From the NCBI GenBank assembly GCA_045595165.1, contig JAZNZY010000021.1, positions 51,382-115,381 of the forward strand: a stretch of DNA of 64,000 bases, written 5' to 3'. Within the stretch, counting starts at the first letter, position 1. Every line of letters starts with the position of its first letter. The notes under the pieces were generated by a model, which saw nothing but the letters and a program-made list of their open reading frames with translations, made no database searches and was not told the origin of the DNA. Both the position numbers and the translations under genes were made by a program. The DNA is from Eubacteriales bacterium (lineage in GTDB: Bacteria > Bacillota > Clostridia > Oscillospirales > CAG-382). Below are positions 1 through 64,000 of the stretch, piece by piece.

Positions 1-956
1 GAAAAGGACACTCCGTAACGGCGGGCACAGCCGGCAAAGATTCCGTCAGGCGAGAGAGAATCCGTATTATATGCGGGAAGGGATTGCACGCTGCTCTTTA
101 CCTCCGACCAATAGGAAGCAAGGTCATCTCCCGTTTCCGCAAGGCGGAGAGAAGGAGAAATATCGCTTCCCACTATGATGGGACGGGCAGGAACGCGGGC
201 AAGGGCTGAATTGATTATCCAATTTGTGGAAACCTTGCGTATAAAATCCGCTTTTTCCTCTGCTGTGAGAGTGATGAAAGAAACGTCATCATCCTTACCC
301 TCGCAAAGATCGCGGTAAAGCTTGTTGGGCATACCTGCTTTGAATATGCGGGCATACAGTCTTAACATAGGCTTTACTCCCTTTACGGGACGGGCGGGGA
401 TAATATAACAATTCTGATCGAATATAAACGAAGAATCATCTGCTCTGTTGGTTATATAACATTCGTTATAGGGAACTCCGCACACCTCTTCAAAATATGC
501 GGTGGCAAGGCGGATGTAAGCCTCCCAAGTGCCGTTTGCGTAAATAGCGGAAATCAGTCTGGGATTAGCCGCGAAATAACCGTTTGCACGCTCGGCGTTG
601 CCGAACACGGTATCCCCTGCCAAAAATTCCTCGTTAAAATAAGGCAGGCGGTTTTCGGTAAAGGAAAAGGTTCCGTCATTATGAAGCACTGCGGGGATAT
701 AATAAAGTCCCTTAAGGAGTGCGGGAGAGGAGGAAGAATATATACCTCCCGCCACGGTGGTGTTTACGGATTTTGCAACGATAAGTACATCCGTATCACC
801 CGTTATGCGCATATCCTCTGCCAGAGTCACGAAACGGTTTGAATTTATTTTGCCTTGTAATATATCGTAGGAGTTAACGGGCAGAGCACCCTGCATAGGC
901 GGATAAAGCTCCGTGCCGTTATTGAGCGCATCAAACAGATACTTTGTTATGCTCAT
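1..956 (-). CDS. hypothetical protein, 5' part only (318 codons); C-terminus lies beyond the left edge
   Basis: Absent from the ORF track because there is no stop in the window. ATG at 956-954 with a GGAGGG RBS (complement of 963-968). Hand translation MSITKYLFDALNNGTELYPPMQGALPVNSYDILQGK... stays open to base 1. No family recognised. Confidence 0.7.
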   Translation of the reverse strand, partial: MSITKYLFDALNNGTELYPPMQGALPVNSYDILQGKINSNRFVTLAEDMRITGDTDVLIVAKSVNTTVAGGIYSSSSPALLKGLYYIPAVLHNDGTFSFTENRLPYFNEEFLAGDTVFGNAERANGYFAANPRLISAIYANGTWEAYIRLATAYFEEVCGVPYNECYITNRADDSSFIFDQNCYIIPARPVKGVKPMLRLYARIFKAGMPNKLYRDLCEGKDDDVSFITLTAEEKADFIRKVSTNWIINSALARVPARPIIVGSDISPSLRLAETGDDLASYWSEVKSSVQSLPAYNTDSLSPDGIFAGCARRYGVSF

Positions 957-1107
957 ATACATCCCTCCAAAATTTTAATATAAAGATACAGATATAGAAT
1001 ATCACACTTTTTTAAATTGTGCAACTAAAATATTGTTTTTTTACATATTTTTTTGTTAAACACGAACAAAACCATGCTCAAATCACCCCGAAAAAGAAAT
1101 CACCCCA

Positions 1108-1140
1108 AGAAGAAACCGCCGCCGAAAAACACGGCGGCAG
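1108..1140 (-). terminator. rho-independent terminator candidate downstream of the SGNH remnant / transglutaminase gene
   Basis: Minus strand reads gccgccg-tgttttt-cggcggc followed by a T-rich tract. Confidence 0.45.
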
Positions 1141-1144
1141 GCTT

Positions 1145-1231
1145 TCAAAAGTATTCTTTTATATGTTTTGCTATGTTTTCGCCCCAGACGGCACAGCCCA
1201 AGGGCATCCGATAGGAAATCCGCCCGACCGG
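1145..1231 (-). pseudogene. 3'-terminal remnant (28 codons plus stop) of an SGNH/GDSL hydrolase paralogue
   Basis: Minus-strand frame gives PVGRISYRMPLGCAVWGENIAKHIKEYF*. The C-terminus of the intact gene at 3447..4502 is PVFGGHPHDEGCAVWGENIALHMKEYLS*. An identical 24-nt block ttttcgccccagacggcacagccc occurs at 1176-1199 and 3481-3504. No start codon or upstream body is present. Confidence 0.55.
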
Positions 1232-1249
1232 TTTTTCGCTTTGTAAAGA

Positions 1250-3433
1250 TTAATCTGTGTTTTTCGAGCGTTTTCGCGCTTTAGTTACAAGAATAATAAC
1301 AACTGCTATTCCCGCGAAGAGCAGTGCTCCGACAGCGGCTAAAGCCCATGCCAAAACGCTATCAGCTACTGACTGCGACACAGCGGTATTTAAAATAACG
1401 AAGACGGAAAAATGGTTTGTAGTAAAGGTGACGCTGTTAGCAGAAACTAAGGTGTTCACGGCCTCTAAACCGCCGTCCTCAGTTACGCAATAAACCGTAT
1501 AGTCCTCTGTGGAATACGCATCTTCGCAATTAAACGGCAATGTAACGGAAACGGTGCCGTTTCCAAAATCGTGGATATATTCCTGCCCGCTACGAAGGTT
1601 GATTTCATAGATTATTACTGAATTCTTATCGGCAAGTGCTGATTGCTGTACTGCGGAAAGGTTTTCCAAAAGAACGGGTGTGAGTTCAACGGTAAACAAT
1701 TCGGACGTTTTCTGTTCGGCAACGGCGGTTAGCGCGGCGCTGTCAAAAGCAACAATGGCATTCCCCACAGAGATTTCCATAGAAATCCCGCGCTGCGCCG
1801 CCTGCGCTGCTATATCCGTTCCAAAAGACAGCCCGTTACAACCTTCGGAAGCAGAAAATGAAAGCGTTCCGCCATCTGCGGTATTGTTAAGCAATTCGGT
1901 TTGCTGTTGCTCATCCAAAATATCAATAAACGTATCGGTAGGCGGACAGCTAATATCAGATTCGTCTTCCGAATTGTCTTTTTGTTCGGAGCTCACTTTT
2001 CCGAATTCGGTAGGACGGGAAATGTCATTTTTGAAGTATACCGTAAATCCGGTTTCATACTGAAGACCGATGGAAACCAGTTTTCCGTCCACAAGTTCAA
2101 AGCCGTCCTGCAAAAGCGAATCCACAAGGTCTGTATCCGACTTTATCCATTCCGGCAAGTCCATAATTGTTTTCAGATATCCCTTAATATTGAATTCCGC
2201 ATGGCCTTCTTTATGATTAGTGATCACGCCGTTTTCGTCAATAGATGCAATCTCGGGGTTGTCACTCGTCCATTCAATAAGCGGTTCAACATATATAAAA
2301 TCTTCGGTTTCCGGCATTTCCATCTCTATCGGTTCAAGAAGCTTGCCGTTAAAGCCGGTTTTCACGTTCAGCCAACCGTAGCGTATACGGCACTCTGATT
2401 GATCAACACACAGTTTCAAGGCATTACCCTGATTCATATAATATTGCACACCGTTCAAGGCAAGAACAGTGGCGGCGGCGTTTACGCCGTTTTCATAGGA
2501 ATAGGTTAATCCGAAGAAATCGTGCCAGCCATTTCTGAAAAGCTCGCCTACGATCATTTCGTCCTTGCGTTCGGGATTTTCCAAATAATCTGTTCCGCAC
2601 CCGTCACCGGTATAAGGATTTGAGTGGGTAACCAGATCGTTAACCCAAATCAATTTAGAACCGGCATCGGACGGTTTTTCGCCGCTGTACAGCATAAACC
2701 GGCCGTCAATATAAACCTCTCCGCTGAGGTTTCTGGCCGGAACGGGACCGTCGCTGTCATAGATCGGTCTGATAAACTCGATATTGTCTAAAAAATAAAT
2801 TCGAGATATCATATCTCTGTCTGTGTATGGATTAACGCCCCAGACCGGGTCATATAGACGCCATTCGCCATCTACATATACGAAGCACCAGGCGTGACCG
2901 ACATATCCGGGTTTTGAGATATCTTCAAAGGTCACCGAAGCCATATCATCTCTGCAGCCATCGCCCCACGCGGCTGGAATGCCTGCCAAGCGACACATAT
3001 CGCGCATAAGCATAGCTTGACCCAAGCAGTTGCCAACGCCGTCGTAAAGCACGTCATAGGAATAAGACGATCCGTCTTCGATGTATTCAATATTCTCCAC
3101 GATCCAGCCGATGATGGCATCTACCTTTTCTTGGTCGGTAGTACAGCCTTGTATGACCGATTGGGTGTGCTCGGTTAAAATGCGTTTGTCCTCATCCAAT
3201 CCGTACGTCCAACGCAGACCCAGTTCTGGATATTTTTCAATATAAATCTCATCAAGATATCGAAAATTGTCCTCTGTCATTTTAGGTGTGTATTTGAACA
3301 AAACGTCGTCCTTTTCCTCGGCAAAAGCCACCGAGCCGGTAGGTGTAGACGAAAAAACAAGAATAAGTGCAAAAGCCAGCACCGCAATACGGTACAGTTT
3401 CACGGAAAGCAAGATAACTACCGCCTTTTTCAT
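1250..3433 (-). CDS. secreted, membrane-anchored transglutaminase-like protein with an Ig-like (Big_2-type) domain
   Basis: N-terminal signal/TM segment. Cys-His-Asp core motifs GNCLGQAMLM, GHAWCFVYVDGEW and YDPVWG. Big_2-like SDNPEIASIDENGVITNHKEGHAEFNIKG. C-terminal TM followed by the basic tail KARKRSK. RBS aaaggag lies upstream. Confidence 0.8.
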   Translation of the reverse strand: MKKAVVILLSVKLYRIAVLAFALILVFSSTPTGSVAFAEEKDDVLFKYTPKMTEDNFRYLDEIYIEKYPELGLRWTYGLDEDKRILTEHTQSVIQGCTTDQEKVDAIIGWIVENIEYIEDGSSYSYDVLYDGVGNCLGQAMLMRDMCRLAGIPAAWGDGCRDDMASVTFEDISKPGYVGHAWCFVYVDGEWRLYDPVWGVNPYTDRDMISRIYFLDNIEFIRPIYDSDGPVPARNLSGEVYIDGRFMLYSGEKPSDAGSKLIWVNDLVTHSNPYTGDGCGTDYLENPERKDEMIVGELFRNGWHDFFGLTYSYENGVNAAATVLALNGVQYYMNQGNALKLCVDQSECRIRYGWLNVKTGFNGKLLEPIEMEMPETEDFIYVEPLIEWTSDNPEIASIDENGVITNHKEGHAEFNIKGYLKTIMDLPEWIKSDTDLVDSLLQDGFELVDGKLVSIGLQYETGFTVYFKNDISRPTEFGKVSSEQKDNSEDESDISCPPTDTFIDILDEQQQTELLNNTADGGTLSFSASEGCNGLSFGTDIAAQAAQRGISMEISVGNAIVAFDSAALTAVAEQKTSELFTVELTPVLLENLSAVQQSALADKNSVIIYEINLRSGQEYIHDFGNGTVSVTLPFNCEDAYSTEDYTVYCVTEDGGLEAVNTLVSANSVTFTTNHFSVFVILNTAVSQSVADSVLAWALAAVGALLFAGIAVVIILVTKARKRSKNTD

Positions 3434-3446
3434 ATTTTTCTCCTTT

Positions 3447-4502
3447 TTAAGACAGATATTCTTTCATATGCAAAGCAATATTTTCGCCCCAGACGGCACA
3501 GCCCTCGTCGTGAGGATGTCCGCCGAACACGGGTAAATCCACGTCCCCGCCCTCGCACAGGAAGCGTGTGTTATCAAAGCAGCGGAAGAAGGTGTTTTTA
3601 ATATATTCGTTTACCTTTTTGCAATTTTTGGCGGCGGATTCGGGATATTCAAAGGGAGGCGCGGTCTGTACGACAACGCATATCCCGCATTTTCCCAGAA
3701 TGCCCGCAACACGAGTGATATCTCTGCATATATCTTGGGCACTTCTGCCGTGAAGAAGATCGTTTGTGCCAAGGCAGATAACGCAAATATCGCAATCCTT
3801 CGCTCTTTCCAGCCAAGCGGCATCGGATGCGGCATCGGATGCGCGGGCGGAGCCTATGCCAAGGTTATAAAAGGAATATTCCCTTCCCAGCTTTTCTGCG
3901 GCTACTGCGCACCAATGGGCGTAGCGGTTGGGAGTTGAGCCGATACCCTGGGTAATGGAATCTCCGAGGAAGCAGATGCGTTTTTTCACTTCCCTCTTTA
4001 CCTGCACGGTTAAAGGTACGGGAACAAAAGGAGTGCGGACCCAAGCGCCGTTTTCATAAATAAAGGTGGGGATAATTATTTCCTCGTGGCAGGGAAGCTT
4101 TTTGCCCTTAAATGCGTATTCCACGCAGAGATATTCGCCTCTACCCGCTTTGATTTTCACCGTGTCGGTAAAAAAGCGTTCACCGGGAAGAATGTTTTTA
4201 TATGATGCGCCTTCAAAAAGTATTTCTGTAAATTTTTCGGGCTGTGCGGGGTTTTCCATACCGCAACGGGGAACTACGCCTACGCGGGCGCAGGATATCT
4301 GCCACTCGCCGCAAAGCATATTCGCCACGGAGCGGGACCCGTCCGCAAAGGTGGAATCCACCGTGTTGCCGAACATAAAGCGGTATTCGCTTCCCCCTGC
4401 AAAAACCTTGTAATATATTCTGCAAAGGTGCTCTTTGCCGTCTGATTTAAAATATGTCTGGTCAGCGCTTGACGCCAAAGTATCGGAAACGAAAGTATGC
4501 AT
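3447..4502 (-). CDS. SGNH/GDSL family hydrolase with an N-terminal domain of about 165 aa of unknown function
   Basis: Block I FLGDSITQG, block III CLGTNDL and a C-terminal D/H block GGHPHDEG. RBS aaaggag lies upstream. Confidence 0.8.
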   Translation of the reverse strand: MHTFVSDTLASSADQTYFKSDGKEHLCRIYYKVFAGGSEYRFMFGNTVDSTFADGSRSVANMLCGEWQISCARVGVVPRCGMENPAQPEKFTEILFEGASYKNILPGERFFTDTVKIKAGRGEYLCVEYAFKGKKLPCHEEIIIPTFIYENGAWVRTPFVPVPLTVQVKREVKKRICFLGDSITQGIGSTPNRYAHWCAVAAEKLGREYSFYNLGIGSARASDAASDAAWLERAKDCDICVICLGTNDLLHGRSAQDICRDITRVAGILGKCGICVVVQTAPPFEYPESAAKNCKKVNEYIKNTFFRCFDNTRFLCEGGDVDLPVFGGHPHDEGCAVWGENIALHMKEYLS

Positions 4503-4527
4503 GGTATCAACTCCTTTAAGGTGAGTT

Positions 4528-5400
4528 TCAAATATAATCGGATAAAAGATGAAGCTGTGTTTGTTTTTCCGGATTTTTGCAGAATTTGTTGAACTCTTGC
4601 ACTAGTTCAGAAAAGGATGCGTCCTTTTCTATAACGTTTCCGTCATTGTCAATATATTCGCTACAAAACTCCATGCTATAAAACAAACCGCAAGGAACAA
4701 CCATAAAAGGACTGTTCAATTTAAAAACACGCTTTTTACGCCAAAGGTCCCTCTTAACGTAAACGCCTTTTTCGTCATACGAAGGCTGAAGAGAATCATC
4801 GTCAAGCGGTTCTTCGGAAAAATAAACAGCATTGTATTTTTTATCTTTCTCTGTAAAGAAGGTGTGCAATTCAGCCGCGGTTATTTCTTTGAAAAAACGT
4901 TTTTGGGAATCCCAATACCAGCAATAGATAAACAAGTTCCGTTTAACAAAAAAATCTGCAATACTTAACACCGCTTTTTCCGTCCAATAGCCGCTTGGAG
5001 AAAAGGTTTTGTATTTTATTTTGGGCTGCTTGCAAAAAGATATGGGATTATCAAACAGTTGGCAAGAGGGAGAATAATCAATTTTTACAGGCGGAAGCTT
5101 TTTCTCCTTGTTGCAAGCCGTACACTTGCAGATGATGTTTATTTCTTTAAAATCTTCTGTATCTTCTCTGCGAACATAATTAAAGGAAATGCTGAAAAAA
5201 TCATTTTTACACGAGCATTTCATAACAGGAGGATATTTTTCTTGTATAAGATCATACCAATAATCCGCACTGTCCAGCATAAAATAAGATTTATCGGTTC
5301 GGGTGGTTGCAACGCCTACACCCTCATCTCGAATGTAACGAATTTGAAATTCGTTTTCGCCGTCCGAAGTCACGATCGGTTTGGAAACAAAAACTTGCAT
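4528..5400 (-). CDS. hypothetical protein (Cys-rich, AT-rich gene)
   Basis: 290-aa ORF with a good RBS (aaaggag). Visibly more AT-rich than its neighbours. CSC...CKCTAC cysteine cluster. No family recognised. Confidence 0.65.
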   Translation of the reverse strand: MQVFVSKPIVTSDGENEFQIRYIRDEGVGVATTRTDKSYFMLDSADYWYDLIQEKYPPVMKCSCKNDFFSISFNYVRREDTEDFKEINIICKCTACNKEKKLPPVKIDYSPSCQLFDNPISFCKQPKIKYKTFSPSGYWTEKAVLSIADFFVKRNLFIYCWYWDSQKRFFKEITAAELHTFFTEKDKKYNAVYFSEEPLDDDSLQPSYDEKGVYVKRDLWRKKRVFKLNSPFMVVPCGLFYSMEFCSEYIDNDGNVIEKDASFSELVQEFNKFCKNPEKQTQLHLLSDYI

Positions 5401-5450
5401 AATATCACTCCTTTAAGGTGAGTATATCACGGAAGAAGAGAAAAATCAAG

Positions 5451-5775
5451 GCGTTTGCGCGGAGCGCAACATCATTGATGCGAAGCATCACATCGTTTGC
5501 ACGAAGTGGAACAAATCACGCCGTAGGCGTGTATGGAATCCGCAACTTGTTGCGGCATGGAATCAAGGCGGCGCCGTGTATGGAATCCGCAGCTTGTCTG
5601 CGGTATGGAATCAACACGAAGTGTTGAATGTAATCAATCCGAAGGTGAATACACGCTGACGCGTGATGCCATACGCCTAACGGTGATTCCATACACCCTG
5701 CGGGTGATTCCATGCCAATCCTTATGCACCCCAAAAGCGCAAAGCGTTTTCGGGGGACCCCGCTTCGGATTGGAT
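5451..5775. repeat. mini-hairpin array D1 (variable short palindromes separated by TATGGAAT / ATTCCATA octamers) 3' of tRNA-Ala
   Basis: Octamers at 5532, 5556, 5579, 5604 and 5627 (TATGGAAT type), then 5665, 5686 and 5707 (reverse-complement type). Hairpins include 5476-5490, 5517-5531, 5540-5555, 5587-5603, 5612-5626 and 5694-5706. Confidence 0.85.
5727..5762 (+). repeat. Rep-C copy (CACCCCAAAA-hairpin-TTTTCGGGGGACCCCG) nested in the loop of the last D1 hairpin
   Basis: caccccaaaagcgcaaagcgttttcgggggaccccg sits between ccaatcc (5715-5721) and ggattgg (5768-5774). Confidence 0.8.
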
Positions 5776-5776
5776 A

Positions 5777-5809
5777 GAAAAAAGACCGTTCGATGAACGG
5801 TCTTTTTTC
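5777..5809 (-). terminator. rho-independent terminator of tRNA-Ala
   Basis: agaccgttc-gat-gaacggtct flanked by A and T runs, directly after the tRNA CCA end. Confidence 0.85.
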
Positions 5810-5810
5810 T

Positions 5811-5885
5811 GGTGGAGCATACGGGACTCGAACCCGTGACCCCAACACTGCCAGTGTTGTGCGCTCCCAGCTGCGCTAATGCCCC
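5811..5885 (-). tRNA. tRNA-Ala (anticodon GGC), CCA encoded
   Basis: Minus strand reads GGGGCAT-TA-GCGCAGCTGGGAGCGC...CTGGCAG loop...ACGGG-TTCGAGT-CCCGT-ATGCTCC-A-CCA. The G3:U70 alanine identity pair is present. Confidence 0.93.
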
Positions 5886-5941
5886 GTCGAGGCAAATTAT
5901 AACATACGGTGCACGCGTTTGTCAATAATCTGCCGTAAAAA

Positions 5942-6718
5942 TCATATTGTGTGGGCGTAGACGGAAAAATGATACTCTTTTTCCAGTTCTTTTGCGGCGG
6001 AAACCGCTTCCCTTTCCGTTCCGAAAACGCCGAAGACTGCGCTTCCGCTTCCGCTTAACATTGCGTTTTTTGCGCCCAAAGCCAAAAGGCGTTTAATTGC
6101 GGTCTTACATTCCGAAGGACACACTGTATCAAAAGAATTGAAAAACAGGTTTTCCTTGTACGAAACCGTTTCTCTTTGCGTTTCGTCAAGAAGCGAATAC
6201 ATTTTTCCCGTGGGGCAATCCGCATCCGGCTTGACTATGGCGAGATGAAGATGCTCCTTCTCCATTGGGGTGACAATATCACCGATACCGCCGCATCTTG
6301 CCTTGCCGCCGTAAACGCAAAAGGGTATATCCGCGCCAAGAGGCGCGCTGATGCTTGCAAGGGTCTGCGTATCCAGCCCCGCATTATACATTTCATTAAG
6401 CCCGCGGAGGACTGCCGCCGCATCTGCGCTGCCGCCGCCCAACCCCGCTTTGGAGGGAATGTGCTTTTTTACGGTTATTTTAACGGACGGAATTGTGCCC
6501 GTGTAACCGAAAAACGCCTGCGCCGCGCGGTACGCAAGATTATCCCTTTCGGGCACGTCCATATCGCAAAAAACACGCAATGTATCGCACTTTTCGAATG
6601 ATACCTCATCATACAGGCTTACGGTGTGCATTACGGTATCTATTTGGTGATACCCGTCTTCACGCTTTTGCCCGACGGACAAAAACAGATTTATTTTTGC
6701 AAACGCTTTTTCTGTCAT
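5942..6718 (-). CDS. ispE: 4-(cytidine 5'-diphospho)-2-C-methyl-D-erythritol kinase
   Basis: MTEKAFAKINLFLSV..., GHMP kinase motif PSKAGLGGGSADAAA. Confidence 0.9.
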   Translation of the reverse strand: MTEKAFAKINLFLSVGQKREDGYHQIDTVMHTVSLYDEVSFEKCDTLRVFCDMDVPERDNLAYRAAQAFFGYTGTIPSVKITVKKHIPSKAGLGGGSADAAAVLRGLNEMYNAGLDTQTLASISAPLGADIPFCVYGGKARCGGIGDIVTPMEKEHLHLAIVKPDADCPTGKMYSLLDETQRETVSYKENLFFNSFDTVCPSECKTAIKRLLALGAKNAMLSGSGSAVFGVFGTEREAVSAAKELEKEYHFSVYAHTI

Positions 6719-7890
6719 TTGGAAAGGTCCTTAACGAATTCGTTTATACGCAAAATTGCTTTTTTAATATGGGTTGCGGAGTATGCGTAGGAAATACGGG
6801 CATAGCCCTCTCCGCTTTCGCCGAATGCGTTTCCGGGGACTATTGCCACTCCTTTTTCGTTCAAAAGCCGTTCGCAGAATTCCTCCGAAGACATACCGAA
6901 ACGGGAAATATCCGCAAATACGTAAAACGCTCCGTCAGGCATCATACAGTCGATACCCGCTTCATGCAAGCCCTTTACGATAAGTCTGCGTCTGCCGTTG
7001 TATTCGTCACGCATATATTCGATATCCCCATCCCCGTTTTTGACCGCTTCAACGGCGGCGTACTGGGCGGTGGTAGGGGCGCACATTATACCGTACTGAT
7101 GTATCTTGTGCATCTGCGCCGTTATCTCACGGGGGGCAAGGGTGTATCCCATACGCCAGCCCGTCATAGCGTAGGCTTTTGAAAATCCGTTTGCCACGAT
7201 AGTACGCTCCCGCATACCATCAAGAGAAGCGATGGAAACGTGCTTTGCGCCGTATGTAAGCTCTGCATATATCTCATCGGAAACAACCACGAGATCGTGC
7301 TTGATGATCACGGGCGCGATGGCTTCAAGCTGTTCTTTTGTCATTATAGAACCGGTGGGGTTATTGGGGAAGGGCAAAACAAGCGCTTTTGTTTTTGGAG
7401 TTATGTGCGCTTCCAGTTCTTCCGCCGTGAGAACGAATCCGTTTTCCTTTTTCAAAGGAAGTATAACGGGCACGCCTCCTGCCATAGTAACCAGAGGATC
7501 GTAACACACGAAGGAGGGCTGGGGCACGATAACCTCATCTCCCGGATCAACGATTGCACGGAGCGCGAGATCGATAGCCTCGCTTCCTCCCACGGTAACC
7601 AGAATTTCATCCTTGGGGTCATAGGTAAGACCGAAGCGGCGGAGTGCATATTTCGATAATTCCACACGCAGTTCCATAAGACCGCTGTTGGAGGTGTAGT
7701 AGGTCCTGCCCTCCTCAAGAGAGCGTATACCTGCTTCACGGATATGCCAGGGAGTGATAAAATCGGGCTGACCTACGGTGAGGGCGACCACGTCTTTGCG
7801 GTTCTCAAGCATATCGAAAAATTTTCTTATTCCCGAAGGCTGCAAGGAGCAAGCCCTTTGGGAAAGGATTTTGCTGTAGTCCATTACCAA
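6715..7890 (-). CDS. pyridoxal-phosphate-dependent aminotransferase (class I/II, AspC-like)
   Basis: SGIRKFFD near the N-terminus, NPTG, and SFSKAYAMTGWRMGY (PLP lysine motif). The start may instead be the Met at 7884. Confidence 0.85.
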   Translation of the reverse strand: MVMDYSKILSQRACSLQPSGIRKFFDMLENRKDVVALTVGQPDFITPWHIREAGIRSLEEGRTYYTSNSGLMELRVELSKYALRRFGLTYDPKDEILVTVGGSEAIDLALRAIVDPGDEVIVPQPSFVCYDPLVTMAGGVPVILPLKKENGFVLTAEELEAHITPKTKALVLPFPNNPTGSIMTKEQLEAIAPVIIKHDLVVVSDEIYAELTYGAKHVSIASLDGMRERTIVANGFSKAYAMTGWRMGYTLAPREITAQMHKIHQYGIMCAPTTAQYAAVEAVKNGDGDIEYMRDEYNGRRRLIVKGLHEAGIDCMMPDGAFYVFADISRFGMSSEEFCERLLNEKGVAIVPGNAFGESGEGYARISYAYSATHIKKAILRINEFVKDLSK

Positions 7891-8363
7891 CCGTTACCTC
7901 TCAGGTCCACGGGGTCTTTTTCAAAGTTTACGCCCCAATCCTTGTAGCGTTCCATTATAAAATGGGTAGCGGTTGCGGTAACTCCGTCGATAGTGGCAAG
8001 CTGTTCCGCCACGAACACGGCAACGTCACGCATAGTGCGGCATTCCACCAGCACGGCGAGATCGTATGCGCCGGACATAAGGAACACGCTTTTTACCTCT
8101 TCGTAATTTGCGACACGCTCTGCCACCGCATCAAAGCCTTTATCACGCTGGGGAACGGTCTTGAGCTCGATAAAAGCGGAAACGCTTTCCTTGCCTGCCT
8201 TGTCCCAGTTGATAATGGTCTTTGTGCCCAGAATAATACCTTCGTTTTTACACTCGTCAAGCAGGTTTTTTACTGTGTTAACATCGGTATCCAGCATTAC
8301 TGCAAGCTCGTCCGCACAAAGGAGAGGGTTTTTTTCGATAATCGAAAGAAGCTTTGTTTTCAT
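7884..8363 (-). CDS. Lrp/AsnC family transcriptional regulator
   Basis: N-terminal HTH (LLSIIEKNPLLCADELAVMLDTDVNTVKNLL) plus a C-terminal AsnC-type ligand domain. 159 aa. Confidence 0.8.
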   Translation of the reverse strand: MKTKLLSIIEKNPLLCADELAVMLDTDVNTVKNLLDECKNEGIILGTKTIINWDKAGKESVSAFIELKTVPQRDKGFDAVAERVANYEEVKSVFLMSGAYDLAVLVECRTMRDVAVFVAEQLATIDGVTATATHFIMERYKDWGVNFEKDPVDLRGNGW

Positions 8364-8376
8364 ATTTTATTCACTC

Positions 8377-11300
8377 CTAAAACAGAGATAACTGATCGGT
8401 TTCGGGAAGACCTCCCAAACAGTTATTATTTTTAAGTATTTCCACCACGTTTTTGTTAAGTCCTGCGTTTATGCGCAGTTCTTCAAGGGTGGCGCAATCG
8501 GTTTCGTGTATGGTTTTGTAAATGTTTTCCGCCGCGGTGTCGCCAAGACCGTTAAGGGCTGAAAGAGGCAGACGTATTTTGCCGTCCTCGGGCTTAAAGA
8601 CATATGCTTCGGATTTATATACATCAACGGGTAAAAACTTTATACCCCTCGCATACATCTCACGAACCATCTGCATTACAGTGATGGTGTCCTCGTCCTT
8701 GGCGGTGGTATCCGAAAGGGCTTCCAATTCTTCTATGCGCTTGGATATTACAGAGGGAGAGGACATAGCCAGCTCACTGTCAAATCCCGCATTTTTGGAG
8801 CATTTAACAGTGAAATAGGTTGCATAGAACGCCAAGGGCTCATGTACCTTGTACCAACCCAGACGGATCGCCGATATCATATAGGCGGCGGCGTGGGCTT
8901 TGGGGAACATGTAACGTATCTTGCCAAGGGATTCTATATACCATTCGGGCACGTTTGATGCCCGCATGGTTTCCACCATTCCTTCGGGAATGGGAAGACC
9001 TTTTTTGTTTTTACGGACGAACTCCATGATCTTGAAGGCGCTTTCCTTTTCCACACCCGCATACATAAGATATACCATTATACTGTCACGGGTACCGATA
9101 ATTTCGGATATGGTGCAGGTGCCGTTTTTAATAAGCTCCTGACCGTTGCCCAGCCATATTCCCGTGCCGTGAGAAAGTCCCGAAAGCTGCAAGAGGTCGG
9201 AGAATTTGGTGGGGTGTGCGTCACGTATCATTTCACGAACGTAAGGTGTGCCGCATTCGGGCAGACCGAATGTGCCGAAATCCGAGCCGATCTGATCGGG
9301 AGTAACTCCCAGCGGGCGGGTGGATTCGAACAGCTCCATTGTGGCTCTGTCGTTCATGGGAACGGTGCGCACGTCCCTGCCCGTAAAGGTTTCCAGCCAT
9401 TTGTATATGGTAGGCACATCGTGGCCCAGAATATCCAGCTTAAGCAAGGTATCGTGCAGATATTCAAAAGCGAAGTGGGTGGTGATAACCCCGGAATCGT
9501 CCTTATCCGCAGGGTGCTGTACGGGTGTGAAATCGTATATCTCGTACTGCTTGGGGATAACTACGATACCGCCGGGGTGCTGACCCGTGGTACGCTTTAC
9601 ACCTACAAGTCCGTTTACAAGGCGGTTTTCCTCTGCTTTGGAAAGGTGCTTTCCCTGCTCCTCCAAAAACTTTTTAACGTAGCCGTATGCAGTCTTTGAA
9701 GCGATAGTACCTACCGTGCCCGCACGGAAAATGTTTTCCTTGCCGAACAGAACTTCGGTGTAATGATGGGCTTCGGACTGGTTGTCCGATGAAAAGTTAA
9801 GGTCAATATCCGGCGCTTTTTCCCCGTGGAAGCCGAGGAAGGTTTCAAAGGGGATATCGTGTCCGTCGGATATCATCATTTCCCCGCACTTGGGGCAGAC
9901 TTTATCGGGAAGGTCAAATCCACTGCCCACAGAGCCGTCGGTAAACCATTCGCTGTATTTGCAGGACGGGCATCTGTAATGAGGCGGCAGGGGGTTAACC
10001 TCCGAAACGCCGGAAAAGGTTGCAACTACGGAAGAACCAACCGAACCGCGGGAACCGACAAGGTATCCCGTACGCTCGGAGTTGAGTACCAGCTTTCTGG
10101 CGATAACGTAAAGCACGGAAAATCCGTTTTTAATAATGGATGTAAGCTCTCTGTCAAGACGGTTTTGCACTATTTCGGGAACTTTTCCCTCGTAGCCGTA
10201 CCAATCCATAGCTGTCTGATGGCAGGAGGTGGTAAGCTCCTCTTCTGCCCCCTCGATCTCGGGAGTATAGGTTCCGTCGGGAATGGGCTTTATGGAACCG
10301 TCGATCATATCGGCAATCTTTTGCGGGTTGTCTATTACGACTTCCTCCGCTCTATCACCCAGATACGCAAATTCCTCCAGCATTTCCTCGGTGGTGCGGA
10401 GATACAATTTGCTTTCGCGCATGGCGTCCTTGTATTTAAGTCCCACCTGCATTATCTGGCGGTAGATTTCATCATCGGGATCTATAAAATGAGCGTCCCC
10501 CGTGGCACAGACAGGCTTTTTCAGCTTATCGCCGATACGGAGTATCTGCTTGTTTATCTCCTCTAATCTGCCGTAATCCGAGAGAGTTCCTTCGTCTATA
10601 AGAAAGGAGTTGTTGGCTTTTGGCATTATCTCAAGGTAATCGTAAAACTTTGCGATACGCTCAAGCTCGGAATTGGGCTTACCGTCCAGAATGCCTCGGA
10701 ACAATTCGCCCGCTTCGCAGGCAGAGCCGATAATAAGTCCTTCACGGTGCGCGTCAAGCACCGTTTTGGGTATACGGGGATTGCGGTGGTAATAATCCAG
10801 ATAAGACTGGGATATGAGCTGATACAGATTGCGGAGTCCCGCTGAATTTTTAACAAGTATGGTGATATGGTATGCGCGGAGCTTTTTGGGGTCGCTGTTT
10901 GCCGCCATTGCCATATTCATTTCTTCCACGTTTCTTATGCCCTGCTTGCGGAGTCTTTCCGCCATACAGGAAAAGATGGCGCCCAGCATCGCAGTATCGT
11001 CGGTCGCGCGGTGGTGGTTGAATTCGCCAAGGTTATAATAATTGCCGATAGAATCAAGAGTATGCTTGTTAAGATCGGAATTTATATATCTGGAGAGAGG
11101 CAAAGTATCAAGATATGGGTTTGTAAACTTTATTTTATGAATTTCGCACGCCTTGCGGATAAAGCCGATATCAAAATTTGCGTTGTGGGCAACCAAAATT
11201 CTGCCCCCCGCAAATTCAAGGAATGCTTTTACAGCTTCCTTTACCTTGGGTGCGCCCTTTACCGTTTCCGCGGAAATTCCCGTAAGACGGGTAATGTTTT

Positions 11301-12786
11301 CGGGAATAGGCATTTCGGGGTCAACGTATGTACCGAAGGTATCTATTATCTCCCCGCCCTTGTAAAGGGATGCGCCGATTTCGGTTATGGCGCAGTCCAC
11401 GGGGGAAAGTCCCGTGGTTTCTATATCGAATATAATAAACTCGGTTTCGTCAAAAACACATTCTTTTGGGTTTTTAACTCCGAAAACCGCGCGGGCGGTA
11501 TCGTCTACCAGATATCCCTCCATACCGTAAATAGGTTTTACGTCGGGATATTTTTTCCGCGCTTTCATTATCATAGGGTACGCCTGCACGTTGCCGTGGT
11601 CGGTAATTGCCACAGCGTTCCAACCCCAGGCGGATGCGGTAGCCATAACCGTTTCGGGATCGGACAAAGCGTCGTTGGCGGACATTGCGGTGTGAAGATG
11701 CAGTTCCGTACGCTTGCGGGGATATTTATCCTTACGGCGCAGACGCTTTATTTTATTTATTTTTTCTACACGGATAACCGTTTCTTTTTCGTAATCATCA
11801 TAAGCCGCCTTGCCCTCTATAAGCAGTGCCGCACCGGGCTTGGGGGCGGAAAACTCCGTATCCTCTTTGTTTACGGAAAAACGGAGCATAACGGAAGCCT
11901 CTCCGTCGGTTATATAAGCCTTGTAATTGGTCTTGCTTCCGTCACGGGACTCCTTGTCCTCGATCTGGAACATCTCGCCGCAGATACACACGGGAATACG
12001 CTTGGAATAGGTGCGTCCCTCGCCGTTTACTGTGGGCTCTATATGTATTTCCTTTATGGCAAAGGGCTCTTTGCGGATAAGCTCCTTGAAGATGGGAGCG
12101 CGCTCTGTAAGATCGAAATGCATATTTCCGATCTGAGTACCGCCGATACCGTATTTATCCTCGGTATCCTCCACGGTTTTAAAGAAGCTGTCCTTGGTTT
12201 CCACTTCCTTGGGAGCGCGGTTTTTCTCGTACTCGGCATAATCCGCCTTTGCCTGCCGCTCCAAAGCGCGGGTATCAAAAACGGGGACGTAATCGTAATT
12301 TTCGTCCTCTTCGAAAACGAAGGTTATATTCTGTCCGAACTGGGCAAAAACACATTCGGAAAAGAATTTTCCCGCCCCTGACATATCCATTAAAGCGGAG
12401 GATATGCCCTTGCGGAGTTTTATTGTAACCAACGCTTTTTCTCTGTCATAGGAATAATCGTATTTATCCATTCCACCTCTGCCCAAGGTGATATTCGCTC
12501 TGTTGGCGTACAGCTTTACCAATTCCGACATATAATCGGTGGCAAAGGTACAGCCCTCGTAAACGGGCAAAACCAGACAATAATTAAGGCGCAAAGCGGA
12601 GGTAACGGTTTTCTCTATATCAAACAGTCTGTCTGCTGAAACGGGCATAGGAAAATAAAGCTCCATTTTAAGACCGTTGCCTGCGCGGTCTATTTGCAGC
12701 TTATAATCCGTGGCATTTTTAAGCAGCGATCTTTGCTCATCGGTAAAGGACACCTTGGCGAACTGCTTGTAAAACCGTTCATTCAT
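8377..12786 (-). CDS. polC: PolC-type DNA polymerase III alpha subunit
   Basis: 1469 aa. PHP domain (ELHLHTAMSANDA), internal DEDD exonuclease (FIIFDIETTGL, HNANFDIGF) and polymerase core. Confidence 0.95.
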   Translation of the reverse strand: MNERFYKQFAKVSFTDEQRSLLKNATDYKLQIDRAGNGLKMELYFPMPVSADRLFDIEKTVTSALRLNYCLVLPVYEGCTFATDYMSELVKLYANRANITLGRGGMDKYDYSYDREKALVTIKLRKGISSALMDMSGAGKFFSECVFAQFGQNITFVFEEDENYDYVPVFDTRALERQAKADYAEYEKNRAPKEVETKDSFFKTVEDTEDKYGIGGTQIGNMHFDLTERAPIFKELIRKEPFAIKEIHIEPTVNGEGRTYSKRIPVCICGEMFQIEDKESRDGSKTNYKAYITDGEASVMLRFSVNKEDTEFSAPKPGAALLIEGKAAYDDYEKETVIRVEKINKIKRLRRKDKYPRKRTELHLHTAMSANDALSDPETVMATASAWGWNAVAITDHGNVQAYPMIMKARKKYPDVKPIYGMEGYLVDDTARAVFGVKNPKECVFDETEFIIFDIETTGLSPVDCAITEIGASLYKGGEIIDTFGTYVDPEMPIPENITRLTGISAETVKGAPKVKEAVKAFLEFAGGRILVAHNANFDIGFIRKACEIHKIKFTNPYLDTLPLSRYINSDLNKHTLDSIGNYYNLGEFNHHRATDDTAMLGAIFSCMAERLRKQGIRNVEEMNMAMAANSDPKKLRAYHITILVKNSAGLRNLYQLISQSYLDYYHRNPRIPKTVLDAHREGLIIGSACEAGELFRGILDGKPNSELERIAKFYDYLEIMPKANNSFLIDEGTLSDYGRLEEINKQILRIGDKLKKPVCATGDAHFIDPDDEIYRQIMQVGLKYKDAMRESKLYLRTTEEMLEEFAYLGDRAEEVVIDNPQKIADMIDGSIKPIPDGTYTPEIEGAEEELTTSCHQTAMDWYGYEGKVPEIVQNRLDRELTSIIKNGFSVLYVIARKLVLNSERTGYLVGSRGSVGSSVVATFSGVSEVNPLPPHYRCPSCKYSEWFTDGSVGSGFDLPDKVCPKCGEMMISDGHDIPFETFLGFHGEKAPDIDLNFSSDNQSEAHHYTEVLFGKENIFRAGTVGTIASKTAYGYVKKFLEEQGKHLSKAEENRLVNGLVGVKRTTGQHPGGIVVIPKQYEIYDFTPVQHPADKDDSGVITTHFAFEYLHDTLLKLDILGHDVPTIYKWLETFTGRDVRTVPMNDRATMELFESTRPLGVTPDQIGSDFGTFGLPECGTPYVREMIRDAHPTKFSDLLQLSGLSHGTGIWLGNGQELIKNGTCTISEIIGTRDSIMVYLMYAGVEKESAFKIMEFVRKNKKGLPIPEGMVETMRASNVPEWYIESLGKIRYMFPKAHAAAYMISAIRLGWYKVHEPLAFYATYFTVKCSKNAGFDSELAMSSPSVISKRIEELEALSDTTAKDEDTITVMQMVREMYARGIKFLPVDVYKSEAYVFKPEDGKIRLPLSALNGLGDTAAENIYKTIHETDCATLEELRINAGLNKNVVEILKNNNCLGGLPETDQLSLF

Positions 12787-13846
12787 TGATTATCCTCATT
12801 ATCTCGTCTTTAAGTACTGTTTCTATCTCTTGTTCTTTTATCTTGCCGATAACTTCACCCTTGCGGAAGAGTACGGCTTCCCCGTTTCCTCCCGCAATAC
12901 CTACGTCAGCCTCTCTCGCTTCGCCGGGGCCGTTTACCACACAGACCATTACGGCGACGGTAACGTATTTATCCGTTTTTATTCCCTCGCACAGCTTTTC
13001 CACACGGGAAGCAAGGGGAATAAGGTCAATTTTCGTTCTGCCGCAGGTGGGGCAGGAAACCACGTTTATACCGCTTTCCAAACCCATTACACGCAAAATT
13101 CGGTGGCCTGCGTACACCTCTTTCACCGGGTCCGCTGTTAAGGAAACCCTTAAGGTATCTCCTATTCCCTTCGCCAGAAGGGCGCCGATACCGATAGCGT
13201 TTCTTATAGTTCCGTTTTCCACGCCCCCCGCTTCGGTAACGCCGAGATGCAAAGGATAATCGCAACTTGACGCAATAATCTCATTTGCACGGATCATTTT
13301 TGAAACGTCGGAGCTTTTTGCGGAAAGGACTATGTTGTTAAAATCGTATTTTTCAAGCATTTTGGCGTTGTTCAGGGCGGATTCGGCAATAGCCTCCGCC
13401 GTGGGACCGCCGTATTTAATGAGCATTTCCTTTTCAAGGCTGCCGCCGTTTATGCCGATACGAATGGGTATATTCTTTTGGTTGCACACGCGGGCAACGG
13501 CTTTTACGTTTTCCTCTGCCCCTATATTGCCGGGGTTGATACGGATCTTGTCTATTCCCGCTTCCGCCGCCTCTAAAGCCAGACGGTAATCGAAATGGAT
13601 ATCCGCAACCAGAGGCATATCCGTAACCGCTTTATACAAAGGGATAGCGCGCACCGCGTCCATACTGTTTACCGCAAAGCGCAGGATGTGACACCCTGCG
13701 GAGCACAGCTCTTTTATTTGCTTTATTACTCTTTCCGTATCTGCCGTGTCTATGTTTGACATAGACTGGACGGCGATCGTGTTGCCGCCGCCGATAGTAA
13801 GTGAGCCTATCTTAACGGTACGGGAAATGCGTTTATGTTCGTTCAT
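12779..13846 (-). CDS. ispG: 4-hydroxy-3-methylbut-2-en-1-yl diphosphate synthase
   Basis: RTVKIGSLTIGGGNTIAVQSMSN, and the C-terminal Fe-S motif VSCPTCGRT...VNGPGE. Confidence 0.92.
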   Translation of the reverse strand: MNEHKRISRTVKIGSLTIGGGNTIAVQSMSNIDTADTERVIKQIKELCSAGCHILRFAVNSMDAVRAIPLYKAVTDMPLVADIHFDYRLALEAAEAGIDKIRINPGNIGAEENVKAVARVCNQKNIPIRIGINGGSLEKEMLIKYGGPTAEAIAESALNNAKMLEKYDFNNIVLSAKSSDVSKMIRANEIIASSCDYPLHLGVTEAGGVENGTIRNAIGIGALLAKGIGDTLRVSLTADPVKEVYAGHRILRVMGLESGINVVSCPTCGRTKIDLIPLASRVEKLCEGIKTDKYVTVAVMVCVVNGPGEAREADVGIAGGNGEAVLFRKGEVIGKIKEQEIETVLKDEIMRIINE

Positions 13847-14835
13847 AGTTTCTTTTCGTAAATATCAAAATTTCTGGGAGTGTAAAATTCCCTGATTACA
13901 TCTTCTCTTTTCGTGTATCGTGCCAGTATCCACATCAATTTTGCCAACGCGGATTCGTGGGTCATATCATAGGCTTCCAGAAGACCGAGATCCTCTTTTA
14001 TCTGCTTGCCAACACGGTAGACCGCCATATCGCTTCCCTCGTTAAGCACCTGAGTGGTGATGACCACGGTAACGCCCTTTTTAACGCCTGCCCGTATCAC
14101 CTCTTCAAAGCCGCCCTCTGCGGGAATACCGCCCACGCCGTAGGTTTCGATAATAACCGCATCGCTGTTATCCATCATATATTTAAGTGCGCCGCTGTCC
14201 ATAGAAGGTGCCAGGGTGCAGACGGAAACGCGGGTGTTGAGAGAATCAAAAAACTCTTTTTCCCGTTTTTCCCGCTTTATATAATGGCGGACCTGCCCTT
14301 CGGAAACACGGGCAACCTCCGGGTAATTTATAGAAGAAAATGCGTTGTAGCTTTTGGAGCGTGTCTTTTTTGCACGGGTACCCAAGATCACTTTACCGTC
14401 AAAAACGATATTAACCCCCGAAGCATCGTCATCCGAAGCGTAGACAAAGCTATCGTAAAGATTTACACGGGCATCTGTGTTTTCCATATCCACAGGCTTT
14501 TGGGCGCCCGTTATAACCACGGGTTTGGGGGAGGAAAGCAGGAGATAAGACAATGCGGCGGCTGTATACGCCATTGTATCCGTGCCGTGAGTGATGACGA
14601 ATCCATCGTACTTTTCGTAATTTTCCTTTACGGCGTTTGCCATTCCCACCCAATGATGGGGGCGGATATCCGTGGAATCCAGATTATAAAGCTGTAAAGT
14701 GTCCGCAACGCAGACGTCCTTTACGTCGGGCACGTATTTAAGCAAATCACTGCTGCCCAAAAGAGGCTTTAAACCCTCGGGTGTTCTGCGGCAGGCAATA
14801 GTGCCGCCCGTGGCGATCATAAGAATTTTCTTCAT
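13843..14835 (-). CDS. ansA: type I L-asparaginase
   Basis: MKKILMIATGGTIA (active-site TGGTIA) and HGTDTMAYTAAAL. 330 aa. Its stop overlaps the ispG start (ATGA). Confidence 0.85.
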   Translation of the reverse strand: MKKILMIATGGTIACRRTPEGLKPLLGSSDLLKYVPDVKDVCVADTLQLYNLDSTDIRPHHWVGMANAVKENYEKYDGFVITHGTDTMAYTAAALSYLLLSSPKPVVITGAQKPVDMENTDARVNLYDSFVYASDDDASGVNIVFDGKVILGTRAKKTRSKSYNAFSSINYPEVARVSEGQVRHYIKREKREKEFFDSLNTRVSVCTLAPSMDSGALKYMMDNSDAVIIETYGVGGIPAEGGFEEVIRAGVKKGVTVVITTQVLNEGSDMAVYRVGKQIKEDLGLLEAYDMTHESALAKLMWILARYTKREDVIREFYTPRNFDIYEKKL

Positions 14836-14850
14836 AAAAATCCTTCTGTT

Positions 14851-15942
14851 TTAAAAAAGTTTTATAATATCCTTAAAGGTTATAAGCACCATAAGCAGGA
14901 GAAGCAGTCCCATACTTACTGAAATTGCAATAGTAACCGCTTTTTCGGGCAGTCTTCTGCCGATAATTCCCTCGATAGCGTAAATTACAAACCGTCCGCC
15001 GTCCAACGCCGGAAGGGGGATAAGGTTGAATATACCCAGGGAAAGGGAAATAAGCACCATAAAATTAAGCAGATTTTCCACGATAACGCCGATACTCTCG
15101 CCCGTGGAGATAACGTCGTTCATAGCGTCGCCCATACCCACAACTCCGGATACGCCGGAAATTCCGTATCTGCCGGTAACCGTATCCAAAAAGCCCTGAA
15201 CGGTGGTGCGTATGGTGGAAATGGGCTGCCAGAAGGCTTCATAGCACACGTTGGCAAAGGTCTTATCCTTGCGGTAGACCAAAAAGTCCATAGAGCCGTA
15301 CTTCACGCCGTCCATTTCGTCCACGGGGAAGCAAACGTCTTTAAGCTCAACCGTTTCGCCATCTCTTTCAACCACAAGGTCAACGGGCTCGTTGCCCATG
15401 GTGGTGAGATAATACGCCATATCGTAATAAACGAAAATTCTCTTTCCGTTTATTTTTATAATTTTATCGTTTTCCTGCAGACCGTATTCACCCGATATAT
15501 TTACGGGAAGTCCTTTTTCCTCGCTTACCGCTTCATCAACCAGCTGGGCTACGGTAGTAGAGCCGATAACATCGGTGGAAATCACAAGTCCCACCATTAA
15601 AAGCACGCTTAAAAGCACGTTCATAAAGGGGCCCGCAAGGACGATCACCATTTTCTGCCAGGTCTTTATATCGTTAATGCTGGGCTTGCCCCGATGCTCC
15701 TCGGGAATTTCGGTATCGTCTTCGCCGATCATACTGACAAAACCGCCGATAGGCAGGGCACGGATAGAAAAATCGTTGTATTTGCCCTTCTTTTTAAAGA
15801 GCACGGGACCCATACCGATGGAAAATTCCATTATACCCACCTTAAAGGCACGGGCGGCAAGATAATGTCCCCCTTCGTGAACGAGGACGAGTATTCCCAG
15901 CATAAGAACGGTAACCACTACCGTAATAAGTGTATTAGCCAA
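14851..15942 (-). CDS. rseP: RIP metalloprotease RseP (M50 family, PDZ domain)
   Basis: HEGGHYLAARAF zinc motif, central PDZ-like segment, LPALDGG motif, multiple TM segments. Confidence 0.9.
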   Translation of the reverse strand: MANTLITVVVTVLMLGILVLVHEGGHYLAARAFKVGIMEFSIGMGPVLFKKKGKYNDFSIRALPIGGFVSMIGEDDTEIPEEHRGKPSINDIKTWQKMVIVLAGPFMNVLLSVLLMVGLVISTDVIGSTTVAQLVDEAVSEEKGLPVNISGEYGLQENDKIIKINGKRIFVYYDMAYYLTTMGNEPVDLVVERDGETVELKDVCFPVDEMDGVKYGSMDFLVYRKDKTFANVCYEAFWQPISTIRTTVQGFLDTVTGRYGISGVSGVVGMGDAMNDVISTGESIGVIVENLLNFMVLISLSLGIFNLIPLPALDGGRFVIYAIEGIIGRRLPEKAVTIAISVSMGLLLLLMVLITFKDIIKLF

Positions 15943-15944
15943 TA

Positions 15945-17069
15945 TCAGTATTCCTCCGCGACCGCGTTTCTTGCCGCGCGGTCTGTTTCAAAAATATCTT
16001 CCACGGTGGGATTTTTAATAAAGGACGCCTTTTGGTACGCCTTTTCCACCACGCGGAAAATTTCGGTAAAGCCAATTTTTTTGCGTAAAAACGCATCCAC
16101 TGCCGCCTCGTTTGCGCCGTTGACCGCCGCGGGCAGGTTTCCGCCCCGTGTGATGGCTTCACGGCAAAGGGGAAGCAGGGTAAATGTATCTTCATCGGGC
16201 AAAGCAAAGGTAAGGGTGGAAAGGGTAGAAAAATCCAATTCCTTTGCAAGTCCTTCTTTTCTTTCGGGGTAAGTAAGGGCGTACTGTATGCAGGTGCGCA
16301 TATCCGGTGCGCCGCATTGGGCAAGCACGGCGTTATCCTCGTACTGAACCATAGAATGTACTATGGACTGGCGATGGACAAGCACCTGAATCTGATCGGG
16401 GCGCACATCAAAAAGCTGTACCGCTTCGATCAATTCCAGCCCTTTGTTCATAAGTGTTGCGGAATCTATGGTTATTTTTTTGCCCATATTCCAGGTAGGA
16501 TGGGCCAAAGCATCCTCGGGAGTGACCGTATCCAGCCTTTCCCTGCTCCAACCGTAAAAGGGTCCGCCGGATGCGGTGAGGAGTATTTTTTTCACCTTGT
16601 TTCCGTCAAGACACTGGAAAATGGCGGAATGCTCCGAATCCACGGGGAGAATTTTCGCCCCCGTCTTTTTTGCCATGGCGTTTACAAGGTCGCCTCCCGT
16701 AACCATACTTTCCTTGTTGGCGAGGCAAAGCGTCTTGCCTGCTTCCAGAACGGAAAGGGAGGAACGGAGCCCTGCAATACCCGTTACGGCGTTAAGCACG
16801 GTATCTCCCTCGCACTCTGCCGCGATACAGTGAAGCTCACTCTCCCCCACCACCTTAACGCTTGTATCCGCAAGGCGGGTTTTAAGGTCAGAGAGATATT
16901 CCTCCCCTGCTATTGCATAGAGGGGAGAAAATTCACGGCAAAGGGATTCTAATAATTTTACGTTGGAATGTCCGCTTAAAGCGGTAACCCGCATTCCGTG
17001 GCGGCGAGCCACGTCGCAGGTCTGTGTTCCGATAGAGCCGGTGGCTCCCAGAATTATCAAGCTTTTCAT
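15945..17069 (-). CDS. dxr: 1-deoxy-D-xylulose-5-phosphate reductoisomerase
   Basis: ILGATGSIGTQT NADPH motif, LANKESMV, DSEHSAIFQC. Confidence 0.93.
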   Translation of the reverse strand: MKSLIILGATGSIGTQTCDVARRHGMRVTALSGHSNVKLLESLCREFSPLYAIAGEEYLSDLKTRLADTSVKVVGESELHCIAAECEGDTVLNAVTGIAGLRSSLSVLEAGKTLCLANKESMVTGGDLVNAMAKKTGAKILPVDSEHSAIFQCLDGNKVKKILLTASGGPFYGWSRERLDTVTPEDALAHPTWNMGKKITIDSATLMNKGLELIEAVQLFDVRPDQIQVLVHRQSIVHSMVQYEDNAVLAQCGAPDMRTCIQYALTYPERKEGLAKELDFSTLSTLTFALPDEDTFTLLPLCREAITRGGNLPAAVNGANEAAVDAFLRKKIGFTEIFRVVEKAYQKASFIKNPTVEDIFETDRAARNAVAEEY

Positions 17070-17077
17070 ATTTTAAT

Positions 17078-17866
17078 TTATACCACAAAAAAAGTAAGCA
17101 AAAATGCGAATATTGCGGTAGGAAGGATGCTATCGCACCTGTCCATAACACCGCCGTGGCCGGGAAGCAGGTTGCCGTAATCCTTCACGCCGCAGTTGCG
17201 CTTTACAACGGATGCGGAAAGGTCGCCTAATTGAATTATAATTCCTGCGGGGACCGCCAGCAGACCGAACAAAACATAGCTGTAATCACAGCCCAGCCAA
17301 GTGTTTACGATAAACAGATATACCAGCGTGACCAGCATAGTGCCCGTCATACTGCCGATAGCGCCCGCAACCGTCTTTTTTGGAGATATCTTGGGGCAAA
17401 GCTTCTTTTTGCCGAACAGCTTTCCCGTATACATAGCCATTGCATCGCTTACCCAAGGGGCGATGAATACCAAAAGATACAACTTAGGCCAAGTATCTCT
17501 CAATGCAACCACGCTGTATAAACCCAGGGCGATATAAAAGCCCATAAAGCCGATATAGGAAAGATCGTTTATATTTGTTTTTCCATAATAAAATACGCCG
17601 GAAAACCAGATATATACCAAAAAGACAAGGGTTGCCGCCAAAAACCATTTAAGGTCTATTCTTGCGGCAAAGGGTGCAAAGCCCACGTAAAAGGCGGAGG
17701 GCACCCAAAGATAATATTTTTTGTTAAGCCCTTTGCATCTGCTCGTTTCCCATACGCACATAACACCTGCCAACGCTAAAAAGATTGGGTATGCGGGGGT
17801 GTGGGAAAACACCAGCACGGGCACGAAAACGGCAAGGAGCACCAAAGCCGTGAGTATTCGCTTCAT
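17078..17866 (-). CDS. cdsA: phosphatidate cytidylyltransferase
   Basis: Multi-TM protein with the C-terminal CDS signature SVVKRNCGVKDYGNLLPGHGGVMDRCDS. Start moved to MKRILTAL (ATG 17866), giving an ATGA overlap with the uppS stop. The upstream extension in the ORF track is rejected. Confidence 0.88.
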   Translation of the reverse strand: MKRILTALVLLAVFVPVLVFSHTPAYPIFLALAGVMCVWETSRCKGLNKKYYLWVPSAFYVGFAPFAARIDLKWFLAATLVFLVYIWFSGVFYYGKTNINDLSYIGFMGFYIALGLYSVVALRDTWPKLYLLVFIAPWVSDAMAMYTGKLFGKKKLCPKISPKKTVAGAIGSMTGTMLVTLVYLFIVNTWLGCDYSYVLFGLLAVPAGIIIQLGDLSASVVKRNCGVKDYGNLLPGHGGVMDRCDSILPTAIFAFLLTFFVV

Positions 17867-18573
17867 TTTTTCGTTTCTCCTTCCGTTCCGCCGAAACGGC
17901 GCGATCTGCCCGAATACCATTTGATGGCATCCATAAGAGTATCTTTATTAAAATCGGGCCAGAGCACGTCTGTAAAATACATTTCGCTGTAGGCGCACTG
18001 CCACAGCAGGAAATTGGAAATGCGTATTTCCCCTCCCGTGCGGATCATCAGCTCGGGATCGGGCATAGATGCGGTATACAGATATTCGGAAATGTCATTT
18101 TCCGTAACGTTCTTTTTACCCGAGGCGATAAGTTCGTTTACCGCCCTCGTTATATCCGCTCTGCCTCCGTAGGAAAGGCATATATTGACTTTAAGACCGG
18201 TGTTGTTTTCCGACGCCTTTATGCTTTCCTCCAGCGCTTTGCGGGTATCCTCATCGAAGCGGTGCATTTCACCCAGCACCCGAAGACGGATATTGTTTTC
18301 CGTCAGTTTGGGAACATAACTGCTTACGGAATTTTTTATAATTCCCGTAAGGGTATCCACCTCTTCCGCCGAGCGGGACCAGTTTTCCGTAGAAAAAGCA
18401 TAGACGGTAAGATATTCAACGCCCAATTTACCGCAAGCATCGGCAACAGACACAAAGGTATCGAACCCTTTTTTATGGCCGTAGCCGGTGGGCATAAGCC
18501 TGCGCTTTGCCCACCTGCGGTTGCCGTCCATTATTATTGCGATATGACGCGGGATCTTTATATCATCCGCCAT
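17863..18573 (-). CDS. uppS: isoprenyl transferase (undecaprenyl diphosphate synthase)
   Basis: HIAIIMDGNRRWA, FSTENWSR, RTGGEIRISNFLLWQ. Confidence 0.93.
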   Translation of the reverse strand: MADDIKIPRHIAIIMDGNRRWAKRRLMPTGYGHKKGFDTFVSVADACGKLGVEYLTVYAFSTENWSRSAEEVDTLTGIIKNSVSSYVPKLTENNIRLRVLGEMHRFDEDTRKALEESIKASENNTGLKVNICLSYGGRADITRAVNELIASGKKNVTENDISEYLYTASMPDPELMIRTGGEIRISNFLLWQCAYSEMYFTDVLWPDFNKDTLMDAIKWYSGRSRRFGGTEGETKK

Positions 18574-18575
18574 AA

Positions 18576-19130
18576 TTAAAGTTCCATTATTTCCTTTTCT
18601 TTTTTGCTTACCACAGCATCAACTTCCTTGATATACTTATCGGTAAGATCCTGAACGCTCTTTTCGGAGGACTTCTGTTCGTCCTCGGTCATTTCGCCGT
18701 TCTTCTTCATAGTCTTGCAAGCGTCGTTTGCATCTCTGCGGATGTTACGGAGAGCAACCTTGCCCTCTTCGCCCATCTTGGTAACCTGCTTAACCAGTTC
18801 TTTTCTGCGCTCTTCGTTGAGAGAAGGGAACGCAAGGCGGATGCACTTACCGTCGTTCTGGGGAGTGATGCCCAGATCGGAAGCCTGCACTGCCTTTTCG
18901 ATAGGCTTAAGCATATTTGCTTCCCAAGGAGTGATAACCAGCGTACGGGGATCGGGAGCTTTTACGGTAGCAACGCCATCGATAGACGTGGGAGAGCCGT
19001 AATAATCCACTCTTATCTTATCAAGGAGCTTGGCGGAAGCCTTGCCGACACGGATACCGCCGAATTCGTCTTCCAGAACGGCGATACTCTTTTTCATTTT
19101 CTCTTCATAGGGTTTAAGGTCAAGCTTCAT
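18576..19130 (-). CDS. frr: ribosome recycling factor
   Basis: 184 aa with typical RRF sequence (IRVDYYGSPTSI..., RNIRRDAND). Confidence 0.93.
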   Translation of the reverse strand: MKLDLKPYEEKMKKSIAVLEDEFGGIRVGKASAKLLDKIRVDYYGSPTSIDGVATVKAPDPRTLVITPWEANMLKPIEKAVQASDLGITPQNDGKCIRLAFPSLNEERRKELVKQVTKMGEEGKVALRNIRRDANDACKTMKKNGEMTEDEQKSSEKSVQDLTDKYIKEVDAVVSKKEKEIMEL

Positions 19131-19155
19131 TTTTGTTTCCTCCGTTTATGTTTTT

Positions 19156-19860
19156 TTAATTTTCAAGAATTGTTCCCACGGTTTCGTCCATAGCCGCGGT
19201 GTATATGTTGTCCGGCTTATCAAGCCTGAACATAAGTACCTTAAGGTCGTTTTCTCTGCCCAGCGCGCCTGCGGCAGTGTCTATTGCGTGGAGATCCTTT
19301 TCCAGCATCTCCGCATAGGTGATACGGTCATACTTAACCGCATCGGGATATTTTGCAGGGTCTTTATCATAGATACCGTCTATATTCTTTGCAAACATAG
19401 CCACGTCTGCCTTGATCTCCGCCGCGCGAAGCAAAGCGCCCGTGTCCGTAGTGAAGAAGGGATATCCCGTTCCGCAGGCAAGCACTATCGCCTTGCCGTT
19501 TTCCAGATGCTCGATCGCCTTGTACTGGGAATATACCTCGCAGATCTGTGTCATGGGAACAGCGCTCATAACCACGCAGGGTGCACCTGCTTTGATTATG
19601 GCGTCCTGAATGGCAAGAGAATTTATCATAGTACCCATCATACCCATATGGTCGCCGCGGACTCTGTCTATATTATGTCCGTGCTGTCTGCCGCCGCGCC
19701 AGATATTTCCCGCGCCGCAGACAATGGCTATCTGCATACCCTCGTCCATACATTTTTTAATATTCTCGCCCGTTTCCTTTAAAAATACGGGATCCAGAAT
19801 ATTGTCCTTACCGGAGAGTGCCTCGCCGGAAAGCTTTAATAAAATGCGTTTGTACTTCAT
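19156..19860 (-). CDS. pyrH: UMP kinase
   Basis: YKRILLKLSGEAL, GGGNIWRG, TTDTGALLRA. Confidence 0.93.
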   Translation of the reverse strand: MKYKRILLKLSGEALSGKDNILDPVFLKETGENIKKCMDEGMQIAIVCGAGNIWRGGRQHGHNIDRVRGDHMGMMGTMINSLAIQDAIIKAGAPCVVMSAVPMTQICEVYSQYKAIEHLENGKAIVLACGTGYPFFTTDTGALLRAAEIKADVAMFAKNIDGIYDKDPAKYPDAVKYDRITYAEMLEKDLHAIDTAAGALGRENDLKVLMFRLDKPDNIYTAAMDETVGTILEN

Positions 19861-19865
19861 TGCCT

Positions 19866-21209
19866 TTATTCCCCCTGTGTATCTGTAAACTGAATTAGCT
19901 GTATATCAATATATTCGTTCCAGCCCAGCATAAATGCGGTGAGCGGGCTTACCGAATAATCCTGCAAAGGAAGGGATAAGTATTTTTTGCTCAGCAGTAT
20001 ATCGTCGGGAAACAGCTTTTGTATATCTGCGGTGTCTTCTCTGCCGTAAAGCAGTTCACCTCCGCAAAGCTGAAGCAGCATATATACGTAGCTGGAGGGC
20101 TCGTGCCCCGCGTTTTTGGAATAATAGAACATAGCGCGCTCGCCGTAATAGGTGAGATAGTCCGTATTTTCTTTATCGCAGGGGATGCAGTAATCATCGC
20201 CGTTTTTCCACACGTGGAACAAAACGCACACTCCGTCGTATCCTGCCGGGGTATTCTTTTCTATATACCCGTTAACATCGACGTACACTGTATCCTGAAA
20301 CATAATATCCAGAAACGCCATTTCGTAATTCTGAGGTACGGTATGGCTGTGAACGTAAAAGAGAGACTGGGTATCTATTGCAAGATTTGCCGAAGCAAAG
20401 CCGCGGCTTTTGTTTACGATCCATTCGCAGGCACGGTCTATATTTTCCTCCACGGTTTTGCGGTTGGCTTCCGTCCAGGAGGTAAAGGTATCGTTAAGAA
20501 AAACGTTTAATACAAGTATCTTTCCCGTAAGCTTGGGCATACTTCCCGCATTCTGCCGTGTGCCCAGATATATACTCTCCGACCAGCCGTTAGAAAGCTG
20601 TGAATCTATTTCGCTCTGAAGATACGCGAAATACAGACTGTTTTTAAGCTTCCATTTGCCGTCAACGTTTTCCAGCCCCAATTCCAGCGTTTTGCCGGAT
20701 ATTTTTACGGATATTACCGCCTCGGTATCATCAAAAGAGGTAACGGAAACCGATGCGTTTTTCGCCGATTTGGCGAAATCGTTTATATAGGTGTAATTAT
20801 ATTCTGCCTTGCCCTCGTTGTTTATAACCGAATCCGGTCCGTAATCGGGATAAGACAGCATTCTTTCCTTTACTTCGGCGGAAGAATAAGTGTTATCCGC
20901 CATAACGGAAAGCACCTCATAATACTCGTAATCGCCGCGGGCGGGAGTATATGCGTTTTTCTCGCTGCCGTCTGCCAGCGTTCCACCCGCAAAAATGCCC
21001 ATAAGAACAATATCGTCATTTACAAGCTGCTGTGCGCGGGAAACAAGCTCCTCCATTCCCACGGGGGAATAATCCTCATCGGAAGCGGTATCGGAACCGT
21101 TTTCCTCCGCCGAAGAGGTATCCGAAATATCGGACGTATCCTGCGGCGCATCGGTGCAGGAGCAAAGGCAGACAAGACATATTAAAATTAAAACTAAAAG
21201 CTTTTTCAA
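19866..21209 (-). CDS. hypothetical lipoprotein
   Basis: Lipobox LVCLCSC. The ORF track starts at a TTG at 21224. I prefer the TTG at 21209, giving (M)KKLLVLIL with GGAG 9 nt upstream. An acidic Ser/Asp-rich linker follows the lipobox. No family recognised. Confidence 0.65.
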   Translation of the reverse strand: MKKLLVLILICLVCLCSCTDAPQDTSDISDTSSAEENGSDTASDEDYSPVGMEELVSRAQQLVNDDIVLMGIFAGGTLADGSEKNAYTPARGDYEYYEVLSVMADNTYSSAEVKERMLSYPDYGPDSVINNEGKAEYNYTYINDFAKSAKNASVSVTSFDDTEAVISVKISGKTLELGLENVDGKWKLKNSLYFAYLQSEIDSQLSNGWSESIYLGTRQNAGSMPKLTGKILVLNVFLNDTFTSWTEANRKTVEENIDRACEWIVNKSRGFASANLAIDTQSLFYVHSHTVPQNYEMAFLDIMFQDTVYVDVNGYIEKNTPAGYDGVCVLFHVWKNGDDYCIPCDKENTDYLTYYGERAMFYYSKNAGHEPSSYVYMLLQLCGGELLYGREDTADIQKLFPDDILLSKKYLSLPLQDYSVSPLTAFMLGWNEYIDIQLIQFTDTQGE

Positions 21210-21264
21210 ACAAATCAACTCCAAAAAACTAAGGGGAAAAGAGAAATATATACTTAATCAGTTA

Positions 21265-21293
21265 ATTATAGCAGAATACTTGAATATAATCAA
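21265..21293 (-). promoter_or_regulatory. sigma-A type promoter (TTGATT-17-TATAAT) for the lipoprotein-pyrH-frr operon
   Basis: Minus strand has ttgatt (21293-21288), a 17-nt spacer and tataat (21270-21265). Confidence 0.6.
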
Positions 21294-21297
21294 CCTT

Positions 21298-21918
21298 TTA
21301 AACGAATTTCTCCATTTTTTCATTGTAAAGACCGGTTCTGGTAATGAGATGGGAACGCACTTTATCCCCCAGATAACCAATAGCAAGAGCGGGGTTAAGA
21401 CAGCGGTTGCAGGCGGCGCATACCGTCATTTCCACGGTTCCGTCCTTTACGGACACGCTCTTAATAAATTCGGAAATATCCACGTCCTTATATCCGCTTT
21501 TGGTCTTTTTGTTTATAACCATTTCGCCGGAAAGCTCATCCCGTATCTCATCATCGGACATATCCGTATCCAGCTTAATGGAATAGGTGGCGTAAGCGCA
21601 CTCCGAAATATCCATAACGGGAGAAGCGGTATACAGCACCTCAAGTCCTTCGGGAAGCGCGCGGTTTATTGCCGCGGTGATGGCCTCAAAGGAAACGTCA
21701 TCGTTATGTATGCGGAAATCTGCCGCCTCGTAAACGCTTTCCTGAAAAATGGAGAGAGGCTGTATAAAAACCAATCTTACGTGGGGGTTATATCCCTCGG
21801 TATACACTATATCCAATCCGCTTCTTACCAGAGCGCGGGAGATAGCGCGGGAGATATCAAGATGGGAAATATAACGCACCGTGCCTTTTTTGGAAAAGAA
21901 CATTCTTACCGACAGCAT
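21298..21918 (-). CDS. radical-SAM-associated protein (DUF2344 / TIGR03936-like)
   Basis: FSKKGTVRYISHLDISRAISRAL...GYNPHVRL, immediately downstream of and overlapping the radical SAM gene. The start may instead be the Met at 21903. Confidence 0.75.
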   Translation of the reverse strand: MLSVRMFFSKKGTVRYISHLDISRAISRALVRSGLDIVYTEGYNPHVRLVFIQPLSIFQESVYEAADFRIHNDDVSFEAITAAINRALPEGLEVLYTASPVMDISECAYATYSIKLDTDMSDDEIRDELSGEMVINKKTKSGYKDVDISEFIKSVSVKDGTVEMTVCAACNRCLNPALAIGYLGDKVRSHLITRTGLYNEKMEKFV

Positions 21919-23744
21919 TTTCTCTCACCTCCCAGTTTGTTTGCGCCGCAGGCAGAGCATTGCGTGCGGCAATCGGGCGTGGTAACGCCCAAGCGGGCTC
22001 TTTCGCTTTCACGGATCAAAAATTCCTTGGTTACGCCGCAATCGATATGGTCCCAAGGCAAAATCTCATCATAGGACATTTGTCTGTTGGCGTAAAAGGC
22101 GGGGTCTAACCCTACGGAAGCGAAAATATCCATCCATTTTTCGAAATCGAAGCATTCGTCCCAGCCGTCAAACCGCTGTCCCCGCTTGTTTGCTTCAACG
22201 AGGGCGCCGGAAAGCTTTCTGTTGCCCTTGGCAAAGATGGCTTCCACGTGGGAAACCTTGGATTCGTGCCAGGAATATCTTATTTTGCGGGTCTTTATGT
22301 TATCACGAAGGAGCATTTGCTTTCTGCGCAATTCCTCCATAGTATCCTGCTTTTCCCACTGGAAGGGGGTAAAGGGCTTGGGCACGAAGCAGGAAACGGA
22401 TATACCCACCTCCACCTTTCTGCCGGGACGCTTTACGGAATAAAATTCGTCCACTATACTCTGGGAAAGGTTGGCAATACCCACGATATCCTCATCGGTT
22501 TCGGTGGGAAGACCATTCATAAAGTACAGTTTAAGAGAATTTCTGCCTCCGTCAAAGGCTTTGCGGCAGGCGGAGAGTATCTCTTCCTCCGTAATGTTTT
22601 TGTTTATAACGTCGCGCAGACGCTGTGTACCCGCTTCGGGAGCGAAGGTCATACCGCTTTTGCGAACGCTCATTACCTTTTCCATCAATTCCTCATAAAA
22701 CGCGTCTATACGCTGGGAAGGGAGAGAAAGGGAAACTTTTTTTTCGTCCGTCCATAAAAGAAGCTTATCTATAAGCTCGGGAAGGCGGGTATAGTCCGAA
22801 ACGGACAGGCAGGAAAGGGACATTTCCGAATATCCCGTGTTTTCAAAGCATTCCTTGGCGCAGGCGTTAATAACGTCGGGAGTTTTTTCACGGTAAGGAC
22901 GGTACACCATACCTGCCTGACAAAATCTGCATCCTCTTATACAGCCGCGGAATATTTCCATAACGATACGGTCGTGGACGGTTTCGATATAAGGTATCTC
23001 CGAATTCACGGGGTAATATACCTTATCCAGATCTTTTATTATTCTCTTTGTGATCTTTGCGGGCACGCCGTCGTGAGGAGTAAATGAGCGTATGGTACCG
23101 TCGGAATTATACTCCACATCGTAAAGAGAAGGAACGTAAAATCCATCAAGAGTGGTGGCGGCAAGGAAAAGGAATTCTTTTTTCGTCTTGCCCTCTCTTT
23201 TACATTTTCTGTAAAGCTCCACCAATTCGGGAATAGCCTCTTCCCCTTCGCCGATAGAGAAAACATCCACAAAATCAGCCACGGGCTCGGGGTTATAGGT
23301 GCAGGGACCGCCTGCGATTATAAGGGGATGCTCTTCCCCTCTGTCCTTGGCAAGCAAGGGGATGTCCGCAAGGGAGAGCATATTTACCATATTGGTATAG
23401 CAAAGCTCATATTGAAGAGTGAAAGCAACTATATCAAACTTATCTAAAGGATCGCCCGTTTCAAGGGAAAACAGCTTTGTGCCCGTCCGGCGCATAAGCT
23501 CTTCCATATCCACCCAAGGAGCAAAGGCTTTTTCGCACCACACACCGTCAAGACGGTTTACACAGCCCATAAGTATTTTCATACCCAGATTGGACATACC
23601 GATCTCGTATGTATCGGGGAAGCAAAAGCACATACGGGTATCCACTTCATCGAGGTTTTTCCGTGTTTCGCCGTATTCGTTGCCCGTGTATCTGCCCGGC
23701 TTTTCCACGCGGGAAAGCAGGTGGGAATATCTGTCTGTATTCAT
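21906..23744 (-). CDS. B12-binding-domain radical SAM protein (TIGR03960-like)
   Basis: CxxxCxxC motif FRGCIRGCRFCQAG. N-terminal B12-like region. 612 aa. Confidence 0.8.
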   Translation of the reverse strand: MNTDRYSHLLSRVEKPGRYTGNEYGETRKNLDEVDTRMCFCFPDTYEIGMSNLGMKILMGCVNRLDGVWCEKAFAPWVDMEELMRRTGTKLFSLETGDPLDKFDIVAFTLQYELCYTNMVNMLSLADIPLLAKDRGEEHPLIIAGGPCTYNPEPVADFVDVFSIGEGEEAIPELVELYRKCKREGKTKKEFLFLAATTLDGFYVPSLYDVEYNSDGTIRSFTPHDGVPAKITKRIIKDLDKVYYPVNSEIPYIETVHDRIVMEIFRGCIRGCRFCQAGMVYRPYREKTPDVINACAKECFENTGYSEMSLSCLSVSDYTRLPELIDKLLLWTDEKKVSLSLPSQRIDAFYEELMEKVMSVRKSGMTFAPEAGTQRLRDVINKNITEEEILSACRKAFDGGRNSLKLYFMNGLPTETDEDIVGIANLSQSIVDEFYSVKRPGRKVEVGISVSCFVPKPFTPFQWEKQDTMEELRRKQMLLRDNIKTRKIRYSWHESKVSHVEAIFAKGNRKLSGALVEANKRGQRFDGWDECFDFEKWMDIFASVGLDPAFYANRQMSYDEILPWDHIDCGVTKEFLIRESERARLGVTTPDCRTQCSACGANKLGGERKCCR

Positions 23745-23746
23745 AG

Positions 23747-24847
23747 TTATTCGGTTACCTCGCTTTCGGGAGTGAATATATCGGCGCCGCCGTGCATCGC
23801 GGCGTGGAATTCGTTTACAAGAATGGTGATCGCCTTGAATTTATCATAGGATTCGGTCTTGCTTACGTCGCTTTTGCTGAGTATTACCAGCACGTAAGGA
23901 TGCTCGCCCAGATACACAGCACCATCGTGGAGAGAAGGCTCGATACCGTTGTCCTCTCCGTATTTGTGGCCAACGGGAATACCGCCCTCCACGGAGGTGA
24001 TAAGCTCGTTATAGGTAGTCCTCTGCATAAGTTCAAGAACCCACACACCCTTTTCGTCCTGCGTGGAGTATTCATAAATATCCTTCATCATAACTGCAAG
24101 ATCGGGTGCGGAGATAAGACCGAATTTATACCAGGTAGGCGCACCTACGTTGGTGTTTTTATTGCCGATAGAGGCAAGGTAATCGGAAAACGCCTGCTGA
24201 CCGTACTTTTTGAGCAGGTGCACGTAGGCGGTGTTATCGGATTCGGTGATCATTATTTCCATAAGATATTCCGCGGTATAGGATTTACCCACGTCGCCGC
24301 TTTTAAGCACGCCCGAACCGCCGTAATATTTGGTTATGGCGATCTCTTCCGTAAGATCTGCCCCGCTTTTAAGTATAAACACGGCGAGAGAAGGCTTTAT
24401 TACGGAGCAGGTCTGGTAAATGGTGGTGGTGTTATACGCCATGTGACAGCCCGTTTCCAGATCTATATATACGAAAGCAAAATTATCCTTTGCGTTGCCG
24501 GTGTAGCCCTCAAGCATATATTTTTCGTCTGTGGGGAAAACAAACTTGTTTCCCGTGCTGTAAAGAGTTTCCATAAAGGTTTTAAGGTTTTGGAATTCAA
24601 AATCCGCTGCGGAAGAATCAAAATTGTATTCCAGTCTTCCGTCCTTTACCAAATCCGTTTTTTCAAACAGATTTACGGGGATATACACGCTCTCTTCGCT
24701 TATTTCGCTTTCTTCGGGAACGGAAGTATCGGAAATATCGCTGCTTTCGTTTTCCACGGAAGTGTCAGGCACGGAAACGCCTCCCTCGGCTTCACAGGAA
24801 GCGAGGAGGAGGCACAAAGCCAAGAGAAGTATTATAAGCTTTTTCAT
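23747..24847 (-). CDS. lipoprotein, class-A beta-lactamase-fold serine hydrolase
   Basis: Start moved to MKKLIILLLALCLLLASC (lipobox). SxxK motif (CSVIK), SDN motif (TESDNTAY) and a KTG-like HKYG. Confidence 0.7.
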   Translation of the reverse strand: MKKLIILLLALCLLLASCEAEGGVSVPDTSVENESSDISDTSVPEESEISEESVYIPVNLFEKTDLVKDGRLEYNFDSSAADFEFQNLKTFMETLYSTGNKFVFPTDEKYMLEGYTGNAKDNFAFVYIDLETGCHMAYNTTTIYQTCSVIKPSLAVFILKSGADLTEEIAITKYYGGSGVLKSGDVGKSYTAEYLMEIMITESDNTAYVHLLKKYGQQAFSDYLASIGNKNTNVGAPTWYKFGLISAPDLAVMMKDIYEYSTQDEKGVWVLELMQRTTYNELITSVEGGIPVGHKYGEDNGIEPSLHDGAVYLGEHPYVLVILSKSDVSKTESYDKFKAITILVNEFHAAMHGGADIFTPESEVTE

Positions 24848-24849
24848 AT

Positions 24850-27645
24850 TCAAAGCACCTTTCTTAAGAACTGTCCCGTATAGCTGTTTTCGCAAGCCGC
24901 GATCTGCTCGGGAGTGCCTGTGGCAACGATAGTTCCGCCGCCGTCGCCCCCTTCGGGACCTAAATCTATAATATGGTCTGCGGTTTTGATAAGATCGAGG
25001 TTGTGCTCGATAACCACCACGGTATTGCCCCCGTCAACCAGACGGTGAAGCACGTCGTTAAGCTTGTCCACATCATAGCTGTGGAGTCCCGTGGTGGGCT
25101 CATCAAGTATATACAGAGTCTTTCCCGTACTGCGGCGGGCAAGCTCGGTAGCCAGCTTTACTCTTTGAGCTTCGCCGCCTGAAAGAGTGGTGGAGGACTG
25201 ACCGATCTTGATATATCCCAAGCCTACCTCGGAAAGAGTCTTAAGACGGCGGTAAATAGACTGGTAGTTTGCGAAAAACTCCATACCCTCGTCAACCGTC
25301 ATTTCCAAAACGTCGTAAATATTCTTGCCCTTGTATTTTACCTCAAGGGTTTCTCTGTTGTAGCGTCTGCCCTTGCACACGTCGCATTTAACGTATACGT
25401 CGGGAAGAAAATGCATTTCTATTTTTATGGTTCCGTCGCCCTCGCAGGCTTCGCATCTGCCGCCCTTTATATTAAAGGAAAATCTGCCGTCCTTGTAGCC
25501 TCTCGCCTTTGCATCGGGAGTAGATGCGTACAAAGCGCGTATATCCGTAAACATACCCGTATAGGTGGCGGGATTTGAACGGGGAGTGCGTCCTATAGGG
25601 GATTGGTCTATCTGAATGACCTTGTCTATATTCTCAAGCCCCTCAATGCCCCCGCATTTGCCGGGGTGGGCGCTTAATCTGCCAAGAGCGCGGGCGGCTC
25701 CCTCGCACAACACGGAATTTACCAAAGAGGATTTACCGCTGCCCGAAACACCCGTCACGCAAATAAGCTTGCCCAAGGGGAATTCCACATCTATATTTTT
25801 AAGGTTGTTCTGGGTTGCGCCCTTAACGGTGAGATACAACCCGTTTCCGCCGCGGCGGGTGGAAGGTACGGGAATTTTTCTTCTGCCGGAAAGGTATTCG
25901 GCGGTGATGGAATCTTCCGCCTTTAAAAGTTCATCGGGCGTGCCGGAAAACAGCACTTCCCCTCCCCTTACGCCTGCGTAGGGACCGATATCCACGATAT
26001 GGTCTGCACTCATCATGGTTTCCTCATCGTGCTCAACAACAAGCACGGTGTTTCCCAGATCCCGCAGGGATTTAAGGGTGTTGATAAGCTTGATATTATC
26101 ACGTTGATGCAGTCCTATACTGGGCTCGTCAAGCACGTACATAACCCCCACCAGCGCGCTTCCTACCTGAGTGGCAAGGCGTATTCTCTGGGCTTCGCCG
26201 CCCGAAAGACTGCCTGCGGCACGGGAAAGAGTGAGATATTCCAGACCTACGTTTTCAAGAAATCCGAGGCGGGAGTTTATCTCCTTCAATATCTCCTTGG
26301 CAACCGCCTTTTCGGTTTCCGTAAGGGAAAGATTTTTAAAGAATTCACGGAGTTTGGACACGGACAGTTCGCACAGCTCGTGGATATTTTTGCCCCCAAC
26401 GGTGACCGCCAGCGCTTCGGGACGGAGTCTTCTTCCCTCGCAGGAAGGACAGGGTACGTTATCCATAAAGGCTTCGTAATATTCGCGGGATTCGGGAGAG
26501 GTGTTGGAATCGTATCTCCGCTTTACCATATTAACGATACCCTCGAACTTGGGTATACTGTAGCTTCTGCGGGCATATTTGTTGCCGTACAAAAGCACGT
26601 GCAAGCCGTCTTCGGTCATATCCTGAATAGGCGTATGAACGTCCCAGCCGTAGTGCTTGCCCACGGAATTAAACAGCTCGTAGGTATAGCTGCCCGGATC
26701 AAAGGTTTTGAATCCGTTACAGATTACCGCCCCCGAAAAAAGGGAAAGAGATTTATCGGGAATAAGTCTATCGGGCGAAACCACGTAGTTCATACCGATA
26801 CCCGAGCAATCCTCGCAGGCGCCCACAGGGCTGTTAAAGGAAAACAAACGAGGCTCCAATTCCCCGAGAGAAATACCGTGCTCGGGGCAGGCGTAATTCT
26901 GGGAAAAGCGCAAAACCTCTCCCGTATCTGCCAGCATTATCTTTATAATACCGTTTGAAAGTCCTGCGGCGGTTTCGATACTGTCCGTAAGGCGGGAGGA
27001 AATACCCTCCGCCCGCATAACAAGACGGTCAACGACTATATCTATATCGTGCTTTAAGTTTTTGTCCAGTGCGGGAACTTCGGAAAGATCGTACAGCGTC
27101 CCGTCAACGTACGCGCGGACAAAGCCCCCTCTGCGGGCGTCGTCAAGCACCTTTTCGTGCATGCCTTTTTTGCCCGAAACCACGGGAGAAAGCACCATAA
27201 AACGGGTGCCGTCCTCCATAGTGAGCACACGGGAAACGATCTCGTCTATGCTTTGCTGTTTTATGGGAATTCCGCACACGGGGCAATGAGGTATGCCGAT
27301 ACGGGCGTACATAAGACGGATGTAATCGTATATTTCGGTAACCGTGCCCACGGTGGAGCGGGGGTTTTTGGATGTAGTCTTTTGGTCGATAGCTATAGCG
27401 GGCGAAAGACCTTCGATAAAATCTACGTCCGGCTTATCAAGCTGACCCAAAAACTGTCTTGCATAAGAGGACAGAGATTCCACGAACCGTCTGTGTCCCT
27501 CCGCATAAATGGTATCGAAGGCGAGGGAGGATTTGCCCGAGCCCGAAAGCCCCGTAAAGACGGTAAGCTTATTGCGGGGAACGGTAACGGAAATATCCTT
27601 TAAATTGTGTGTACGTGCGCCTTTTACCTTGATTTCTGTTTCCAT
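24850..27645 (-). CDS. uvrA: excinuclease ABC subunit A
   Basis: 931 aa. [14 protein letters not shown] and [11 protein letters not shown] Walker A motifs plus zinc-finger CxxC pairs. Confidence 0.96.
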
Positions 27646-27654
27646 ATATTTTCC

Positions 27655-29604
27655 TTACATTAAACGTTTGATTCTGTCACGCAGTGCGGCGGCGGTTTCG
27701 AAATCCAGCACCTTTGCCGCTTCCTTCATTTGCTTTGTAAGCGCTTCTATTTGCTTCTTCTTTTGGCTTTCGCTCATCTTCTTGGGGTCCGCCTGCTCAT
27801 TGACCGCGCCCGTGATAGCGATAGGATCACGAAGCTCTTTTACAATACTCTTGGGAGTGATACCGTGCTTTTCGTTATACTCCTGCTGAATCTTACGACG
27901 GCGGTTGGTTTCGTTTATGGCTCTTTCCATAGAGCCCGTTATTTTGTCACCGTACATAATTACCCTGCCGTTTACGTGGCGGGCGGCTCTGCCGATGGTC
28001 TGAACAAGGCTTGTTTCGCTGCGCAAAAAGCCTTCTTTGTCTGCATCCAGAATAGCCACGAGGGAAACCTCGGGCAGGTCCAAGCCTTCACGAAGCAGGT
28101 TTATTCCCACCAGCACGTCGATAGTACCCTTGCGCAGGTCGCGGATAAGCTCCATACGCTCCATAGCGTCTATATCGTGGTGCATATAACGGCACTTTAC
28201 GTCGGCGGAGATAAGGTATTCCGAAAGGTCCTCCGCCATTTTCTTGGTAAGAGTGGTAACCAGAACACGCTCTCCTTTGTCTGTACGGAGGCGGATCTCG
28301 GTAAGCAGATCGTCTACCTGACCTTTTACGGGGCGCACCTCCACCTCGGGATCCAAAAGTCCCGTAGGGCGGATGATCTGCTCCGCTATCTGCTGTGAAC
28401 GCTCCTTTTCGAAGGGGGCGGGAGTTGCGGAAACGTAAAGGGTTGCCCCTTTTTTATCCAAAAATTCACCGAAATTAAGGGGGCGGTTATCAAACGCCGA
28501 GGGCAGACGGAAGCCGTAATCTATAAGATTTTTCTTTCTGGCGTAATCACCGCCCGACATTCCCCGTACCTGTGGCACGGTAACGTGGCTTTCGTCGATC
28601 AAAAGCAGGTAATCTGCAGGGAAAAAGTCCAAAAGTGTATAGGGTGTGCTTCCCGGCTTTCTGCCTGCAAGCACACGGGAATAGTTTTCCACTCCCGAGC
28701 AAAAGCCCATTTCCCGTATCTGCTCCGCATCAAAGAGCACTCGCTCGCGGATGCGCTGTGCTTCCACGTATTTTTGCTGTTTTTCGAAATATTCTATTCT
28801 TTCGTCCAGTTCTTCTAAAATTTCGTGTATTGCCGCTTCCCGCTTTTCCTCGGAGGTAACGTAATGGGATGCGGGATATATGGCGGCGTGGGAAAGGCGT
28901 GCGTTTATCTCACCCGTGACCGTGTCCACCTGAGAGATGCGGTCGATCTCGTCCCCGAACAATTCCACGCGGTATGCGTATCTGTCCGAATTAGGGGGGA
29001 ATATCTCTATAACGTCGCCGCGGACACGGAAATTGTTTCTGTCAAAGCCGATATCGGAGCGGGAAAACTGCAGGGACACCAGCCGTTTTATAAGGTCCCG
29101 CTGGGGGAATATCATTCCCGGGCGGAGGGAGATAACGTTTCTGCCGTATTCCTCGGGATCGCCGAGAGAATATATGCAGGAAACGGAAGAAACCACGATA
29201 ACATCGCGCCTTTCCATAAGTGCCGTGGTGGCGGAATGGCGGAGCTTGTCTATCTCCGAGTTAATGGAAGCGTCCTTTTCAATATAAATATCCTTGCCGG
29301 GGACGTATGCTTCGGGTTGGTAATAATCGTAATAGGAAACAAAGTATTCCACCGCGTTTTCGGGAAAGAATTCGCGAAACTCACTGCAAAGCTGGGCGGC
29401 AAGTGTTTTGTTGTGGGCAAGCACAAGGGTGGGACGGTTTGCCGCGGCAATAACGTTTGCCATGGTAAAGGTCTTTCCCGAACCGGTAACGCCTACCAGG
29501 GTCTGGTCGGTATAGCCCTTGTCCAGCCCTTCGCAAAGAGCGCGTATCGCCTCGGGCTGGTCACCCGTCGCCGCAAAGGGAGATACCAGCTTGAACTTAT
29601 CCAT
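27655..29604 (-). CDS. uvrB: excinuclease ABC subunit B
   Basis: [16 protein letters not shown] box, and a C-terminal UVR domain ([14 protein letters not shown]). Confidence 0.96.
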
Positions 29605-29752
29605 TTTTCCCGCCTCCTTAAAAGCAACAACTTATCATTTTATTCTAACACGAAAAGGTGAAAAAATAAAGTATTTTTGATGAATTCGCAAAAAAAGAAA
29701 GAGGAAACGTGTCTTTTCCCCCCAAAAAATACAAAAAATTCACATTCAGTCT

Positions 29753-29781
29753 ATTGCCTTTTTCGGGCGGGTGGTATATAA
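29753..29781 (+). promoter_or_regulatory. sigma-A type promoter (TTGCCT-17-TATAAT)
   Basis: ttgcct at 29753-29758, tataat at 29776-29781, about 27 nt upstream of the ATG at 29808. Confidence 0.55.
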
Positions 29782-29807
29782 TACGGGAAGAAAGCGAGGA
29801 AACACAC

Positions 29808-30350
29808 ATGAAAAAGACAATTTTTGCCCTTATTGCGGCTTGTATGATATTTTCTCTTTGCGCCTGCGGAAGCGGCGAAACGCCTGACGTTAACGTGCCC
29901 GAAGGAATGACATACGTTAAAAACGAAATACTTGCGGTTTCTATGTGCTACCCTCTGGAATGGAGCGTTGACAGAAACGACGGTATGCTGTCCCTCCTCA
30001 AGGACACCTCCTCTTCTTCCATGGTAAGCACCTACGCCAGCCTTTCCGTTACCAAATACGGTACTGATGCCCAGAATTACAAGGATTACTGGAAGACATA
30101 CGAAGAAAGACTTGCAGACGAGCTTAACGAGTACAAGGCTGTAAAGAATGAAGAGATAAAGGTGGACGGAAACACCGCGGGTAAATACCACTACACCGCA
30201 AAGGTAGACGGAAGCACTTATCATTTCGTTCAGGTAGTTGCTGTAGGCGGTTATTCTGCGTACATAATCACTCTCACCGCCAGCGAAGCCGACTATGAAA
30301 GCGTGAGCGCTGATTTTGATAAAATAATTTCTAATTTTTATTTCAATTAG
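29808..30350 (+). CDS. hypothetical lipoprotein
   Basis: Start moved to MKKTIFALIAACMIFSLCAC (lipobox) with RBS gaggaa. The upstream extension in the ORF track overlaps the promoter. Confidence 0.7.
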   Translation: MKKTIFALIAACMIFSLCACGSGETPDVNVPEGMTYVKNEILAVSMCYPLEWSVDRNDGMLSLLKDTSSSSMVSTYASLSVTKYGTDAQNYKDYWKTYEERLADELNEYKAVKNEEIKVDGNTAGKYHYTAKVDGSTYHFVQVVAVGGYSAYIITLTASEADYESVSADFDKIISNFYFN

Positions 30351-30397
30351 GTATTGACAAACCAAAAGACTTGTGATATACTTTACAAGTCGAACAC

Positions 30398-30474
30398 GGG
30401 GGCTTAGCTCAGTTGGTTAGAGCACCTGCCTTACAAGCAGGGGGTCACAGGTTCGAGTCCTGTAGCCCCCACCA
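30398..30474 (+). tRNA. tRNA-Val (anticodon TAC), CCA encoded
   Basis: GGGGGCT-TA-GCTCAGTTGGTTAGAGC-A-CCTGC-CTTACAA-GCAGG-GGGTC-ACAGG-TTCGAGT-CCTGT-AGCCCCC-A-CCA. Confidence 0.93.
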
Positions 30475-30508
30475 AAAAAGAACGAAGCACAAGCTTCGTT
30501 CTTTTTTT
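30475..30508 (+). terminator. rho-independent terminator of tRNA-Val
   Basis: gaacgaagc-acaa-gcttcgttc followed by T7. Confidence 0.85.
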
Positions 30509-30510
30509 AT

Positions 30511-30684
30511 CCAAGCCGACTGTTCAAGGCGGCTTGGTATGGCATCAACGCGCTTTTGCGCGTTGTATGTAATTGCGGCGCACGCCGCGTATGGCATTTC
30601 AGTCGGCTTGATTACATACCGCAACAAGTTGCGGATTCCATACACGCCTATCGGCGTGATTACATACAACGGCTTCCGCCGTTG
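30511..30684. repeat. mini-hairpin array D2 (same architecture as D1) 3' of tRNA-Val
   Basis: Octamers TATGGCAT 30538, TATGTAAT 30566 and TATGGCAT 30590, then ATTACATA 30611, ATTCCATA 30635 and ATTACATA 30659. Six different hairpins lie between them. 30619-30658 matches the reverse complement of 5517-5555 at 39 identical positions plus a 1-nt indel. Confidence 0.85.
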
Positions 30685-30704
30685 ATTTTTGACATTCCTC
30701 TTTA

Positions 30705-30733
30705 TTGACAAAATTTTACTCGGGTGATATAAT
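30705..30733 (+). promoter_or_regulatory. consensus sigma-A promoter (TTGACA-17-TATAAT)
   Basis: ttgaca at 30705-30710, tataat at 30728-30733. Confidence 0.7.
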
Positions 30734-30760
30734 ATTTTCCGCCCAAGAATATATACAGAG

Positions 30761-31657
30761 GTGAAAAAGGTGAATATTTTTCACAGATTCAAAAATAAAA
30801 AAGTACAGTTCCTGGTGAATATGGTAATGATAACCATCGGCTGTGCGGCATACGCGGCGGGAGTTTTCCTGTTTTTGGACCCCAACGCCCTTGCATCGGG
30901 GGGAATTTCGGGTGTATCTATTATACTCAGCCACTTGATCGGCATTTTCCCCACGGGTACCTGGATAATCATACTTAACGTGCCCCTGCTGATAATCGCC
31001 ACGTGGAAATTCGGATTCAAGTTCCTTTTCACTACCATATACGCCATAATAATGTCTTCCCTCTTTATGAACCTGGGTGCGGAATATATCGGCGCCGCCA
31101 CTAACGATCCTATGCTTGCCTCTTTTGCGGGTCCCGTGCTGGTTTCCATAGGAATTGCCACCATATTCCACGCAGGCGCATCCACCGGCGGTACGGATAT
31201 TCTGGTAAAATTGATGCGTCTTAAATTCAAGCATATCTCCACCGGCACTATCTTTATGATATTCGACGTTATGGTTATTATCGCATCCGCTATCTCCTTT
31301 AAGCGGTTAGAATTGTCCATATACGCCGGTGTTTGCGTAGTCGTTCAGACCATCGTGGTAGACAAGCTGCTTTACGGCTTTGACAGTGCGAAGATGATAT
31401 ATATAATGAGCGAGAAAAACGATATTATCACCCAGCGTCTTCTGAATGAGCTGGACGTGGGCGCAACCATCGTTCACTCCCACGGCGGATACACCGGCAA
31501 AAATCAGCCCGTAATAATGTGCGTGCTTAAAAAGCAACAGCTTCCCAGAGCAAAAGAGCTTATACGCGCGGAGGATAACGGTGCGTTCCTTATAGTAACA
31601 AATGCAACGGAGATACTGGGGCAGGGTTACAAATCCCACGACACCGCCGACTTGTAG
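30761..31657 (+). CDS. YitT family membrane protein (DUF2179 C-terminal domain)
   Basis: GTG start. TM-rich N-terminus with ASGGISGVSIIL. C-terminal GATIVHSHGGYTG...FLIVTNATEILGQGY. Confidence 0.8.
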   Translation: MKKVNIFHRFKNKKVQFLVNMVMITIGCAAYAAGVFLFLDPNALASGGISGVSIILSHLIGIFPTGTWIIILNVPLLIIATWKFGFKFLFTTIYAIIMSSLFMNLGAEYIGAATNDPMLASFAGPVLVSIGIATIFHAGASTGGTDILVKLMRLKFKHISTGTIFMIFDVMVIIASAISFKRLELSIYAGVCVVVQTIVVDKLLYGFDSAKMIYIMSEKNDIITQRLLNELDVGATIVHSHGGYTGKNQPVIMCVLKKQQLPRAKELIRAEDNGAFLIVTNATEILGQGYKSHDTADL

Positions 31658-32133
31658 GACTTGGTTATTTACCGCAGAACAAAACGCGAAAAAGTAAAAA
31701 AAGATGTACCGCGAAACCATCACTTTTTTCGCTGACATTTGTTCGAAGCACTATCAATGTAGGAATTCGTGAATACACGAATTCCTTTTTATTTCGCGTT
31801 TTTAAACGTTTTTAGTCGGTGGGCAGTACCTTTGTACAGCCCCACACGCCTAAAAATCCTTTTCTGCGCTAAATACCCGGCGTCCTACCTTCTCCTGTTT
31901 TATATATCAAAAACCACAGCTTTTTACCGCAGACCGAAACGCAAATGAAAATTATACCGTAATTACCGATGCGAGAGATCTTGCTTTTTCTCTCGCATTT
32001 TTGTTTTGTTTATAGGTAGGAATTTGTAAAAAACAAATTCCTTTTATTTTGCGTTTCTACGCATTTTCGCTCGGGAGGCAGTAGAATACTACAGCTCCCC
32101 TCTCGCAAAAAAGCGTTCTGCGCTAAATATCCT

Positions 32134-32168
32134 CGGGGTCCCCGAAAACGCCGCGCGTTTTTGGGGTG
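32134..32168 (-). repeat. Rep-C copy
   Basis: cggggtccccgaaaacgccgcgcgtttttggggtg. Confidence 0.8.
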
Positions 32169-32302
32169 TTCATGCGTCCTACCTTCTCCTGTTTTATATA
32201 TCAAAAACCGTGAGTTTTACCTTCTTCTACGGTAGTTTGGCGGGTTTGAGAAAACATAATGTTTTTGGTCTGCTGACCAAAAACTTCCATAGTTCATCGT
32301 TG

Positions 32303-32336
32303 CGGGGTCCCCAAAAATGCCTGCATTTTAGGGGTG
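32303..32336 (-). repeat. Rep-C copy inserted within a heptad arm
   Basis: cggggtccccaaaaatgcctgcattttaggggtg interrupts ...ccatagttcatcgtt | cttctagttcatcgtttatagtt. Confidence 0.8.
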
Positions 32337-32362
32337 CTTCTAGTTCATCGTTTATAGTTTTA

Positions 32363-32391
32363 TTGACTTTAAACGGAAAATATGATAATAT
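32363..32391 (+). promoter_or_regulatory. sigma-A promoter (TTGACT-17-TAATAT, TG-extended)
   Basis: ttgact at 32363-32368, tga-taatat at 32383-32391. Confidence 0.55.
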
Positions 32392-32426
32392 ATAATAACC
32401 ACTAACGATACGGAGGGCTTATAAAA

Positions 32427-33923
32427 ATGAAAAAGGCTTTATCTGTTTTTCTTATTCTCCTTTTGCTGTGCGGTGTGCTGGTTTCGTGTAATGACAACAC
32501 CCCCGCAGACGATGAGAGCGGCGCAGACGTAAGCGACAGCGATTACGGCGCAGACCTGCCCGTAAAAGACCTTAACGGACGTGTGATCCGTATACTCTGC
32601 AGGGACTGGAACGCCAACGGAAGCGGATCTATACTGGGATTCGGCGGAGAGGTGATCCAGAGAGAGGATTACTCCGAGGACACGGCTTCCGCAGTTGACG
32701 TAGCAAAGGCAGAGGTAAGACGCGTTATTGAAGAAAGATACAACTGCACTCTTGAAGGACTTATTACCGCCGCCGGGCAAGCGGAACTAAACCGGATGAT
32801 CGTAGACCAGATGGCGGCAGGACTTTCGGGAGAAAACGCATACGATCTGTTGTTTGAAAATATTACCTACACCGCCGCATCCTGGCTTGACGGTGTATAC
32901 AGAGATCTGAATTCCATTGAAACTATCGACCTTTCCAACCCTTGGTGGGATCAGCAGGCGGTAAACGATCTTTCCGTTGCGGGAAGAATTTTCGTAGCCC
33001 TGGGCGATATTAACACTCAGGATAACGACGGCACCTGGCTTATCTTCTTCAACAAGCGGTTGGCAGGCGAAATGTGCTCGGATTACAACTTTTACGAAAT
33101 GGTTGATAACGACGAGTGGAATATGGACAACTTCATTACCATCTGCAAGGGTATAACCTTTGACAGCAGCGGTGACGGCAACGTAGACGAATTCGACACC
33201 TGGGCGCTGGGAACAGAAACCTATAACATATACGTTCACGCCCTTGCGGCAGGAGAAAAGGTAGTTTCCAAGGATACGGACGATATCCCCTATTTCTCCT
33301 TCCAGACCGAGGGTATGTACGATGCCCTTGCAAAAATAAGCAATTTTTACAGCGATAAAGGCACGGTTATGATCGCCGATGACGGCAGATTTTCCGGCAA
33401 GGGATACTCCAATGTGTTTGAAGCAACGGTAGTAAAAGCATTTACCGAAGGCAGAGAGCTGTTTTATATGGGCGGACTTATGAACCTTACCGCATTCCGC
33501 GCAATGGAGGACGATTTCGGTATGCTTCCCATTCCCAAGGGTAACCCCGATCAGGACAGATATTACCACTCCGTTTCCTACCACCAGACGTCCTCTCTCG
33601 CTATCCCCTATTCTGCGAAAGATCCCGAGGATCTGGGACTTATTATCGAAGCTCTCGGCGCATTGAGCAAGCAGCTCGTTACCCCCGAATATTATGACAG
33701 AACCCTGAAGCTTCAGGCTACCCGTGATGATGAATCCGGCAGAATGCTTGATATAATCTTCGATTCCCGTGTGTTCGATCTCGGCGCTATATATAATTGG
33801 GGCGGAGTGTGCGGACAGATGTATACCGCAGACCCCAACTATGCATCCCGTTTTGAGTCGGTGGCAGATAAGGCGCAAAGCGATATGGAAGAAACGCTGG
33901 AAATTCTGGTAGAATTTAATTAA
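32427..33923 (+). CDS. extracellular solute-binding lipoprotein (family 1, LplA-like), orphan
   Basis: Lipobox LLLLCGVLVSC. About 500 aa. Motifs DLSNPWWDQ and FGMLPIPKG are typical of large sugar-binding SBPs. Paralogous to 37122..38570. Confidence 0.75.
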   Translation: MKKALSVFLILLLLCGVLVSCNDNTPADDESGADVSDSDYGADLPVKDLNGRVIRILCRDWNANGSGSILGFGGEVIQREDYSEDTASAVDVAKAEVRRVIEERYNCTLEGLITAAGQAELNRMIVDQMAAGLSGENAYDLLFENITYTAASWLDGVYRDLNSIETIDLSNPWWDQQAVNDLSVAGRIFVALGDINTQDNDGTWLIFFNKRLAGEMCSDYNFYEMVDNDEWNMDNFITICKGITFDSSGDGNVDEFDTWALGTETYNIYVHALAAGEKVVSKDTDDIPYFSFQTEGMYDALAKISNFYSDKGTVMIADDGRFSGKGYSNVFEATVVKAFTEGRELFYMGGLMNLTAFRAMEDDFGMLPIPKGNPDQDRYYHSVSYHQTSSLAIPYSAKDPEDLGLIIEALGALSKQLVTPEYYDRTLKLQATRDDESGRMLDIIFDSRVFDLGAIYNWGGVCGQMYTADPNYASRFESVADKAQSDMEETLEILVEFN

Positions 33924-33929
33924 AGCTGC

Positions 33930-33963
33930 AAAGCCTTAACGGAAAATTCGTTAAGGCTTTTCT
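33930..33963 (+). terminator. rho-independent terminator
   Basis: aagccttaacg-gaaaatt-cgttaaggctt followed by a T-rich tract. Confidence 0.75.
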
Positions 33964-33964
33964 C

Positions 33965-33993
33965 TTGACTTTGCTGATCGTTCATTGTATAAT
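33965..33993 (+). promoter_or_regulatory. sigma-A promoter (TTGACT-17-TATAAT)
   Basis: ttgact at 33965-33970, tataat at 33988-33993. Confidence 0.65.
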
Positions 33994-34038
33994 ATGTTGT
34001 TGCCTTGCGCATATTTTAAATGGAAGGGTGGGCGCACA

Positions 34039-34887
34039 ATGAATATCGGAATAGTTCTTGCAGGCGGATTTGCCAAAGGCGCTTACCAGGTAGGTGCGCT
34101 GAAGGCGATACGGGAATTTATCCCTATGGAAGACATAAAATATATAAGCTGTGCATCTATCGGCGCGCTGAACGGATATGCCTTCGCCGCCCAAAAGCTG
34201 GGAAAAGCCCAGGAAATGTGGCAGGGATTTTGCGGCGAGAACGCGGACACCAACGTAATGCGCCTGCTCCGCAGTGATAAACTGCAGCAGATAATTACAG
34301 ACCTCGCCTCCCCCGAGGATAAGCTTTACAGCAAGCTGTATATCGCCCATCTCAACATAAACTCCATGAAGATGGTGTATTCCGAGCTTAATTCTATGCG
34401 TCAGCACACGAGAAAATCCCTTCGGGCGGGAATTGCTTTGCCCGTTTTCAACCGCCCCGTAAAGATAGAAAACGATTATTATTTCGACGGCGGCTTGGTA
34501 GACAATATCCCCGTGTATCCCTTGATGCAGCATAAATTGGATTATATCATCTGTATTTATTTCGACGATTATTGGTACACCTTTGAGGACAGCTATTTCG
34601 ATAACAAGATAGTAAAGATATTTTTCCCCGATCCCACACGGGCAAAGACATCCTTCGTTATCTCCCGTGAAAGCGTGGACAGAATGCTGGAGGACGGATA
34701 CGAGCGTGCCCGCGCCACCTTGAACCGCGTGTTTGAGGAGGGAACGGATAATCTTCCTCATATTTATAAAACCATAACCACTATTAACAGAGAAAATCCC
34801 AAAAAGAAGATCCGTCTTACTACGGATACCATAATCACGGGACTGAATAAAATCGGAAAAAAGATAACGAAAATACAAAAACCGTAA
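34039..34887 (+). CDS. patatin-like phospholipase
   Basis: Start moved to MNIGIVLAGGFAKGAYQVG (oxyanion GGxxxG), which lies downstream of the promoter. Nucleophile elbow CASIG. Catalytic DGGLVDNIP. Confidence 0.8.
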   Translation: MNIGIVLAGGFAKGAYQVGALKAIREFIPMEDIKYISCASIGALNGYAFAAQKLGKAQEMWQGFCGENADTNVMRLLRSDKLQQIITDLASPEDKLYSKLYIAHLNINSMKMVYSELNSMRQHTRKSLRAGIALPVFNRPVKIENDYYFDGGLVDNIPVYPLMQHKLDYIICIYFDDYWYTFEDSYFDNKIVKIFFPDPTRAKTSFVISRESVDRMLEDGYERARATLNRVFEEGTDNLPHIYKTITTINRENPKKKIRLTTDTIITGLNKIGKKITKIQKP

Positions 34888-34897
34888 TGACTTTTAT

Positions 34898-34977
34898 AAT
34901 CACCCCAAGAAGCCTTGCGGCTTCTCGGGGACCCCGTCAATCACCCCAAGAAGCCTTGCGGCTTCTCGGGGACCCCG
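34898..34977 (+). repeat. tandem duplication (2 x 41 bp) of Rep-C
   Basis: aatcaccccaagaagccttgcggcttctcggggaccccg occurs at 34898-34936 and 34939-34977. Confidence 0.9.
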
Positions 34978-34984
34978 ACAACAA

Positions 34985-35014
34985 CAAATACGCCCGATAA
35001 AACGGGCGTTTTTA
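34985..35014. terminator. bidirectional rho-independent terminator between convergent patatin and tspO genes
   Basis: cgcccg-ataaaa-cgggcg with an A-run before and a T-run after. Confidence 0.7.
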
Positions 35015-35032
35015 GTTTTCAAAACACTCGAA

Positions 35033-35491
35033 TCAGTTCAACATCGCTACACCGTAGCACAGATATGCCGCAAATGTAAGCCATACCATATAGGGCAAAA
35101 ACAGTATTCCCGCAATGGGACGGCACACCCAGAATTCCCGTGTCAGGACGAATCCCACCGCCCACATAACCAGAATTACCAAAAAAGCGAGCATAAACGC
35201 CTGCCATTTAAAAAACAAAAAGGGCCACACAAAGTTTAAAGCAAGGGTTATTACGTACAGCACCTTCCAAAGCTTTCCTTTGCAGCCTGATGTGTATGCG
35301 AAATAGCTTGAAAGCCCCATAAGAGCATACAGCAAAGTCCACACTGCGGGGAACACCCAGCCCGGCGGGGAAAGCGCAGGCAAAGCGATGCCCTGATACA
35401 AGCCCGACCCTGCCGCAGTAAGCGCGCCCGCAAGCCCTCCCACAAACAACGGTATAAACAAGGAGAGTAATAAAACACCCAATCTTTTCAC
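35033..35491 (-). CDS. tspO: TspO/MBR family tryptophan-rich sensory protein
   Basis: 5-TM protein of 152 aa. PPGWVFPAVWTLLYALMG and the Trp-rich WPFLFF are typical of the family. GTG start. Confidence 0.8.
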   Translation of the reverse strand: MKRLGVLLLSLFIPLFVGGLAGALTAAGSGLYQGIALPALSPPGWVFPAVWTLLYALMGLSSYFAYTSGCKGKLWKVLYVITLALNFVWPFLFFKWQAFMLAFLVILVMWAVGFVLTREFWVCRPIAGILFLPYMVWLTFAAYLCYGVAMLN

Positions 35492-35585
35492 AAAAAACGA
35501 CGCCCCTTTATCAGAAGAGAATTTTGTATTAATATAATTTATGTTTTTAACTTAAAAAATATGCAGTCAACTTAATGCACATCTG

Positions 35586-35614
35586 TTGCAAAACGAAAAA
35601 AAACGGTATATAAT
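35586..35614 (+). promoter_or_regulatory. sigma-A promoter (TTGCAA-17-TATAAT)
   Basis: ttgcaa at 35586-35591, tataat at 35609-35614. Confidence 0.55.
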
Positions 35615-35697
35615 ACGTATGTTATGCAACACCGCAACACGGATTTATGCTTTGCGGTAAAATCATTTTATTCACAGATGAAAGGAACGTAACGAGA

Positions 35698-36774
35698 ATG
35701 GAACAGAAAAAACTCAAAGTCGCCGTTGTAGGCGTTGGCGGCATATCCGAGGTACATATTAACGGCTATAAAGCCTGCCCCAACGTGGAGCTTTATGCTT
35801 TTTGCGATATCAACGAAAAAACTCTTAAATTGAAGGGCGAGCGCCACGGCGTTACCCGTCTTTATACCGACGAAGCAACTATGCTCGCAGAGCTTCCCGA
35901 GATCGACGCGGTTTCCGTTTGCACCTGGAATTCCGCCCACGCGCCCTGCACCATTATGGCGCTCAACGCGGGCAAGCACGTTCTGTGCGAAAAGCCTATG
36001 GCTATGAACACCGAGGAAGCCGAGGCTATGATGGAAGCGGCAAAGCGCAACAATAAATTGCTTATGATCGGCTTCGTGCGCCGTTTCGGTAATGATGCCG
36101 CCGTGCTTAAGGATTTTATCGATGCAGGCGATTTCGGCGAAATTTACTACGCAAAGGCAAACTACACCCGTCGTAACGGATGCCCCGGCGGTTGGTTCGG
36201 TGAAAAGGCACGCTCCGGCGGCGGTCCTCTTATCGACCTGGGAGTACATGTTATCGACCTTGTCCGCTATCTGCTGGGCAATCCCAAGCCTGTTTCCGTT
36301 TACGGCGTAACCTATGATAAGCTTAAAAACCGTCCCGGAATTAAGGGAACGGTGGATTATAAGTCCGAAACCGACGCGGCAAAGCCCGTTTTCGACGTTG
36401 AGGATATGGCAAGCGCGCTTATCCGCTTCGATAACGGCACTACTCTGGCTGTGGAAGCATCCTTCAGCCTTAATATTCCCCACGATGTGGGCAAGATCGA
36501 GCTGTACGGAAGCAAGGCGGGCGCAGTGATCGACCCCGAATTAAAGATATACACTCAGCAAAACGGTTATCTCACCAACGTGACTATGCATCAGTCCACA
36601 GCACTCAGCTTTGACGGATTGTTCGAAAACGAAATATCCCATTTTGTAAGATGTATTACAGAGGGTATCCCCTGCCGCAATCCCGCAGAGGACGGCGTTG
36701 AAATGATGAAGATACTGGATGCGGTGTATCTCTCCGCCTCCACGGGACACGAGGTAGTAATTGAAGCTGTCTAA
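35698..36774 (+). CDS. Gfo/Idh/MocA family oxidoreductase
   Basis: Start moved to MEQKKLKVAVVGVGGIS (Rossmann fold). EKPMA motif. Confidence 0.85.
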   Translation: MEQKKLKVAVVGVGGISEVHINGYKACPNVELYAFCDINEKTLKLKGERHGVTRLYTDEATMLAELPEIDAVSVCTWNSAHAPCTIMALNAGKHVLCEKPMAMNTEEAEAMMEAAKRNNKLLMIGFVRRFGNDAAVLKDFIDAGDFGEIYYAKANYTRRNGCPGGWFGEKARSGGGPLIDLGVHVIDLVRYLLGNPKPVSVYGVTYDKLKNRPGIKGTVDYKSETDAAKPVFDVEDMASALIRFDNGTTLAVEASFSLNIPHDVGKIELYGSKAGAVIDPELKIYTQQNGYLTNVTMHQSTALSFDGLFENEISHFVRCITEGIPCRNPAEDGVEMMKILDAVYLSASTGHEVVIEAV

Positions 36775-36775
36775 A

Positions 36776-37086
36776 CTTCGCAGATCGAAACGCAAAAAAC
36801 ATTGATACGTAATAACAAATGCGAGAGATTTTAGTTTATCTCTCGCATTCTTGTTTTCTTAATAGGTAGGAATTTGAAAACAAATTCCTTTTTATTTTGC
36901 GTTTCTATAAATTTTCAGTCGGGGGGCAGTAGATTTCTACAGCACCCCGCGCCTGAAAATTCATTCTGCTTTGTTTATACAGCTTCCTGCTTCAATCAGA
37001 CTTTCAGTTCTACAGACGGAATGTATCGAAAACAATTACACGGTTTTTTGCTCTGCAAAAAACTTCCTCATTCCTCATTCCTCATT
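36776..37086 (+). repeat. Rep-A copy 3 (ends in an A/T-clamped hairpin plus TTCCTCA heptad arm)
   Basis: Modules in order: cttcgcagatcgaaacgc; gcgagaga hairpin; taggaatttg..caaattcct plus T-run; gcgtttct; ttttcag..ctgaaaa hairpin; attcattctgctttgtttatacagc; ttttttgctctgcaaaaaa; cttcctcattcctcattcctcatt. Confidence 0.8.
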
Positions 37087-37115
37087 AAAAAACCTCCGAT
37101 TTCTCGGAGGTTTTT
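37087..37115. terminator. bidirectional terminator
   Basis: aaaaaa-cctccga-tttc-tcggagg-ttttt. Confidence 0.8.
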
Positions 37116-37121
37116 AAAGTA

Positions 37122-38570
37122 TTAGTCGAAGTAAGCGTCCAGCAGGTCTTCAAGATTGTCATTGAAGGTTGCTTCCTTGGACTGCCAATTGGATGCGAAA
37201 TCGATAGATCCGTTGTTTATGCAGATATTGAACTGATGTGCGGGCCAATCCAGCGCATAAGAATGGATATAACCGAAGTTACAGAGGATACCCTCACGGA
37301 TGATCTCGATCATTTCGATAGAATCCTCATCCTTGGTGTATCTGTTCTGAAGGATTACGGTGTACCATTCGGGAACAACTGCGCGGTAGCTCTGTGCGCA
37401 GAGAGCTTCGGTGATCATACCGATAAACTCAAGGTTGTTCTTGCTGGTTATGGGAACTGCCATAAGAGAATAATCGTCCTCACAGGTGGAGTGGTAGTTT
37501 TCCTGCTCCTCGTTAAACTTGGGCATGGGGAGGATACCGAAGTTGCAATCGTAAGTATTGATAATACTTCCGTTACCCAGCTTAGTGGGAAGGAAGAGAG
37601 CGCGGTTTTCACCGAACATCTTTACGCTTTCAGCCTTGTCTTTTGCTTCGTAAAATTCGTCGGAGCTGTAAACAAGATCATAAACCATCTGGAGTGCGGT
37701 ATAGGTCTTTTCCTGGTTGATGGTGAAATAAGGTCTGCCGTCCGCATCCTTGGTGGTTACGGGGATATCGAAGGCGTCCTGATATACGTCAATCTGAGTG
37801 GTGAGGCAGGATGTATAGCCGTATACCTTGGTATCGGGGTTATCGTCCTTAACGCTGGCGGTGCGGATAACCTCCATCATTTTATCAAAGGTCCAATCGC
37901 CGTCGCGCACAACGTCATAAAGGTTTTCGATACCTGCGTTTTCAGCAAGAGTCTTGTTAAAGAACATACCCTGCATACTTTCCCAGAAAAGGAGGGAAAT
38001 ATCGCCGGAAAGGAGGTAAAGGTTATCGTCGATAGTAAGCTCGTCAACAAGGTCCTGGGACCACCATTCTCTCTCAAGATCAACGTAGGGGATATCGTAC
38101 CAGTCGATAAAGATGCCCTCTGCAATGAGAGTGGGGATAATAGCGGCATAGCCTGCGATAATATCGTAATCCACAGAACCGGTAGCCACGGTATCGCGCA
38201 CGTAATCAATAAAGTCCTCGTGCACGCCCCAGCCGCCGTTTATGGGCTTGGAAACGATATCTACGTTAAAGCGTTCTTCAACAACCGCATCTCTTTCATA
38301 GATAAGGTCTTTTACTGTGGAAAAGCCCAATTCCTCAACGCCGAATTCGTAATCGTTTTCGGTACGCTGAAGAATGGTATATGTCTTTTTGCCCCAATCC
38401 TTTTCGGGCAGGCCGTCCTTTACGTTTGCGCGGTCATCAAAATCCACTTCGCCGTAGGATGCGTCAGTATTGGAAGCATTACCCTGAACGTCGGGATCTA
38501 CGGTGTTACAAGCGCAAAGCACGGAAAGGAGCATAAGTGCTGCAAGTGCAATAGCAAAAATCTTTTTCAT
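37122..38570 (-). CDS. extracellular solute-binding lipoprotein (family 1, LplA-like), orphan
   Basis: Lipobox LLSVLCAC. REWWSQDLVDE and FGILPMPKF motifs parallel those of 32427..33923. Confidence 0.75.
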   Translation of the reverse strand: MKKIFAIALAALMLLSVLCACNTVDPDVQGNASNTDASYGEVDFDDRANVKDGLPEKDWGKKTYTILQRTENDYEFGVEELGFSTVKDLIYERDAVVEERFNVDIVSKPINGGWGVHEDFIDYVRDTVATGSVDYDIIAGYAAIIPTLIAEGIFIDWYDIPYVDLEREWWSQDLVDELTIDDNLYLLSGDISLLFWESMQGMFFNKTLAENAGIENLYDVVRDGDWTFDKMMEVIRTASVKDDNPDTKVYGYTSCLTTQIDVYQDAFDIPVTTKDADGRPYFTINQEKTYTALQMVYDLVYSSDEFYEAKDKAESVKMFGENRALFLPTKLGNGSIINTYDCNFGILPMPKFNEEQENYHSTCEDDYSLMAVPITSKNNLEFIGMITEALCAQSYRAVVPEWYTVILQNRYTKDEDSIEMIEIIREGILCNFGYIHSYALDWPAHQFNICINNGSIDFASNWQSKEATFNDNLEDLLDAYFD

Positions 38571-38605
38571 ATGTTCTGTTTCCCTTCATATATTTACGTA
38601 AATAC

Positions 38606-38634
38606 ATTATATTACGGGTAACGCAAAAAATCAA
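38606..38634 (-). promoter_or_regulatory. sigma-A promoter (TTGATT-17-TATAAT) for the SBP gene
   Basis: Minus strand has ttgatt (38634-38629), a 17-nt spacer and tataat (38611-38606). Confidence 0.6.
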
Positions 38635-38652
38635 GTTTTTTTAATAAATCTA

Positions 38653-38681
38653 TTGCCATTCTTTACATCTTGTGGTAAAAT
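38653..38681 (+). promoter_or_regulatory. sigma-A promoter (TTGCCA-17-TAAAAT, TG-extended), divergent from the SBP promoter
   Basis: ttgcca at 38653-38658, tgg-taaaat at 38673-38681. Confidence 0.5.
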
Positions 38682-38723
38682 CCAAATTGTAACCACTATA
38701 TAAAAGCGGAGGAAAATTTTATA

Positions 38724-39779
38724 ATGAAAATAGCAATTATCGGCTGCGGTACTATCGCAAACAGCGCACACATCCCCTCTTATATGAACAATCCCGAAGC
38801 AGAGATCGTTTATTTCTGTGATATCCTGCTTCACAAAGCAGAAGCTTGCGTAGCTAAATACGGCTGCGGTAAAGCTGTTGAAGATTACAAAGAAGTTCTT
38901 GCCGATCCCGAGATCGAGGCAGTTTCTATCTGCACTCCCAACAGAGAGCACTCCAAAATAGCTATTGACGCTCTCCACGCAGGCAAGCACGTTCTGTGCG
39001 AAAAGCCCGCTGCAAGAACTTATGCAGAAGCTCTTGAGATGCAGAAGGCACAGCACGAAACCGGTAAGGTTCTCAATATCGGCGTTGTTAACCGCTTTAA
39101 CTCCGCTGTAAATAAAGTTCGTGAGCTTATCCAGCGCGGCGATCTGGGCGAAGTTTACCACGTATACGTAAGCTTCCGTTCTCACCGTTCTATCCCCGGC
39201 TTGGGCGGCGCATTCACCACCAAGGCTATCTCCGGCGGCGGCGTACTTATCGACTGGGGCGTACATTATCTTGATATCGTTATGTACTGCACCGGCGACC
39301 CCACTCCCAAGACAGTTACCTGTAACGCATACTCCAAGCTGGGCGTAGATATGCCCAACTACGTATACGAAGGCATGTGGGCTGAGGACACCAAGGACAT
39401 TAACGGTACTTATGACGTTGACGATATGGTTTCCGGCTTCGTTCGTACCTCCGGTCCTTCCATCTCCTTCAACGGCGCATGGGCACAGAATATCGGCGTT
39501 GGCGAAAGCTACATCGATTTCATCGGCACCAAGGCAGGTATCCGTCTTAACTACGGCGGCGATTTCACCGTATACACCACCTCCTGCGGCTCTCTCTGCT
39601 CCTTCAAGCCCAAGTACAAGGATGAGCCTCACTTCCAGAAGGAGATCGACCGCTTTATCGAGTGTATCCACACCGGCGAAAAGCTTCCTTCTCATATCGA
39701 TACCGTCGCTGTTACTGCAAAGATGATGCAGGCTATGTACGATTCTTCCGAACTCGGTAAGGAAATCGTTCTCGACTAA
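38724..39779 (+). CDS. Gfo/Idh/MocA family oxidoreductase
   Basis: MKIAIIGCGTIANSAHIPSY, EKPAA motif. Paralogous to 35698..36774. Confidence 0.85.
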   Translation: MKIAIIGCGTIANSAHIPSYMNNPEAEIVYFCDILLHKAEACVAKYGCGKAVEDYKEVLADPEIEAVSICTPNREHSKIAIDALHAGKHVLCEKPAARTYAEALEMQKAQHETGKVLNIGVVNRFNSAVNKVRELIQRGDLGEVYHVYVSFRSHRSIPGLGGAFTTKAISGGGVLIDWGVHYLDIVMYCTGDPTPKTVTCNAYSKLGVDMPNYVYEGMWAEDTKDINGTYDVDDMVSGFVRTSGPSISFNGAWAQNIGVGESYIDFIGTKAGIRLNYGGDFTVYTTSCGSLCSFKPKYKDEPHFQKEIDRFIECIHTGEKLPSHIDTVAVTAKMMQAMYDSSELGKEIVLD

Positions 39780-39796
39780 TTGGAGCTGTCTAAAAG

Positions 39797-39833
39797 ATCA
39801 CCCCAAAAACGCAAGACGTTTTCGGGGACCCCG
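39797..39833 (+). repeat. Rep-C copy
   Basis: atcaccccaaaaacgcaagacgttttcggggaccccg, 18 nt after the stop codon. Confidence 0.8.
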
Positions 39834-39842
39834 ATCAACTTT

Positions 39843-40212
39843 GCAGATCGAAAAACGCGACAGATGAAATAACGGTTTTCGTTCACCCGTAGGGACAGAC
39901 GTCCCGGCTGTCCGTATCAAAATAAAAATGTAGGAATCCGTTTTTTAACGGATTCCTTCTTTATTTTTTATCGCGTTTTTCTATAAATTTTTACTTCGCT
40001 AGCTGTAGATCACTACAGCACGCTCGTAAAAATTCATTCTGCTTTGTTTATACAGCTCCCCGCTTCAGTTGACTCTCGCTGCTACAGACATTGCGTTTCG
40101 AAAATGATTGTACGGTTTTTTGCCCCGCAAAAAACTTCCGAAATTCATCATTCCTCATTGCGGGGTCCCCAAAAATCCGCAGGATTTTAGGGTGCTTACT
40201 CATTCTTCATTG
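39843..40212 (+). repeat. Rep-A copy 4 (with a nested Rep-C at 40161-40194)
   Basis: Modules in order: tttgcagatcgaaaaacgc; taggaatccg..cggattcct plus T-run; gcgtttttct; tttttac..gtaaaaa hairpin; attcattctgctttgtttatacagc; ttttttgccccgcaaaaaa; cttccgaaattcatcattcctcatt; [Rep-C]; cttactcattcttcatt. Confidence 0.8.
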
Positions 40213-40219
40213 TAAACTC

Positions 40220-40248
40220 TTGACATTGTTGCACACTTTTAGTATAAT
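40220..40248 (+). promoter_or_regulatory. consensus sigma-A promoter (TTGACA-17-TATAAT)
   Basis: ttgaca at 40220-40225, tataat at 40243-40248. Confidence 0.7.
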
Positions 40249-40288
40249 AATACACGGTTATTTACTATAATAAAAAGGAGTTTTACAA

Positions 40289-41164
40289 ATGGCAAAGTTA
40301 TTTAATCAAGGTGTTGCTTTTACGCCGCGCCAGAATTATGAGCGCAAATACAATGCGTCCAGAGCAAATCTGTTGCTTGTGGTTATCGCCACGGCGATAA
40401 ATATGTTTCTGATCGTAAGCGGATCTGATACATACTTCCTTTTTTCCGCATTTATTCCCTATTTTTTAACGACTATAGGAATGGTCCGGTGCGGACTTTT
40501 GCCTCCCGAATATTATGAATATCCCATGGAGGATTATATCTTTTACGATAAATCTCTGTTTGTAGCCCTGCTCATATTTGCGATAATACTTACATCGTTA
40601 TATTTGCTTGCCTGGTTTATGTCAAAGAAAAACCGTGTGGGCTGGCTTATTTTCGCCCTTGTTTTCTTTGGGCTGGACACCGTGGGAATGTTGATATTTA
40701 ACGGCATTGCCGCTGACGGTATAATAGACATCGTGTTCCACGCTTGGGTTATATACTATCTCGTTATGGGTATTATTGCCCACCGCAAACTGAAATATAT
40801 GCCCGAGGAAGCACCTGTTACGGGATTTGAAGCCGTATCCGCCGAAACCGCAGAAGCTCCCGAAGCTGCAGCCGAGCCCGCGCAGAATTCCTCCGTATTA
40901 AGAACAGCCGATAAGGACGTAAAGCACAAGATTTTGCTCCAGAAGCGTATGTTTAATATGGATATTTGCTACCGCAGAGTAAAGCGAGTAAACGAGCTTG
41001 TTATAAACGGCAACGTGTACGATGAATACGAAGCGTTGGCAGAACAGCCTCACACACTGGAAGCCCGTGTTGACGGACATTATATTGTTGCCGCCTATAC
41101 CGGAACACACAGTGTTATTTCGGTTGACGGTCAGCAGGTGGCAAAGAAATTAAGACTTATTTAA
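40289..41164 (+). CDS. hypothetical membrane protein (about 5 TM plus a C-terminal soluble domain)
   Basis: Good RBS (aaaggag). Hydrophobic segments run through about residue 160. No family recognised. Confidence 0.65.
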   Translation: MAKLFNQGVAFTPRQNYERKYNASRANLLLVVIATAINMFLIVSGSDTYFLFSAFIPYFLTTIGMVRCGLLPPEYYEYPMEDYIFYDKSLFVALLIFAIILTSLYLLAWFMSKKNRVGWLIFALVFFGLDTVGMLIFNGIAADGIIDIVFHAWVIYYLVMGIIAHRKLKYMPEEAPVTGFEAVSAETAEAPEAAAEPAQNSSVLRTADKDVKHKILLQKRMFNMDICYRRVKRVNELVINGNVYDEYEALAEQPHTLEARVDGHYIVAAYTGTHSVISVDGQQVAKKLRLI

Positions 41165-41196
41165 GTTGGAAAAATTATTCCCGAGGTATTACAATA

Positions 41197-41715
41197 ATGA
41201 AAAAAGCACTTGTATTATCATTAATTTTATGTGTTATCTTATCCGCGGCGGGATGCTCTTTGCTTAACCCCGCGCCCAAGGATTTTGAAGTGGCGGATTA
41301 TAATATGGTTATAACCGCAGACGAAGGATTTACAGAGGACACCGGCGGCGAATGGAGCCTGCAAATAACCAATTACAAAACCTATATCAGCGTAATGCCC
41401 TTTACCTACGAAGAGTTGGGCGATATAACTCCCGAGGAGATATATTCTCTGCAAAACGAGGATATTTTCACCCGCAGAGAGGACACCGAGGTTCTGGAAG
41501 AGGAAACCAAGAAAACGCAAAACGGCAAGACCATTATCCGCACTGTCTTTTCCGCCGTGCTGGACGGGGATGAAAACTACTACGTATGTTATCTGGTAGA
41601 TATTCCCGAAAGCGAGCTTTGCGCTTGGGTGTTGGTTACCACCCTGCCCGAATATTATGATTCCATCAAGGAAAACTCGGACACCATAGTAGCAAGTCTT
41701 GCTGTAAAAGAATAG
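41197..41715 (+). CDS. hypothetical lipoprotein
   Basis: Lipobox LSAAGC. 172 aa. No family recognised. Confidence 0.65.
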   Translation: MKKALVLSLILCVILSAAGCSLLNPAPKDFEVADYNMVITADEGFTEDTGGEWSLQITNYKTYISVMPFTYEELGDITPEEIYSLQNEDIFTRREDTEVLEEETKKTQNGKTIIRTVFSAVLDGDENYYVCYLVDIPESELCAWVLVTTLPEYYDSIKENSDTIVASLAVKE

Positions 41716-41726
41716 ACATATAAAGA

Positions 41727-41759
41727 AGGAATCCGTTTTTGCGGATTCCTTAATTTTTT
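41727..41759 (+). terminator. rho-independent terminator
   Basis: aggaatccg-tttttg-cggattcct followed by a T-rich tract. Same aggaat stem type as the Rep-A hairpins. Confidence 0.7.
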
Positions 41760-41847
41760 ATTATACAGACGGCAGTGACCTGCGAACAGCTTGCGGGACG
41801 ATGGGGACATCGTCCCCTACGGTTATCAAACAGCCGTTAAATAAATT

Positions 41848-41909
41848 TGTTTTTTGCTTCACGCAAAAAATTACCGAAGTTCATAGTTCATAGTTCATCG
41901 TTCATAGTT
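41848..41909 (+). repeat. Rep-B half element (A/T-clamped hairpin plus GTTCATA heptad arm)
   Basis: ttttttgcttcacgcaaaaaa-ttaccgaag-ttcatagttcatagttcatcgttcatagtt. Confidence 0.75.
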
Positions 41910-41942
41910 AAAAAATCCGCAGATTTACTCTGCGGATTTTTT
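41910..41942. terminator. bidirectional terminator (serves the DUF1667 operon on the minus strand)
   Basis: aaaaaatccgcag-atttact-ctgcggatttttt. Confidence 0.8.
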
Positions 41943-42284
41943 CTATACGTTTCTCGTTGCGATAACGTCAATACCCGTATCGCAGACGTTGGGGATAACC
42001 ACGTCCCCTATTTTTACGGGGGCAACCAAGGTAACCTCTCTTATTGCCGCCATGATATCAAACATTTTGCCCTTGGGCACAGCGCCCTTGGTACGGACGG
42101 GACATCTGCATAGATCGCCCTTTTCCACCTTTACGGTAGATGTGATAACACGGGTGGGCGAGGTAAGCTCGGTTTTGCCGTACGCCGCGCCTCTGGGACA
42201 GTTGTTGCCCGTAACCTCAAAGGTTTTTTCATCCACGGTAAGACGGCATCCCTTGGGACACACGATACATACTATATTTGCCAT
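41943..42284 (-). CDS. DUF1667 domain protein
   Basis: Start moved to MANIVCIVCPKGCRLTVDE... with a GGAGGAGG RBS. Cys-rich N-terminus is typical of DUF1667. The upstream extension is rejected. Confidence 0.8.
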   Translation of the reverse strand: MANIVCIVCPKGCRLTVDEKTFEVTGNNCPRGAAYGKTELTSPTRVITSTVKVEKGDLCRCPVRTKGAVPKGKMFDIMAAIREVTLVAPVKIGDVVIPNVCDTGIDVIATRNV

Positions 42285-42285
42285 T

Positions 42286-43527
42286 TTACTCTGCCTCCTC
42301 CACCGAAACGGTGAGCTTTTCCGCATCTCCCACAAGGGAAACGGGGATAATTATATGCTCCATCTCACCGGGGGCGAGATGCTCTCTTTTGAAAGAAGCC
42401 ACCGTTTTTTCGCCGTTTTTTACGGTAATGCATTTGTTGCTGTATACATTTCTCACGCGGAAGAACAGGTCCGCTTTTTTATCGCAATTTTCCGGTCTGA
42501 TATACTGGGGAACGGTATAGGAAACGCCTTCGCCGTTTTCAACGGTGATAACTCTGCCCGCAGCCTTGGAACCCAAAGCGTATTTTGCGGCGGCTGCGCC
42601 TGCCCGCTCGCTCTCCGCAGAAACGTAATCCACCAGATCGTGAACGTGAACCACGTTACCGCAAGCGAAAATGCCTTCGGAAAGTGTTTCCATATTTTCG
42701 TAAACGTAGGCGCCGTTGGTACGGCGGTCGATGGGGATTCCCGCGCCGCGGGTAAGCTCGTTTTCGGGGATAAGACCTACGGAAAGCAGAACCGTATCGC
42801 ACTCGATATCAAACTCCGTACCCGCTATAGGCTTGCGGTCAGGTCCCACCTTGGCGATAGTTACACCCTCTACACGGTTTTTGCCGTGGATGCGGGTGAT
42901 GGTGTGGGAAAGATAAAGAGGAATATCGAAATCGTTAAGACACTGCACGATATTTCTGGTAAGTCCGCCGGAATAAGGCATCAATTCCACGCAAGCGTGA
43001 ACCTTTGCTCCTTCAAGTGTCATACGGCGCGCCATAATAAGACCTATATCGCCCGAACCGAGAATTACGGCGTTTTTGCCCACCATATATCCTTCGATAT
43101 TAAGGTATCTCTGCGCCGCGCCTGCGGTATAGACGCCCGCAGGTCTGTCGCCGGGAATGGATATTGCGCCTCTGGTACGCTCTCTGCATCCCATTGCGAG
43201 AACGATTGCCTTTGCTTTAAGCTCGATATAGCCCTGCTCACGACTGACAGCACGCACGATACGGTCAGAAGTGACCTCAAGGACCATAGTGTCCGTCAAA
43301 ACTTCGATATTTTCAAGGTTTTCGGCGAAGCGGGAAGCGTACTCGGGGCCGGAAAGCTCCTCGCCAAAGCGGTGGAGTCCGAATCCGTTGTGTATGCACT
43401 GGTTGAGTATTCCGCCAAGGCAGGTGTCGCGCTCGATAACAAGAACGTCCGATGCGCCGTTATCTCTGGCGCTTATAGCCGCCGCAAGACCTGCGGGGCC
43501 GCCGCCGATAACTATAACATCTCTCAT
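42286..43527 (-). CDS. NAD(P)/FAD-dependent (pyridine nucleotide-disulfide type) oxidoreductase
   Basis: Start moved to MRDVIVIGGGPAGLAAA (ATGA overlap with the upstream stop). A second dinucleotide fold, VILGSGDIGLIMA, is present. The 77-codon extension in the ORF track overlaps the upstream gene. Confidence 0.85.
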   Translation of the reverse strand: MRDVIVIGGGPAGLAAAISARDNGASDVLVIERDTCLGGILNQCIHNGFGLHRFGEELSGPEYASRFAENLENIEVLTDTMVLEVTSDRIVRAVSREQGYIELKAKAIVLAMGCRERTRGAISIPGDRPAGVYTAGAAQRYLNIEGYMVGKNAVILGSGDIGLIMARRMTLEGAKVHACVELMPYSGGLTRNIVQCLNDFDIPLYLSHTITRIHGKNRVEGVTIAKVGPDRKPIAGTEFDIECDTVLLSVGLIPENELTRGAGIPIDRRTNGAYVYENMETLSEGIFACGNVVHVHDLVDYVSAESERAGAAAAKYALGSKAAGRVITVENGEGVSYTVPQYIRPENCDKKADLFFRVRNVYSNKCITVKNGEKTVASFKREHLAPGEMEHIIIPVSLVGDAEKLTVSVEEAE

Positions 43528-44933
43528 AACGCACCTCCCGAAAGCACGTAACTGCCCTCTTTGTCCTTTAATATCTTTTCCTTGGGGATACCTGTGTGTT
43601 TGTGAATAATATCCAGAACTCTGGGTGCGCAGAAACCGCCCTGACATCTGCCCATACCCGCGTTGCAACGGCGCTTCACGCCATCGATACTGACAGGGGG
43701 AATGGGGGTTTTGAAGGTGGCGTTTATCTCGCCCTCGGTTATGGTTTCGCAACGGCAAATAACTCTGCCGTAGGCGGGGTCTTTTTTAATGAGCGCGTTC
43801 TTTTCTTCCGCGTTAAGCTCCTTGAAGCGGATAACGGAACGAGAATCTATATGGGAACCCTTTTTGTTCAAGGTAAGTCCTGCTTCACCCAACAGCTCGC
43901 ACACGTACTCTGCGATAGCGGGGGCAGAGGCAAGACCGGGGGATTTTATTCCTGCAAGAGAAAGGAAGCAGGGTGAAACAAAACGTATGATAAAATCTTC
44001 GTTATTTGTATTTGCGCGCATACCTGCGAAATTTCGTATATTGGTGGAAAGATTGAGGGTAGGCACGCTTTTGTAAGCGGCGTTGCGGACGAAATCCAGT
44101 CCCTGCGCCGTGGTGGAAATATCGGTTTTATCCGAAGTTCCCTCCGCATTGGGGCCCACGATAATATTTCCGTGAACGGTGGGAGAGATAAGCACGCCCT
44201 TGCCGTTTTTATTGGGGCATTGGAACACCACGGTGTTTACGATACCGAAAGCGGTCTTATCCAGCAGGAAATATTCACCGCGGTTGGGCTTAAGAACGTA
44301 ATCAGGCTCACGCACGTAGCCTTCTACCTCGGCGCAGTTTACGCCTGCCGCCGCAACGATGAATTTTGCCTTGTACTCGCCTTTTTCGGTAATTACGGTG
44401 TTTTCCTTTATATCCGTAACCGCTTCGCTTAAATGCAGTTCAAGCCCGTTTACTACTGCGGTTTCCGCAAAAGCGAGGGCATATTCCCAAGGGGAGATAA
44501 CTCCCGCCGTGGGAGCGTAAAGGGCAGAGGTCGCCTCATCGGATATATTGGGCTCCAGGGCTTTCAGTTCATCACGATCGAGTATTCTCAAGCCGGGAAC
44601 TCCGTTTTCCACACCGCGGGCATATAACTCTTTTACGGTTTTGTCGTCCTCTTCGCCAAAGGCGCAAACGACAGATCCCGTTTCCTTAAAGGGAACGTCC
44701 AGCTTTTTGCAAATCTCGTGGGCAAGCTCGTTTCCCCGCACGTTAAGACGGGCGGTAAGTGAGCCGGGCACGGGATCGTACCCTGCGTGGATTATTGCGG
44801 AATTTGCTTTTGTGGTGCCCGTAGCGATATCATTTTCTTTCTCGAACAGCGCCACGCGAAGATTATATTTTGTAAGTTCATACGCCGCGGCTGATCCGAT
44901 AACACCGCCGCCGATAATTATAACGTCAAACAT
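43524..44933 (-). CDS. FAD-dependent oxidoreductase, GlpA/GlpD-like, with a BFD-like [2Fe-2S] domain
   Basis: MFDVIIIGGGVIGSAAAYEL. C-terminal ICRCETITEGEI plus CQGGFC. Confidence 0.85.
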   Translation of the reverse strand: MFDVIIIGGGVIGSAAAYELTKYNLRVALFEKENDIATGTTKANSAIIHAGYDPVPGSLTARLNVRGNELAHEICKKLDVPFKETGSVVCAFGEEDDKTVKELYARGVENGVPGLRILDRDELKALEPNISDEATSALYAPTAGVISPWEYALAFAETAVVNGLELHLSEAVTDIKENTVITEKGEYKAKFIVAAAGVNCAEVEGYVREPDYVLKPNRGEYFLLDKTAFGIVNTVVFQCPNKNGKGVLISPTVHGNIIVGPNAEGTSDKTDISTTAQGLDFVRNAAYKSVPTLNLSTNIRNFAGMRANTNNEDFIIRFVSPCFLSLAGIKSPGLASAPAIAEYVCELLGEAGLTLNKKGSHIDSRSVIRFKELNAEEKNALIKKDPAYGRVICRCETITEGEINATFKTPIPPVSIDGVKRRCNAGMGRCQGGFCAPRVLDIIHKHTGIPKEKILKDKEGSYVLSGGAL

Positions 44934-44950
44934 TTTAATCCCCCAAGAAC

Positions 44951-44975
44951 AAAAAAGTCCGTTTTCGGACTTTTT
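44951..44975 (-). terminator. terminator hairpin of the 261-aa surface protein gene, 12-17 nt upstream of the glpA-like RBS
   Basis: Minus strand reads aaaaagtccg-aaaa-cggactttttt. Confidence 0.7.
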
Positions 44976-45018
44976 GCTCTATGTTAAATTATTATTCTTC
45001 CATTGTTGGGTATTATTT

Positions 45019-45097
45019 CGGGGACCCCGAAAAAGCGTTTTTAACAGAACACATACGTCCGTTACGCATTACACACCTAAAAACCTTTTTTGGGGTG
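45019..45097 (-). repeat. Rep-C-like copy with an expanded centre
   Basis: cggggaccccgaaaaagcgttttt...ttttttggggtg. Confidence 0.55.
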
Positions 45098-45099
45098 TT

Positions 45100-45885
45100 T
45101 TATTTCTTCTTTTTAATAACAACTACTACCACTACAACTGCGATAACAACTGCTGCGATAACGATACCGATGATAAGACCGGTGTTGCCGCCTTCTTCTT
45201 TATCGGAAGGTTCTTCGGAATTGCCTACTGCGGGAACGGAGGTGTCTTCTTCGGACTCTTCCTTGGAGGGCTCTTCGGAGGGTTCTTCGGAAGGCTCTTC
45301 GGAGGGCTCTTCGGAGGATTCTTCGGGAACTTCCTCGGGAACGTAGTTGGGATCAAGCTCAAAGGTGTTAAAGGTGAGCACTGCACCGTCGCAAGTGAAA
45401 ACAGTGAACTGGGTGATCTCTACGTAGCCGTCTGCGTTTACGCCCACAAGCTCTGCAAGCTGTTCAAAAGAAACAGCGCCCTTGTAGGAACCGGAAAGAA
45501 GGTCGCCGGTGCCGCTTTCGATATTATCGCCCATAAACTTGTGAATGTAGTTGTCGCCGCCGTTAATACGGATGCTGGTCTTACCAATGTCAAAGGAAAG
45601 GTCGTATACAAGGTAGGTGCCTTCGCCAACAAGGATAGGCGCGGGAAGAACTGCGTCTGCCCAAGGCCAGGTTCCTGCTGCAGAGCCGGATACAACGGTA
45701 ACGCCTTCGGTTGTTTCAATGGTAATTTCCGTTCCGTTAACGGGGGTATTTACCCAAAGATCTTTGCAGTTATCGAAGATATCATACTTTTCTTCAATAA
45801 CAACGGGCTCGTCTGCGGAAACGGGAATTGCGAAAAATGCGCAAACGAGAGAAACAATAATAAGTACGCTTAAAAGCTTTTTCAT
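45100..45885 (-). CDS. secreted surface protein, acidic PSEE linker, C-terminal TM anchor
   Basis: Signal peptide MKKLLSVLIIVSLVCAFFAIPVSA. (EEPS)n linker. Tail VPAVGNSEEPSDKEEGGNTGLIIGIV...KKKK. Confidence 0.8.
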   Translation of the reverse strand: MKKLLSVLIIVSLVCAFFAIPVSADEPVVIEEKYDIFDNCKDLWVNTPVNGTEITIETTEGVTVVSGSAAGTWPWADAVLPAPILVGEGTYLVYDLSFDIGKTSIRINGGDNYIHKFMGDNIESGTGDLLSGSYKGAVSFEQLAELVGVNADGYVEITQFTVFTCDGAVLTFNTFELDPNYVPEEVPEESSEEPSEEPSEEPSEEPSKEESEEDTSVPAVGNSEEPSDKEEGGNTGLIIGIVIAAVVIAVVVVVVVIKKKK

Positions 45886-45923
45886 GGTTTTTACTCCTTT
45901 AAAGTGGTTTTTTCAGTACTGCA

Positions 45924-45952
45924 ATTATACAATATCCCTTTCGGAAAGTCAA
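45924..45952 (-). promoter_or_regulatory. sigma-A promoter (TTGACT-17-TATAAT)
   Basis: Minus strand has ttgact (45952-45947), a 17-nt spacer and tataat (45929-45924). Confidence 0.7.
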
Positions 45953-45964
45953 CAATATTAAAAA

Positions 45965-45996
45965 TAAAAATGCCCGATATTTCACGGGCATTTTTG
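45965..45996 (-). terminator. rho-independent terminator of the 434-aa surface protein gene
   Basis: atgcccg-tgaaatat-cgggcat plus a T-run on the minus strand. Confidence 0.8.
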
Positions 45997-46023
45997 TGCT
46001 AAATATAAAATATCAATTATCGA

Positions 46024-47328
46024 TTACTTCTTTTTCTTTGCAACGATAACTACAACTACAACAACTGCAATAACAACTACTGCTACAACGATACCGATGA
46101 TAAGACCGGTGTTGCCGCCTTCTTCCTTATCGGAAGGTTCTTCGGAATTGCCTACTGCGGGAACGGTGGTGTCTTCTTCGGAAGGCTCTTCGGAGGGTTC
46201 GTCGGAAGGTTCTTCAGAGGGCTCTTCAGAGGGTTCTTCGGAGGGTTCGTCGGGCTGTTCAGCGGGAACTGCGTAGTAAACTACTGCGCCGGTTTCGTGA
46301 GTCTGCTCTGCGAAGTTGTAGCCTGCGAAGTATACGATGTCGCCTGCAACGAGAGCTGCGAGAGCTTCTTTGTTTGCAGCAGCTTCGGTGCTTTCGCCGT
46401 GAACTGCGAATGCGATGTCGCCTTCCTGAACGTCTGCAAATGCGAATTCATAGTCGCCGTCTGCAGCCTTAACTTCTACTACGGAGTACTGACCTTCGGT
46501 TTCGGTGGGTCTGAGAAGTACGCATGCGGACCAAGCTACGTTGTATGCAGCGAGGTTGGTGGGATCGGTGATGATGGTGTTGGAATCGGTTACGATAGAC
46601 TTGTTGAAGGGAACGTGCTTAATGAACTTTGCACCTGCGGGAATTTCAACGATAGGCTCGATCTCATTAAGATCTATGGATTCTTCCTGGCTTACTTCGC
46701 CGATTTCAGGACCGCCGGCAGACTTAAGGCTTGCGCCAACCTCGGTAAGACCAACCCATTCCCAGCAAACCTTGACGTCCCAGTCGTTACCGGTCTGACC
46801 GTGAGCGCCCATAAAGAAGGATACGGAAACGTATTTTGCGTTAACGGGAGCAGCGAGGTCGATAACTACTTCGCGCTGGAAGGACTGAGTAATGTCTTCG
46901 ATAGTGCTGTCCATGGTGTAAGAGAATTCGTCGAACGCATTACCGTCTACGGAAGTACCAACGATAAGATCGCCATCGGTAGGAAGACCGATCATAGCGT
47001 TTGCGTAGCAGAACCAGTAAAGAGTAATGGTGTCGATGCTCTGAACGGAATCAAGTTCGAAAACGATGGTGCACTCGGTGGGAGTACCGGTGGTGCATGC
47101 CTTATTCTGAACAAGAAGGATACCGGCTTTGTTAAAGTCACGGGCTGCAGCGTCAGCTTCGGAAAGGATTGCGCCGTCAAAAAGCTGAGCGGGATCGTCA
47201 GATGCGAGAGCTTCAACGTTGTCGCCTTTGAATTCAACGGATACAACGTTTGTTTCTGCTGCTGCGGGTATCAGAAAAAGAACTGAAACGAGAGCAACTG
47301 CGAGAATTGCGCATAAAAGCTTTTTCAT
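46024..47328 (-). CDS. secreted surface protein: discoidin/F5-8-type-C-like domain, unknown domain, PSEE linker, C-terminal TM anchor
   Basis: Start moved to MKKLLCAILAVALVSVLFLIPAAA (ATG 47328), because the promoter -10 at 47371-47376 lies inside the 20-codon ORF-track extension. LFDG...WVGLTEVGA is discoidin-like. The tail is the same as in the 45100 gene. Confidence 0.8.
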   Translation of the reverse strand: MKKLLCAILAVALVSVLFLIPAAAETNVVSVEFKGDNVEALASDDPAQLFDGAILSEADAAARDFNKAGILLVQNKACTTGTPTECTIVFELDSVQSIDTITLYWFCYANAMIGLPTDGDLIVGTSVDGNAFDEFSYTMDSTIEDITQSFQREVVIDLAAPVNAKYVSVSFFMGAHGQTGNDWDVKVCWEWVGLTEVGASLKSAGGPEIGEVSQEESIDLNEIEPIVEIPAGAKFIKHVPFNKSIVTDSNTIITDPTNLAAYNVAWSACVLLRPTETEGQYSVVEVKAADGDYEFAFADVQEGDIAFAVHGESTEAAANKEALAALVAGDIVYFAGYNFAEQTHETGAVVYYAVPAEQPDEPSEEPSEEPSEEPSDEPSEEPSEEDTTVPAVGNSEEPSDKEEGGNTGLIIGIVVAVVVIAVVVVVVIVAKKKK

Positions 47329-47370
47329 AGGGTTTTTTGCTCCTTTAAATAATAATATTTTGGTGAAGTG

Positions 47371-47399
47371 ATTATACACTATTTGCAAGAGAAAGTCAA
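47371..47399 (-). promoter_or_regulatory. sigma-A promoter (TTGACT-17-TATAAT)
   Basis: Minus strand has ttgact (47399-47394), a 17-nt spacer and tataat (47376-47371). Confidence 0.7.
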
Positions 47400-47407
47400 C
47401 AACAAAA

Positions 47408-47436
47408 ACAAAAATGTCCGTGTTTTACGGACATTT
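47408..47436 (-). terminator. rho-independent terminator of the 448-aa surface protein gene
   Basis: atgtccgt-aaaac-acggacat plus a T-run on the minus strand. Confidence 0.8.
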
Positions 47437-47455
47437 CTGCTTATATTTCTCGCTA

Positions 47456-48802
47456 TTATCTTTTCTTTTTAACAACAATTACCACTACAACTACAATGGC
47501 AGCTACTGCAATTACAGCTACTACGATACCGATAATAAGGCCTGCGCCGACAACACTTGTCTGTTCGCCGGAAACGGGTTCGGATCCTTCGGTGTCCTCA
47601 TCGGAAACGTCTGCTGCGGGTTCGGATTCATCGGTTGCGGGTTCGGATTCGTCGGTGGGTTCGGATTCTTCGGAGGGCTCTTCGGAAACGTCTTCGGAGG
47701 GCTCTTCGGAAGCTTCGCCGTTATCGGGAGTAGCGGTGTTATCTATAAAGTAAACAACTGCGCCTCTTTCAAAGGACTGTTCCTCAAAATTATAGCCTGC
47801 GAAGGTAACGGTGTCCCCTGCAACAAGAGCGTTGAGCGCAAGTCTGTTTGCCTTGGTGCCGTCTGCATCATCATCGCCGTGAACGGAAAGAACCATATCA
47901 CCCTCTGCCGCATCGGCAAAAACAAAGGTTTCGCTGCCGTTTACCCATTCAACAGCCACTACCTCGTAAACGCCTTCGGTTTCGGTAGGTCTGATAAGTG
48001 CGCAGGAGGTCCACTTAACATTGAAATCCTGCATAGTTGCGGGATCGGTAATGATAGTGTAAGAGCCGGTGGTGATAGAGGTGTTGAACTTAGCGTGCTT
48101 GAGTGCTACGTGTCCTTCGGGAATTTCTACGATAGGCTCGATCTGATCGAGGGGAGTGTTGTCCTCGCTTACTTCCTCATAGCCGCCGTCAAGAACTTCA
48201 TCTACCTCAAGGCCTGCGCCGACTTCGGTAAAGCCGACCCATTCCCAAAGAGGGCACCACCAGTCGCTGTATCCGTGGGGGCCGAATTCAAAGGTAACAG
48301 AAACGTATTTTGCCTTTACGGTCTGACCCAGTCTTATAGTGGTATCAAGCTGAAAGGAGGTATCGGGGTCGGTTTCGCCCTCGAAATCGTATGCGCCGAT
48401 CTCGGTGTAAATGTCGCCGTCTGCGGAATAGCCTATGATAAGGTTATTGTTAACGGGCAGACCGATTATTGCCATGTGATACACGTACCAGGTGATATAA
48501 ACGGTGTCTATATCCTGAAGGGAATCAAGCTCGAAATACATGGTTGCAATGGTGTTTTCGGTATCGTTCATATCGGTGTTCTGAAGCAGAACGATGCCTT
48601 CCTTGGTGAAGTCACTGGCGTTCGCATTTTCTTCGGAAAGGATCTTGTTATCGTAAAGAAGGGTAAGATCTGCTCCTGCGCGAACCTTTACGTCGCCCTC
48701 AAACCAAACCTTGGTTACGTTCGCCTTTGCATCTGCGGGGATAGCAAGCAAAGCGCAAACAACGGCGAGAACGATAAGTACGCTTAAAATTCTTTTTTTC
48801 AT
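47456..48802 (-). CDS. secreted surface protein, paralogue of 46024..47328
   Basis: Signal peptide MKKRILSVLIVLAVVCALLAIPADA. Same two-domain layout. Acidic SEEPSE linker. TM plus a KKKR tail. Confidence 0.8.
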   Translation of the reverse strand: MKKRILSVLIVLAVVCALLAIPADAKANVTKVWFEGDVKVRAGADLTLLYDNKILSEENANASDFTKEGIVLLQNTDMNDTENTIATMYFELDSLQDIDTVYITWYVYHMAIIGLPVNNNLIIGYSADGDIYTEIGAYDFEGETDPDTSFQLDTTIRLGQTVKAKYVSVTFEFGPHGYSDWWCPLWEWVGFTEVGAGLEVDEVLDGGYEEVSEDNTPLDQIEPIVEIPEGHVALKHAKFNTSITTGSYTIITDPATMQDFNVKWTSCALIRPTETEGVYEVVAVEWVNGSETFVFADAAEGDMVLSVHGDDDADGTKANRLALNALVAGDTVTFAGYNFEEQSFERGAVVYFIDNTATPDNGEASEEPSEDVSEEPSEESEPTDESEPATDESEPAADVSDEDTEGSEPVSGEQTSVVGAGLIIGIVVAVIAVAAIVVVVVIVVKKKR

Positions 48803-48833
48803 TGTTTTACTCCTTTTTTGAACACAGAAATTT

Positions 48834-48937
48834 AACGATGAACTATGAACTATGAACTATGAACGAATGGTTGATTTTTGTTCTGCGAACAAAAATCTTC
48901 CGAAGTTCCTCGTTCATCGTTTCTAGTTCCTCGTTTC
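48834..48937 (-). repeat. Rep-B full element B2 (heptad arm - hairpin - heptad arm), within the 5' leader of the 47456..48802 gene
   Basis: aacgatgaactatgaactatgaactatgaacga-atggttg-atttttgttctgcgaacaaaaat-cttccgaag-ttcctcgttcatcgtttctagttcctcgtt. It is the reverse complement of B3. Confidence 0.85.
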
Positions 48938-48968
48938 CAAACGCTCTGCGTTATTTTTTACTGCTCCA

Positions 48969-48997
48969 ATTATACGCTGTTTGCATAAAAAAGTCAA
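48969..48997 (-). promoter_or_regulatory. sigma-A promoter (TTGACT-17-TATAAT), about 160 nt upstream of the ATG
   Basis: Minus strand has ttgact (48997-48992), a 17-nt spacer and tataat (48974-48969). Confidence 0.65.
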
Positions 48998-49042
48998 CGG
49001 ATTTTTAAATGTAAATTTTTATTACCCGATATGCATAATTAT

Positions 49043-49070
49043 TTACAATATATTAATTTTGTGTTATAAT
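49043..49070 (+). promoter_or_regulatory. sigma-A promoter (TTACAA-16-TATAAT, TG-extended) for glxK
   Basis: ttacaa at 49043-49048, tgt-tataat at 49062-49070. Confidence 0.5.
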
Positions 49071-49092
49071 GTAAGGAAAGAGGTGGTAAAAG

Positions 49093-50175
49093 ATGAATTT
49101 TTTGCTTATACTCGATTCTTTTAAGGGAAGCATATCCTCTTATAACGCCGCAAAAGCTCTTAAAGAGGGCTTGGGAGGCGGAGAGATTGTCCCTTTTTCC
49201 GACGGAGGCGAGGGATTTGCCGAATGTGTCGAATACCTCTGCGGAGGTAAAAGAATATGTTTTCCCTCCTTTGACAGCTACGGAAAAGAAATATCCTCTT
49301 ACTATCTGCGTATCGGCGATACGGCGGTGATCGAAACCGCGCTGGCGGACGGGCTTATTACAGTGGGGGAAAACCACCCGAACATTATATACGCCAACTC
49401 CTTCGGCACGGGACACACAATTAAAAAAGCTCTTGAAGACGGGTGCAAAAAGCTGATAATCGGATTCGGCGGAAGCGCCGTAAACGACGGAGGCGCAGGT
49501 GCGCTTTGCGCCTTGGGTGCCCGCATTGTCGGCGGAAAAGGGCTTACCGCCCTGGCGGGAGAATGGGCAACGAGTATTGACCTTGAGAATCTCACCCCTC
49601 TCCTGAAGGAAGCAGAAATTATATTCGCCTGCGACGTGGACAACCCCTACTGCGGGGAAAAAGGCGCATCTATGGTGTTTTCACCCCAAAAAGGGGCAGA
49701 TGCCGCCACGGCTTTGCGTATGGAAAAGAGCCACAGGAAGTTTGCCGAATTCCTTTTCCGCGCTACGGGAAAGGATGTTTCCCACATACCCGGCGCAGGG
49801 GCGGCAGGAGGGCTTGCAGGTGGAATTATGGCTGTATGTGAGCCGAAAATACAAAGCGGGTTTGACGTGCTTTCAAGCCTTTGCTCGCTTAAAGAGAGAA
49901 TTTCCCGCGCAGACGTGATTATTACGGGAGAAGGCAAAACTGATTCTCAGACTTTAATGGGAAAGCTTCCCTTGCGTGTAACGGCGCTTGCAAAGGAAAT
50001 GGACAAAAAGGTCGTCTGTGTTTCGGGTATGATAACCGAAGAGGGCAAAAATCTGGGAGCAGACCTTTATATACCCCTTTCCCACGGGGATATTACTCCG
50101 CAGATGACCATGGCAGACCCGAGAAAATATCTTATTAACGCAGGAAAACAAATTAAAAATATATACGAGGTATGA
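49093..50175 (+). CDS. glxK: glycerate kinase
   Basis: MNFLLILDSFKGSISS..., GFGGSAVNDGGAG, ITGEGKTDSQTLMGK. Confidence 0.88.
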   Translation: MNFLLILDSFKGSISSYNAAKALKEGLGGGEIVPFSDGGEGFAECVEYLCGGKRICFPSFDSYGKEISSYYLRIGDTAVIETALADGLITVGENHPNIIYANSFGTGHTIKKALEDGCKKLIIGFGGSAVNDGGAGALCALGARIVGGKGLTALAGEWATSIDLENLTPLLKEAEIIFACDVDNPYCGEKGASMVFSPQKGADAATALRMEKSHRKFAEFLFRATGKDVSHIPGAGAAGGLAGGIMAVCEPKIQSGFDVLSSLCSLKERISRADVIITGEGKTDSQTLMGKLPLRVTALAKEMDKKVVCVSGMITEEGKNLGADLYIPLSHGDITPQMTMADPRKYLINAGKQIKNIYEV

Positions 50176-51161
50176 AAATGGATACTAACCAAACCGCACA
50201 GACCCCCGAAATCACCCAAAACGAGCCCGTGGCAGTAAAAGCTCCCGCTAAAAAGCGCCGCCGCAGAAATTCCTGGTGGGGCGTGACTCTTTGCGTATTT
50301 CTGGCGTTCGGAGTATTTGTTTCCGCCGCCGCAGGAACGGGATTTTTGCTTTTGAGAAACGCCGTTGCAGGCGATATCGTACATACCGTGGTTGAAAAGA
50401 CCGACGTGCTCTCCCTTGAAATCGGCGGTACTACGGTTGTGGAAAAGGTAGAGGAAGTATTAAAATCCTCGGGCAACGAAACCCTCGCTTCCATGACCAC
50501 CGAGGAGATACGTGCTTTTGCGGAAAACGCAGGACTTGACGAAGCGCTTAAGGGATTGCTTGACCAAGCCCAGGATTATCTTACGGGGAATGCCAACAGC
50601 TTTGAAATAACTCCCGAGCAGATACTGGTTCTGGTTGAGGACAACAAGCAGAATATTTACGATGCAACGGGATATGAGATAACCGAAGATGACCTTAAGC
50701 AGATAGAAGAGGTGCTTGAGGAACACACCGAAACCATTAATCAGGCGGCGGAGGAGGTTCTTACCAATCCCACCGTAAAGACTACTATGACCACCGTTAA
50801 CGTGGTGATAAGTCCCTATATCCCCATCGCCTGCTTTGCTGTATGCGCAGTATGTGTTTTGCTTATGATCCCCTGCCTGCGCAGAAAGGAAGCGGTGTTC
50901 GTATTCTCCGGTATGCCCGCGCTGTTTTTGGGAGCCGCGCTTACCGTAGTATATGCACTTTCCTCCACCATTACCGAATTCGTGGTAGCCCGGATATATA
51001 TGCCCGCCACGATGCTGACGGTGGCAAGAACCGTTTTATCCGTAATTTTCGAGCCTATCCTTAAAGCGGGCATTATCGCCGCATCGGTAGGCGTAGTATT
51101 TATAATAATCCACATAATTCTTGCGGTTGTTTTAAAGGTAAGACACGCAAAAAAGGCTTGA
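50172..51161 (+). CDS. hypothetical membrane protein
   Basis: ATGA overlap with the glxK stop. Basic KKRRRRN followed by a TM, a soluble segment of about 170 aa, then 3-4 C-terminal TM segments. No family recognised. Confidence 0.65.
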   Translation: MKMDTNQTAQTPEITQNEPVAVKAPAKKRRRRNSWWGVTLCVFLAFGVFVSAAAGTGFLLLRNAVAGDIVHTVVEKTDVLSLEIGGTTVVEKVEEVLKSSGNETLASMTTEEIRAFAENAGLDEALKGLLDQAQDYLTGNANSFEITPEQILVLVEDNKQNIYDATGYEITEDDLKQIEEVLEEHTETINQAAEEVLTNPTVKTTMTTVNVVISPYIPIACFAVCAVCVLLMIPCLRRKEAVFVFSGMPALFLGAALTVVYALSSTITEFVVARIYMPATMLTVARTVLSVIFEPILKAGIIAASVGVVFIIIHIILAVVLKVRHAKKA

Positions 51162-51180
51162 TGACACAGGAGGCACATCA

Positions 51181-52143
51181 ATGGCACAATTAACAAACGG
51201 ACACGAGCAGGCAAGAGCCCTTACGAAAGGTCTTTTTAAGGCGGTTTTGGGCAAGGAAAAGGAAGCGGTGCTTTTGGTCACCGCATTTCTCGCAGGGGGA
51301 CACGTGCTGATCGAGGATGTGCCCGGCGTGGGTAAGACCACCCTTGCTTCCGCTTTGGCAAGACTTTCCGGTCTGGATTACACCCGCATACAGTTTACGC
51401 CCGACGTAACCCCTTCCGACATAACCGGTTTTAATATGTTTGATAAGCGCTCCGGCGATTTTGTGTTCCGCCCCGGCGCGGTAAGCACGGATATTTTCCT
51501 TGGGGACGAAATAAACCGCGCATCCCCCAAGACACAGTCCGCGCTTCTTGAGTGTATGAACGAGGGCACCGTCACCGTTGACGGCGAGATACACCCTCTC
51601 CCCAAGGTGTTTACGGTTATTGCAACCCAGAACCCTATGGGATTTGTAGGTACCTATCCCCTGCCCGAAGCCCAGGTTGACAGATTTTGTATGAGATTTT
51701 CCATGGGCTACCCCACCTTTGAGGCGGAAATGCGTATTGCCGCAGGTATGACCCACGAAAACACCCTGCCCACACTTACTCCCGTAACGGATGCGGAGTC
51801 TATTCTGGCTATGCGTGAGGAAGTAAAAAAGGTTGCGGTAGACGAAGAAATATACAAATACGCCGTTTCACTCATAACCGCCACCCGTAACAACAAATAC
51901 ATATCTCTGGGCGCATCTCCCCGCGGAAGCGTAATGGTTGTGCGCCTTGCGAAAGCATACGCATATCTGCAGGGCAGAGATTACGTTTTGCCCGAGGATA
52001 TTCACGCTATGTTCGTTCCCTGCATAAACCACAGAATAACTCTTTCTCAGGAGGCAAAGCGTCAGTTCCTCTCCGTTGAGGACGTGCTGAACGCTATTCT
52101 TAAGGAAACGGATATTCCCCACCGCGGAAAAGGCAGAATATGA
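51181..52143 (+). CDS. MoxR family AAA+ ATPase
   Basis: Walker A DVPGVGKTTLA. FTPDVTPSDITG. Walker B FLGDEINRA. RBS aggagg. Confidence 0.9.
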   Translation: MAQLTNGHEQARALTKGLFKAVLGKEKEAVLLVTAFLAGGHVLIEDVPGVGKTTLASALARLSGLDYTRIQFTPDVTPSDITGFNMFDKRSGDFVFRPGAVSTDIFLGDEINRASPKTQSALLECMNEGTVTVDGEIHPLPKVFTVIATQNPMGFVGTYPLPEAQVDRFCMRFSMGYPTFEAEMRIAAGMTHENTLPTLTPVTDAESILAMREEVKKVAVDEEIYKYAVSLITATRNNKYISLGASPRGSVMVVRLAKAYAYLQGRDYVLPEDIHAMFVPCINHRITLSQEAKRQFLSVEDVLNAILKETDIPHRGKGRI

Positions 52144-53402
52144 AAAAAAGCGAAAAGTTTGGTGAAACACGGCTTATAAAACAGCCCTTTTACCCCGTGC
52201 CCTCTCTTTTGTTCCCCTTTTACGGGGCGGCGGTGTTCGGACTTTGCTGTTATGCCATAATCCGTAAAAACACACCTATGGGAATAGCCGCCACCTTTTT
52301 GATGGTGCTTCCCGTTATATCACTTATTTACGCCTTTATATGCTTTTGCGGAATAAGCGCGGAATTAAGCTTTGATAAGCAATTCCTGCGCAAGGGCGAA
52401 AGCGCCCACGCTACCCTTACGGTATACAATTATTTTCCCATTCCCCTGCCCGGACTTACGGCGGCACTGTATCTTCCCAAAGAGGAAAAGGATGGGTACG
52501 TATACACCCGCATCCCCGTCAAGAGCAAGACGGGTGTAACTATGGGCGGATTGCGGGCGGTAACAGCCGTAAAGCAGGTATCCTTCGGGCTGGCGGGAAG
52601 ATTTACCGTATACTGTAAAAAGCTTTCCGTCCACGATCCGCTGGGCTTGTTCAGAATAGTAAGCAGGACGGAGTTCACGGTTGATATGCCCGTAATTCCC
52701 GTAGAAGGCAGAAAGACCGATCAGCTTCGCACCGCAAGCGGTACGGGCGAGGGGGCGGACAGAAACCGCCGCGGCGATGACCGTGACGAGGTGTTCGAGA
52801 TAGCAGATTACGCTCCCGGGGACAGCCTTAAGGATATTCACTGGAAAAGAAGCGCAAGGGAGGAAGAATTGCAGATAATCCGCTTTGCTTCCCCTAAGGA
52901 AAAATGCCATTGCGTGCTTTGCGATACGGGAGATTACCTCGCCTGCGGCACGGAAAATAAAAATGACAAAAACCCCGCGCTCCTGGATGCGGTTCTGGAA
53001 ACCGCCTACGGAATGTGTATATCCCTTTCCTCGGAGGGTGACAGCGTTTTGCTGGCCTGGCGGGACGGAAAAGAGGATATAGGTGTGACCGCTTCTATGG
53101 AGGAGGGCTTTATTTCCCTTTGCAAAAGCGGATACTTACCACTTGGCACGGGCAAACGGATAGATCCCGTTATTTTAAGCGAGGCGGACGCGGTAACGCT
53201 GGTTACAGCCGCCGTTAACGAGGATACCGCCGCACAGATTATCGCTTTGCAGACCGAAGCGCCAAATATTAAAGGCATTGCGGTAATGGTGTGCGCTCCC
53301 GAGGGAAGCGCTCCCATAACCGACGAAAATATAATTAAAAAGCTGGAAAGCGCAGGAATTATCATAGGATTTTCCTTGGCAGAGAAGGGAGGAAAGGTAT
53401 GA
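52140..53402 (+). CDS. DUF58 domain protein (with N-terminal TM segments)
   Basis: DUF58 signature IADYAPGDSLKDIHWKRSAREEELQIIRF. ATGA overlaps with both neighbouring genes. Confidence 0.8.
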   Translation: MKKSEKFGETRLIKQPFYPVPSLLFPFYGAAVFGLCCYAIIRKNTPMGIAATFLMVLPVISLIYAFICFCGISAELSFDKQFLRKGESAHATLTVYNYFPIPLPGLTAALYLPKEEKDGYVYTRIPVKSKTGVTMGGLRAVTAVKQVSFGLAGRFTVYCKKLSVHDPLGLFRIVSRTEFTVDMPVIPVEGRKTDQLRTASGTGEGADRNRRGDDRDEVFEIADYAPGDSLKDIHWKRSAREEELQIIRFASPKEKCHCVLCDTGDYLACGTENKNDKNPALLDAVLETAYGMCISLSSEGDSVLLAWRDGKEDIGVTASMEEGFISLCKSGYLPLGTGKRIDPVILSEADAVTLVTAAVNEDTAAQIIALQTEAPNIKGIAVMVCAPEGSAPITDENIIKKLESAGIIIGFSLAEKGGKV

Positions 53403-55885
53403 ATTTCCGCCCCAATGCAACAAGAAAATACCGTATTTTTGAATCCGCCTCAACGGCAATGGGCTTTTTCGCCTGCCTTATACTGTGTATGGTTACCGTT
53501 TTCGGAATTGCGGGGTACGCAGAGCAGACCATCCTGCCCGAAATAAGCGTTGGCACGGTTTGGTTCGCTTCCGCGGCGGTGATCGCGGCAACGGGAACAG
53601 CGTTTCTGTTTTCCGCAGAATGGATAGTTTACCCCGCCCTCGCTTTGGGCGGAGCGGGAATTTCTCTTTTGTGCTTTATTCCCTTAAGCGAAGCCGTAAC
53701 GGAAAAATTAAACAAGATAGGCGAAGAAATATACAAATTCGAGCCTGAATACTATATCCCATATCACGATTGGGAGCTTACTCTGGTTGCAATACTGCTG
53801 GCATCCGTCTGCGCAGTACTGCTTACCCACTTTATGTTAAGATGTAAAGTGCTCGTCCCCGTTTTGCTTACCTCCGGGGTAACGCTGGGACTGTTCGTTT
53901 CCCTTGAGCGAAACGAAAGCATACACTTTTTTGTAATGATCCTTTGTATTGCCGCAATGCTGTGCGTTGCCGTGCAGGGCAAAGGCGGAAAGGCTATGGG
54001 AAGCGTTATACCCATAACCAGGATCGGCGTAAAGACGTTGGCGTTTTTCCTTGCCGCCGCCATAGTGCTTATACCCGTGGCATCCGACGAGGCGTTTTCA
54101 AAATCCGTAATGGACACTATATCTCAGCTTACGGGTATAAAGCCGCCCACGGTTGCACCCGGCGGATTCGGGGACGCCAGCAGCGACGTGTCTATGGACG
54201 GATACGAGCAGTTTATGAACGACCTTGAGGAAAAGCAATCCCAGACCGACCTTGAGGACATAGAGTTTGATAACGTACTTTTATACATCGTGTCCGGCGC
54301 CGATGACGGCGGGGATATGTTCCTCCGCCGCCGTATACACTATGAATACGGTAATAACGCTTGGACTTTATCTACTTCAACCTCTGAGGATCTGACAGAC
54401 GATTCCTTCAGGCTTCTTGCGGATGCCCAAAGAGGAGATCTTACTGCCCTGCCCAGTTCCCGTGATTTTATTACAGTTGCAGGCGTGGTCAAGCCTCTTT
54501 ATCCTGCCATACCTGCGGGAAGCACGCATATCTCCAACCCCAACGAAGAGGCATTTTATGATCTGGACGGGGACGGGGTAAAGGAAAGATACCCTGCTGT
54601 TACCACCCACACCTACCGTTTTCAAGATATTGAATTCGATGACGAGTGGTTTGATTTCCTGCGCAAAAACACCGATATCGACTGGGGCTACGAAGCCTTT
54701 GGTATGAAGGATTACCAAAACCCCGAGTTTGTAATTTCCGGTGATGAATTGCTGGATAAGGAATTGCGTGCCCTTATGCTGGATCTTCTTATGCGCTACT
54801 GCGGTTATCAGACCTACGATGAATGGCTGGCTGCGGAGGATTCGGTTATAGATGCTATCGAAGCCGTACAGATATACCTTTCCGAAACCAAATATTACAC
54901 AATGAACCCACAGATGTCCGATCGGTACGAAAATTACGATCACGAGAAGGACAGTATATACAACTTCCTGTTTAACACCGGCGAGGGATACTGCGTACAG
55001 TTTGCCTCCACCGCCGCACTGCTGCTTCGCTCCATCGGCATAAACACCCGTTACGTTACGGGATATTCTTCCAGAGGCGCGGACTTCAGCGGAAACAGGC
55101 ATATTTACGATTCCAACTCCCACGCCTGGTGCGAGGTGGAGCTTTACGGTTACGGCTGGGTGCCCTTTGAAATGACCTACGCTGCTATGCAAAACTCCAT
55201 AGGCTCCGAAGGACCTACCCTCGATCCTCCCAATTTCCCGGAGGAAGTGTCAACGGAAGAGCCTTCCGCCGACGAAAGTGAGGAAATAAGCGAAGAGGAA
55301 TCAAGCGAAGCCGAGAGCAGCGAAGAGAAATCAAGCGAAGACTCTGCGGTTTCCGACGTATCCGATGACGGCTCTTTGGTTGAAAGTGTTGGCGAAATGT
55401 CGGCAGACCTGCCGAAAAACAATAAAAAAGCGATTATCTATTGTATTTGTATCGCTTTTTGTGGTATAATCCTTACGTTGACCGCCGCACTTATATACCG
55501 CCGCAACGAAAAACGGCGCAAAAACACCCTTAAAACCAGAGAGAAATACTCTCTGGGCGAAGGGGATGCGGAAAAAGGTCTTTTGGAACTGCATTCACAG
55601 CACATAAAGCTTTTGCGTCTGAAAGGCTTTACCCCCATCAAGGGCGAAAAATATCCCGAATATATCAAGCGTGTGTGCAGGTCCGCGCCCGATATGCCCA
55701 ATCCCAAGTTTGTAATGGAATACTTCCGCAAAGCCGAATTCGGCGGTGTCTGCACCAAGGAAGAGCTGGCGGCGGCAGGAAAGCATATGCTTTTGTTGAA
55801 CGATTACGTTTACACCACTTTAAAGGGATTTAAAAAGCGGAAGGCTTATTTTGACGGACTGCTTACAAAGCCAAAGCAAAAATGA
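53399..55885 (+). CDS. polytopic membrane transglutaminase-like protein
   Basis: About 6 N-terminal TM segments. Core GEGYCVQFASTAALLLRS...HAWCEVELYGYGWVPFE. Acidic Ser/Glu linker, one more TM, and a cytoplasmic tail. Confidence 0.85.
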   Translation: MNFRPNATRKYRIFESASTAMGFFACLILCMVTVFGIAGYAEQTILPEISVGTVWFASAAVIAATGTAFLFSAEWIVYPALALGGAGISLLCFIPLSEAVTEKLNKIGEEIYKFEPEYYIPYHDWELTLVAILLASVCAVLLTHFMLRCKVLVPVLLTSGVTLGLFVSLERNESIHFFVMILCIAAMLCVAVQGKGGKAMGSVIPITRIGVKTLAFFLAAAIVLIPVASDEAFSKSVMDTISQLTGIKPPTVAPGGFGDASSDVSMDGYEQFMNDLEEKQSQTDLEDIEFDNVLLYIVSGADDGGDMFLRRRIHYEYGNNAWTLSTSTSEDLTDDSFRLLADAQRGDLTALPSSRDFITVAGVVKPLYPAIPAGSTHISNPNEEAFYDLDGDGVKERYPAVTTHTYRFQDIEFDDEWFDFLRKNTDIDWGYEAFGMKDYQNPEFVISGDELLDKELRALMLDLLMRYCGYQTYDEWLAAEDSVIDAIEAVQIYLSETKYYTMNPQMSDRYENYDHEKDSIYNFLFNTGEGYCVQFASTAALLLRSIGINTRYVTGYSSRGADFSGNRHIYDSNSHAWCEVELYGYGWVPFEMTYAAMQNSIGSEGPTLDPPNFPEEVSTEEPSADESEEISEEESSEAESSEEKSSEDSAVSDVSDDGSLVESVGEMSADLPKNNKKAIIYCICIAFCGIILTLTAALIYRRNEKRRKNTLKTREKYSLGEGDAEKGLLELHSQHIKLLRLKGFTPIKGEKYPEYIKRVCRSAPDMPNPKFVMEYFRKAEFGGVCTKEELAAAGKHMLLLNDYVYTTLKGFKKRKAYFDGLLTKPKQK

Positions 55886-55914
55886 TTTTTTAAAGAAAAA
55901 AGGAGTAGGTTTTT

Positions 55915-56433
55915 ATGACATATTGCCCTCAATGCGGATACGCACTTCGTGAAGGAGTGGTGATCTGCCCCTCCTGCGGAACAAAAACTCTTTGCGAAAT
56001 TCTCACCGTAAAGGAAGAAAAAAAAGAAGAGAGTATAGCGCAAATCCTGACGAAAGCGGAGTCCGCGCCCCTCTCTGCCTCTGCGCAGGCGGAAGCGTTC
56101 CCGATCCCCGCGCCCGCAGAGGAAAAGGAGCAAGCGCCGGTAAAAACCTCATACAGCGATAACGTGCTTCCCACGGGAAGATACGCAGTCCTTTCCACGG
56201 GCGGATATTTAATAAACCAGTTGTTGTTTATGGTACCCGTTATCGGATTTATAATCGCTATCATAATGGCGTGCGCATCCAAAAAGGTAAACCGCCGCAG
56301 ACACGCGCTGAGCGCGGTGATACTGCACATCATATTTTTGGTGCTGGCAGGCGGTATCGCGGGGATATCCGCGGTGTTCGGATATTCCGCAGTGGTTGCG
56401 GCAATAACGGAATGGCTTAAAGCTTTAATGTAA
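55915..56433 (+). CDS. zinc-ribbon domain membrane protein
   Basis: MTYCPQCGYALREGVVICPSCG, followed by two or more TM segments. Confidence 0.7.
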   Translation: MTYCPQCGYALREGVVICPSCGTKTLCEILTVKEEKKEESIAQILTKAESAPLSASAQAEAFPIPAPAEEKEQAPVKTSYSDNVLPTGRYAVLSTGGYLINQLLFMVPVIGFIIAIIMACASKKVNRRRHALSAVILHIIFLVLAGGIAGISAVFGYSAVVAAITEWLKALM

Positions 56434-56445
56434 TCACCCCGACAA

Positions 56446-56479
56446 TAAAAAAGAGCAGACTGTGTCTGCTCTTTTTTTT
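56446..56479. terminator. bidirectional rho-independent terminator
   Basis: aaaaa-agagcagac-tgt-gtctgctct-ttttttt. Confidence 0.85.
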
Positions 56480-56582
56480 AACGATGAACTAGAAACGAGG
56501 AACGAGGAACTTCGGAAGATTTTTGTTCGCAGAACAAAAATCAACCATTCGTTCATAGTTTATCGTTCATAGTTCATCGTTT
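56480..56582 (+). repeat. Rep-B full element B3
   Basis: aacgatgaactagaaacgaggaacgaggaa-cttcggaag-atttttgttcgcagaacaaaaat-caaccat-tcgttcatagtttatcgttcatagttcatcgtt. A 57-nt core is identical to the reverse complement of B2. Confidence 0.85.
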
Positions 56583-56583
56583 C

Positions 56584-57501
56584 TTACGGTAAAACCAGTT
56601 GTACTGCGCCTTCCAATATCTTAAGCACGGGATCGCGCATTAATATAATCTCTCCGTCCACGTTAAAGGGGATACGGTTGGGAGAGCATATTTTTAATTT
56701 CTTGCAGCGGCGGAAGGTAACTACATCCTTCGCTTTTTCAAAATGCTCGCCTTTTTTATATATGTTTACCAGCTTTAAAATGCCCGCTCGGGAAACACGG
56801 TCGATACAGACAAAATCCATAAGCCCATCGTTTACCTTGGCGTACGGAGCGGCTTTATATGCGCCGCCGTAATAATTTCCGTTGGCGGCGAGGGCGAACA
56901 TACAAGGGTGGGATCCGCCGAAAACGTCCTCATCATCACAAATAACGGTGTATTCGTATTTTTCGTACTTTAAAAAGCATTCAACCAGGGACATATTGTA
57001 TGAGCCTTTTCCTCCCAAAATACGGCGGTATTTGCCCATTCCGTCTGCCACCGCGGAATCAAAACCCGCAGACGCTACATTTACGCTTATGTATCCCGTG
57101 CCGCTTTCCGAATCCGTAACGGAAATAACGTCCAGCGGTACTGTTTTTCCCTTGGAAACCCGCTTCAGATCTCGGAAATCCGACGGAGTGTAATCCGGAA
57201 ACGCCTTTATAAAATCGTTTCCGCTTCCCGTGGGGACAACCGCCACGGAGCAGTTTTTACTGCCGGAGCGGATTATTCCCGTAACCACCTCGTTAAAGGT
57301 GCCATCTCCTCCGCAGGCGTAAATACGTAGGTGATCATCGGTGTTTTTTAATTGCTCGCACACCTCACGTATAGCATCCTTCGCGCATACGGTAACGTAT
57401 TTTTCACATTTTTCAAGGTGTAGCTTATCCACCGCTTCGGAAATAATGTTCGAACGGTCTTTACTGCCCGCAACGGGGTTTAATATAAAAAGATGCTTCA
57501 T
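56584..57501 (-). CDS. diacylglycerol/lipid kinase family protein (YegS/DagK-like)
   Basis: MKHLFILNPVAGS..., ACGGDGTFNEV, PTGSGNDF. Confidence 0.85.
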   Translation of the reverse strand: MKHLFILNPVAGSKDRSNIISEAVDKLHLEKCEKYVTVCAKDAIREVCEQLKNTDDHLRIYACGGDGTFNEVVTGIIRSGSKNCSVAVVPTGSGNDFIKAFPDYTPSDFRDLKRVSKGKTVPLDVISVTDSESGTGYISVNVASAGFDSAVADGMGKYRRILGGKGSYNMSLVECFLKYEKYEYTVICDDEDVFGGSHPCMFALAANGNYYGGAYKAAPYAKVNDGLMDFVCIDRVSRAGILKLVNIYKKGEHFEKAKDVVTFRRCKKLKICSPNRIPFNVDGEIILMRDPVLKILEGAVQLVLP

Positions 57502-58625
57502 TTATTTACTCCTTTGATATAGGGTGTGCGGCAAAGAGGGTCGGGCGCTGAAAACAACTCACGAAGCACTCTTTCTGCTCTTACCGAATTTTCAAATTGC
57601 TTGTTGCCCGCAACGGAAGCAGGCTTTACCACAAGAGAAAGAGAGGAACTTTTACTTATCTGCTTTATTACGGGAAGCCCTTTTCCTCCCGCCGCAAGGA
57701 GAGTAGTATGATTGGGCATTTCCGCCGCCTGATATTTGGTTATGCCGAAGAGCATGCTTACCAGTGCGCGGCGGACACGGGCAACCGTATCGTGAGCGCT
57801 GACACAAGCCGAAATAATTTCTTCCGTACCGCTTTTTTCGCGGCAGGCTTTGGTTATGCGTCCTGCCAAGGATTCGTCTATGCCGTAAAGCATAGCTTTA
57901 TCTCCCGAATACAGCTTTGCCGCTACGCTTAAATAGGGGTAAAGGGCTGTATCGGGCACGGGGGAATCAAAAAAGGTCGAGGCTTCACGGGGGAGTCCGT
58001 CCTTCGGCACGCCCGCCGACCGTAAAGAGCCGGCGGAAGAAAAGAGGGGTGAACGGGGGATTATTTCTATTTTTAATAAATTCCGTTTTGATGCGGCTTT
58101 TATATATTCAAGGGCTAAAATATTGTTGGGCTTTGAAAGACAGCGGGCGGTTTCTTCTCCCAACGCTTCCGCCAAAACAAGCTCTGCCGCTTTGGGATAT
58201 GAAAGATTTTTTTGCGTTTTTATGAGGGCGGATATCTTTTCCTCAAAATCACTCTTACATACAATATCCCTTGCACGCAACACCGCGTCTTTATCCTCTG
58301 CGCCGAAAACGAGGGCTTCAAACCCCGCTTCCTCGGCTATATGCACCCCTGCGCGGGCGAAATCACGGGCAGAAAGGGAGGAAAAGGGGAAAGGAAGCTC
58401 CAACACCCCGTCAAACCCGCACTCCACGGCGGCGGAAGCACGCAAATATTTATCGGCGCAGGCGTTGATGCCACGCTGAACCAGGTTTCCGCTCATAATT
58501 CCGAAAACTATTGGGTATAATTTATGCGCTTCATCCACCAAATGCTTGTGGCCGAAATGAAACGGATTGAATTCGCAAATAATTGCGGCGGTTCCTTTTA
58601 ATCTTTCCATAAAAATCCCTTGCAT
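57498..58625 (-). CDS. tmcAL: nucleotidyltransferase family protein, TmcAL/YlbM-like (tRNA-Met cytidine acetate ligase)
   Basis: IICEFNPFHFGHKHL (HxGH motif). The start may be the Met at 58610 (MERLKG). Confidence 0.75.
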   Translation of the reverse strand: MQGIFMERLKGTAAIICEFNPFHFGHKHLVDEAHKLYPIVFGIMSGNLVQRGINACADKYLRASAAVECGFDGVLELPFPFSSLSARDFARAGVHIAEEAGFEALVFGAEDKDAVLRARDIVCKSDFEEKISALIKTQKNLSYPKAAELVLAEALGEETARCLSKPNNILALEYIKAASKRNLLKIEIIPRSPLFSSAGSLRSAGVPKDGLPREASTFFDSPVPDTALYPYLSVAAKLYSGDKAMLYGIDESLAGRITKACREKSGTEEIISACVSAHDTVARVRRALVSMLFGITKYQAAEMPNHTTLLAAGGKGLPVIKQISKSSSLSLVVKPASVAGNKQFENSVRAERVLRELFSAPDPLCRTPYIKGVNK

Positions 58626-58686
58626 TTATTTTCTAACGGTAGTATAATTAAAAATAATTAAAATGTCAAGCAAGGAGAAATGAACA

Positions 58687-59892
58687 ATGTATATTCTTGT
58701 CGTAAACGCAGGAAGCTCTTCCCTTAAATACCAGCTTTTTGATATGGAGGGGGAAAAGCTTTTGGCAAAAGGTAATGCCGACCGTATCGGTATTGACGGC
58801 GTGCTGGAGCATCAGGTTATAGGTAAAGAAAAGACCGCCACTCCCACTCCCTTCCCCACCCACGCAGACGCTATTAAAAAAGTACTTGAAACACTTGTGG
58901 ATAAAGAAGCAGGCTGTATCGAGAGTATTGATATGATCGGCGCAGTAGGTCACCGCGTAGTACACGGCGGTCCTTGGCTCACCAAGCCCACCCTCGTTAC
59001 CGAGCAGTCCAAGGCTGACCTTCGCAAATGCCTTACCATCGCTCCCCTTCACACCAAGGGACATCTTGAGGGTATTCAGGGCTGTGAAGAGGTTATGCCT
59101 AACGTGCCTCAGGTGCTGGTTATCGACACCGCTTTCCATTCCACTATGCCCGCAAAGGCATACACTTATCCTATCGCATACGAAGTAGCAGAAAAATATA
59201 ATATCCGCCGTTACGGTTTCCACGGCACCTCCCACAGATACGTTTCCGCTATCGCAAACGAATATCTGGGCAAGGAAGACAGCAAGATCGTTACCTGCCA
59301 TATAGGCAACGGTTCTTCCATTTCCGCAGTAAGAGGCGGCAAGTGTATGGACACCAGCATGGGCTTCACTCCCCTTGACGGTATTATTATGGGCTCCCGT
59401 TGCGGCGCCATCGACCCCGCTATCGTTCCCTATATTATGGAAGCAGAGAATATTCCCGCTAACGAAATGGGCAACTGGATGAACAAAAAGTGCGGTCTGC
59501 TGGGCGTTTCCGGCGTATCCTCCGATATGCGTAACCTCCGCAAGGCGCAGGCAGAGGGCAACGAGAGAGCCAATCTTGCATCCGATATTCTCACTTACGA
59601 GATAAAGAAGTTTATCGGCTCTTACGCAGCCGCTATGAACGGTCTGGACTGTCTGGTATTTACCGCAGGTATCGGTGAAAACGATGCGAGAGTAAGAAGC
59701 GAAGTTTGCGCAGATATGGAATTTTTGGGCGTGAAGATGGACGAGGACAAGAACCTTAACTACCGCGATCTTCCCGTTCCCGCAGACGTTTCCGCTCCCG
59801 ACAGCAAGGTGAGAATTCTTGTTATCGCCACCAACGAAGAGCTGGTTATCGCCCGCGATACCGCAGAAATCGTTGCAGGACTTAACAAATAA
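58687..59892 (+). CDS. ackA: acetate kinase
   Basis: MYILVVNAGSSSLKYQLF, HRVVHGG, GFHGTSHRY, FTAGIGEN. Confidence 0.95.
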   Translation: MYILVVNAGSSSLKYQLFDMEGEKLLAKGNADRIGIDGVLEHQVIGKEKTATPTPFPTHADAIKKVLETLVDKEAGCIESIDMIGAVGHRVVHGGPWLTKPTLVTEQSKADLRKCLTIAPLHTKGHLEGIQGCEEVMPNVPQVLVIDTAFHSTMPAKAYTYPIAYEVAEKYNIRRYGFHGTSHRYVSAIANEYLGKEDSKIVTCHIGNGSSISAVRGGKCMDTSMGFTPLDGIIMGSRCGAIDPAIVPYIMEAENIPANEMGNWMNKKCGLLGVSGVSSDMRNLRKAQAEGNERANLASDILTYEIKKFIGSYAAAMNGLDCLVFTAGIGENDARVRSEVCADMEFLGVKMDEDKNLNYRDLPVPADVSAPDSKVRILVIATNEELVIARDTAEIVAGLNK

Positions 59893-60521
59893 TGATAGAA
59901 ACTCTTACTTTTGTTTTTGAGATAATCGGCACGGTGGCTTTTGCCATTTCCGGCGCCATAACAGGTCTTAAAAAGAAAATGGATATTTTCGGCGTGGTAA
60001 TTCTCGCCGTGATAACCGCCGTGGGGGGAGGCGCAATACGGGATATCGTGTTGGGCAATACCCCGCCCATGACGTTCAGAAACCCCGTTTACGCTCTGGT
60101 TGCCGTTGCCACGGGAATACTTACCTTTATCCCTGCGGTACGAAGGCTGGCAGGCAAAAATTCAAAAGTTTTTGATATGTTTTTGCTTATAACCGATTCT
60201 GTGGGGCTGGGCATATTTACTGTAATGGGTATACGCACCGCCATTAACTTAAACCACGGGGAAAACCTGTTTTTGCTGGTCTTCGTGGGAGTGGTTACCG
60301 GTGTGGGCGGAGGTCTGCTTCGTGATATGATGGCAGGCAACACGCCTTACATATTCGTAAAGCACATATACGCATCCGCTTCCCTTGCAGGTGCAGTCCT
60401 TTGCGTGCTTTTGTGGAAGCCCTTGGGCGCAACGGCGGCAATGACGATTTCCGCAGTGGTTGTAATAACCATACGCTTTCTGGCAGCAAGATTTAAATGG
60501 AGTCTGCCGAAAGCGGAATAG
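59892..60521 (+). CDS. trimeric intracellular cation channel (TRIC/UPF0126) family protein
   Basis: Duplicated motif GTVAFAISGA...GGGAIRDIVLG and GVVTGVGGGLLRDMMAG. Confidence 0.8.
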   Translation: MIETLTFVFEIIGTVAFAISGAITGLKKKMDIFGVVILAVITAVGGGAIRDIVLGNTPPMTFRNPVYALVAVATGILTFIPAVRRLAGKNSKVFDMFLLITDSVGLGIFTVMGIRTAINLNHGENLFLLVFVGVVTGVGGGLLRDMMAGNTPYIFVKHIYASASLAGAVLCVLLWKPLGATAAMTISAVVVITIRFLAARFKWSLPKAE

Positions 60522-60527
60522 AAATTA

Positions 60528-60630
60528 AATGAGGAATGAGAAATGAGAAATGAGAAATTAAGGAAGCTTATTGCACCGCGGTGCAAAAAGCAACCATCAT
60601 TCATCATTTATCATTCATCATTCCTCATTA
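60528..60630 (+). repeat. Rep-B full element B4 (AATGAGA / TTCATCA heptad arms)
   Basis: aaatgaggaatgagaaatgagaaatgagaaat-taaggaag-cttattgcaccgcggtgcaaaaag-caaccat-cattcatcatttatcattcatcattcctcatt. Confidence 0.8.
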
Positions 60631-60662
60631 AAAAACTCCCGATTTTATCGGGAGTTTTTGTT
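60631..60662. terminator. bidirectional rho-independent terminator
   Basis: aaaaaa-ctcccga-tttta-tcgggag-ttttt. Confidence 0.85.
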
Positions 60663-60684
60663 TATCCTGCTTGCTAAAGAATCT

Positions 60685-61230
60685 TTACTTGAAATTCTTT
60701 GGTATTTTTCTCATGGGTTTTTCGAGCAATACAACTATTACCGCGCAAATTATTCCGTTTGCAAGAACGTAAGGCGCGTTATAGACGATAGAATATATAA
60801 ACGGCGAAGCGGTGGTGATACCGTAGACCGTTTCCGAGGCGGTGATGGCGTAAATGGTAATTCCGCTTATAAAGTGGATCAAAAAGCGCACGCCTGTGGC
60901 AACTGCGGTACCTGCGATACCTTTTTTAAAGAAACCTGCTGTTCCAACAGCGGCGTATGCCAAAACGTAATCCAGTAAAATTGAGGGTATTCCGTATCCG
61001 CCCGAGGACCACAGAAGATATTTAAGTAATCCGAAAATGGCTCCTGTGGCGATACCCCATCCTGCGCCGCGGCGCAAAGCAAGGATCACCAGAGGCACCA
61101 TAAGTATGTCTATTCCCCCGCCCTGAAGCCAGGCGAAGTCGATCTCCAGCGGGCAGAGCGCCAACGCCAGAGCTACGGTTATACCGCATTCGCAAATTAT
61201 CAAAAGTCTGTCTTTAAGTTTTTTGTTCAT
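60685..61230 (-). CDS. thiT: ECF transporter S component, thiamine-specific (ThiT-like)
   Basis: Start moved to MNKKLKDRLL (ATG 61230), downstream of the riboswitch terminator. 6-TM protein of about 181 aa. A TPP riboswitch lies upstream. Confidence 0.75.
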   Translation of the reverse strand: MNKKLKDRLLIICECGITVALALALCPLEIDFAWLQGGGIDILMVPLVILALRRGAGWGIATGAIFGLLKYLLWSSGGYGIPSILLDYVLAYAAVGTAGFFKKGIAGTAVATGVRFLIHFISGITIYAITASETVYGITTASPFIYSIVYNAPYVLANGIICAVIVVLLEKPMRKIPKNFK

Positions 61231-61264
61231 TGTTTTTTTACGACGTGTACTTACTGTTTTTAAC

Positions 61265-61303
61265 GCAAAAACGGCTTGTCCTTTTTTATTAAGAACAAGC
61301 CGA
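61265..61303 (-). terminator. riboswitch expression-platform terminator
   Basis: Minus strand reads cggcttgt-tcttaataaaaaagg-acaagccg-ttttt. Confidence 0.75.
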
Positions 61304-61327
61304 TAATTTTTTACCATTTCCAAACGC

Positions 61328-61416
61328 TTTTACACGTCTTCTCCCTTCCACAGCATTATCTGACAGGTTCATCGGGTATATTCTCAGCCGTATATATTAT
61401 ACAGCACCCCGTAAAA
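61328..61416 (-). promoter_or_regulatory. TPP (THI-box) riboswitch aptamer
   Basis: Minus strand reads ttttac-GGGGTGC-tgtataatatatacgg-CTGAGA-atat-ACCC-gat-GAACCTG-tcag-ATAATGC-tgt-GGAAGGGAG-aagacgt-gtaaaa. The P1 stem is ttttac/gtaaaa. Confidence 0.88.
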
Positions 61417-61422
61417 TGATAT

Positions 61423-62130
61423 TCAGTTTTTAAAATTTGCCCGAAACTCTACTCCTACCTCAACGGTGTATTTATCCTTGTTCTGGGTCACACCGGGAAC
61501 GTAAGGGGGCGTATCCTGATACACCACGGTAAAGGATATGGCGTACCCAACGGGATTGCCGTCTTTATCCAAGGTGTATTCGCACACTATGTCTTTAAAT
61601 TCCGTTTCCTCCTCAACCACGCTTACAACACCGCAAACCTCGGGTAAAGCGGTGCCCAGCAGGGAATAAAGCAAGGCGGATTTTGAATTATCCTTAATAT
61701 AGTGGCGGTACAGCGTACCTGCAAGGGTTACTGAGGTTTCGGCAGAGCTTATCTGCTCGGTATCGAACACCACGGGAGGAGCGTATATCAGAGAGGAACG
61801 CAGTTCCTCCCAGGAGGATTTCTCCTCGGCTCCGTCGGTCGTAAGCACGCCGTCCTTCCAGCTTACCTGCATAACGCCGATATTATCGCCCATAAGGGTT
61901 TCTTCTATCTCTCCCGTCATACACAGAGGGTCTTCGGTTATGGTAACGTCGCCATCAGCAAGCAGGACACAGGTTTTTCCGCCAAGCTCAATTCTTAACG
62001 TAAAGCCATAGGCAACGTTGTTCATATCCTTAAACCCGTCCGTTACGGGTGTGATAAGCGTTTCGTCTACGCTGCAGGAGCACAAAACGAGAGAAAGTGC
62101 AAGAATTATGGGTATAAACGCCTTTCTCAT
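61423..62130 (-). CDS. hypothetical lipoprotein
   Basis: Lipobox LSLVLCSC. 235 aa. No family recognised. Confidence 0.65.
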   Translation of the reverse strand: MRKAFIPIILALSLVLCSCSVDETLITPVTDGFKDMNNVAYGFTLRIELGGKTCVLLADGDVTITEDPLCMTGEIEETLMGDNIGVMQVSWKDGVLTTDGAEEKSSWEELRSSLIYAPPVVFDTEQISSAETSVTLAGTLYRHYIKDNSKSALLYSLLGTALPEVCGVVSVVEEETEFKDIVCEYTLDKDGNPVGYAISFTVVYQDTPPYVPGVTQNKDKYTVEVGVEFRANFKN

Positions 62131-62133
62131 TTT

Positions 62134-64000
62134 TTATTCTCCCTTTAAAAGCGTTTCAAGCTCATCCAGCAGCTCGGACACCTCGTAAGTGAGGGTATAA
62201 TATCCGCCCGCACCGTCGATAGTATAATATGCCTTGGTAGATGTTACGCGGTAGAATACTATTTCGTCGGACTTGGTTTCGCTGGAAAGATTGATCTTTA
62301 ACATTTCACTGCCGATTTCGTCGCCCTGCTGATATTCACCCTCTCGGGAAACGTTGATAACCTTGATATAGAACTGTCTGAACGCATCCATATCAATTTC
62401 TTTTCCGTTGCAGGTTACAGACTGCGCGATACCCGCTTCGTCCTTGCCGACAACAAAATTATAGCTTTCTCCGTCATAGGTAAACTTCATTTCGTTAACG
62501 TCATCAAGATACATATACAGAAGCGAGGAGCTTGCGTAATCCAGCGGTTCCCAATCCATCCAGGGAGCGGTTTCAAGATATACCTTTGCTATATAGGGGT
62601 TGATGAACTTGACTTCCTCGCCGTCGGAATCCAGAGTAGTGATCATAGATGCGACGTAACGGGAGCCGTCCTCCAAAGGATCGGAGAACAAAAGGTCCAT
62701 TGTATACTGTCCGTATACGTAGTGAACGGTCAATGCAGGGTCGGTGCCCTCGCCGTCCTCGGTCTTGCCCAAACCGTATTTGGCAAGGTCCATATCCTCG
62801 ATACCGAACTCAACCACCTCGTCACCTACCAAGGTGCAAAGCGACATAAGATATTCAACGTAGGCGGTAGTGTTTACGTATGCGTAATTGCGGTTTTCGG
62901 GGATAAATTCATCGGTAGTGATCATCCACAGACCGATAAACGCATCCGCAGGGTTGGCGTCCAGCTTGTCTGCCATTACGCGGATCTCATCGGTAACCAT
63001 CATCTTTTTGGTATCGTAGCCGTCGATATCAAGTCTTACGTACTGAACGGGCTTATCGCTCTTGAAATTGATGGTGTGGATAACGTAGGTGCCGTCCTTT
63101 TGGTTTTTGATACTGTCGGGCAGCTCGGTCTGCACGGTGTTAAAGTTTTCGCCGTCGGTATAAATAAGCACGGTTATCTTCTCGGGCAGGTATGCACCCT
63201 TTGCCTCATCTCTTACCAAGGGAAGCTTTATACTGTACTCCCCGTTTTCGGAAACGCGGTTAAGGGACATAGCGATCTGAATGGAGTTTCCGTCCTTGGA
63301 GCCGATGCCGATAAACGCATCGGAAGAAGTCCAATCCGTATAAGGTGCGGGAGCGCGCTTAAGGTCGGAAAGTAAAGTTGCCACGTCTGCCTCTTCGTTG
63401 GAAAGCACCAGATTGGAGGAAGCGGACATTGCGCGGCGCAGACGAATGGTAAGTGTCTGGTCCAGATCGCGGAAATACATAGACATTTTGTCTATGGAAT
63501 AAATTTCGTTGGTATCCGAAATAGAGTATACCAGATTTGCGGTAAGGAAGGCTTCGCCTCCTGCGGCAAAGGTAGACTCAACGTCGGAATTAAGGAGCAG
63601 ATAAACGTGGGGCTTGCCCTCGTAACGGGCGTAATTATATGCACCCGTGGAGTCCTTATCGCCTATGATAAGCACGTGAGTATCGCCGCTTTTGGTAACA
63701 ATAGTTATTTTCGCGGTGGTTCCGTCCCCGTCAAGCCCGTACTGAGAGAAATCCTTGGGGTTTGCAAGCTTTCCCTCCGCGCAGGTGTAGGTGGAGTTTA
63801 CCACCAGATATGAGAACGCCTCTGCGTTGAGCTGAACACCCTCTGCCCCTTCGATATAGAAGGTGGAGGAGGACTTGCTCTCTCTGTAAACCTTAAAGGT
63901 AGTATTTTTGTTTTTAACGGTAATGGAAGTAAGGTCGCTTCTGGTAATGGAGGGGTACATAAAGGGCTTGCCCGTGGTGGTGACCACGTCGCCGTCCGTA
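62134..64000 (-). CDS. hypothetical protein, possibly DUF4340-like; 5' end outside the window
   Basis: The ORF-track start at 63987 is a GTG, and the frame stays open to base 64000 (..TDGDVVTTTGKPF). No signal peptide or TM is present at that position, so the true N-terminus probably lies beyond the edge. The family call is tentative. Confidence 0.6.
   Translation of the reverse strand, partial: TDGDVVTTTGKPFMYPSITRSDLTSITVKNKNTTFKVYRESKSSSTFYIEGAEGVQLNAEAFSYLVVNSTYTCAEGKLANPKDFSQYGLDGDGTTAKITIVTKSGDTHVLIIGDKDSTGAYNYARYEGKPHVYLLLNSDVESTFAAGGEAFLTANLVYSISDTNEIYSIDKMSMYFRDLDQTLTIRLRRAMSASSNLVLSNEEADVATLLSDLKRAPAPYTDWTSSDAFIGIGSKDGNSIQIAMSLNRVSENGEYSIKLPLVRDEAKGAYLPEKITVLIYTDGENFNTVQTELPDSIKNQKDGTYVIHTINFKSDKPVQYVRLDIDGYDTKKMMVTDEIRVMADKLDANPADAFIGLWMITTDEFIPENRNYAYVNTTAYVEYLMSLCTLVGDEVVEFGIEDMDLAKYGLGKTEDGEGTDPALTVHYVYGQYTMDLLFSDPLEDGSRYVASMITTLDSDGEEVKFINPYIAKVYLETAPWMDWEPLDYASSSLLYMYLDDVNEMKFTYDGESYNFVVGKDEAGIAQSVTCNGKEIDMDAFRQFYIKVINVSREGEYQQGDEIGSEMLKINLSSETKSDEIVFYRVTSTKAYYTIDGAGGYYTLTYEVSELLDELETLLKGE

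Follow-up and report, generated by a model that had tools for sequence, protein, structure and literature searches.

Two near-identical elements of about 100 bp, B2 and B3, lie in inverted orientation at either edge of a 7.5-kb segment encoding glycerate kinase, MoxR, DUF58 and transglutaminase proteins, within the 64-kb stretch of DNA analysed here (the window). Does such a pair make the segment invertible, does it mark the ends of an acquired unit, as the initial annotation proposed, or does the bracketing carry no meaning of its own? Our results favour the last answer. Very probably, B2 and B3 belong to a single subclass within a modular family of non-coding repeats that is dispersed through intergenic sites in a clade of ruminant-gut Clostridia, and the bracketing is a by-product.

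The pair itself, and its inverted relation, proved to be real. A repeat search returned B2 (48834-48935, plus strand) and B3 (56480-56581, minus strand) as reverse complements over 102 nt, 96% complementary and 7544 nt apart. By direct count they differ at four of the 102 positions (48851, 48854, 48916 and 48930), all within the heptamer arms, where a few mismatches had been noted initially. The 57-nt core first described as identical is exact on both copies, though the identical run really extends to 61 nt (48855-48915). Each element is itself close to palindromic, but aligned in direct orientation the two share only 61% identity, which confirms that they are genuinely inverted. B2 is a full family element with the core in canonical orientation: a purine heptamer arm plus ATGGTT (48834-48872), a perfect 11-bp hairpin, GATTTTTGTTC-TGC-GAACAAAAATC (48873-48897), and TTCCGAAG plus a pyrimidine heptamer arm (48898-48935). 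B3 is also a full element, with its core opposite to that of B2 and its hairpin at 56518-56542. The inverted arms of the two 102-nt elements measure 31-39 nt, and stop codons occur in all six frames. B2 was predicted to fold into a bulged hairpin of about 50 bp on either strand (-41.5 and -39.5 kcal/mol, z -9.0 and -7.1), and B3 gave -43.2 and -44.7 kcal/mol (z -7.9 and -8.6). Across 100 shuffles of the window the heptamer array motif did not occur once.

The bracketed block (49093-56433, plus strand) is supported by Pfam matches and by synteny in seven relatives. It encodes glycerate kinase (glxK, 49093-50175), a 329-aa protein (50172-51161), a MoxR AAA+ protein (51181-52143), a DUF58 protein (52140-53402), a TgpA-like transglutaminase (53399-55885) and a zinc-ribbon protein (55915-56433). 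This is the gene content listed initially, except that the 329-aa product, labelled a membrane protein, shows only a weak NTPase_1 match. To the left lies the gene for a 448-aa repeat-rich protein (47456-48802, minus strand), one of three tandem paralogues (45100-48802); to the right lies a DAGK_cat/YegS_C lipid kinase gene (56584-57501, minus strand). Two promoter-like sequences separate B2 from glxK. One, TTGACT-17-TATAAT (48969-48997, minus strand, 11/12), points toward the 47456-48802 gene, and its hexamers are kept in the related genomes L002 and L051, both without an element. The other, a TG-extended TTTACA-17-TATAAT (49042-49070, plus strand), would serve the glxK operon and falls in a region conserved in L001-L003. 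B2 lies between the first promoter and the ribosome-binding site of the 47456-48802 gene, which places it in the putative 5' UTR of that gene. B3 adjoins the DAGK/YegS stop codon (56584), probably in the 3' UTR, and an A-tract, a GC hairpin (GAGCAGAC-ACA-GTCTGCTC) and a T-tract (56447-56479, no strand assigned). From its sequence we read this last site as a bidirectional intrinsic terminator, serving the zinc-ribbon gene on one side and, once B3 has been passed, the DAGK gene on the other; the terminator-like site is conserved in L001, L002 and L043, and a simple terminator scanner gave no call there. If transcribed, B2 and B3 would each form a hairpin of about 50 bp in these untranslated regions. 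We rejected a terminator function for the core hairpin itself: its stem lacks a downstream T-run, and canonical terminators stand separately beside the elements.

We compared the block in the seven related genomes, in which glxK identity ranges from 93% down to 52%. The left neighbours (the glycerol-3-phosphate dehydrogenase operon and the repeat-protein genes) were the same in all seven, where that side was visible, and the right neighbours (DAGK/YegS, HIGH_NTase and acetate kinase) were the same in five. The block was present, and in one orientation, in 7/7 relatives. A search for exact matches to the glxK, zinc-ribbon and DAGK proteins found no same-strain assembly, and the orientation data come from relatives only. 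In the three most distant relatives (L051-L053) there were no heptamer arrays in 21 kb, and both junctions were short and empty. These comparisons show that the glxK-MoxR-DUF58-transglutaminase operon and its neighbours are an ancestral chromosomal unit.

If the glxK, MoxR and transglutaminase genes had arrived by horizontal transfer as a composite unit, B2 and B3 would be its ends; this proposal draws only on geometry, on near-identical inverted repeats exactly edging a co-directional block. Against it, the block holds its place down to 52% glxK identity, including in the three genomes without the repeat family; one junction is empty in L002; GC content is uniform (0.47-0.50, matching the flanks); and the same repeats recur about once per 9 kb at unrelated sites. 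A Pfam scan of the 53 window ORFs found no mobility gene, whether transposase/integrase or serine or tyrosine recombinase. A block that stands in place in relatives without the repeats is not an acquired composite unit, and we regard this proposal as refuted, with hardly any probability left to it.

Inversion is a mechanistically reasonable proposal. Here B2 and B3 would be the inverted repeats of an invertible 7.5-kb segment, flipped by homologous (RecA-type) or site-specific recombination, and the flipping would amount to a regulatory switch or to structural variation that recurs. In its favour, the two copies share 102 nt of inverted homology, 61 nt of it in one perfect run; core flips inside elements are common; and there is one precedent, a promoter-gene-terminator unit of about 0.9 kb adjoining leuS whose orientation differs between the related MAGs L010 and L030, the breakpoints lying in the heptamer arms of the elements on either side. 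However, none of the seven relatives carries an inverted block, 119 of 124 flank-pair comparisons around family elements were collinear, and the window ORFs include no recombinase gene. Moreover, the conserved promoter of the 47456-48802 gene (48969-48997) is inside the segment; inversion would carry it away from that gene and leave it pointing antisense into the DAGK gene. Inversion of the block is thus possible and unobserved in relatives, and we consider it improbable that the pair exists as the boundary of an invertible segment.

What B2 and B3 do fill are two ordinary intergenic gaps bounding a transcription unit, one a divergent promoter region and the other a convergent terminator region. 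Close relatives likewise have family members in both gaps, drawn from other subclasses. The B2 site carries a different composite repeat in L001 and an ATTCCTC-class arm in L003, and is empty in L002, which is quite diverged; the B3 site carries the identical hairpin with AATGAT-class arms in L043, and another hairpin plus two nested palindromes in L002. Since the gaps bounding the operon are where intergenic space exists, the bracketing is a by-product and marks no mobile or invertible unit. For the locus this result is deflationary: the operon is ordinary and ancestral, and the flanking repeats are uninformative on its origin.

The plan of the family emerged from a census that covered about 400 kb of DNA and yielded 87 members, all but one of which (86) lay outside long open frames; the census is biased in that its loci had been collected through one hairpin variant, and with ascertained copies set aside the density was about 1 per 9 kb. 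Elements consist of purine heptamers, (RAAYKAK)n, an asymmetric core and a complementary pyrimidine heptamer array, with the core built as (A/T)ATGG, a perfect T/A-tract hairpin of 8-13 bp, and CCG(A/T)AR. The core hairpin measures 25-30 nt and the repeated unit, including the arms, about 100 nt, the entire element being a near-palindrome. An RNAalifold analysis of 21 cores was weakened by the MAFFT alignment, which set the two main core types out of register, and an unascertained, alignment-free stem test was used instead. In this test, a perfect stem of at least 8 bp lay between the arrays in 36/36 units with purine and pyrimidine arrays (the shuffled maximum was 5); the 36 units carried 11 distinct stem sequences, and G-T pairs were wholly absent from their stems. 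In 35 of 42 elements the two arms were of matching class (Fisher p = 3e-5).

Seven family members occur in the window. Besides the pair there is a full element with AATGAGG-class arms and the hairpin GCTTATTGCACCG/CGGTGCAAAAAGC (60525-60632, minus strand), whose orthologous site in L043 bears the GATTTTTGTTC hairpin instead, and a one-armed member with the hairpin TTTTTTGC-TTCAC-GCAAAAAA plus a GTTCATA-class arm (41848-41910, plus strand). At the L038 site orthologous to the latter the arm is kept, the core is different and flipped, and the left arm is purine-class. These two had been named, at 41848 and 60528, as more diverged relations of B2 and B3, and they are. Three further places (32262, 37044 and 40115) had been taken for half copies; they are present and more diverged but turned out to be B-like 3' modules of a larger composite repeat, all on the plus strand: 32261-32356 (hairpin, pyrimidine heptamers and a nested GGGGTCCCC palindrome) in the composite repeat 31774-32360, 37043-37086 in 36808-37090, and 40115-40205, with a nested palindrome, in 39965-40205.

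Six GTDB species representatives together carried the same hairpin about 55 times; each of the six is a ruminant-gut Clostridia/Oscillospiraceae MAG. In JGI metagenome contigs the subclass-specific 42-nt pattern had no match, and the general hairpin pattern gave only two unrelated chance matches without heptamers. Viral contigs, plasmids and phages yielded nothing relevant to the family, nor did a literature text search for heptamer arrays. Rfam reported only tRNAs in the window at the gathering threshold, and two stretches scanned at E<=1-5 gave only sub-threshold noise. The family is uncatalogued, with no counterpart among recorded repeat or RNA families, and it is lineage-restricted.

How, then, did two copies at opposite ends of an operon come to be so alike? 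We made 121 orthologous-site comparisons, in genomes that are nearly all short-read assemblies (MAGs or metagenome contigs) and least reliable at repeats. In most of them an element was retained; the stem differed in about 60% and the core was flipped in about 35%, even where the flanks were at least 90% identical. At 96-98% flank identity we saw heptamer gain and loss, a nested insertion, a flip and one wholesale replacement. In-situ replacement was far commoner than simple absence, though presence/absence polymorphism also occurs, with the left junction empty in L002 and both empty in L051-L053. B2 and B3 share 88-93% identity with copies of their subclass in other species. Among 26 non-orthologous same-subclass pairs, B2-B3 ranked first (0.951), followed by pairs at 0.932 and 0.922 that involve other-species copies. 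The exceptional similarity suggested initially therefore holds as a rank and not as a clear outlier. The 95-96% identity of the pair reflects membership of one constrained subclass, and recent local copying or conversion in this lineage probably contributes as well; some special relation between the two, such as a recent conversion, is likely and may be of consequence.

From these patterns we infer that copies are renewed at fixed sites by copy-and-replace; no transposase, consistent target-site duplication or master copy was found among the sequences examined. The heptamer arms and core that copies have in common would start the renewal, whether as gene conversion or as re-insertion. Because the arms are mutual inverted repeats, recombination between them could turn the core around inside an element and, on rare occasions, turn around a gene flanked by two elements; slippage would alter heptamer number, and template switching would maintain the stem as a perfect palindrome. 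The ends of many copies read TTAA...TTAA, while B2, B3 and several others share no duplicated flank; L002, with its empty left junction, is too diverged to serve in a filled/empty comparison.

Known repeat systems resemble the family in part. Like REP, BIME and REPIN elements, it is high-copy, extragenic and hairpin-forming, lies mostly between convergent or co-directional genes, forms mosaics with short motifs, has polymorphic composition at conserved sites and builds a long hairpin from two inverted halves (PMC3733652, PMC2817692, PMC3116915). REP/REPIN elements are defined by an unpaired GTAG or CGTC tag at one palindrome end (PMC3733652). Their palindromic unit is short (20-40 bp), a size that the B core hairpin shares and the full repeated unit, arms included, exceeds. 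GTAG/CTAC and CGTC/GACG are absent throughout B2 and B3, and none of the 53 window ORFs encodes a RAYT (Y1 transposase); in contrast to these proteobacterial elements, the untagged B2 and B3 belong to a Clostridia host, and their unit of about 100 nt combines arms of tandem 7-nt repeats with a perfectly paired A/T-tract stem. GTAG- and CGTC-tagged palindromes do occur in these genomes as separate elements, some of them embedded in B arms.

MITEs such as the Neisseria Correia element (CREE) and the pneumococcal RUP share a length of 100-150 bp, non-coding sequence, terminal inverted repeats around a core, intergenic location with presence/absence differences, possible placement in UTRs and folding into long hairpins (PMC2649163, PMC10969869). 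B termini, however, are variable-number heptamer arrays from three interchangeable classes and not a fixed transposase-binding sequence, and the elements are replaced in situ, with no consistent target-site duplication. No autonomous parent IS with the same ends was found in the window, and plasmid, phage and viral collections gave no matches. The Streptococcus BOX element, boxA-(boxB)n-boxC, is likewise a modular intergenic repeat of Firmicutes with a strain-variable tandem array and predicted stem-loops when transcribed (PMC3049150). It differs in having a 45-nt middle unit where the B family has a 7-nt unit at both ends and a constant core hairpin; no sequence similarity is apparent, and we set the two apart by architecture. 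The heptad arrays bound by the RHH protein omega of pSM19035 are contiguous 7-bp repeats, direct and inverted, in runs of 4-10 in Firmicutes DNA (PMC9499535). They read WATCACW as against RAAYKAK, and are few, plasmid-borne, placed over promoters and without a central hairpin, whereas B copies are chromosomal and would number in the hundreds (genome-wide copy number and identity spectrum for the source organism are extrapolated from relatives). By analogy, the resemblance may offer a lead, and only a lead, toward a protein-binding role.

Some elements of the REP, Correia and BOX kinds have been shown to act as UTR hairpins that influence the stability, processing or termination of mRNA. The B elements, too, might be kept mainly for a host function, as such hairpins or as heptad arrays acting as cooperative protein-binding sites, with B2 and B3 tuning the adjacent genes. 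Sites stay occupied across species while sequence modules change, stems are always perfect with many compensated variants, elements sit beside terminators and just past stop codons, and predicted folds are very stable; contiguous 7-bp repeats are also known protein-binding arrays in Firmicutes plasmids, for example for omega/ParB on 5'-WATCACW-3' heptads (PMC9499535). Nevertheless, a rough, merely indicative tally based on ORFs revealed no clear orientation bias relative to flanking genes (the greedy ORF caller mis-called contexts, with long shadow ORFs and TTG starts in the hairpin), and the orthologous junctions of L002 and L051-L053 manage without an element. That arm classes and hairpin sequences exchange freely speaks against a partner with sequence specificity, and the absence of G-T pairs from stems would suggest a DNA-level rather than RNA-level constraint. 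We therefore hold a host function as the main reason for retention to be a tentative reading with perhaps a modest chance of being right, compatible with the best explanation of the pair's origin. The LexA Cheo box is GAAC-N4-GTTC; readings of the heptamers as LexA, Spo0A-box or CsrA-sponge sites were rejected, since the spacing or GGA motif that defines them varies from one arm class to another.

Beyond the reading of B2 and B3 as copies of one subclass, it is conceivable, though we think it unlikely, that the heptamer-armed hairpins are an undescribed class of interspersed element with its own clade-specific machinery. A hairpin-recognising HUH/Y1-type enzyme or a heptad-binding RHH-type protein, for example, would recognise the T/A-tract stem and the 7-bp arrays and drive copy-and-replace at fixed intergenic sites, core flips and occasional inversion of a gene between elements. 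On this view the family would actively drive genome rearrangement and UTR remodelling on a local scale in gut Clostridia, and B2 and B3 would be a freshly converted pair. The family's build is in any case unusual, with tandem 7-nt arrays around an always-perfect hairpin, and the swapping of modules at fixed sites with flanks 96-98% identical makes it a clean system for studying self-renewal of short repeats. The family also breaks short-read assemblies (contig L003 begins inside one element) and can bound small inversions, both of which matter for MAG quality and for synteny inference in uncultured gut bacteria.

The two hairpin-forming repeats on either side of the glxK-MoxR-DUF58-transglutaminase block, B2 (48834-48935, canonical orientation on the + strand) and B3 (56480-56581, canonical orientation on the - strand), were found to be a 102-nt inverted pair with 96% complementarity and a spacing of 7544 nt. 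The four mismatches lie at 48851, 48854, 48916 and 48930. The initial annotation had described reverse complements sharing an identical 57-nt core, and both points were borne out, the core being contained in a longest identical run of 61 nt. In direct orientation B2 and B3 are only 61% alike. Each is near-palindromic and is predicted to fold, on either strand, into a bulged hairpin of ~50 bp (-40 to -45 kcal/mol, z -7 to -9). The bracketed genes encode, in order, glycerate kinase, a 329-aa protein, MoxR, DUF58, a TgpA-like transglutaminase and a zinc-ribbon protein. This is the gene content originally described, except that the second product, then called a membrane protein, gave only a weak NTPase_1 match.

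B2 and B3 belong to a family of dispersed intergenic repeats. Six GTDB species representatives, each a ruminant-gut Clostridia/Oscillospiraceae MAG, together carry ~55 copies of their exact hairpin, and there was one unrelated chance match besides. In ~400 kb of fetched loci we found 87 family members with 17 stem variants, 86 of which lay outside long open frames. When the copies that had brought the loci in were discounted, the density was about one per 9 kb, and the seven members in the 64-kb window agree with this. The family was not found in JGI metagenome contigs or in viral contigs, plasmids or phages, and no Rfam family matched its elements. The window itself is core chromosome (PolC, IspG, Dxr, CdsA, UppS, Frr, PyrH, UvrA, UvrB, AckA), with no transposase or recombinase among its 53 ORFs.

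In canonical orientation, an element begins with tandem purine-rich heptamers RAAYKAK (e.g. GAACTAT, GAATGAG), continues with a core of (A/T)ATGG, 2-4 nt, a perfect stem of 8-13 bp, 2-4 nt and CCG(A/T)AR, and ends with a complementary pyrimidine-rich heptamer array. The stem includes a T5-6/A5-6 tract and closes on a loop of 3-7 nt; since the core is asymmetric, the element has an orientation. There are three arm classes (GAAC..., GAAT... and an all-purine GAAGAGT type), and the class agrees within the element in 35 of 42 cases (Fisher p = 3e-5), though chimeras also occur. The stem was then assessed without reference to any hairpin, in units defined only by their two arrays, purine first and pyrimidine second, at a distance of 20-60 nt. 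The spacer held a perfect stem of 8 bp or more in each of the 36 units (shuffled maximum, 5), with 11 different stem sequences in total and never a G-T pair. The stem is therefore maintained via fully compensated changes. When the copies of the GATTTTTGTTC hairpin were all read in canonical orientation, their 3-nt loop was TGC in 28 cases, its reverse complement GCA in 14, ACA in seven and ACG in three. As TGC and GCA are both present, the loop must have flipped one or more times independently of the asymmetric sequences on either side, which is what template switching in a perfect palindrome would be expected to produce.

Like REP/BIME, MITE and BOX elements, the family lies between genes, forms hairpins, is built of modules and is polymorphic where its sites are conserved (traits compared from PMC3733652, PMC2817692, PMC3116915, PMC2649163 and PMC3049150), but B2 and B3 lack the GTAG/CGTC tag, and no consistent target-site duplication was seen among the copies. 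No RAYT or parent IS for the family was found in window ORFs or in plasmid, phage or viral collections. The arms are reminiscent of heptad arrays to which proteins bind (PMC9499535), by analogy only.

Several other repeats were observed alongside the family. A composite repeat of ~290-430 nt, with no Rfam match, is present in the window (31774-32360, 36808-37090, 39965-40205), in the related loci L026 and L027, and at the B2 site of a third, L001 (9585-9860), an example of composite repeats and B elements using the same orthologous sites in different genomes. Its parts include a palindrome with a GTAG tag and a CTGTAG-N4-CTACAG hairpin, and a GGGGTCCCC palindrome is often nested within it; the window copies end 3' in a B-like hairpin and pyrimidine heptamers. 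Between composite copies lie paralogous oxidoreductase genes, 35647-36774 (Gfo/Idh/MocA family by Pfam) and 38631-39695 (no Pfam match), which have near-identical stretches of 38-45 nt in common. Palindromes of ~40 nt (GGGGTCCCC/GGGGTTCCCC, A-tract, variable hairpin, T-tract, GGGGTG), often nested within B arms, occur in the window at 5727-5760, 32133-32171, 32302-32339, 34898-34979 (two tandem copies), 39796-39836 and 40160-40197; one showed clean presence/absence at 98% flank identity (L039 ~2470 vs L017), with TT on either side of the insert. A third nested palindrome sits between heptamers (L003 1-13, L002 17548-17575 and many other loci); its hairpin varies, but its ends, TTTAGC and GCGTCGCATTC (CGTC tag), are constant. 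REP-like GTAG-tagged GC-rich palindromes (GTAGGGGACGATGTCCCCATCGTCCC) adjoin family members at window 41803-41830 and L001 ~17860-17940. Clusters of short variable hairpins, spaced by a constant GTATGGAAT(C) tag, lie at 5524-5720 and 30540-30680 and adjoin two tRNA genes (5813-5885, - strand; 30398-30471, + strand). A 47-nt, 94% inverted pair (5524-5570 / 30604-30650) flanks a 25-kb housekeeping operon, as B2 and B3 flank the glxK block.

A comparison with related genomes bore on the earlier proposal that B2 and B3 mark the ends of an acquired composite unit. The block was present in seven of seven relatives, always in one orientation relative to its neighbours and in none inverted or absent. 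L001 and L002 (glxK 84% to the window) carry the entire block and both flanks collinearly, L003 (glxK 93%) the left junction with the greater part of the block, and L043 (90% nucleotide identity) the right junction in a single collinear 8-kb match. L051 and L052 (glxK 68% and 67%) also have the entire block and both flanks; L053 (glxK 52%) has the block and left flank with a different right flank. Members of the repeat family occur in L001-L003, as in the window genome. No heptamer arrays were found in 21 kb of each of L051-L053, and their block junctions are short and empty. The block is therefore older than the repeat family, which refutes a composite origin. To the left of the block, 45100-48802 holds three - strand tandem paralogues (261, 454 and 448 aa) with 12-nt tandem repeats encoding 4-aa Glu/Pro/Ser-rich units; L001 has three copies, L002 and L051 two, L052 and L053 one.

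Occupancy of the two sites varies. At the B2 site, L002 is empty, its 164-bp intergenic region having only conserved divergent promoters; L001 has a different repeat, the ~290-nt composite; and L003, whose contig begins within the repeat, has an arm of the ATTCCTC class in which a CGTC-type palindrome is nested. At the B3 site, L043 has the same hairpin with AATGAT-class arms, in which all heptamers differ from B3, in concert and complementarily on both arms. L002 has another hairpin and two nested GGGGTTCCCC palindromes, while L001 (17330-18060) has a ~700-bp insertion with a 101-aa membrane-protein ORF, bordered by ~30-nt inverted repeats (GACATTAGGCTTATTCTCATAAGGATGTTT), and remnant AATGAGG heptamers beside the stop codon of the right-hand neighbour, DAGK. 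GAAC-class arms at both sites are therefore specific to the window's lineage.

Such turnover is general. Across 121 between-genome comparisons of orthologous sites, which are not independent, an element was nearly always present; the stem variant had changed in ~60% and the core had flipped in ~35%, also at flank identity of at least 90%. Between the genomes RGIG7185 and RGIG321 (flanks 96-98% identical) we saw single heptamers gained or lost, degenerate heptamer positions substituted, a 40-nt palindrome inserted, a flip and one wholesale replacement. Module exchange in the elements therefore outpaces substitution in the flanks.

The other family members in the window had been described as far more diverged than B2 and B3. 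Among 26 non-orthologous pairs of fetched copies with the B2/B3 hairpin and GAAC-class arms, compared on a 103-nt measure, they did rank first (95%), but the others, cross-species pairs included, were 81-93% identical: B3 is 93% identical to L035:1150 (RGIG321), and B2 is 92% identical to that copy and to L047:1936. The core and the restricted heptamer vocabulary explain most of the B2/B3 identity. Because the pair ranks first and both sites have the lineage-specific arm class, we somewhat favour a recent local copying or conversion event.

The pair had also been proposed as a substrate for inversion of the block. The inverted homology is real; indeed, the facing arms of any neighbouring elements form inverted repeats, because one side bears a purine arm and the other a pyrimidine arm. 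There is one clear case of inversion between family elements, in two related MAGs (L010 129-1011 vs L030 4197-5058), where a unit beside leuS (promoter, 250-aa membrane-protein gene, terminator) is inverted. The breakpoints fall within the heptamer arms of the flanking elements. The gene has taken the inner arms along, whereas the core on the leuS side has kept its place. Overall, 119 of 124 flank pairs around family elements were collinear. Set against this precedent, the block has a single orientation in all seven relatives. Its inversion would strip the left neighbour (47456-48802) of its conserved TTGACT-17-TATAAT promoter (48969-48997, - strand), which is probably why it is not seen. The inversion potential of B2 and B3 is real but unrealised.

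Element orientation showed no bias relative to gene direction in a rough tally. B3 starts two bases past the stop codon of DAGK and has a bidirectional terminator (56447-56479) on its far side; it would form a 3'-UTR hairpin of this gene. B2 lies between the 48969-48997 promoter and the ribosome-binding site of the 47456-48802 gene, to which it would add a 5' UTR hairpin of -40 kcal/mol. The bracketing of the block by B2 and B3 is largely a coincidence of intergenic geography.

Follow-up and report, generated by a model that had tools for sequence, protein, structure and literature searches.

The repeat family examined here, Rep-B, is an undescribed family that is very abundant in a clade of uncultured ruminant-gut Clostridia/Oscillospiraceae. 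It is probably a short (~100 nt), non-coding, high-copy palindromic mosaic repeat that is non-autonomous and either mobile or recombining, similar in kind to REP/BIME sequences or foldback MITEs. Compensatory sequence change is supported for its 11-bp central hairpin only and not for its long heptad arms, which pair because both are inverted arrays of one motif, each homogenized separately.

Element B4 lies in the 64-kb stretch of DNA that was analyzed as a whole (hereafter the window) and is a 108-nt near-palindrome at 60525-60632 (+), the two 54-nt arms of which are 80% complementary and separated by zero gap. By direct reading its order (5' to 3') is a left heptad arm, GGAAG, a hairpin, CAACCAT and a right heptad arm, with the arrays following the formulas (AATGAGR)n on the left and (TCATYHT)n on the right. 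Both arms belong to the subtype designated T1 below. The covariance model matched B4 at 60528-60629 (+) with a score of 93.3 bits, and its predicted minimum free energy (MFE) was -44 kcal/mol (z -9.7). The element sits in the 3' untranslated region (UTR) of a Gly_transporter/TRIC-type gene, in the order stop codon, B4, terminator. Its parts and immediate neighbors are as follows:

59892..60521 (+), gene upstream of B4 encoding a Gly_transporter/TRIC-type membrane protein (PF03458, E = 3.9e-46)
60528..60561 (+), left arm of B4, AATGAGG AATGAGA AATGAGA AATGAGA followed by the linker AATTAA; period 7, 4.6 copies (Tandem Repeats Finder)
60562..60597 (+), conserved core of B4: GGAAG, the hairpin C-TTATTG-CAC-CGCG-GTG-CAAAAA-G, CAACCAT
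60598..60629 (+), right arm of B4, CATT CATCATT TATCATT CATCATT CCTCATT; period 7, 5.0 copies (Tandem Repeats Finder)
60631..60659 (+), intrinsic terminator with a 13-bp stem and T-rich tail, directly abutting the right arm

The terminator at 60631-60659 is outside the repeat itself, yet a terminator is a recurrent neighbor of the family.

An initial annotation of this DNA had described three full copies with shared landmarks (heptad arm, GGAAG, hairpin, CAACCAT, heptad arm), and both claims were borne out. A scan of the window for GGAAG-N15-40-CAACCAT produced three matches [48867-48901 (-), 56514-56548 (+) and 60562-60597 (+)] vs. 0.19 expected by chance, and the covariance model recovered exactly the same three full copies [48834-48935 (-), 56480-56581 (+) and 60528-60629 (+)] with scores of 93-97 bits, ~20 bits higher than those of the reverse strand. 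The predicted fold of all three is an imperfect hairpin of ~100 nt, and the two strands of each fold equally well (MFE -39 to -48 kcal/mol, z about -7 to -10). Their placement in UTRs was likewise as first described: B4 is between a stop codon and a terminator, B3 has a bidirectional terminator on one side and, on the other, the stop codon of a DAGK/YegS-type kinase gene that is encoded on the opposite strand, and B2 is in the 5' leader of a gene for a repeat-rich protein, where a TTGACT-17-TATAAT promoter (48997-48969) is followed by B2 and then by the ribosome-binding site and ATG (48802). Four half elements (a hairpin with one arm) had also been reported and are present at or near the positions first given for them. 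The copies other than B4 are:

56480..56581 (+), B3, full element with T2/T2 arms; core 56514-56548; 97.2 bits
48834..48935 (-), B2, full element with T2/T2 arms; core 48867-48901; 95.8 bits
32262..32359 (+), half element: hairpin, CTTCC and an array split by a nested GGGGTCCCC...GGGGTG module (32304-32336), the array continuing at 32339-32359
37045..37086 (+), half element: hairpin, CTTCC, (TCATTCC)3, then a terminator
40117..40159 (+), half element: hairpin, CTTCC, a short T1 array, then a nested GGGGTCCCC-type module
41851..41909 (+), half element: hairpin, a TTACC-GAA linker, (GTTCATA)4, then a terminator

All four half copies consist of the hairpin, a CTTCC-type linker and an array, which together correspond to the left half of a full element turned around. 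Every array of at least three units in the window is joined to a hairpin core, and the genes adjoining the elements are ordinary, unrelated housekeeping genes. More generally, the intergenic regions of the window are a mosaic of several repeat modules.

For a census of the family, the core pattern, seeded by one exact core subfamily, was searched for in a set of prokaryotic genomes with one genome for each species. This yielded 94 stretches with the core, nearly all from ~10 uncultured Clostridia/Eubacteriales/Oscillospiraceae metagenome-assembled genomes (MAGs), the main contributors being from ruminant hindgut. Two matches (Shouchella, and one MAG without arrays) were set aside as chance or unrelated. 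The densest contig (210 kb) had 21 exact-core copies, about one per 10 kb, while the covariance model, which also admits variant cores, found ~150 distinct sites in 645 kb; among the variant cores that the pattern scan had overlooked were GGAAA...CTACCT and GGTAG...GTTTCCA. The closest relative of the window is an Oscillospiraceae MAG, ~90% identical to it over 8 kb. A scan of viral sequences returned one contig with a copy, which adds little information. Rfam gave no family at gathering thresholds anywhere in the window, nor at permissive thresholds in the region around B4, the weak matches all being far below cut-offs, and our literature searches found no description of Rep-B.

A set of 115 unique copies was used to determine the anatomy of the element. 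Outward from the hairpin, each arm starts with a short linker and continues as heptads that fit the consensus YHT-NN-TT, with invariant T positions at 7-nt spacing. As written, the left arm is rich in AAYGAGG and the right arm in CAT/TAT, and the heptad units (AAYGAKG / YHTNNTT) have no GGG tracts. The arms fall into three related subtypes, T1 (..CATT), T2 (..[AC]GTT) and T3 (C[AT]CT[CT]TT). Uninterrupted in-frame arrays most often contain four units, with a sharp peak at that length (55 of 115 left arms, 64 of 115 right arms), and the counts of the left and right arm are uncorrelated. About 20 of the 115 copies (~17%) have lost an arm on one side, and two further small hairpin modules were found nested in arms at heptad boundaries. 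Two possible roles for the arms were considered and set aside: HutP/TRAP-like binding sites with NAG triplets at period 7, as UAG/GAG occurs in only some heptads and the elements are genome-wide, and a CsrA or anti-Shine-Dalgarno role of the GAGG/CCUC-rich arms, which would not be general to all subtypes.

Heptads of one arm resemble each other more closely than they resemble those of the opposite arm of the same copy (identity 0.856 vs. 0.750; 31 of 32 copies, p = 1e-6). Together with the occasional long array (e.g., 10 units in L059) and the published proposal that slippage causes the over-representation of heptamers among bacterial simple repeats (PMC4692102), this is consistent with the arms being plain heptanucleotide microsatellites, generated by polymerase slippage, inverted in pairs by chance and having no identity as an element. 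We regard this explanation, which the initial annotation had named as one that would overturn its own, as very improbable. The unit number has its sharp mode of four on both sides, every array, including every one in the window, is tied by fixed linkers to the conserved 35-nt core, the complete architecture recurs in more than 100 copies in several species, and the unit is replaced or inverted as a block.

Pairing was analyzed in an alignment of the 43 copies with intact arms. The central hairpin, which is 24-28 nt long, has a helix that is 99.6% paired in these copies, with two-sided changes at four of its 11 pairs. Its closing pair is Watson-Crick in all 52 distinct cores (A-T in 38, C-G in 13 and G-C in one), and its three apical pairs occur in six variants (TTC/GAA, CAC/GTG, CGT/ACG, CCC/GGG, CAA/TTG and TCC/GGA), while the loops vary freely. 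For the arms, 77% of cells were paired in the same 43 copies. Every heptad includes one position that fails to pair in 58-77% of cells and another that fails to do so in 40-63%. The sole covarying arm position is the one that defines the subtypes (C-G in T2, T-A in T1), and it shifts in all heptads together; the remaining variable positions are anti-correlated between the arms.

Comparison of each arm with its own partner and with those of other copies gave the same picture. Among T2 copies with concordant arms, the left arm was 72.4% complementary to its own right arm vs. 78.8% to the right arms of other copies, and in a permutation test of these arms 5000 of 5000 permutations were at least as complementary as observed. 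The gain in folding energy due to the arms, calculated with bulges allowed and with sampling, was -20.2 kcal/mol for real elements vs. -24.8 for chimeras with a right arm of the same type (p = 3e-5). Chimeras with a right arm of any type gained -21.5 kcal/mol (p = 0.12 vs. real), and shuffled arms -9.9. Because each arm comprises ~4 units of one heptad consensus, arms are ~72-77% complementary by construction, and near-perfect arm pairs are under-represented and, if anything, avoided.

These results bear on two statements of the initial annotation. That the arms change sequence between copies and stay complementary within each copy is true only of the differences between the three subtypes, as within concordant copies a copy's own two arms are less complementary than arms drawn from different copies, and some copies are discordant or one-armed. 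That a stem of ~100 nt is under selection is not upheld by the refuting condition that the annotation itself had set, since the covariation check on the copies supports the hairpin only; chimeras also fold better than real elements. The arm subtypes were concordant in 65 of 84 pure-type copies vs. 34 expected and discordant in 19 of 84 (23%), and T3 left arms were mostly opposite T1 or T2 right arms. Agreement of subtypes above chance could also reflect some pairing requirement; here we explain it by descent from subfamily master copies.

Gene neighborhoods, taken from crude ORF calls, placed all copies in intergenic regions, of which 35 were convergent, 45 co-directional (28 with the element as written, 17 with it reversed) and three divergent, a distribution like that of REP-type repeats. 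Terminator stems abut 37 of 230 arm ends (~16%) with a median gap of 5 nt, and ~23% of arm ends closely precede a ribosome-binding site and its start codon, at a median of 20 nt from the start codon. Ends near a ribosome-binding site were on the right side in 34 cases vs. the left in 18. Most copies are inside transcription units, either between a stop codon and a terminator or ahead of a ribosome-binding site. The bias in orientation is mild (34 vs. 18; 28 vs. 17) and hints at a strand-specific effect at the RNA level for some copies. Integron attC sites were ruled out, as the copies are 2-8 kb apart between housekeeping genes, occur in both orientations and have ends other than RYYYAAC/GTTRRRY.

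The genomic setting raises the question of whether the element is a selected UTR RNA, i.e., a hairpin of ~100 nt transcribed with its gene and acting as a 3'-exonuclease barrier or mRNA stabilizer, as a site for RNase III or other processing, or as a modulator of translation through its GAGG-/CCUC-rich arms. All three full copies of the window are within transcription units, their folds are very stable (z -7 to -10), the central hairpin covaries and, in three species, an element stays between the stop codon and terminator of one gene. The mild orientation bias upstream of starts and in co-directional intergenic regions points the same way, as do the short median distances of arm ends from start codons or terminator stems. 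Nevertheless, we consider this reading unlikely. Both orientations are common, and at one site the whole element is inverted between flanks that are 97% identical. The two strands fold equally well, and the arms have no copy-specific compensation, being less complementary than random same-type pairings. In addition, ~17% of copies are one-armed, including the ortholog of B4 in L056, the neighbors are unrelated housekeeping genes that represent no gene class, and orthologous sites without the element exist. Rep-B thus has neither the compensation across the whole structure nor the constant orientation and gene-class association of structured cis-regulatory RNAs.

Comparison of orthologous sites revealed extensive turnover. 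The T2/T2 element B3 of the window is matched in L083, a 90% identical relative, by one with T1/T1 arms at identical junctions; in L056 all that is left at this site is a 16-nt remnant of an arm. At the B4 site, L056 has kept the core, right arm and terminator and has no left arm, and L083 has a different core type, a right arm of three units and a nested module. At the site in L048 syntenic to that of B2 the element is absent. The half elements vary as well: at the 41851 site an inverted CTTCC-type linker connects the hairpin with the array and terminator in the window, whereas in L070 CAACCAT connects this array and terminator with a full core, and the composite at 37045 ends in a T2 array in L061. 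Between L091 and L061, in which the flanks are ~97% identical, the whole element including its arms is inverted, and between L059 and L006 the flanks are 95% identical and the elements are entirely different. One site could be followed in five genomes, with a T2 (+) element in L016, a T1 element with a variant core in L018, a T1 (-) element in L022 and no element in L041 and L047; in the three filled versions the stop codon of the upstream gene falls within the first heptad. L071 and L026 are 98-100% identical but for a 40-nt CCGGGGTTCCCC...GGGGTGG module directly after CAACCAT and one extra heptad, a difference that, as judged from the two sequences, is a recent insertion of a second repeat into the heptad-armed element.

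Assembly artifacts are an unlikely cause of the inversions because the arms are only ~75% complementary rather than exact inverted repeats. Element junctions read ...TT|AA..., and no clean target-site duplication is readable, as the A/T runs of neighboring terminators blend into the arm ends (AA.../...TT); the flanks of filled and empty sites are also too diverged to define one. Absence, inversion, replacement and nested insertion at orthologous sites all fit the alternative offered by the initial annotation, a DNA cruciform or MITE-like repeat.

Inversion in place would also be compatible with a binding array at the DNA level, in which the heptads are iterated duplex sites for a nucleoid-associated protein or recombinase, similar to the subterminal repeats of some transposons, with the hairpin or cruciform as nucleation point and with local topology or an invertible switch as the outcome. 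The ~4 units per side in arms that are symmetrical when read outward, the invariant T every 7 nt and the fact that no array in the window is without a hairpin core are all consistent with such a role. We find it quite unlikely, however, as no candidate protein is known, a 7-bp period is mismatched to the helical repeat, and one-armed copies persist. Furthermore, a single sequence-specific binder would not readily tolerate three subtypes in one genome and copies with mixed arms.

In our preferred explanation, a palindromic mosaic repeat that is mobile or recombining, the constrained part is the 35-nt core, in which an 11-bp hairpin retains its shape through sequence change and lies between GGAAG and CAACCAT as fixed, putatively single-stranded motifs. 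We suspect that a structure-specific DNA enzyme, supplied in trans, recognizes this core, by analogy with the HUH/Y1 transposases of REP and IS200/IS605. Each arm would be homogenized alone, by tandem duplication or slippage, and there would be no compensation across the stem; the scarcity of near-perfect arm pairs may then reflect the instability of long perfect DNA palindromes or of long perfect RNA duplexes. Gain, loss, whole inversion and subtype swap at fixed intergenic sites proceed much faster than divergence of the flanking genes, and the elements also serve as targets for a second small hairpin repeat. Being mostly inside transcription units, the copies are expected to appear in mRNA as long imperfect hairpins, where they may secondarily affect 3'-end stability or translation; any such RNA effect would be a by-product and not the cause of arm matching.

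A search for the mobilizing enzyme by tblastn, with two Y1 transposase queries (IS200 and IS608 TnpA) against ~700 kb, returned nothing below E = 0.1, which is a weak test. No parent insertion sequence with the same ends and a transposase was seen in the 8-kb tiles around the elements. A bolder suggestion, which we consider quite unlikely, is that the core is the substrate of a putative structure-specific recombinase/transposase that flips, replaces and perhaps builds elements at fixed intergenic sites. If this were true, the clade would carry hundreds of tiny invertible or replaceable cassettes, the orientation of which would set whether the neighboring mRNA has the GAGG-rich strand (with stop codons in all frames) or the CAU-rich strand. 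The elements would then add a layer of expression variation across the genome, and heptad-armed foldback elements would have a new mobilization mechanism.

Rep-B shapes most intergenic regions of this uncultured ruminant-gut Clostridia clade, and because of it intergenic turnover in the clade is far faster than that of genes. Its main points of interest are the mobilizing mechanism, the inversion of whole elements at fixed sites and the under-representation of well-paired arms. There is also a methodological warning, in that arms that are complementary and yet differ between copies mimic covariation, the source of which here is inverted arrays of one motif with subfamilies; comparing a copy's own arms with those of other copies exposes such false covariation. 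In practice the elements may be of use as strain-typing markers and as candidate substrates for finding a new hairpin-recognizing DNA enzyme, and they are likely break points in short-read assemblies.

Among known systems, Rep-B shares with REP/BIME sequences the character of high-copy extragenic palindromes with a hairpin whose shape is kept while the stem varies, and with fixed motifs at the hairpin foot (PMC3333891, PMC8266576, PMC3733652). Both also form mosaics with other modules, occur within transcription units and at the 3' ends of genes, and are targets of other insertions (PMC3333891, PMC8266576, PMC3733652). In REP/RAYT and IS200/IS605 systems, a hairpin and an adjacent short motif are recognized on single-stranded DNA (PMC3333891, PMC8266576). 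With a hairpin of 24-28 nt and >100 copies, Rep-B is within the size and copy range of REPs (imperfect palindromes of 20-40 nt, high copy, extragenic). However, the REP-defining GTAG/CGTC tag (PMC3733652) is absent from Rep-B, in which the flanks are GGAAG (5') and CAACCAT (3'), and REPs are without the heptad arrays that Rep-B has. REPs typically flank a RAYT/Y1 transposase gene, and the weak tblastn test described above turned up no RAYT in the ~700 kb that it covered. The initial annotation had allowed for a known REP, BIME or MITE family, and a likeness in kind is supported, but neither Rfam nor the REP tag identifies Rep-B as a member of one.

Bacterial MITEs and long palindromes (Correia/NEMIS, RUP and ERIC; PMC3184786) resemble Rep-B in being non-coding units of ~100 nt with inverted ends, present or absent at orthologous sites and forming hairpins in mRNA. 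Rep-B has the inverted arms on a short non-coding unit and the presence/absence at orthologous sites that are typical of MITEs, but its arms are internally repetitive whereas typical bacterial MITEs have unique terminal inverted repeats. As it has no GTAG/CGTC tag and no demonstrable target-site duplication or parent insertion sequence, Rep-B cannot be filed as either a REP or a classical MITE. Eukaryotic Foldback elements have inverted arms composed of short tandem subrepeats, as Rep-B does. Heterocystous cyanobacteria, as far as the works citing their repeats describe them, have STRR heptanucleotides, which are tandem intergenic heptamers, and small dispersed repeats, which are tiny hairpins that nest in other repeats, both as seen with Rep-B, although their sequences and phylum are different (cited in PMC4692102, PMC5861425).

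The closest published analog in kind is the heptamer pairs of Xanthomonas, a likeness that implies no homology. In X. campestris and X. axonopodis the GGGAATC-type heptamers (Rehm et al., 2015) are in arrays of mostly four heterogeneous units with fixed and free positions, ~90% of which are intergenic near the 3' end of the upstream ORF and which are rare between divergent genes (PMC4692102). Each genome has 70-75 convergent inverted pairs capable of forming stem-loops, and the length or presence of arrays differs between close species (PMC4692102). Rep-B has the same mode of four units (55 and 64 of the 115 left and right arms), the inverted pairs, the intergenic location near gene ends and rarely between divergent genes, and the differences between relatives. 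The two differ in that the Xanthomonas units are G-rich (GGGANTN) and were studied as G-quadruplex formers, while Rep-B units are without G tracts; moreover, the description of the Xanthomonas arrays, which are from another phylum, includes no central hairpin core that is conserved and has fixed flanks (PMC4692102). Rep-B and the Xanthomonas pairs are two unrelated examples of inverted heptamer arrays of four units close to gene ends, which suggests that a general mechanism produces them.

The hairpin flanks of Rep-B, a family of ~100-nt intergenic repeats with a central hairpin core between heptad arms, differ among core subfamilies (GGAAA...CTACCT, GGTAG...GTTTCCA and GGTAA are also seen), so that our search pattern, GGAAG-N15-40-CAACCAT, caught only one of them and the census made with it covers that single core subfamily. 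A covariance model identified many more Rep-B sites than the pattern. Sites with variant cores are:

L093 ~1465-1610, comparison locus
L018 6121-6227, comparison locus
41851-41875, window

In the inward direction, the arms on both sides present TGA or TAG each 7 nt, and across all copies ~76% of arms have stops in two or three frames inward vs 22% outward. At one filled site (L016, L018 and L022, as compared with the empty site in L041 and L047), the stop codon of the upstream gene lies within the first heptad, and the C-terminus of its product is unlike that of the empty-site orthologs. One copy, which has T3-like arms (an arm subtype) and a ribosome-binding site immediately 3', is located on a predicted viral contig:

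L095 4403-4503, minus strand, Rep-B copy, IMGVR_UViG_3300032167_001249

The full copy B2 lies within the leader of the last of three tandem paralogous genes. These repeat-rich "surface protein" genes contain 12-nt (4-codon) repeats (TTCTTCGGAGGG on the plus strand) and have a C-terminal hydrophobic segment in common:

45100-45885, minus strand, paralog
46024-47388, minus strand, paralog
47456-48802, minus strand, paralog

Rep-B is also associated with other repeated sequences. A composite repeat of ~300 nt with several internal hairpins (e.g., GCGAGAGATT..ATCTCTCGC and GTAGGAATTT..AAATTCCT) terminates every time in a half or full Rep-B core. It is placed 3' of GFO/IDH/MocA oxidoreductase genes and 5' of promoters, occurs at L061, L074 and L085 as well, and had no matches in Rfam. 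Its copies in the window are:

31774-31866, partial copy
31958-32300
36808-37086
39965-40160

Terminator hairpins adjoin the arms at four window positions and at many other loci:

37087-37116
41910-41943
56447-56477
60631-60659

These are mutually similar, consisting of an A-run, xxCCGAT-loop-ATCGGxx or GAGCAGA-loop-TCTGCTC, and a T-run, and may represent another repeated module of the mosaic.

Another nested module, a small GC-rich hairpin (AATG-CGACGC-xxxGC-loop-GCxxx-GCTA-AATGAGG), was seen solely in the interior of arms of the T1 subtype, on either side of the core (L003, L007, L008, L011, L014, L018, L022, L025, L031, L032, L067, L069, L083 and others); no copies were found in the window. 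A second repeat family, which can nest in Rep-B, is a REP-like hairpin with the layout GGGGTCCCC - stem - loop - stem - GGGGTG(NTT), and its window copies include a tandem pair (34898-34979, period 41 nt):

5727-5761, minus strand
32135-32168, plus strand
32304-32336, plus strand
34901-34935, minus strand, tandem pair
34942-34976, minus strand, tandem pair
39799-39832, minus strand

Its insertion points are heptad boundaries within the arms or directly 3' of CAACCAT. L071 and L026 share 98-100% identity apart from a single 40-nt insertion of this family, so the family has been mobile recently.
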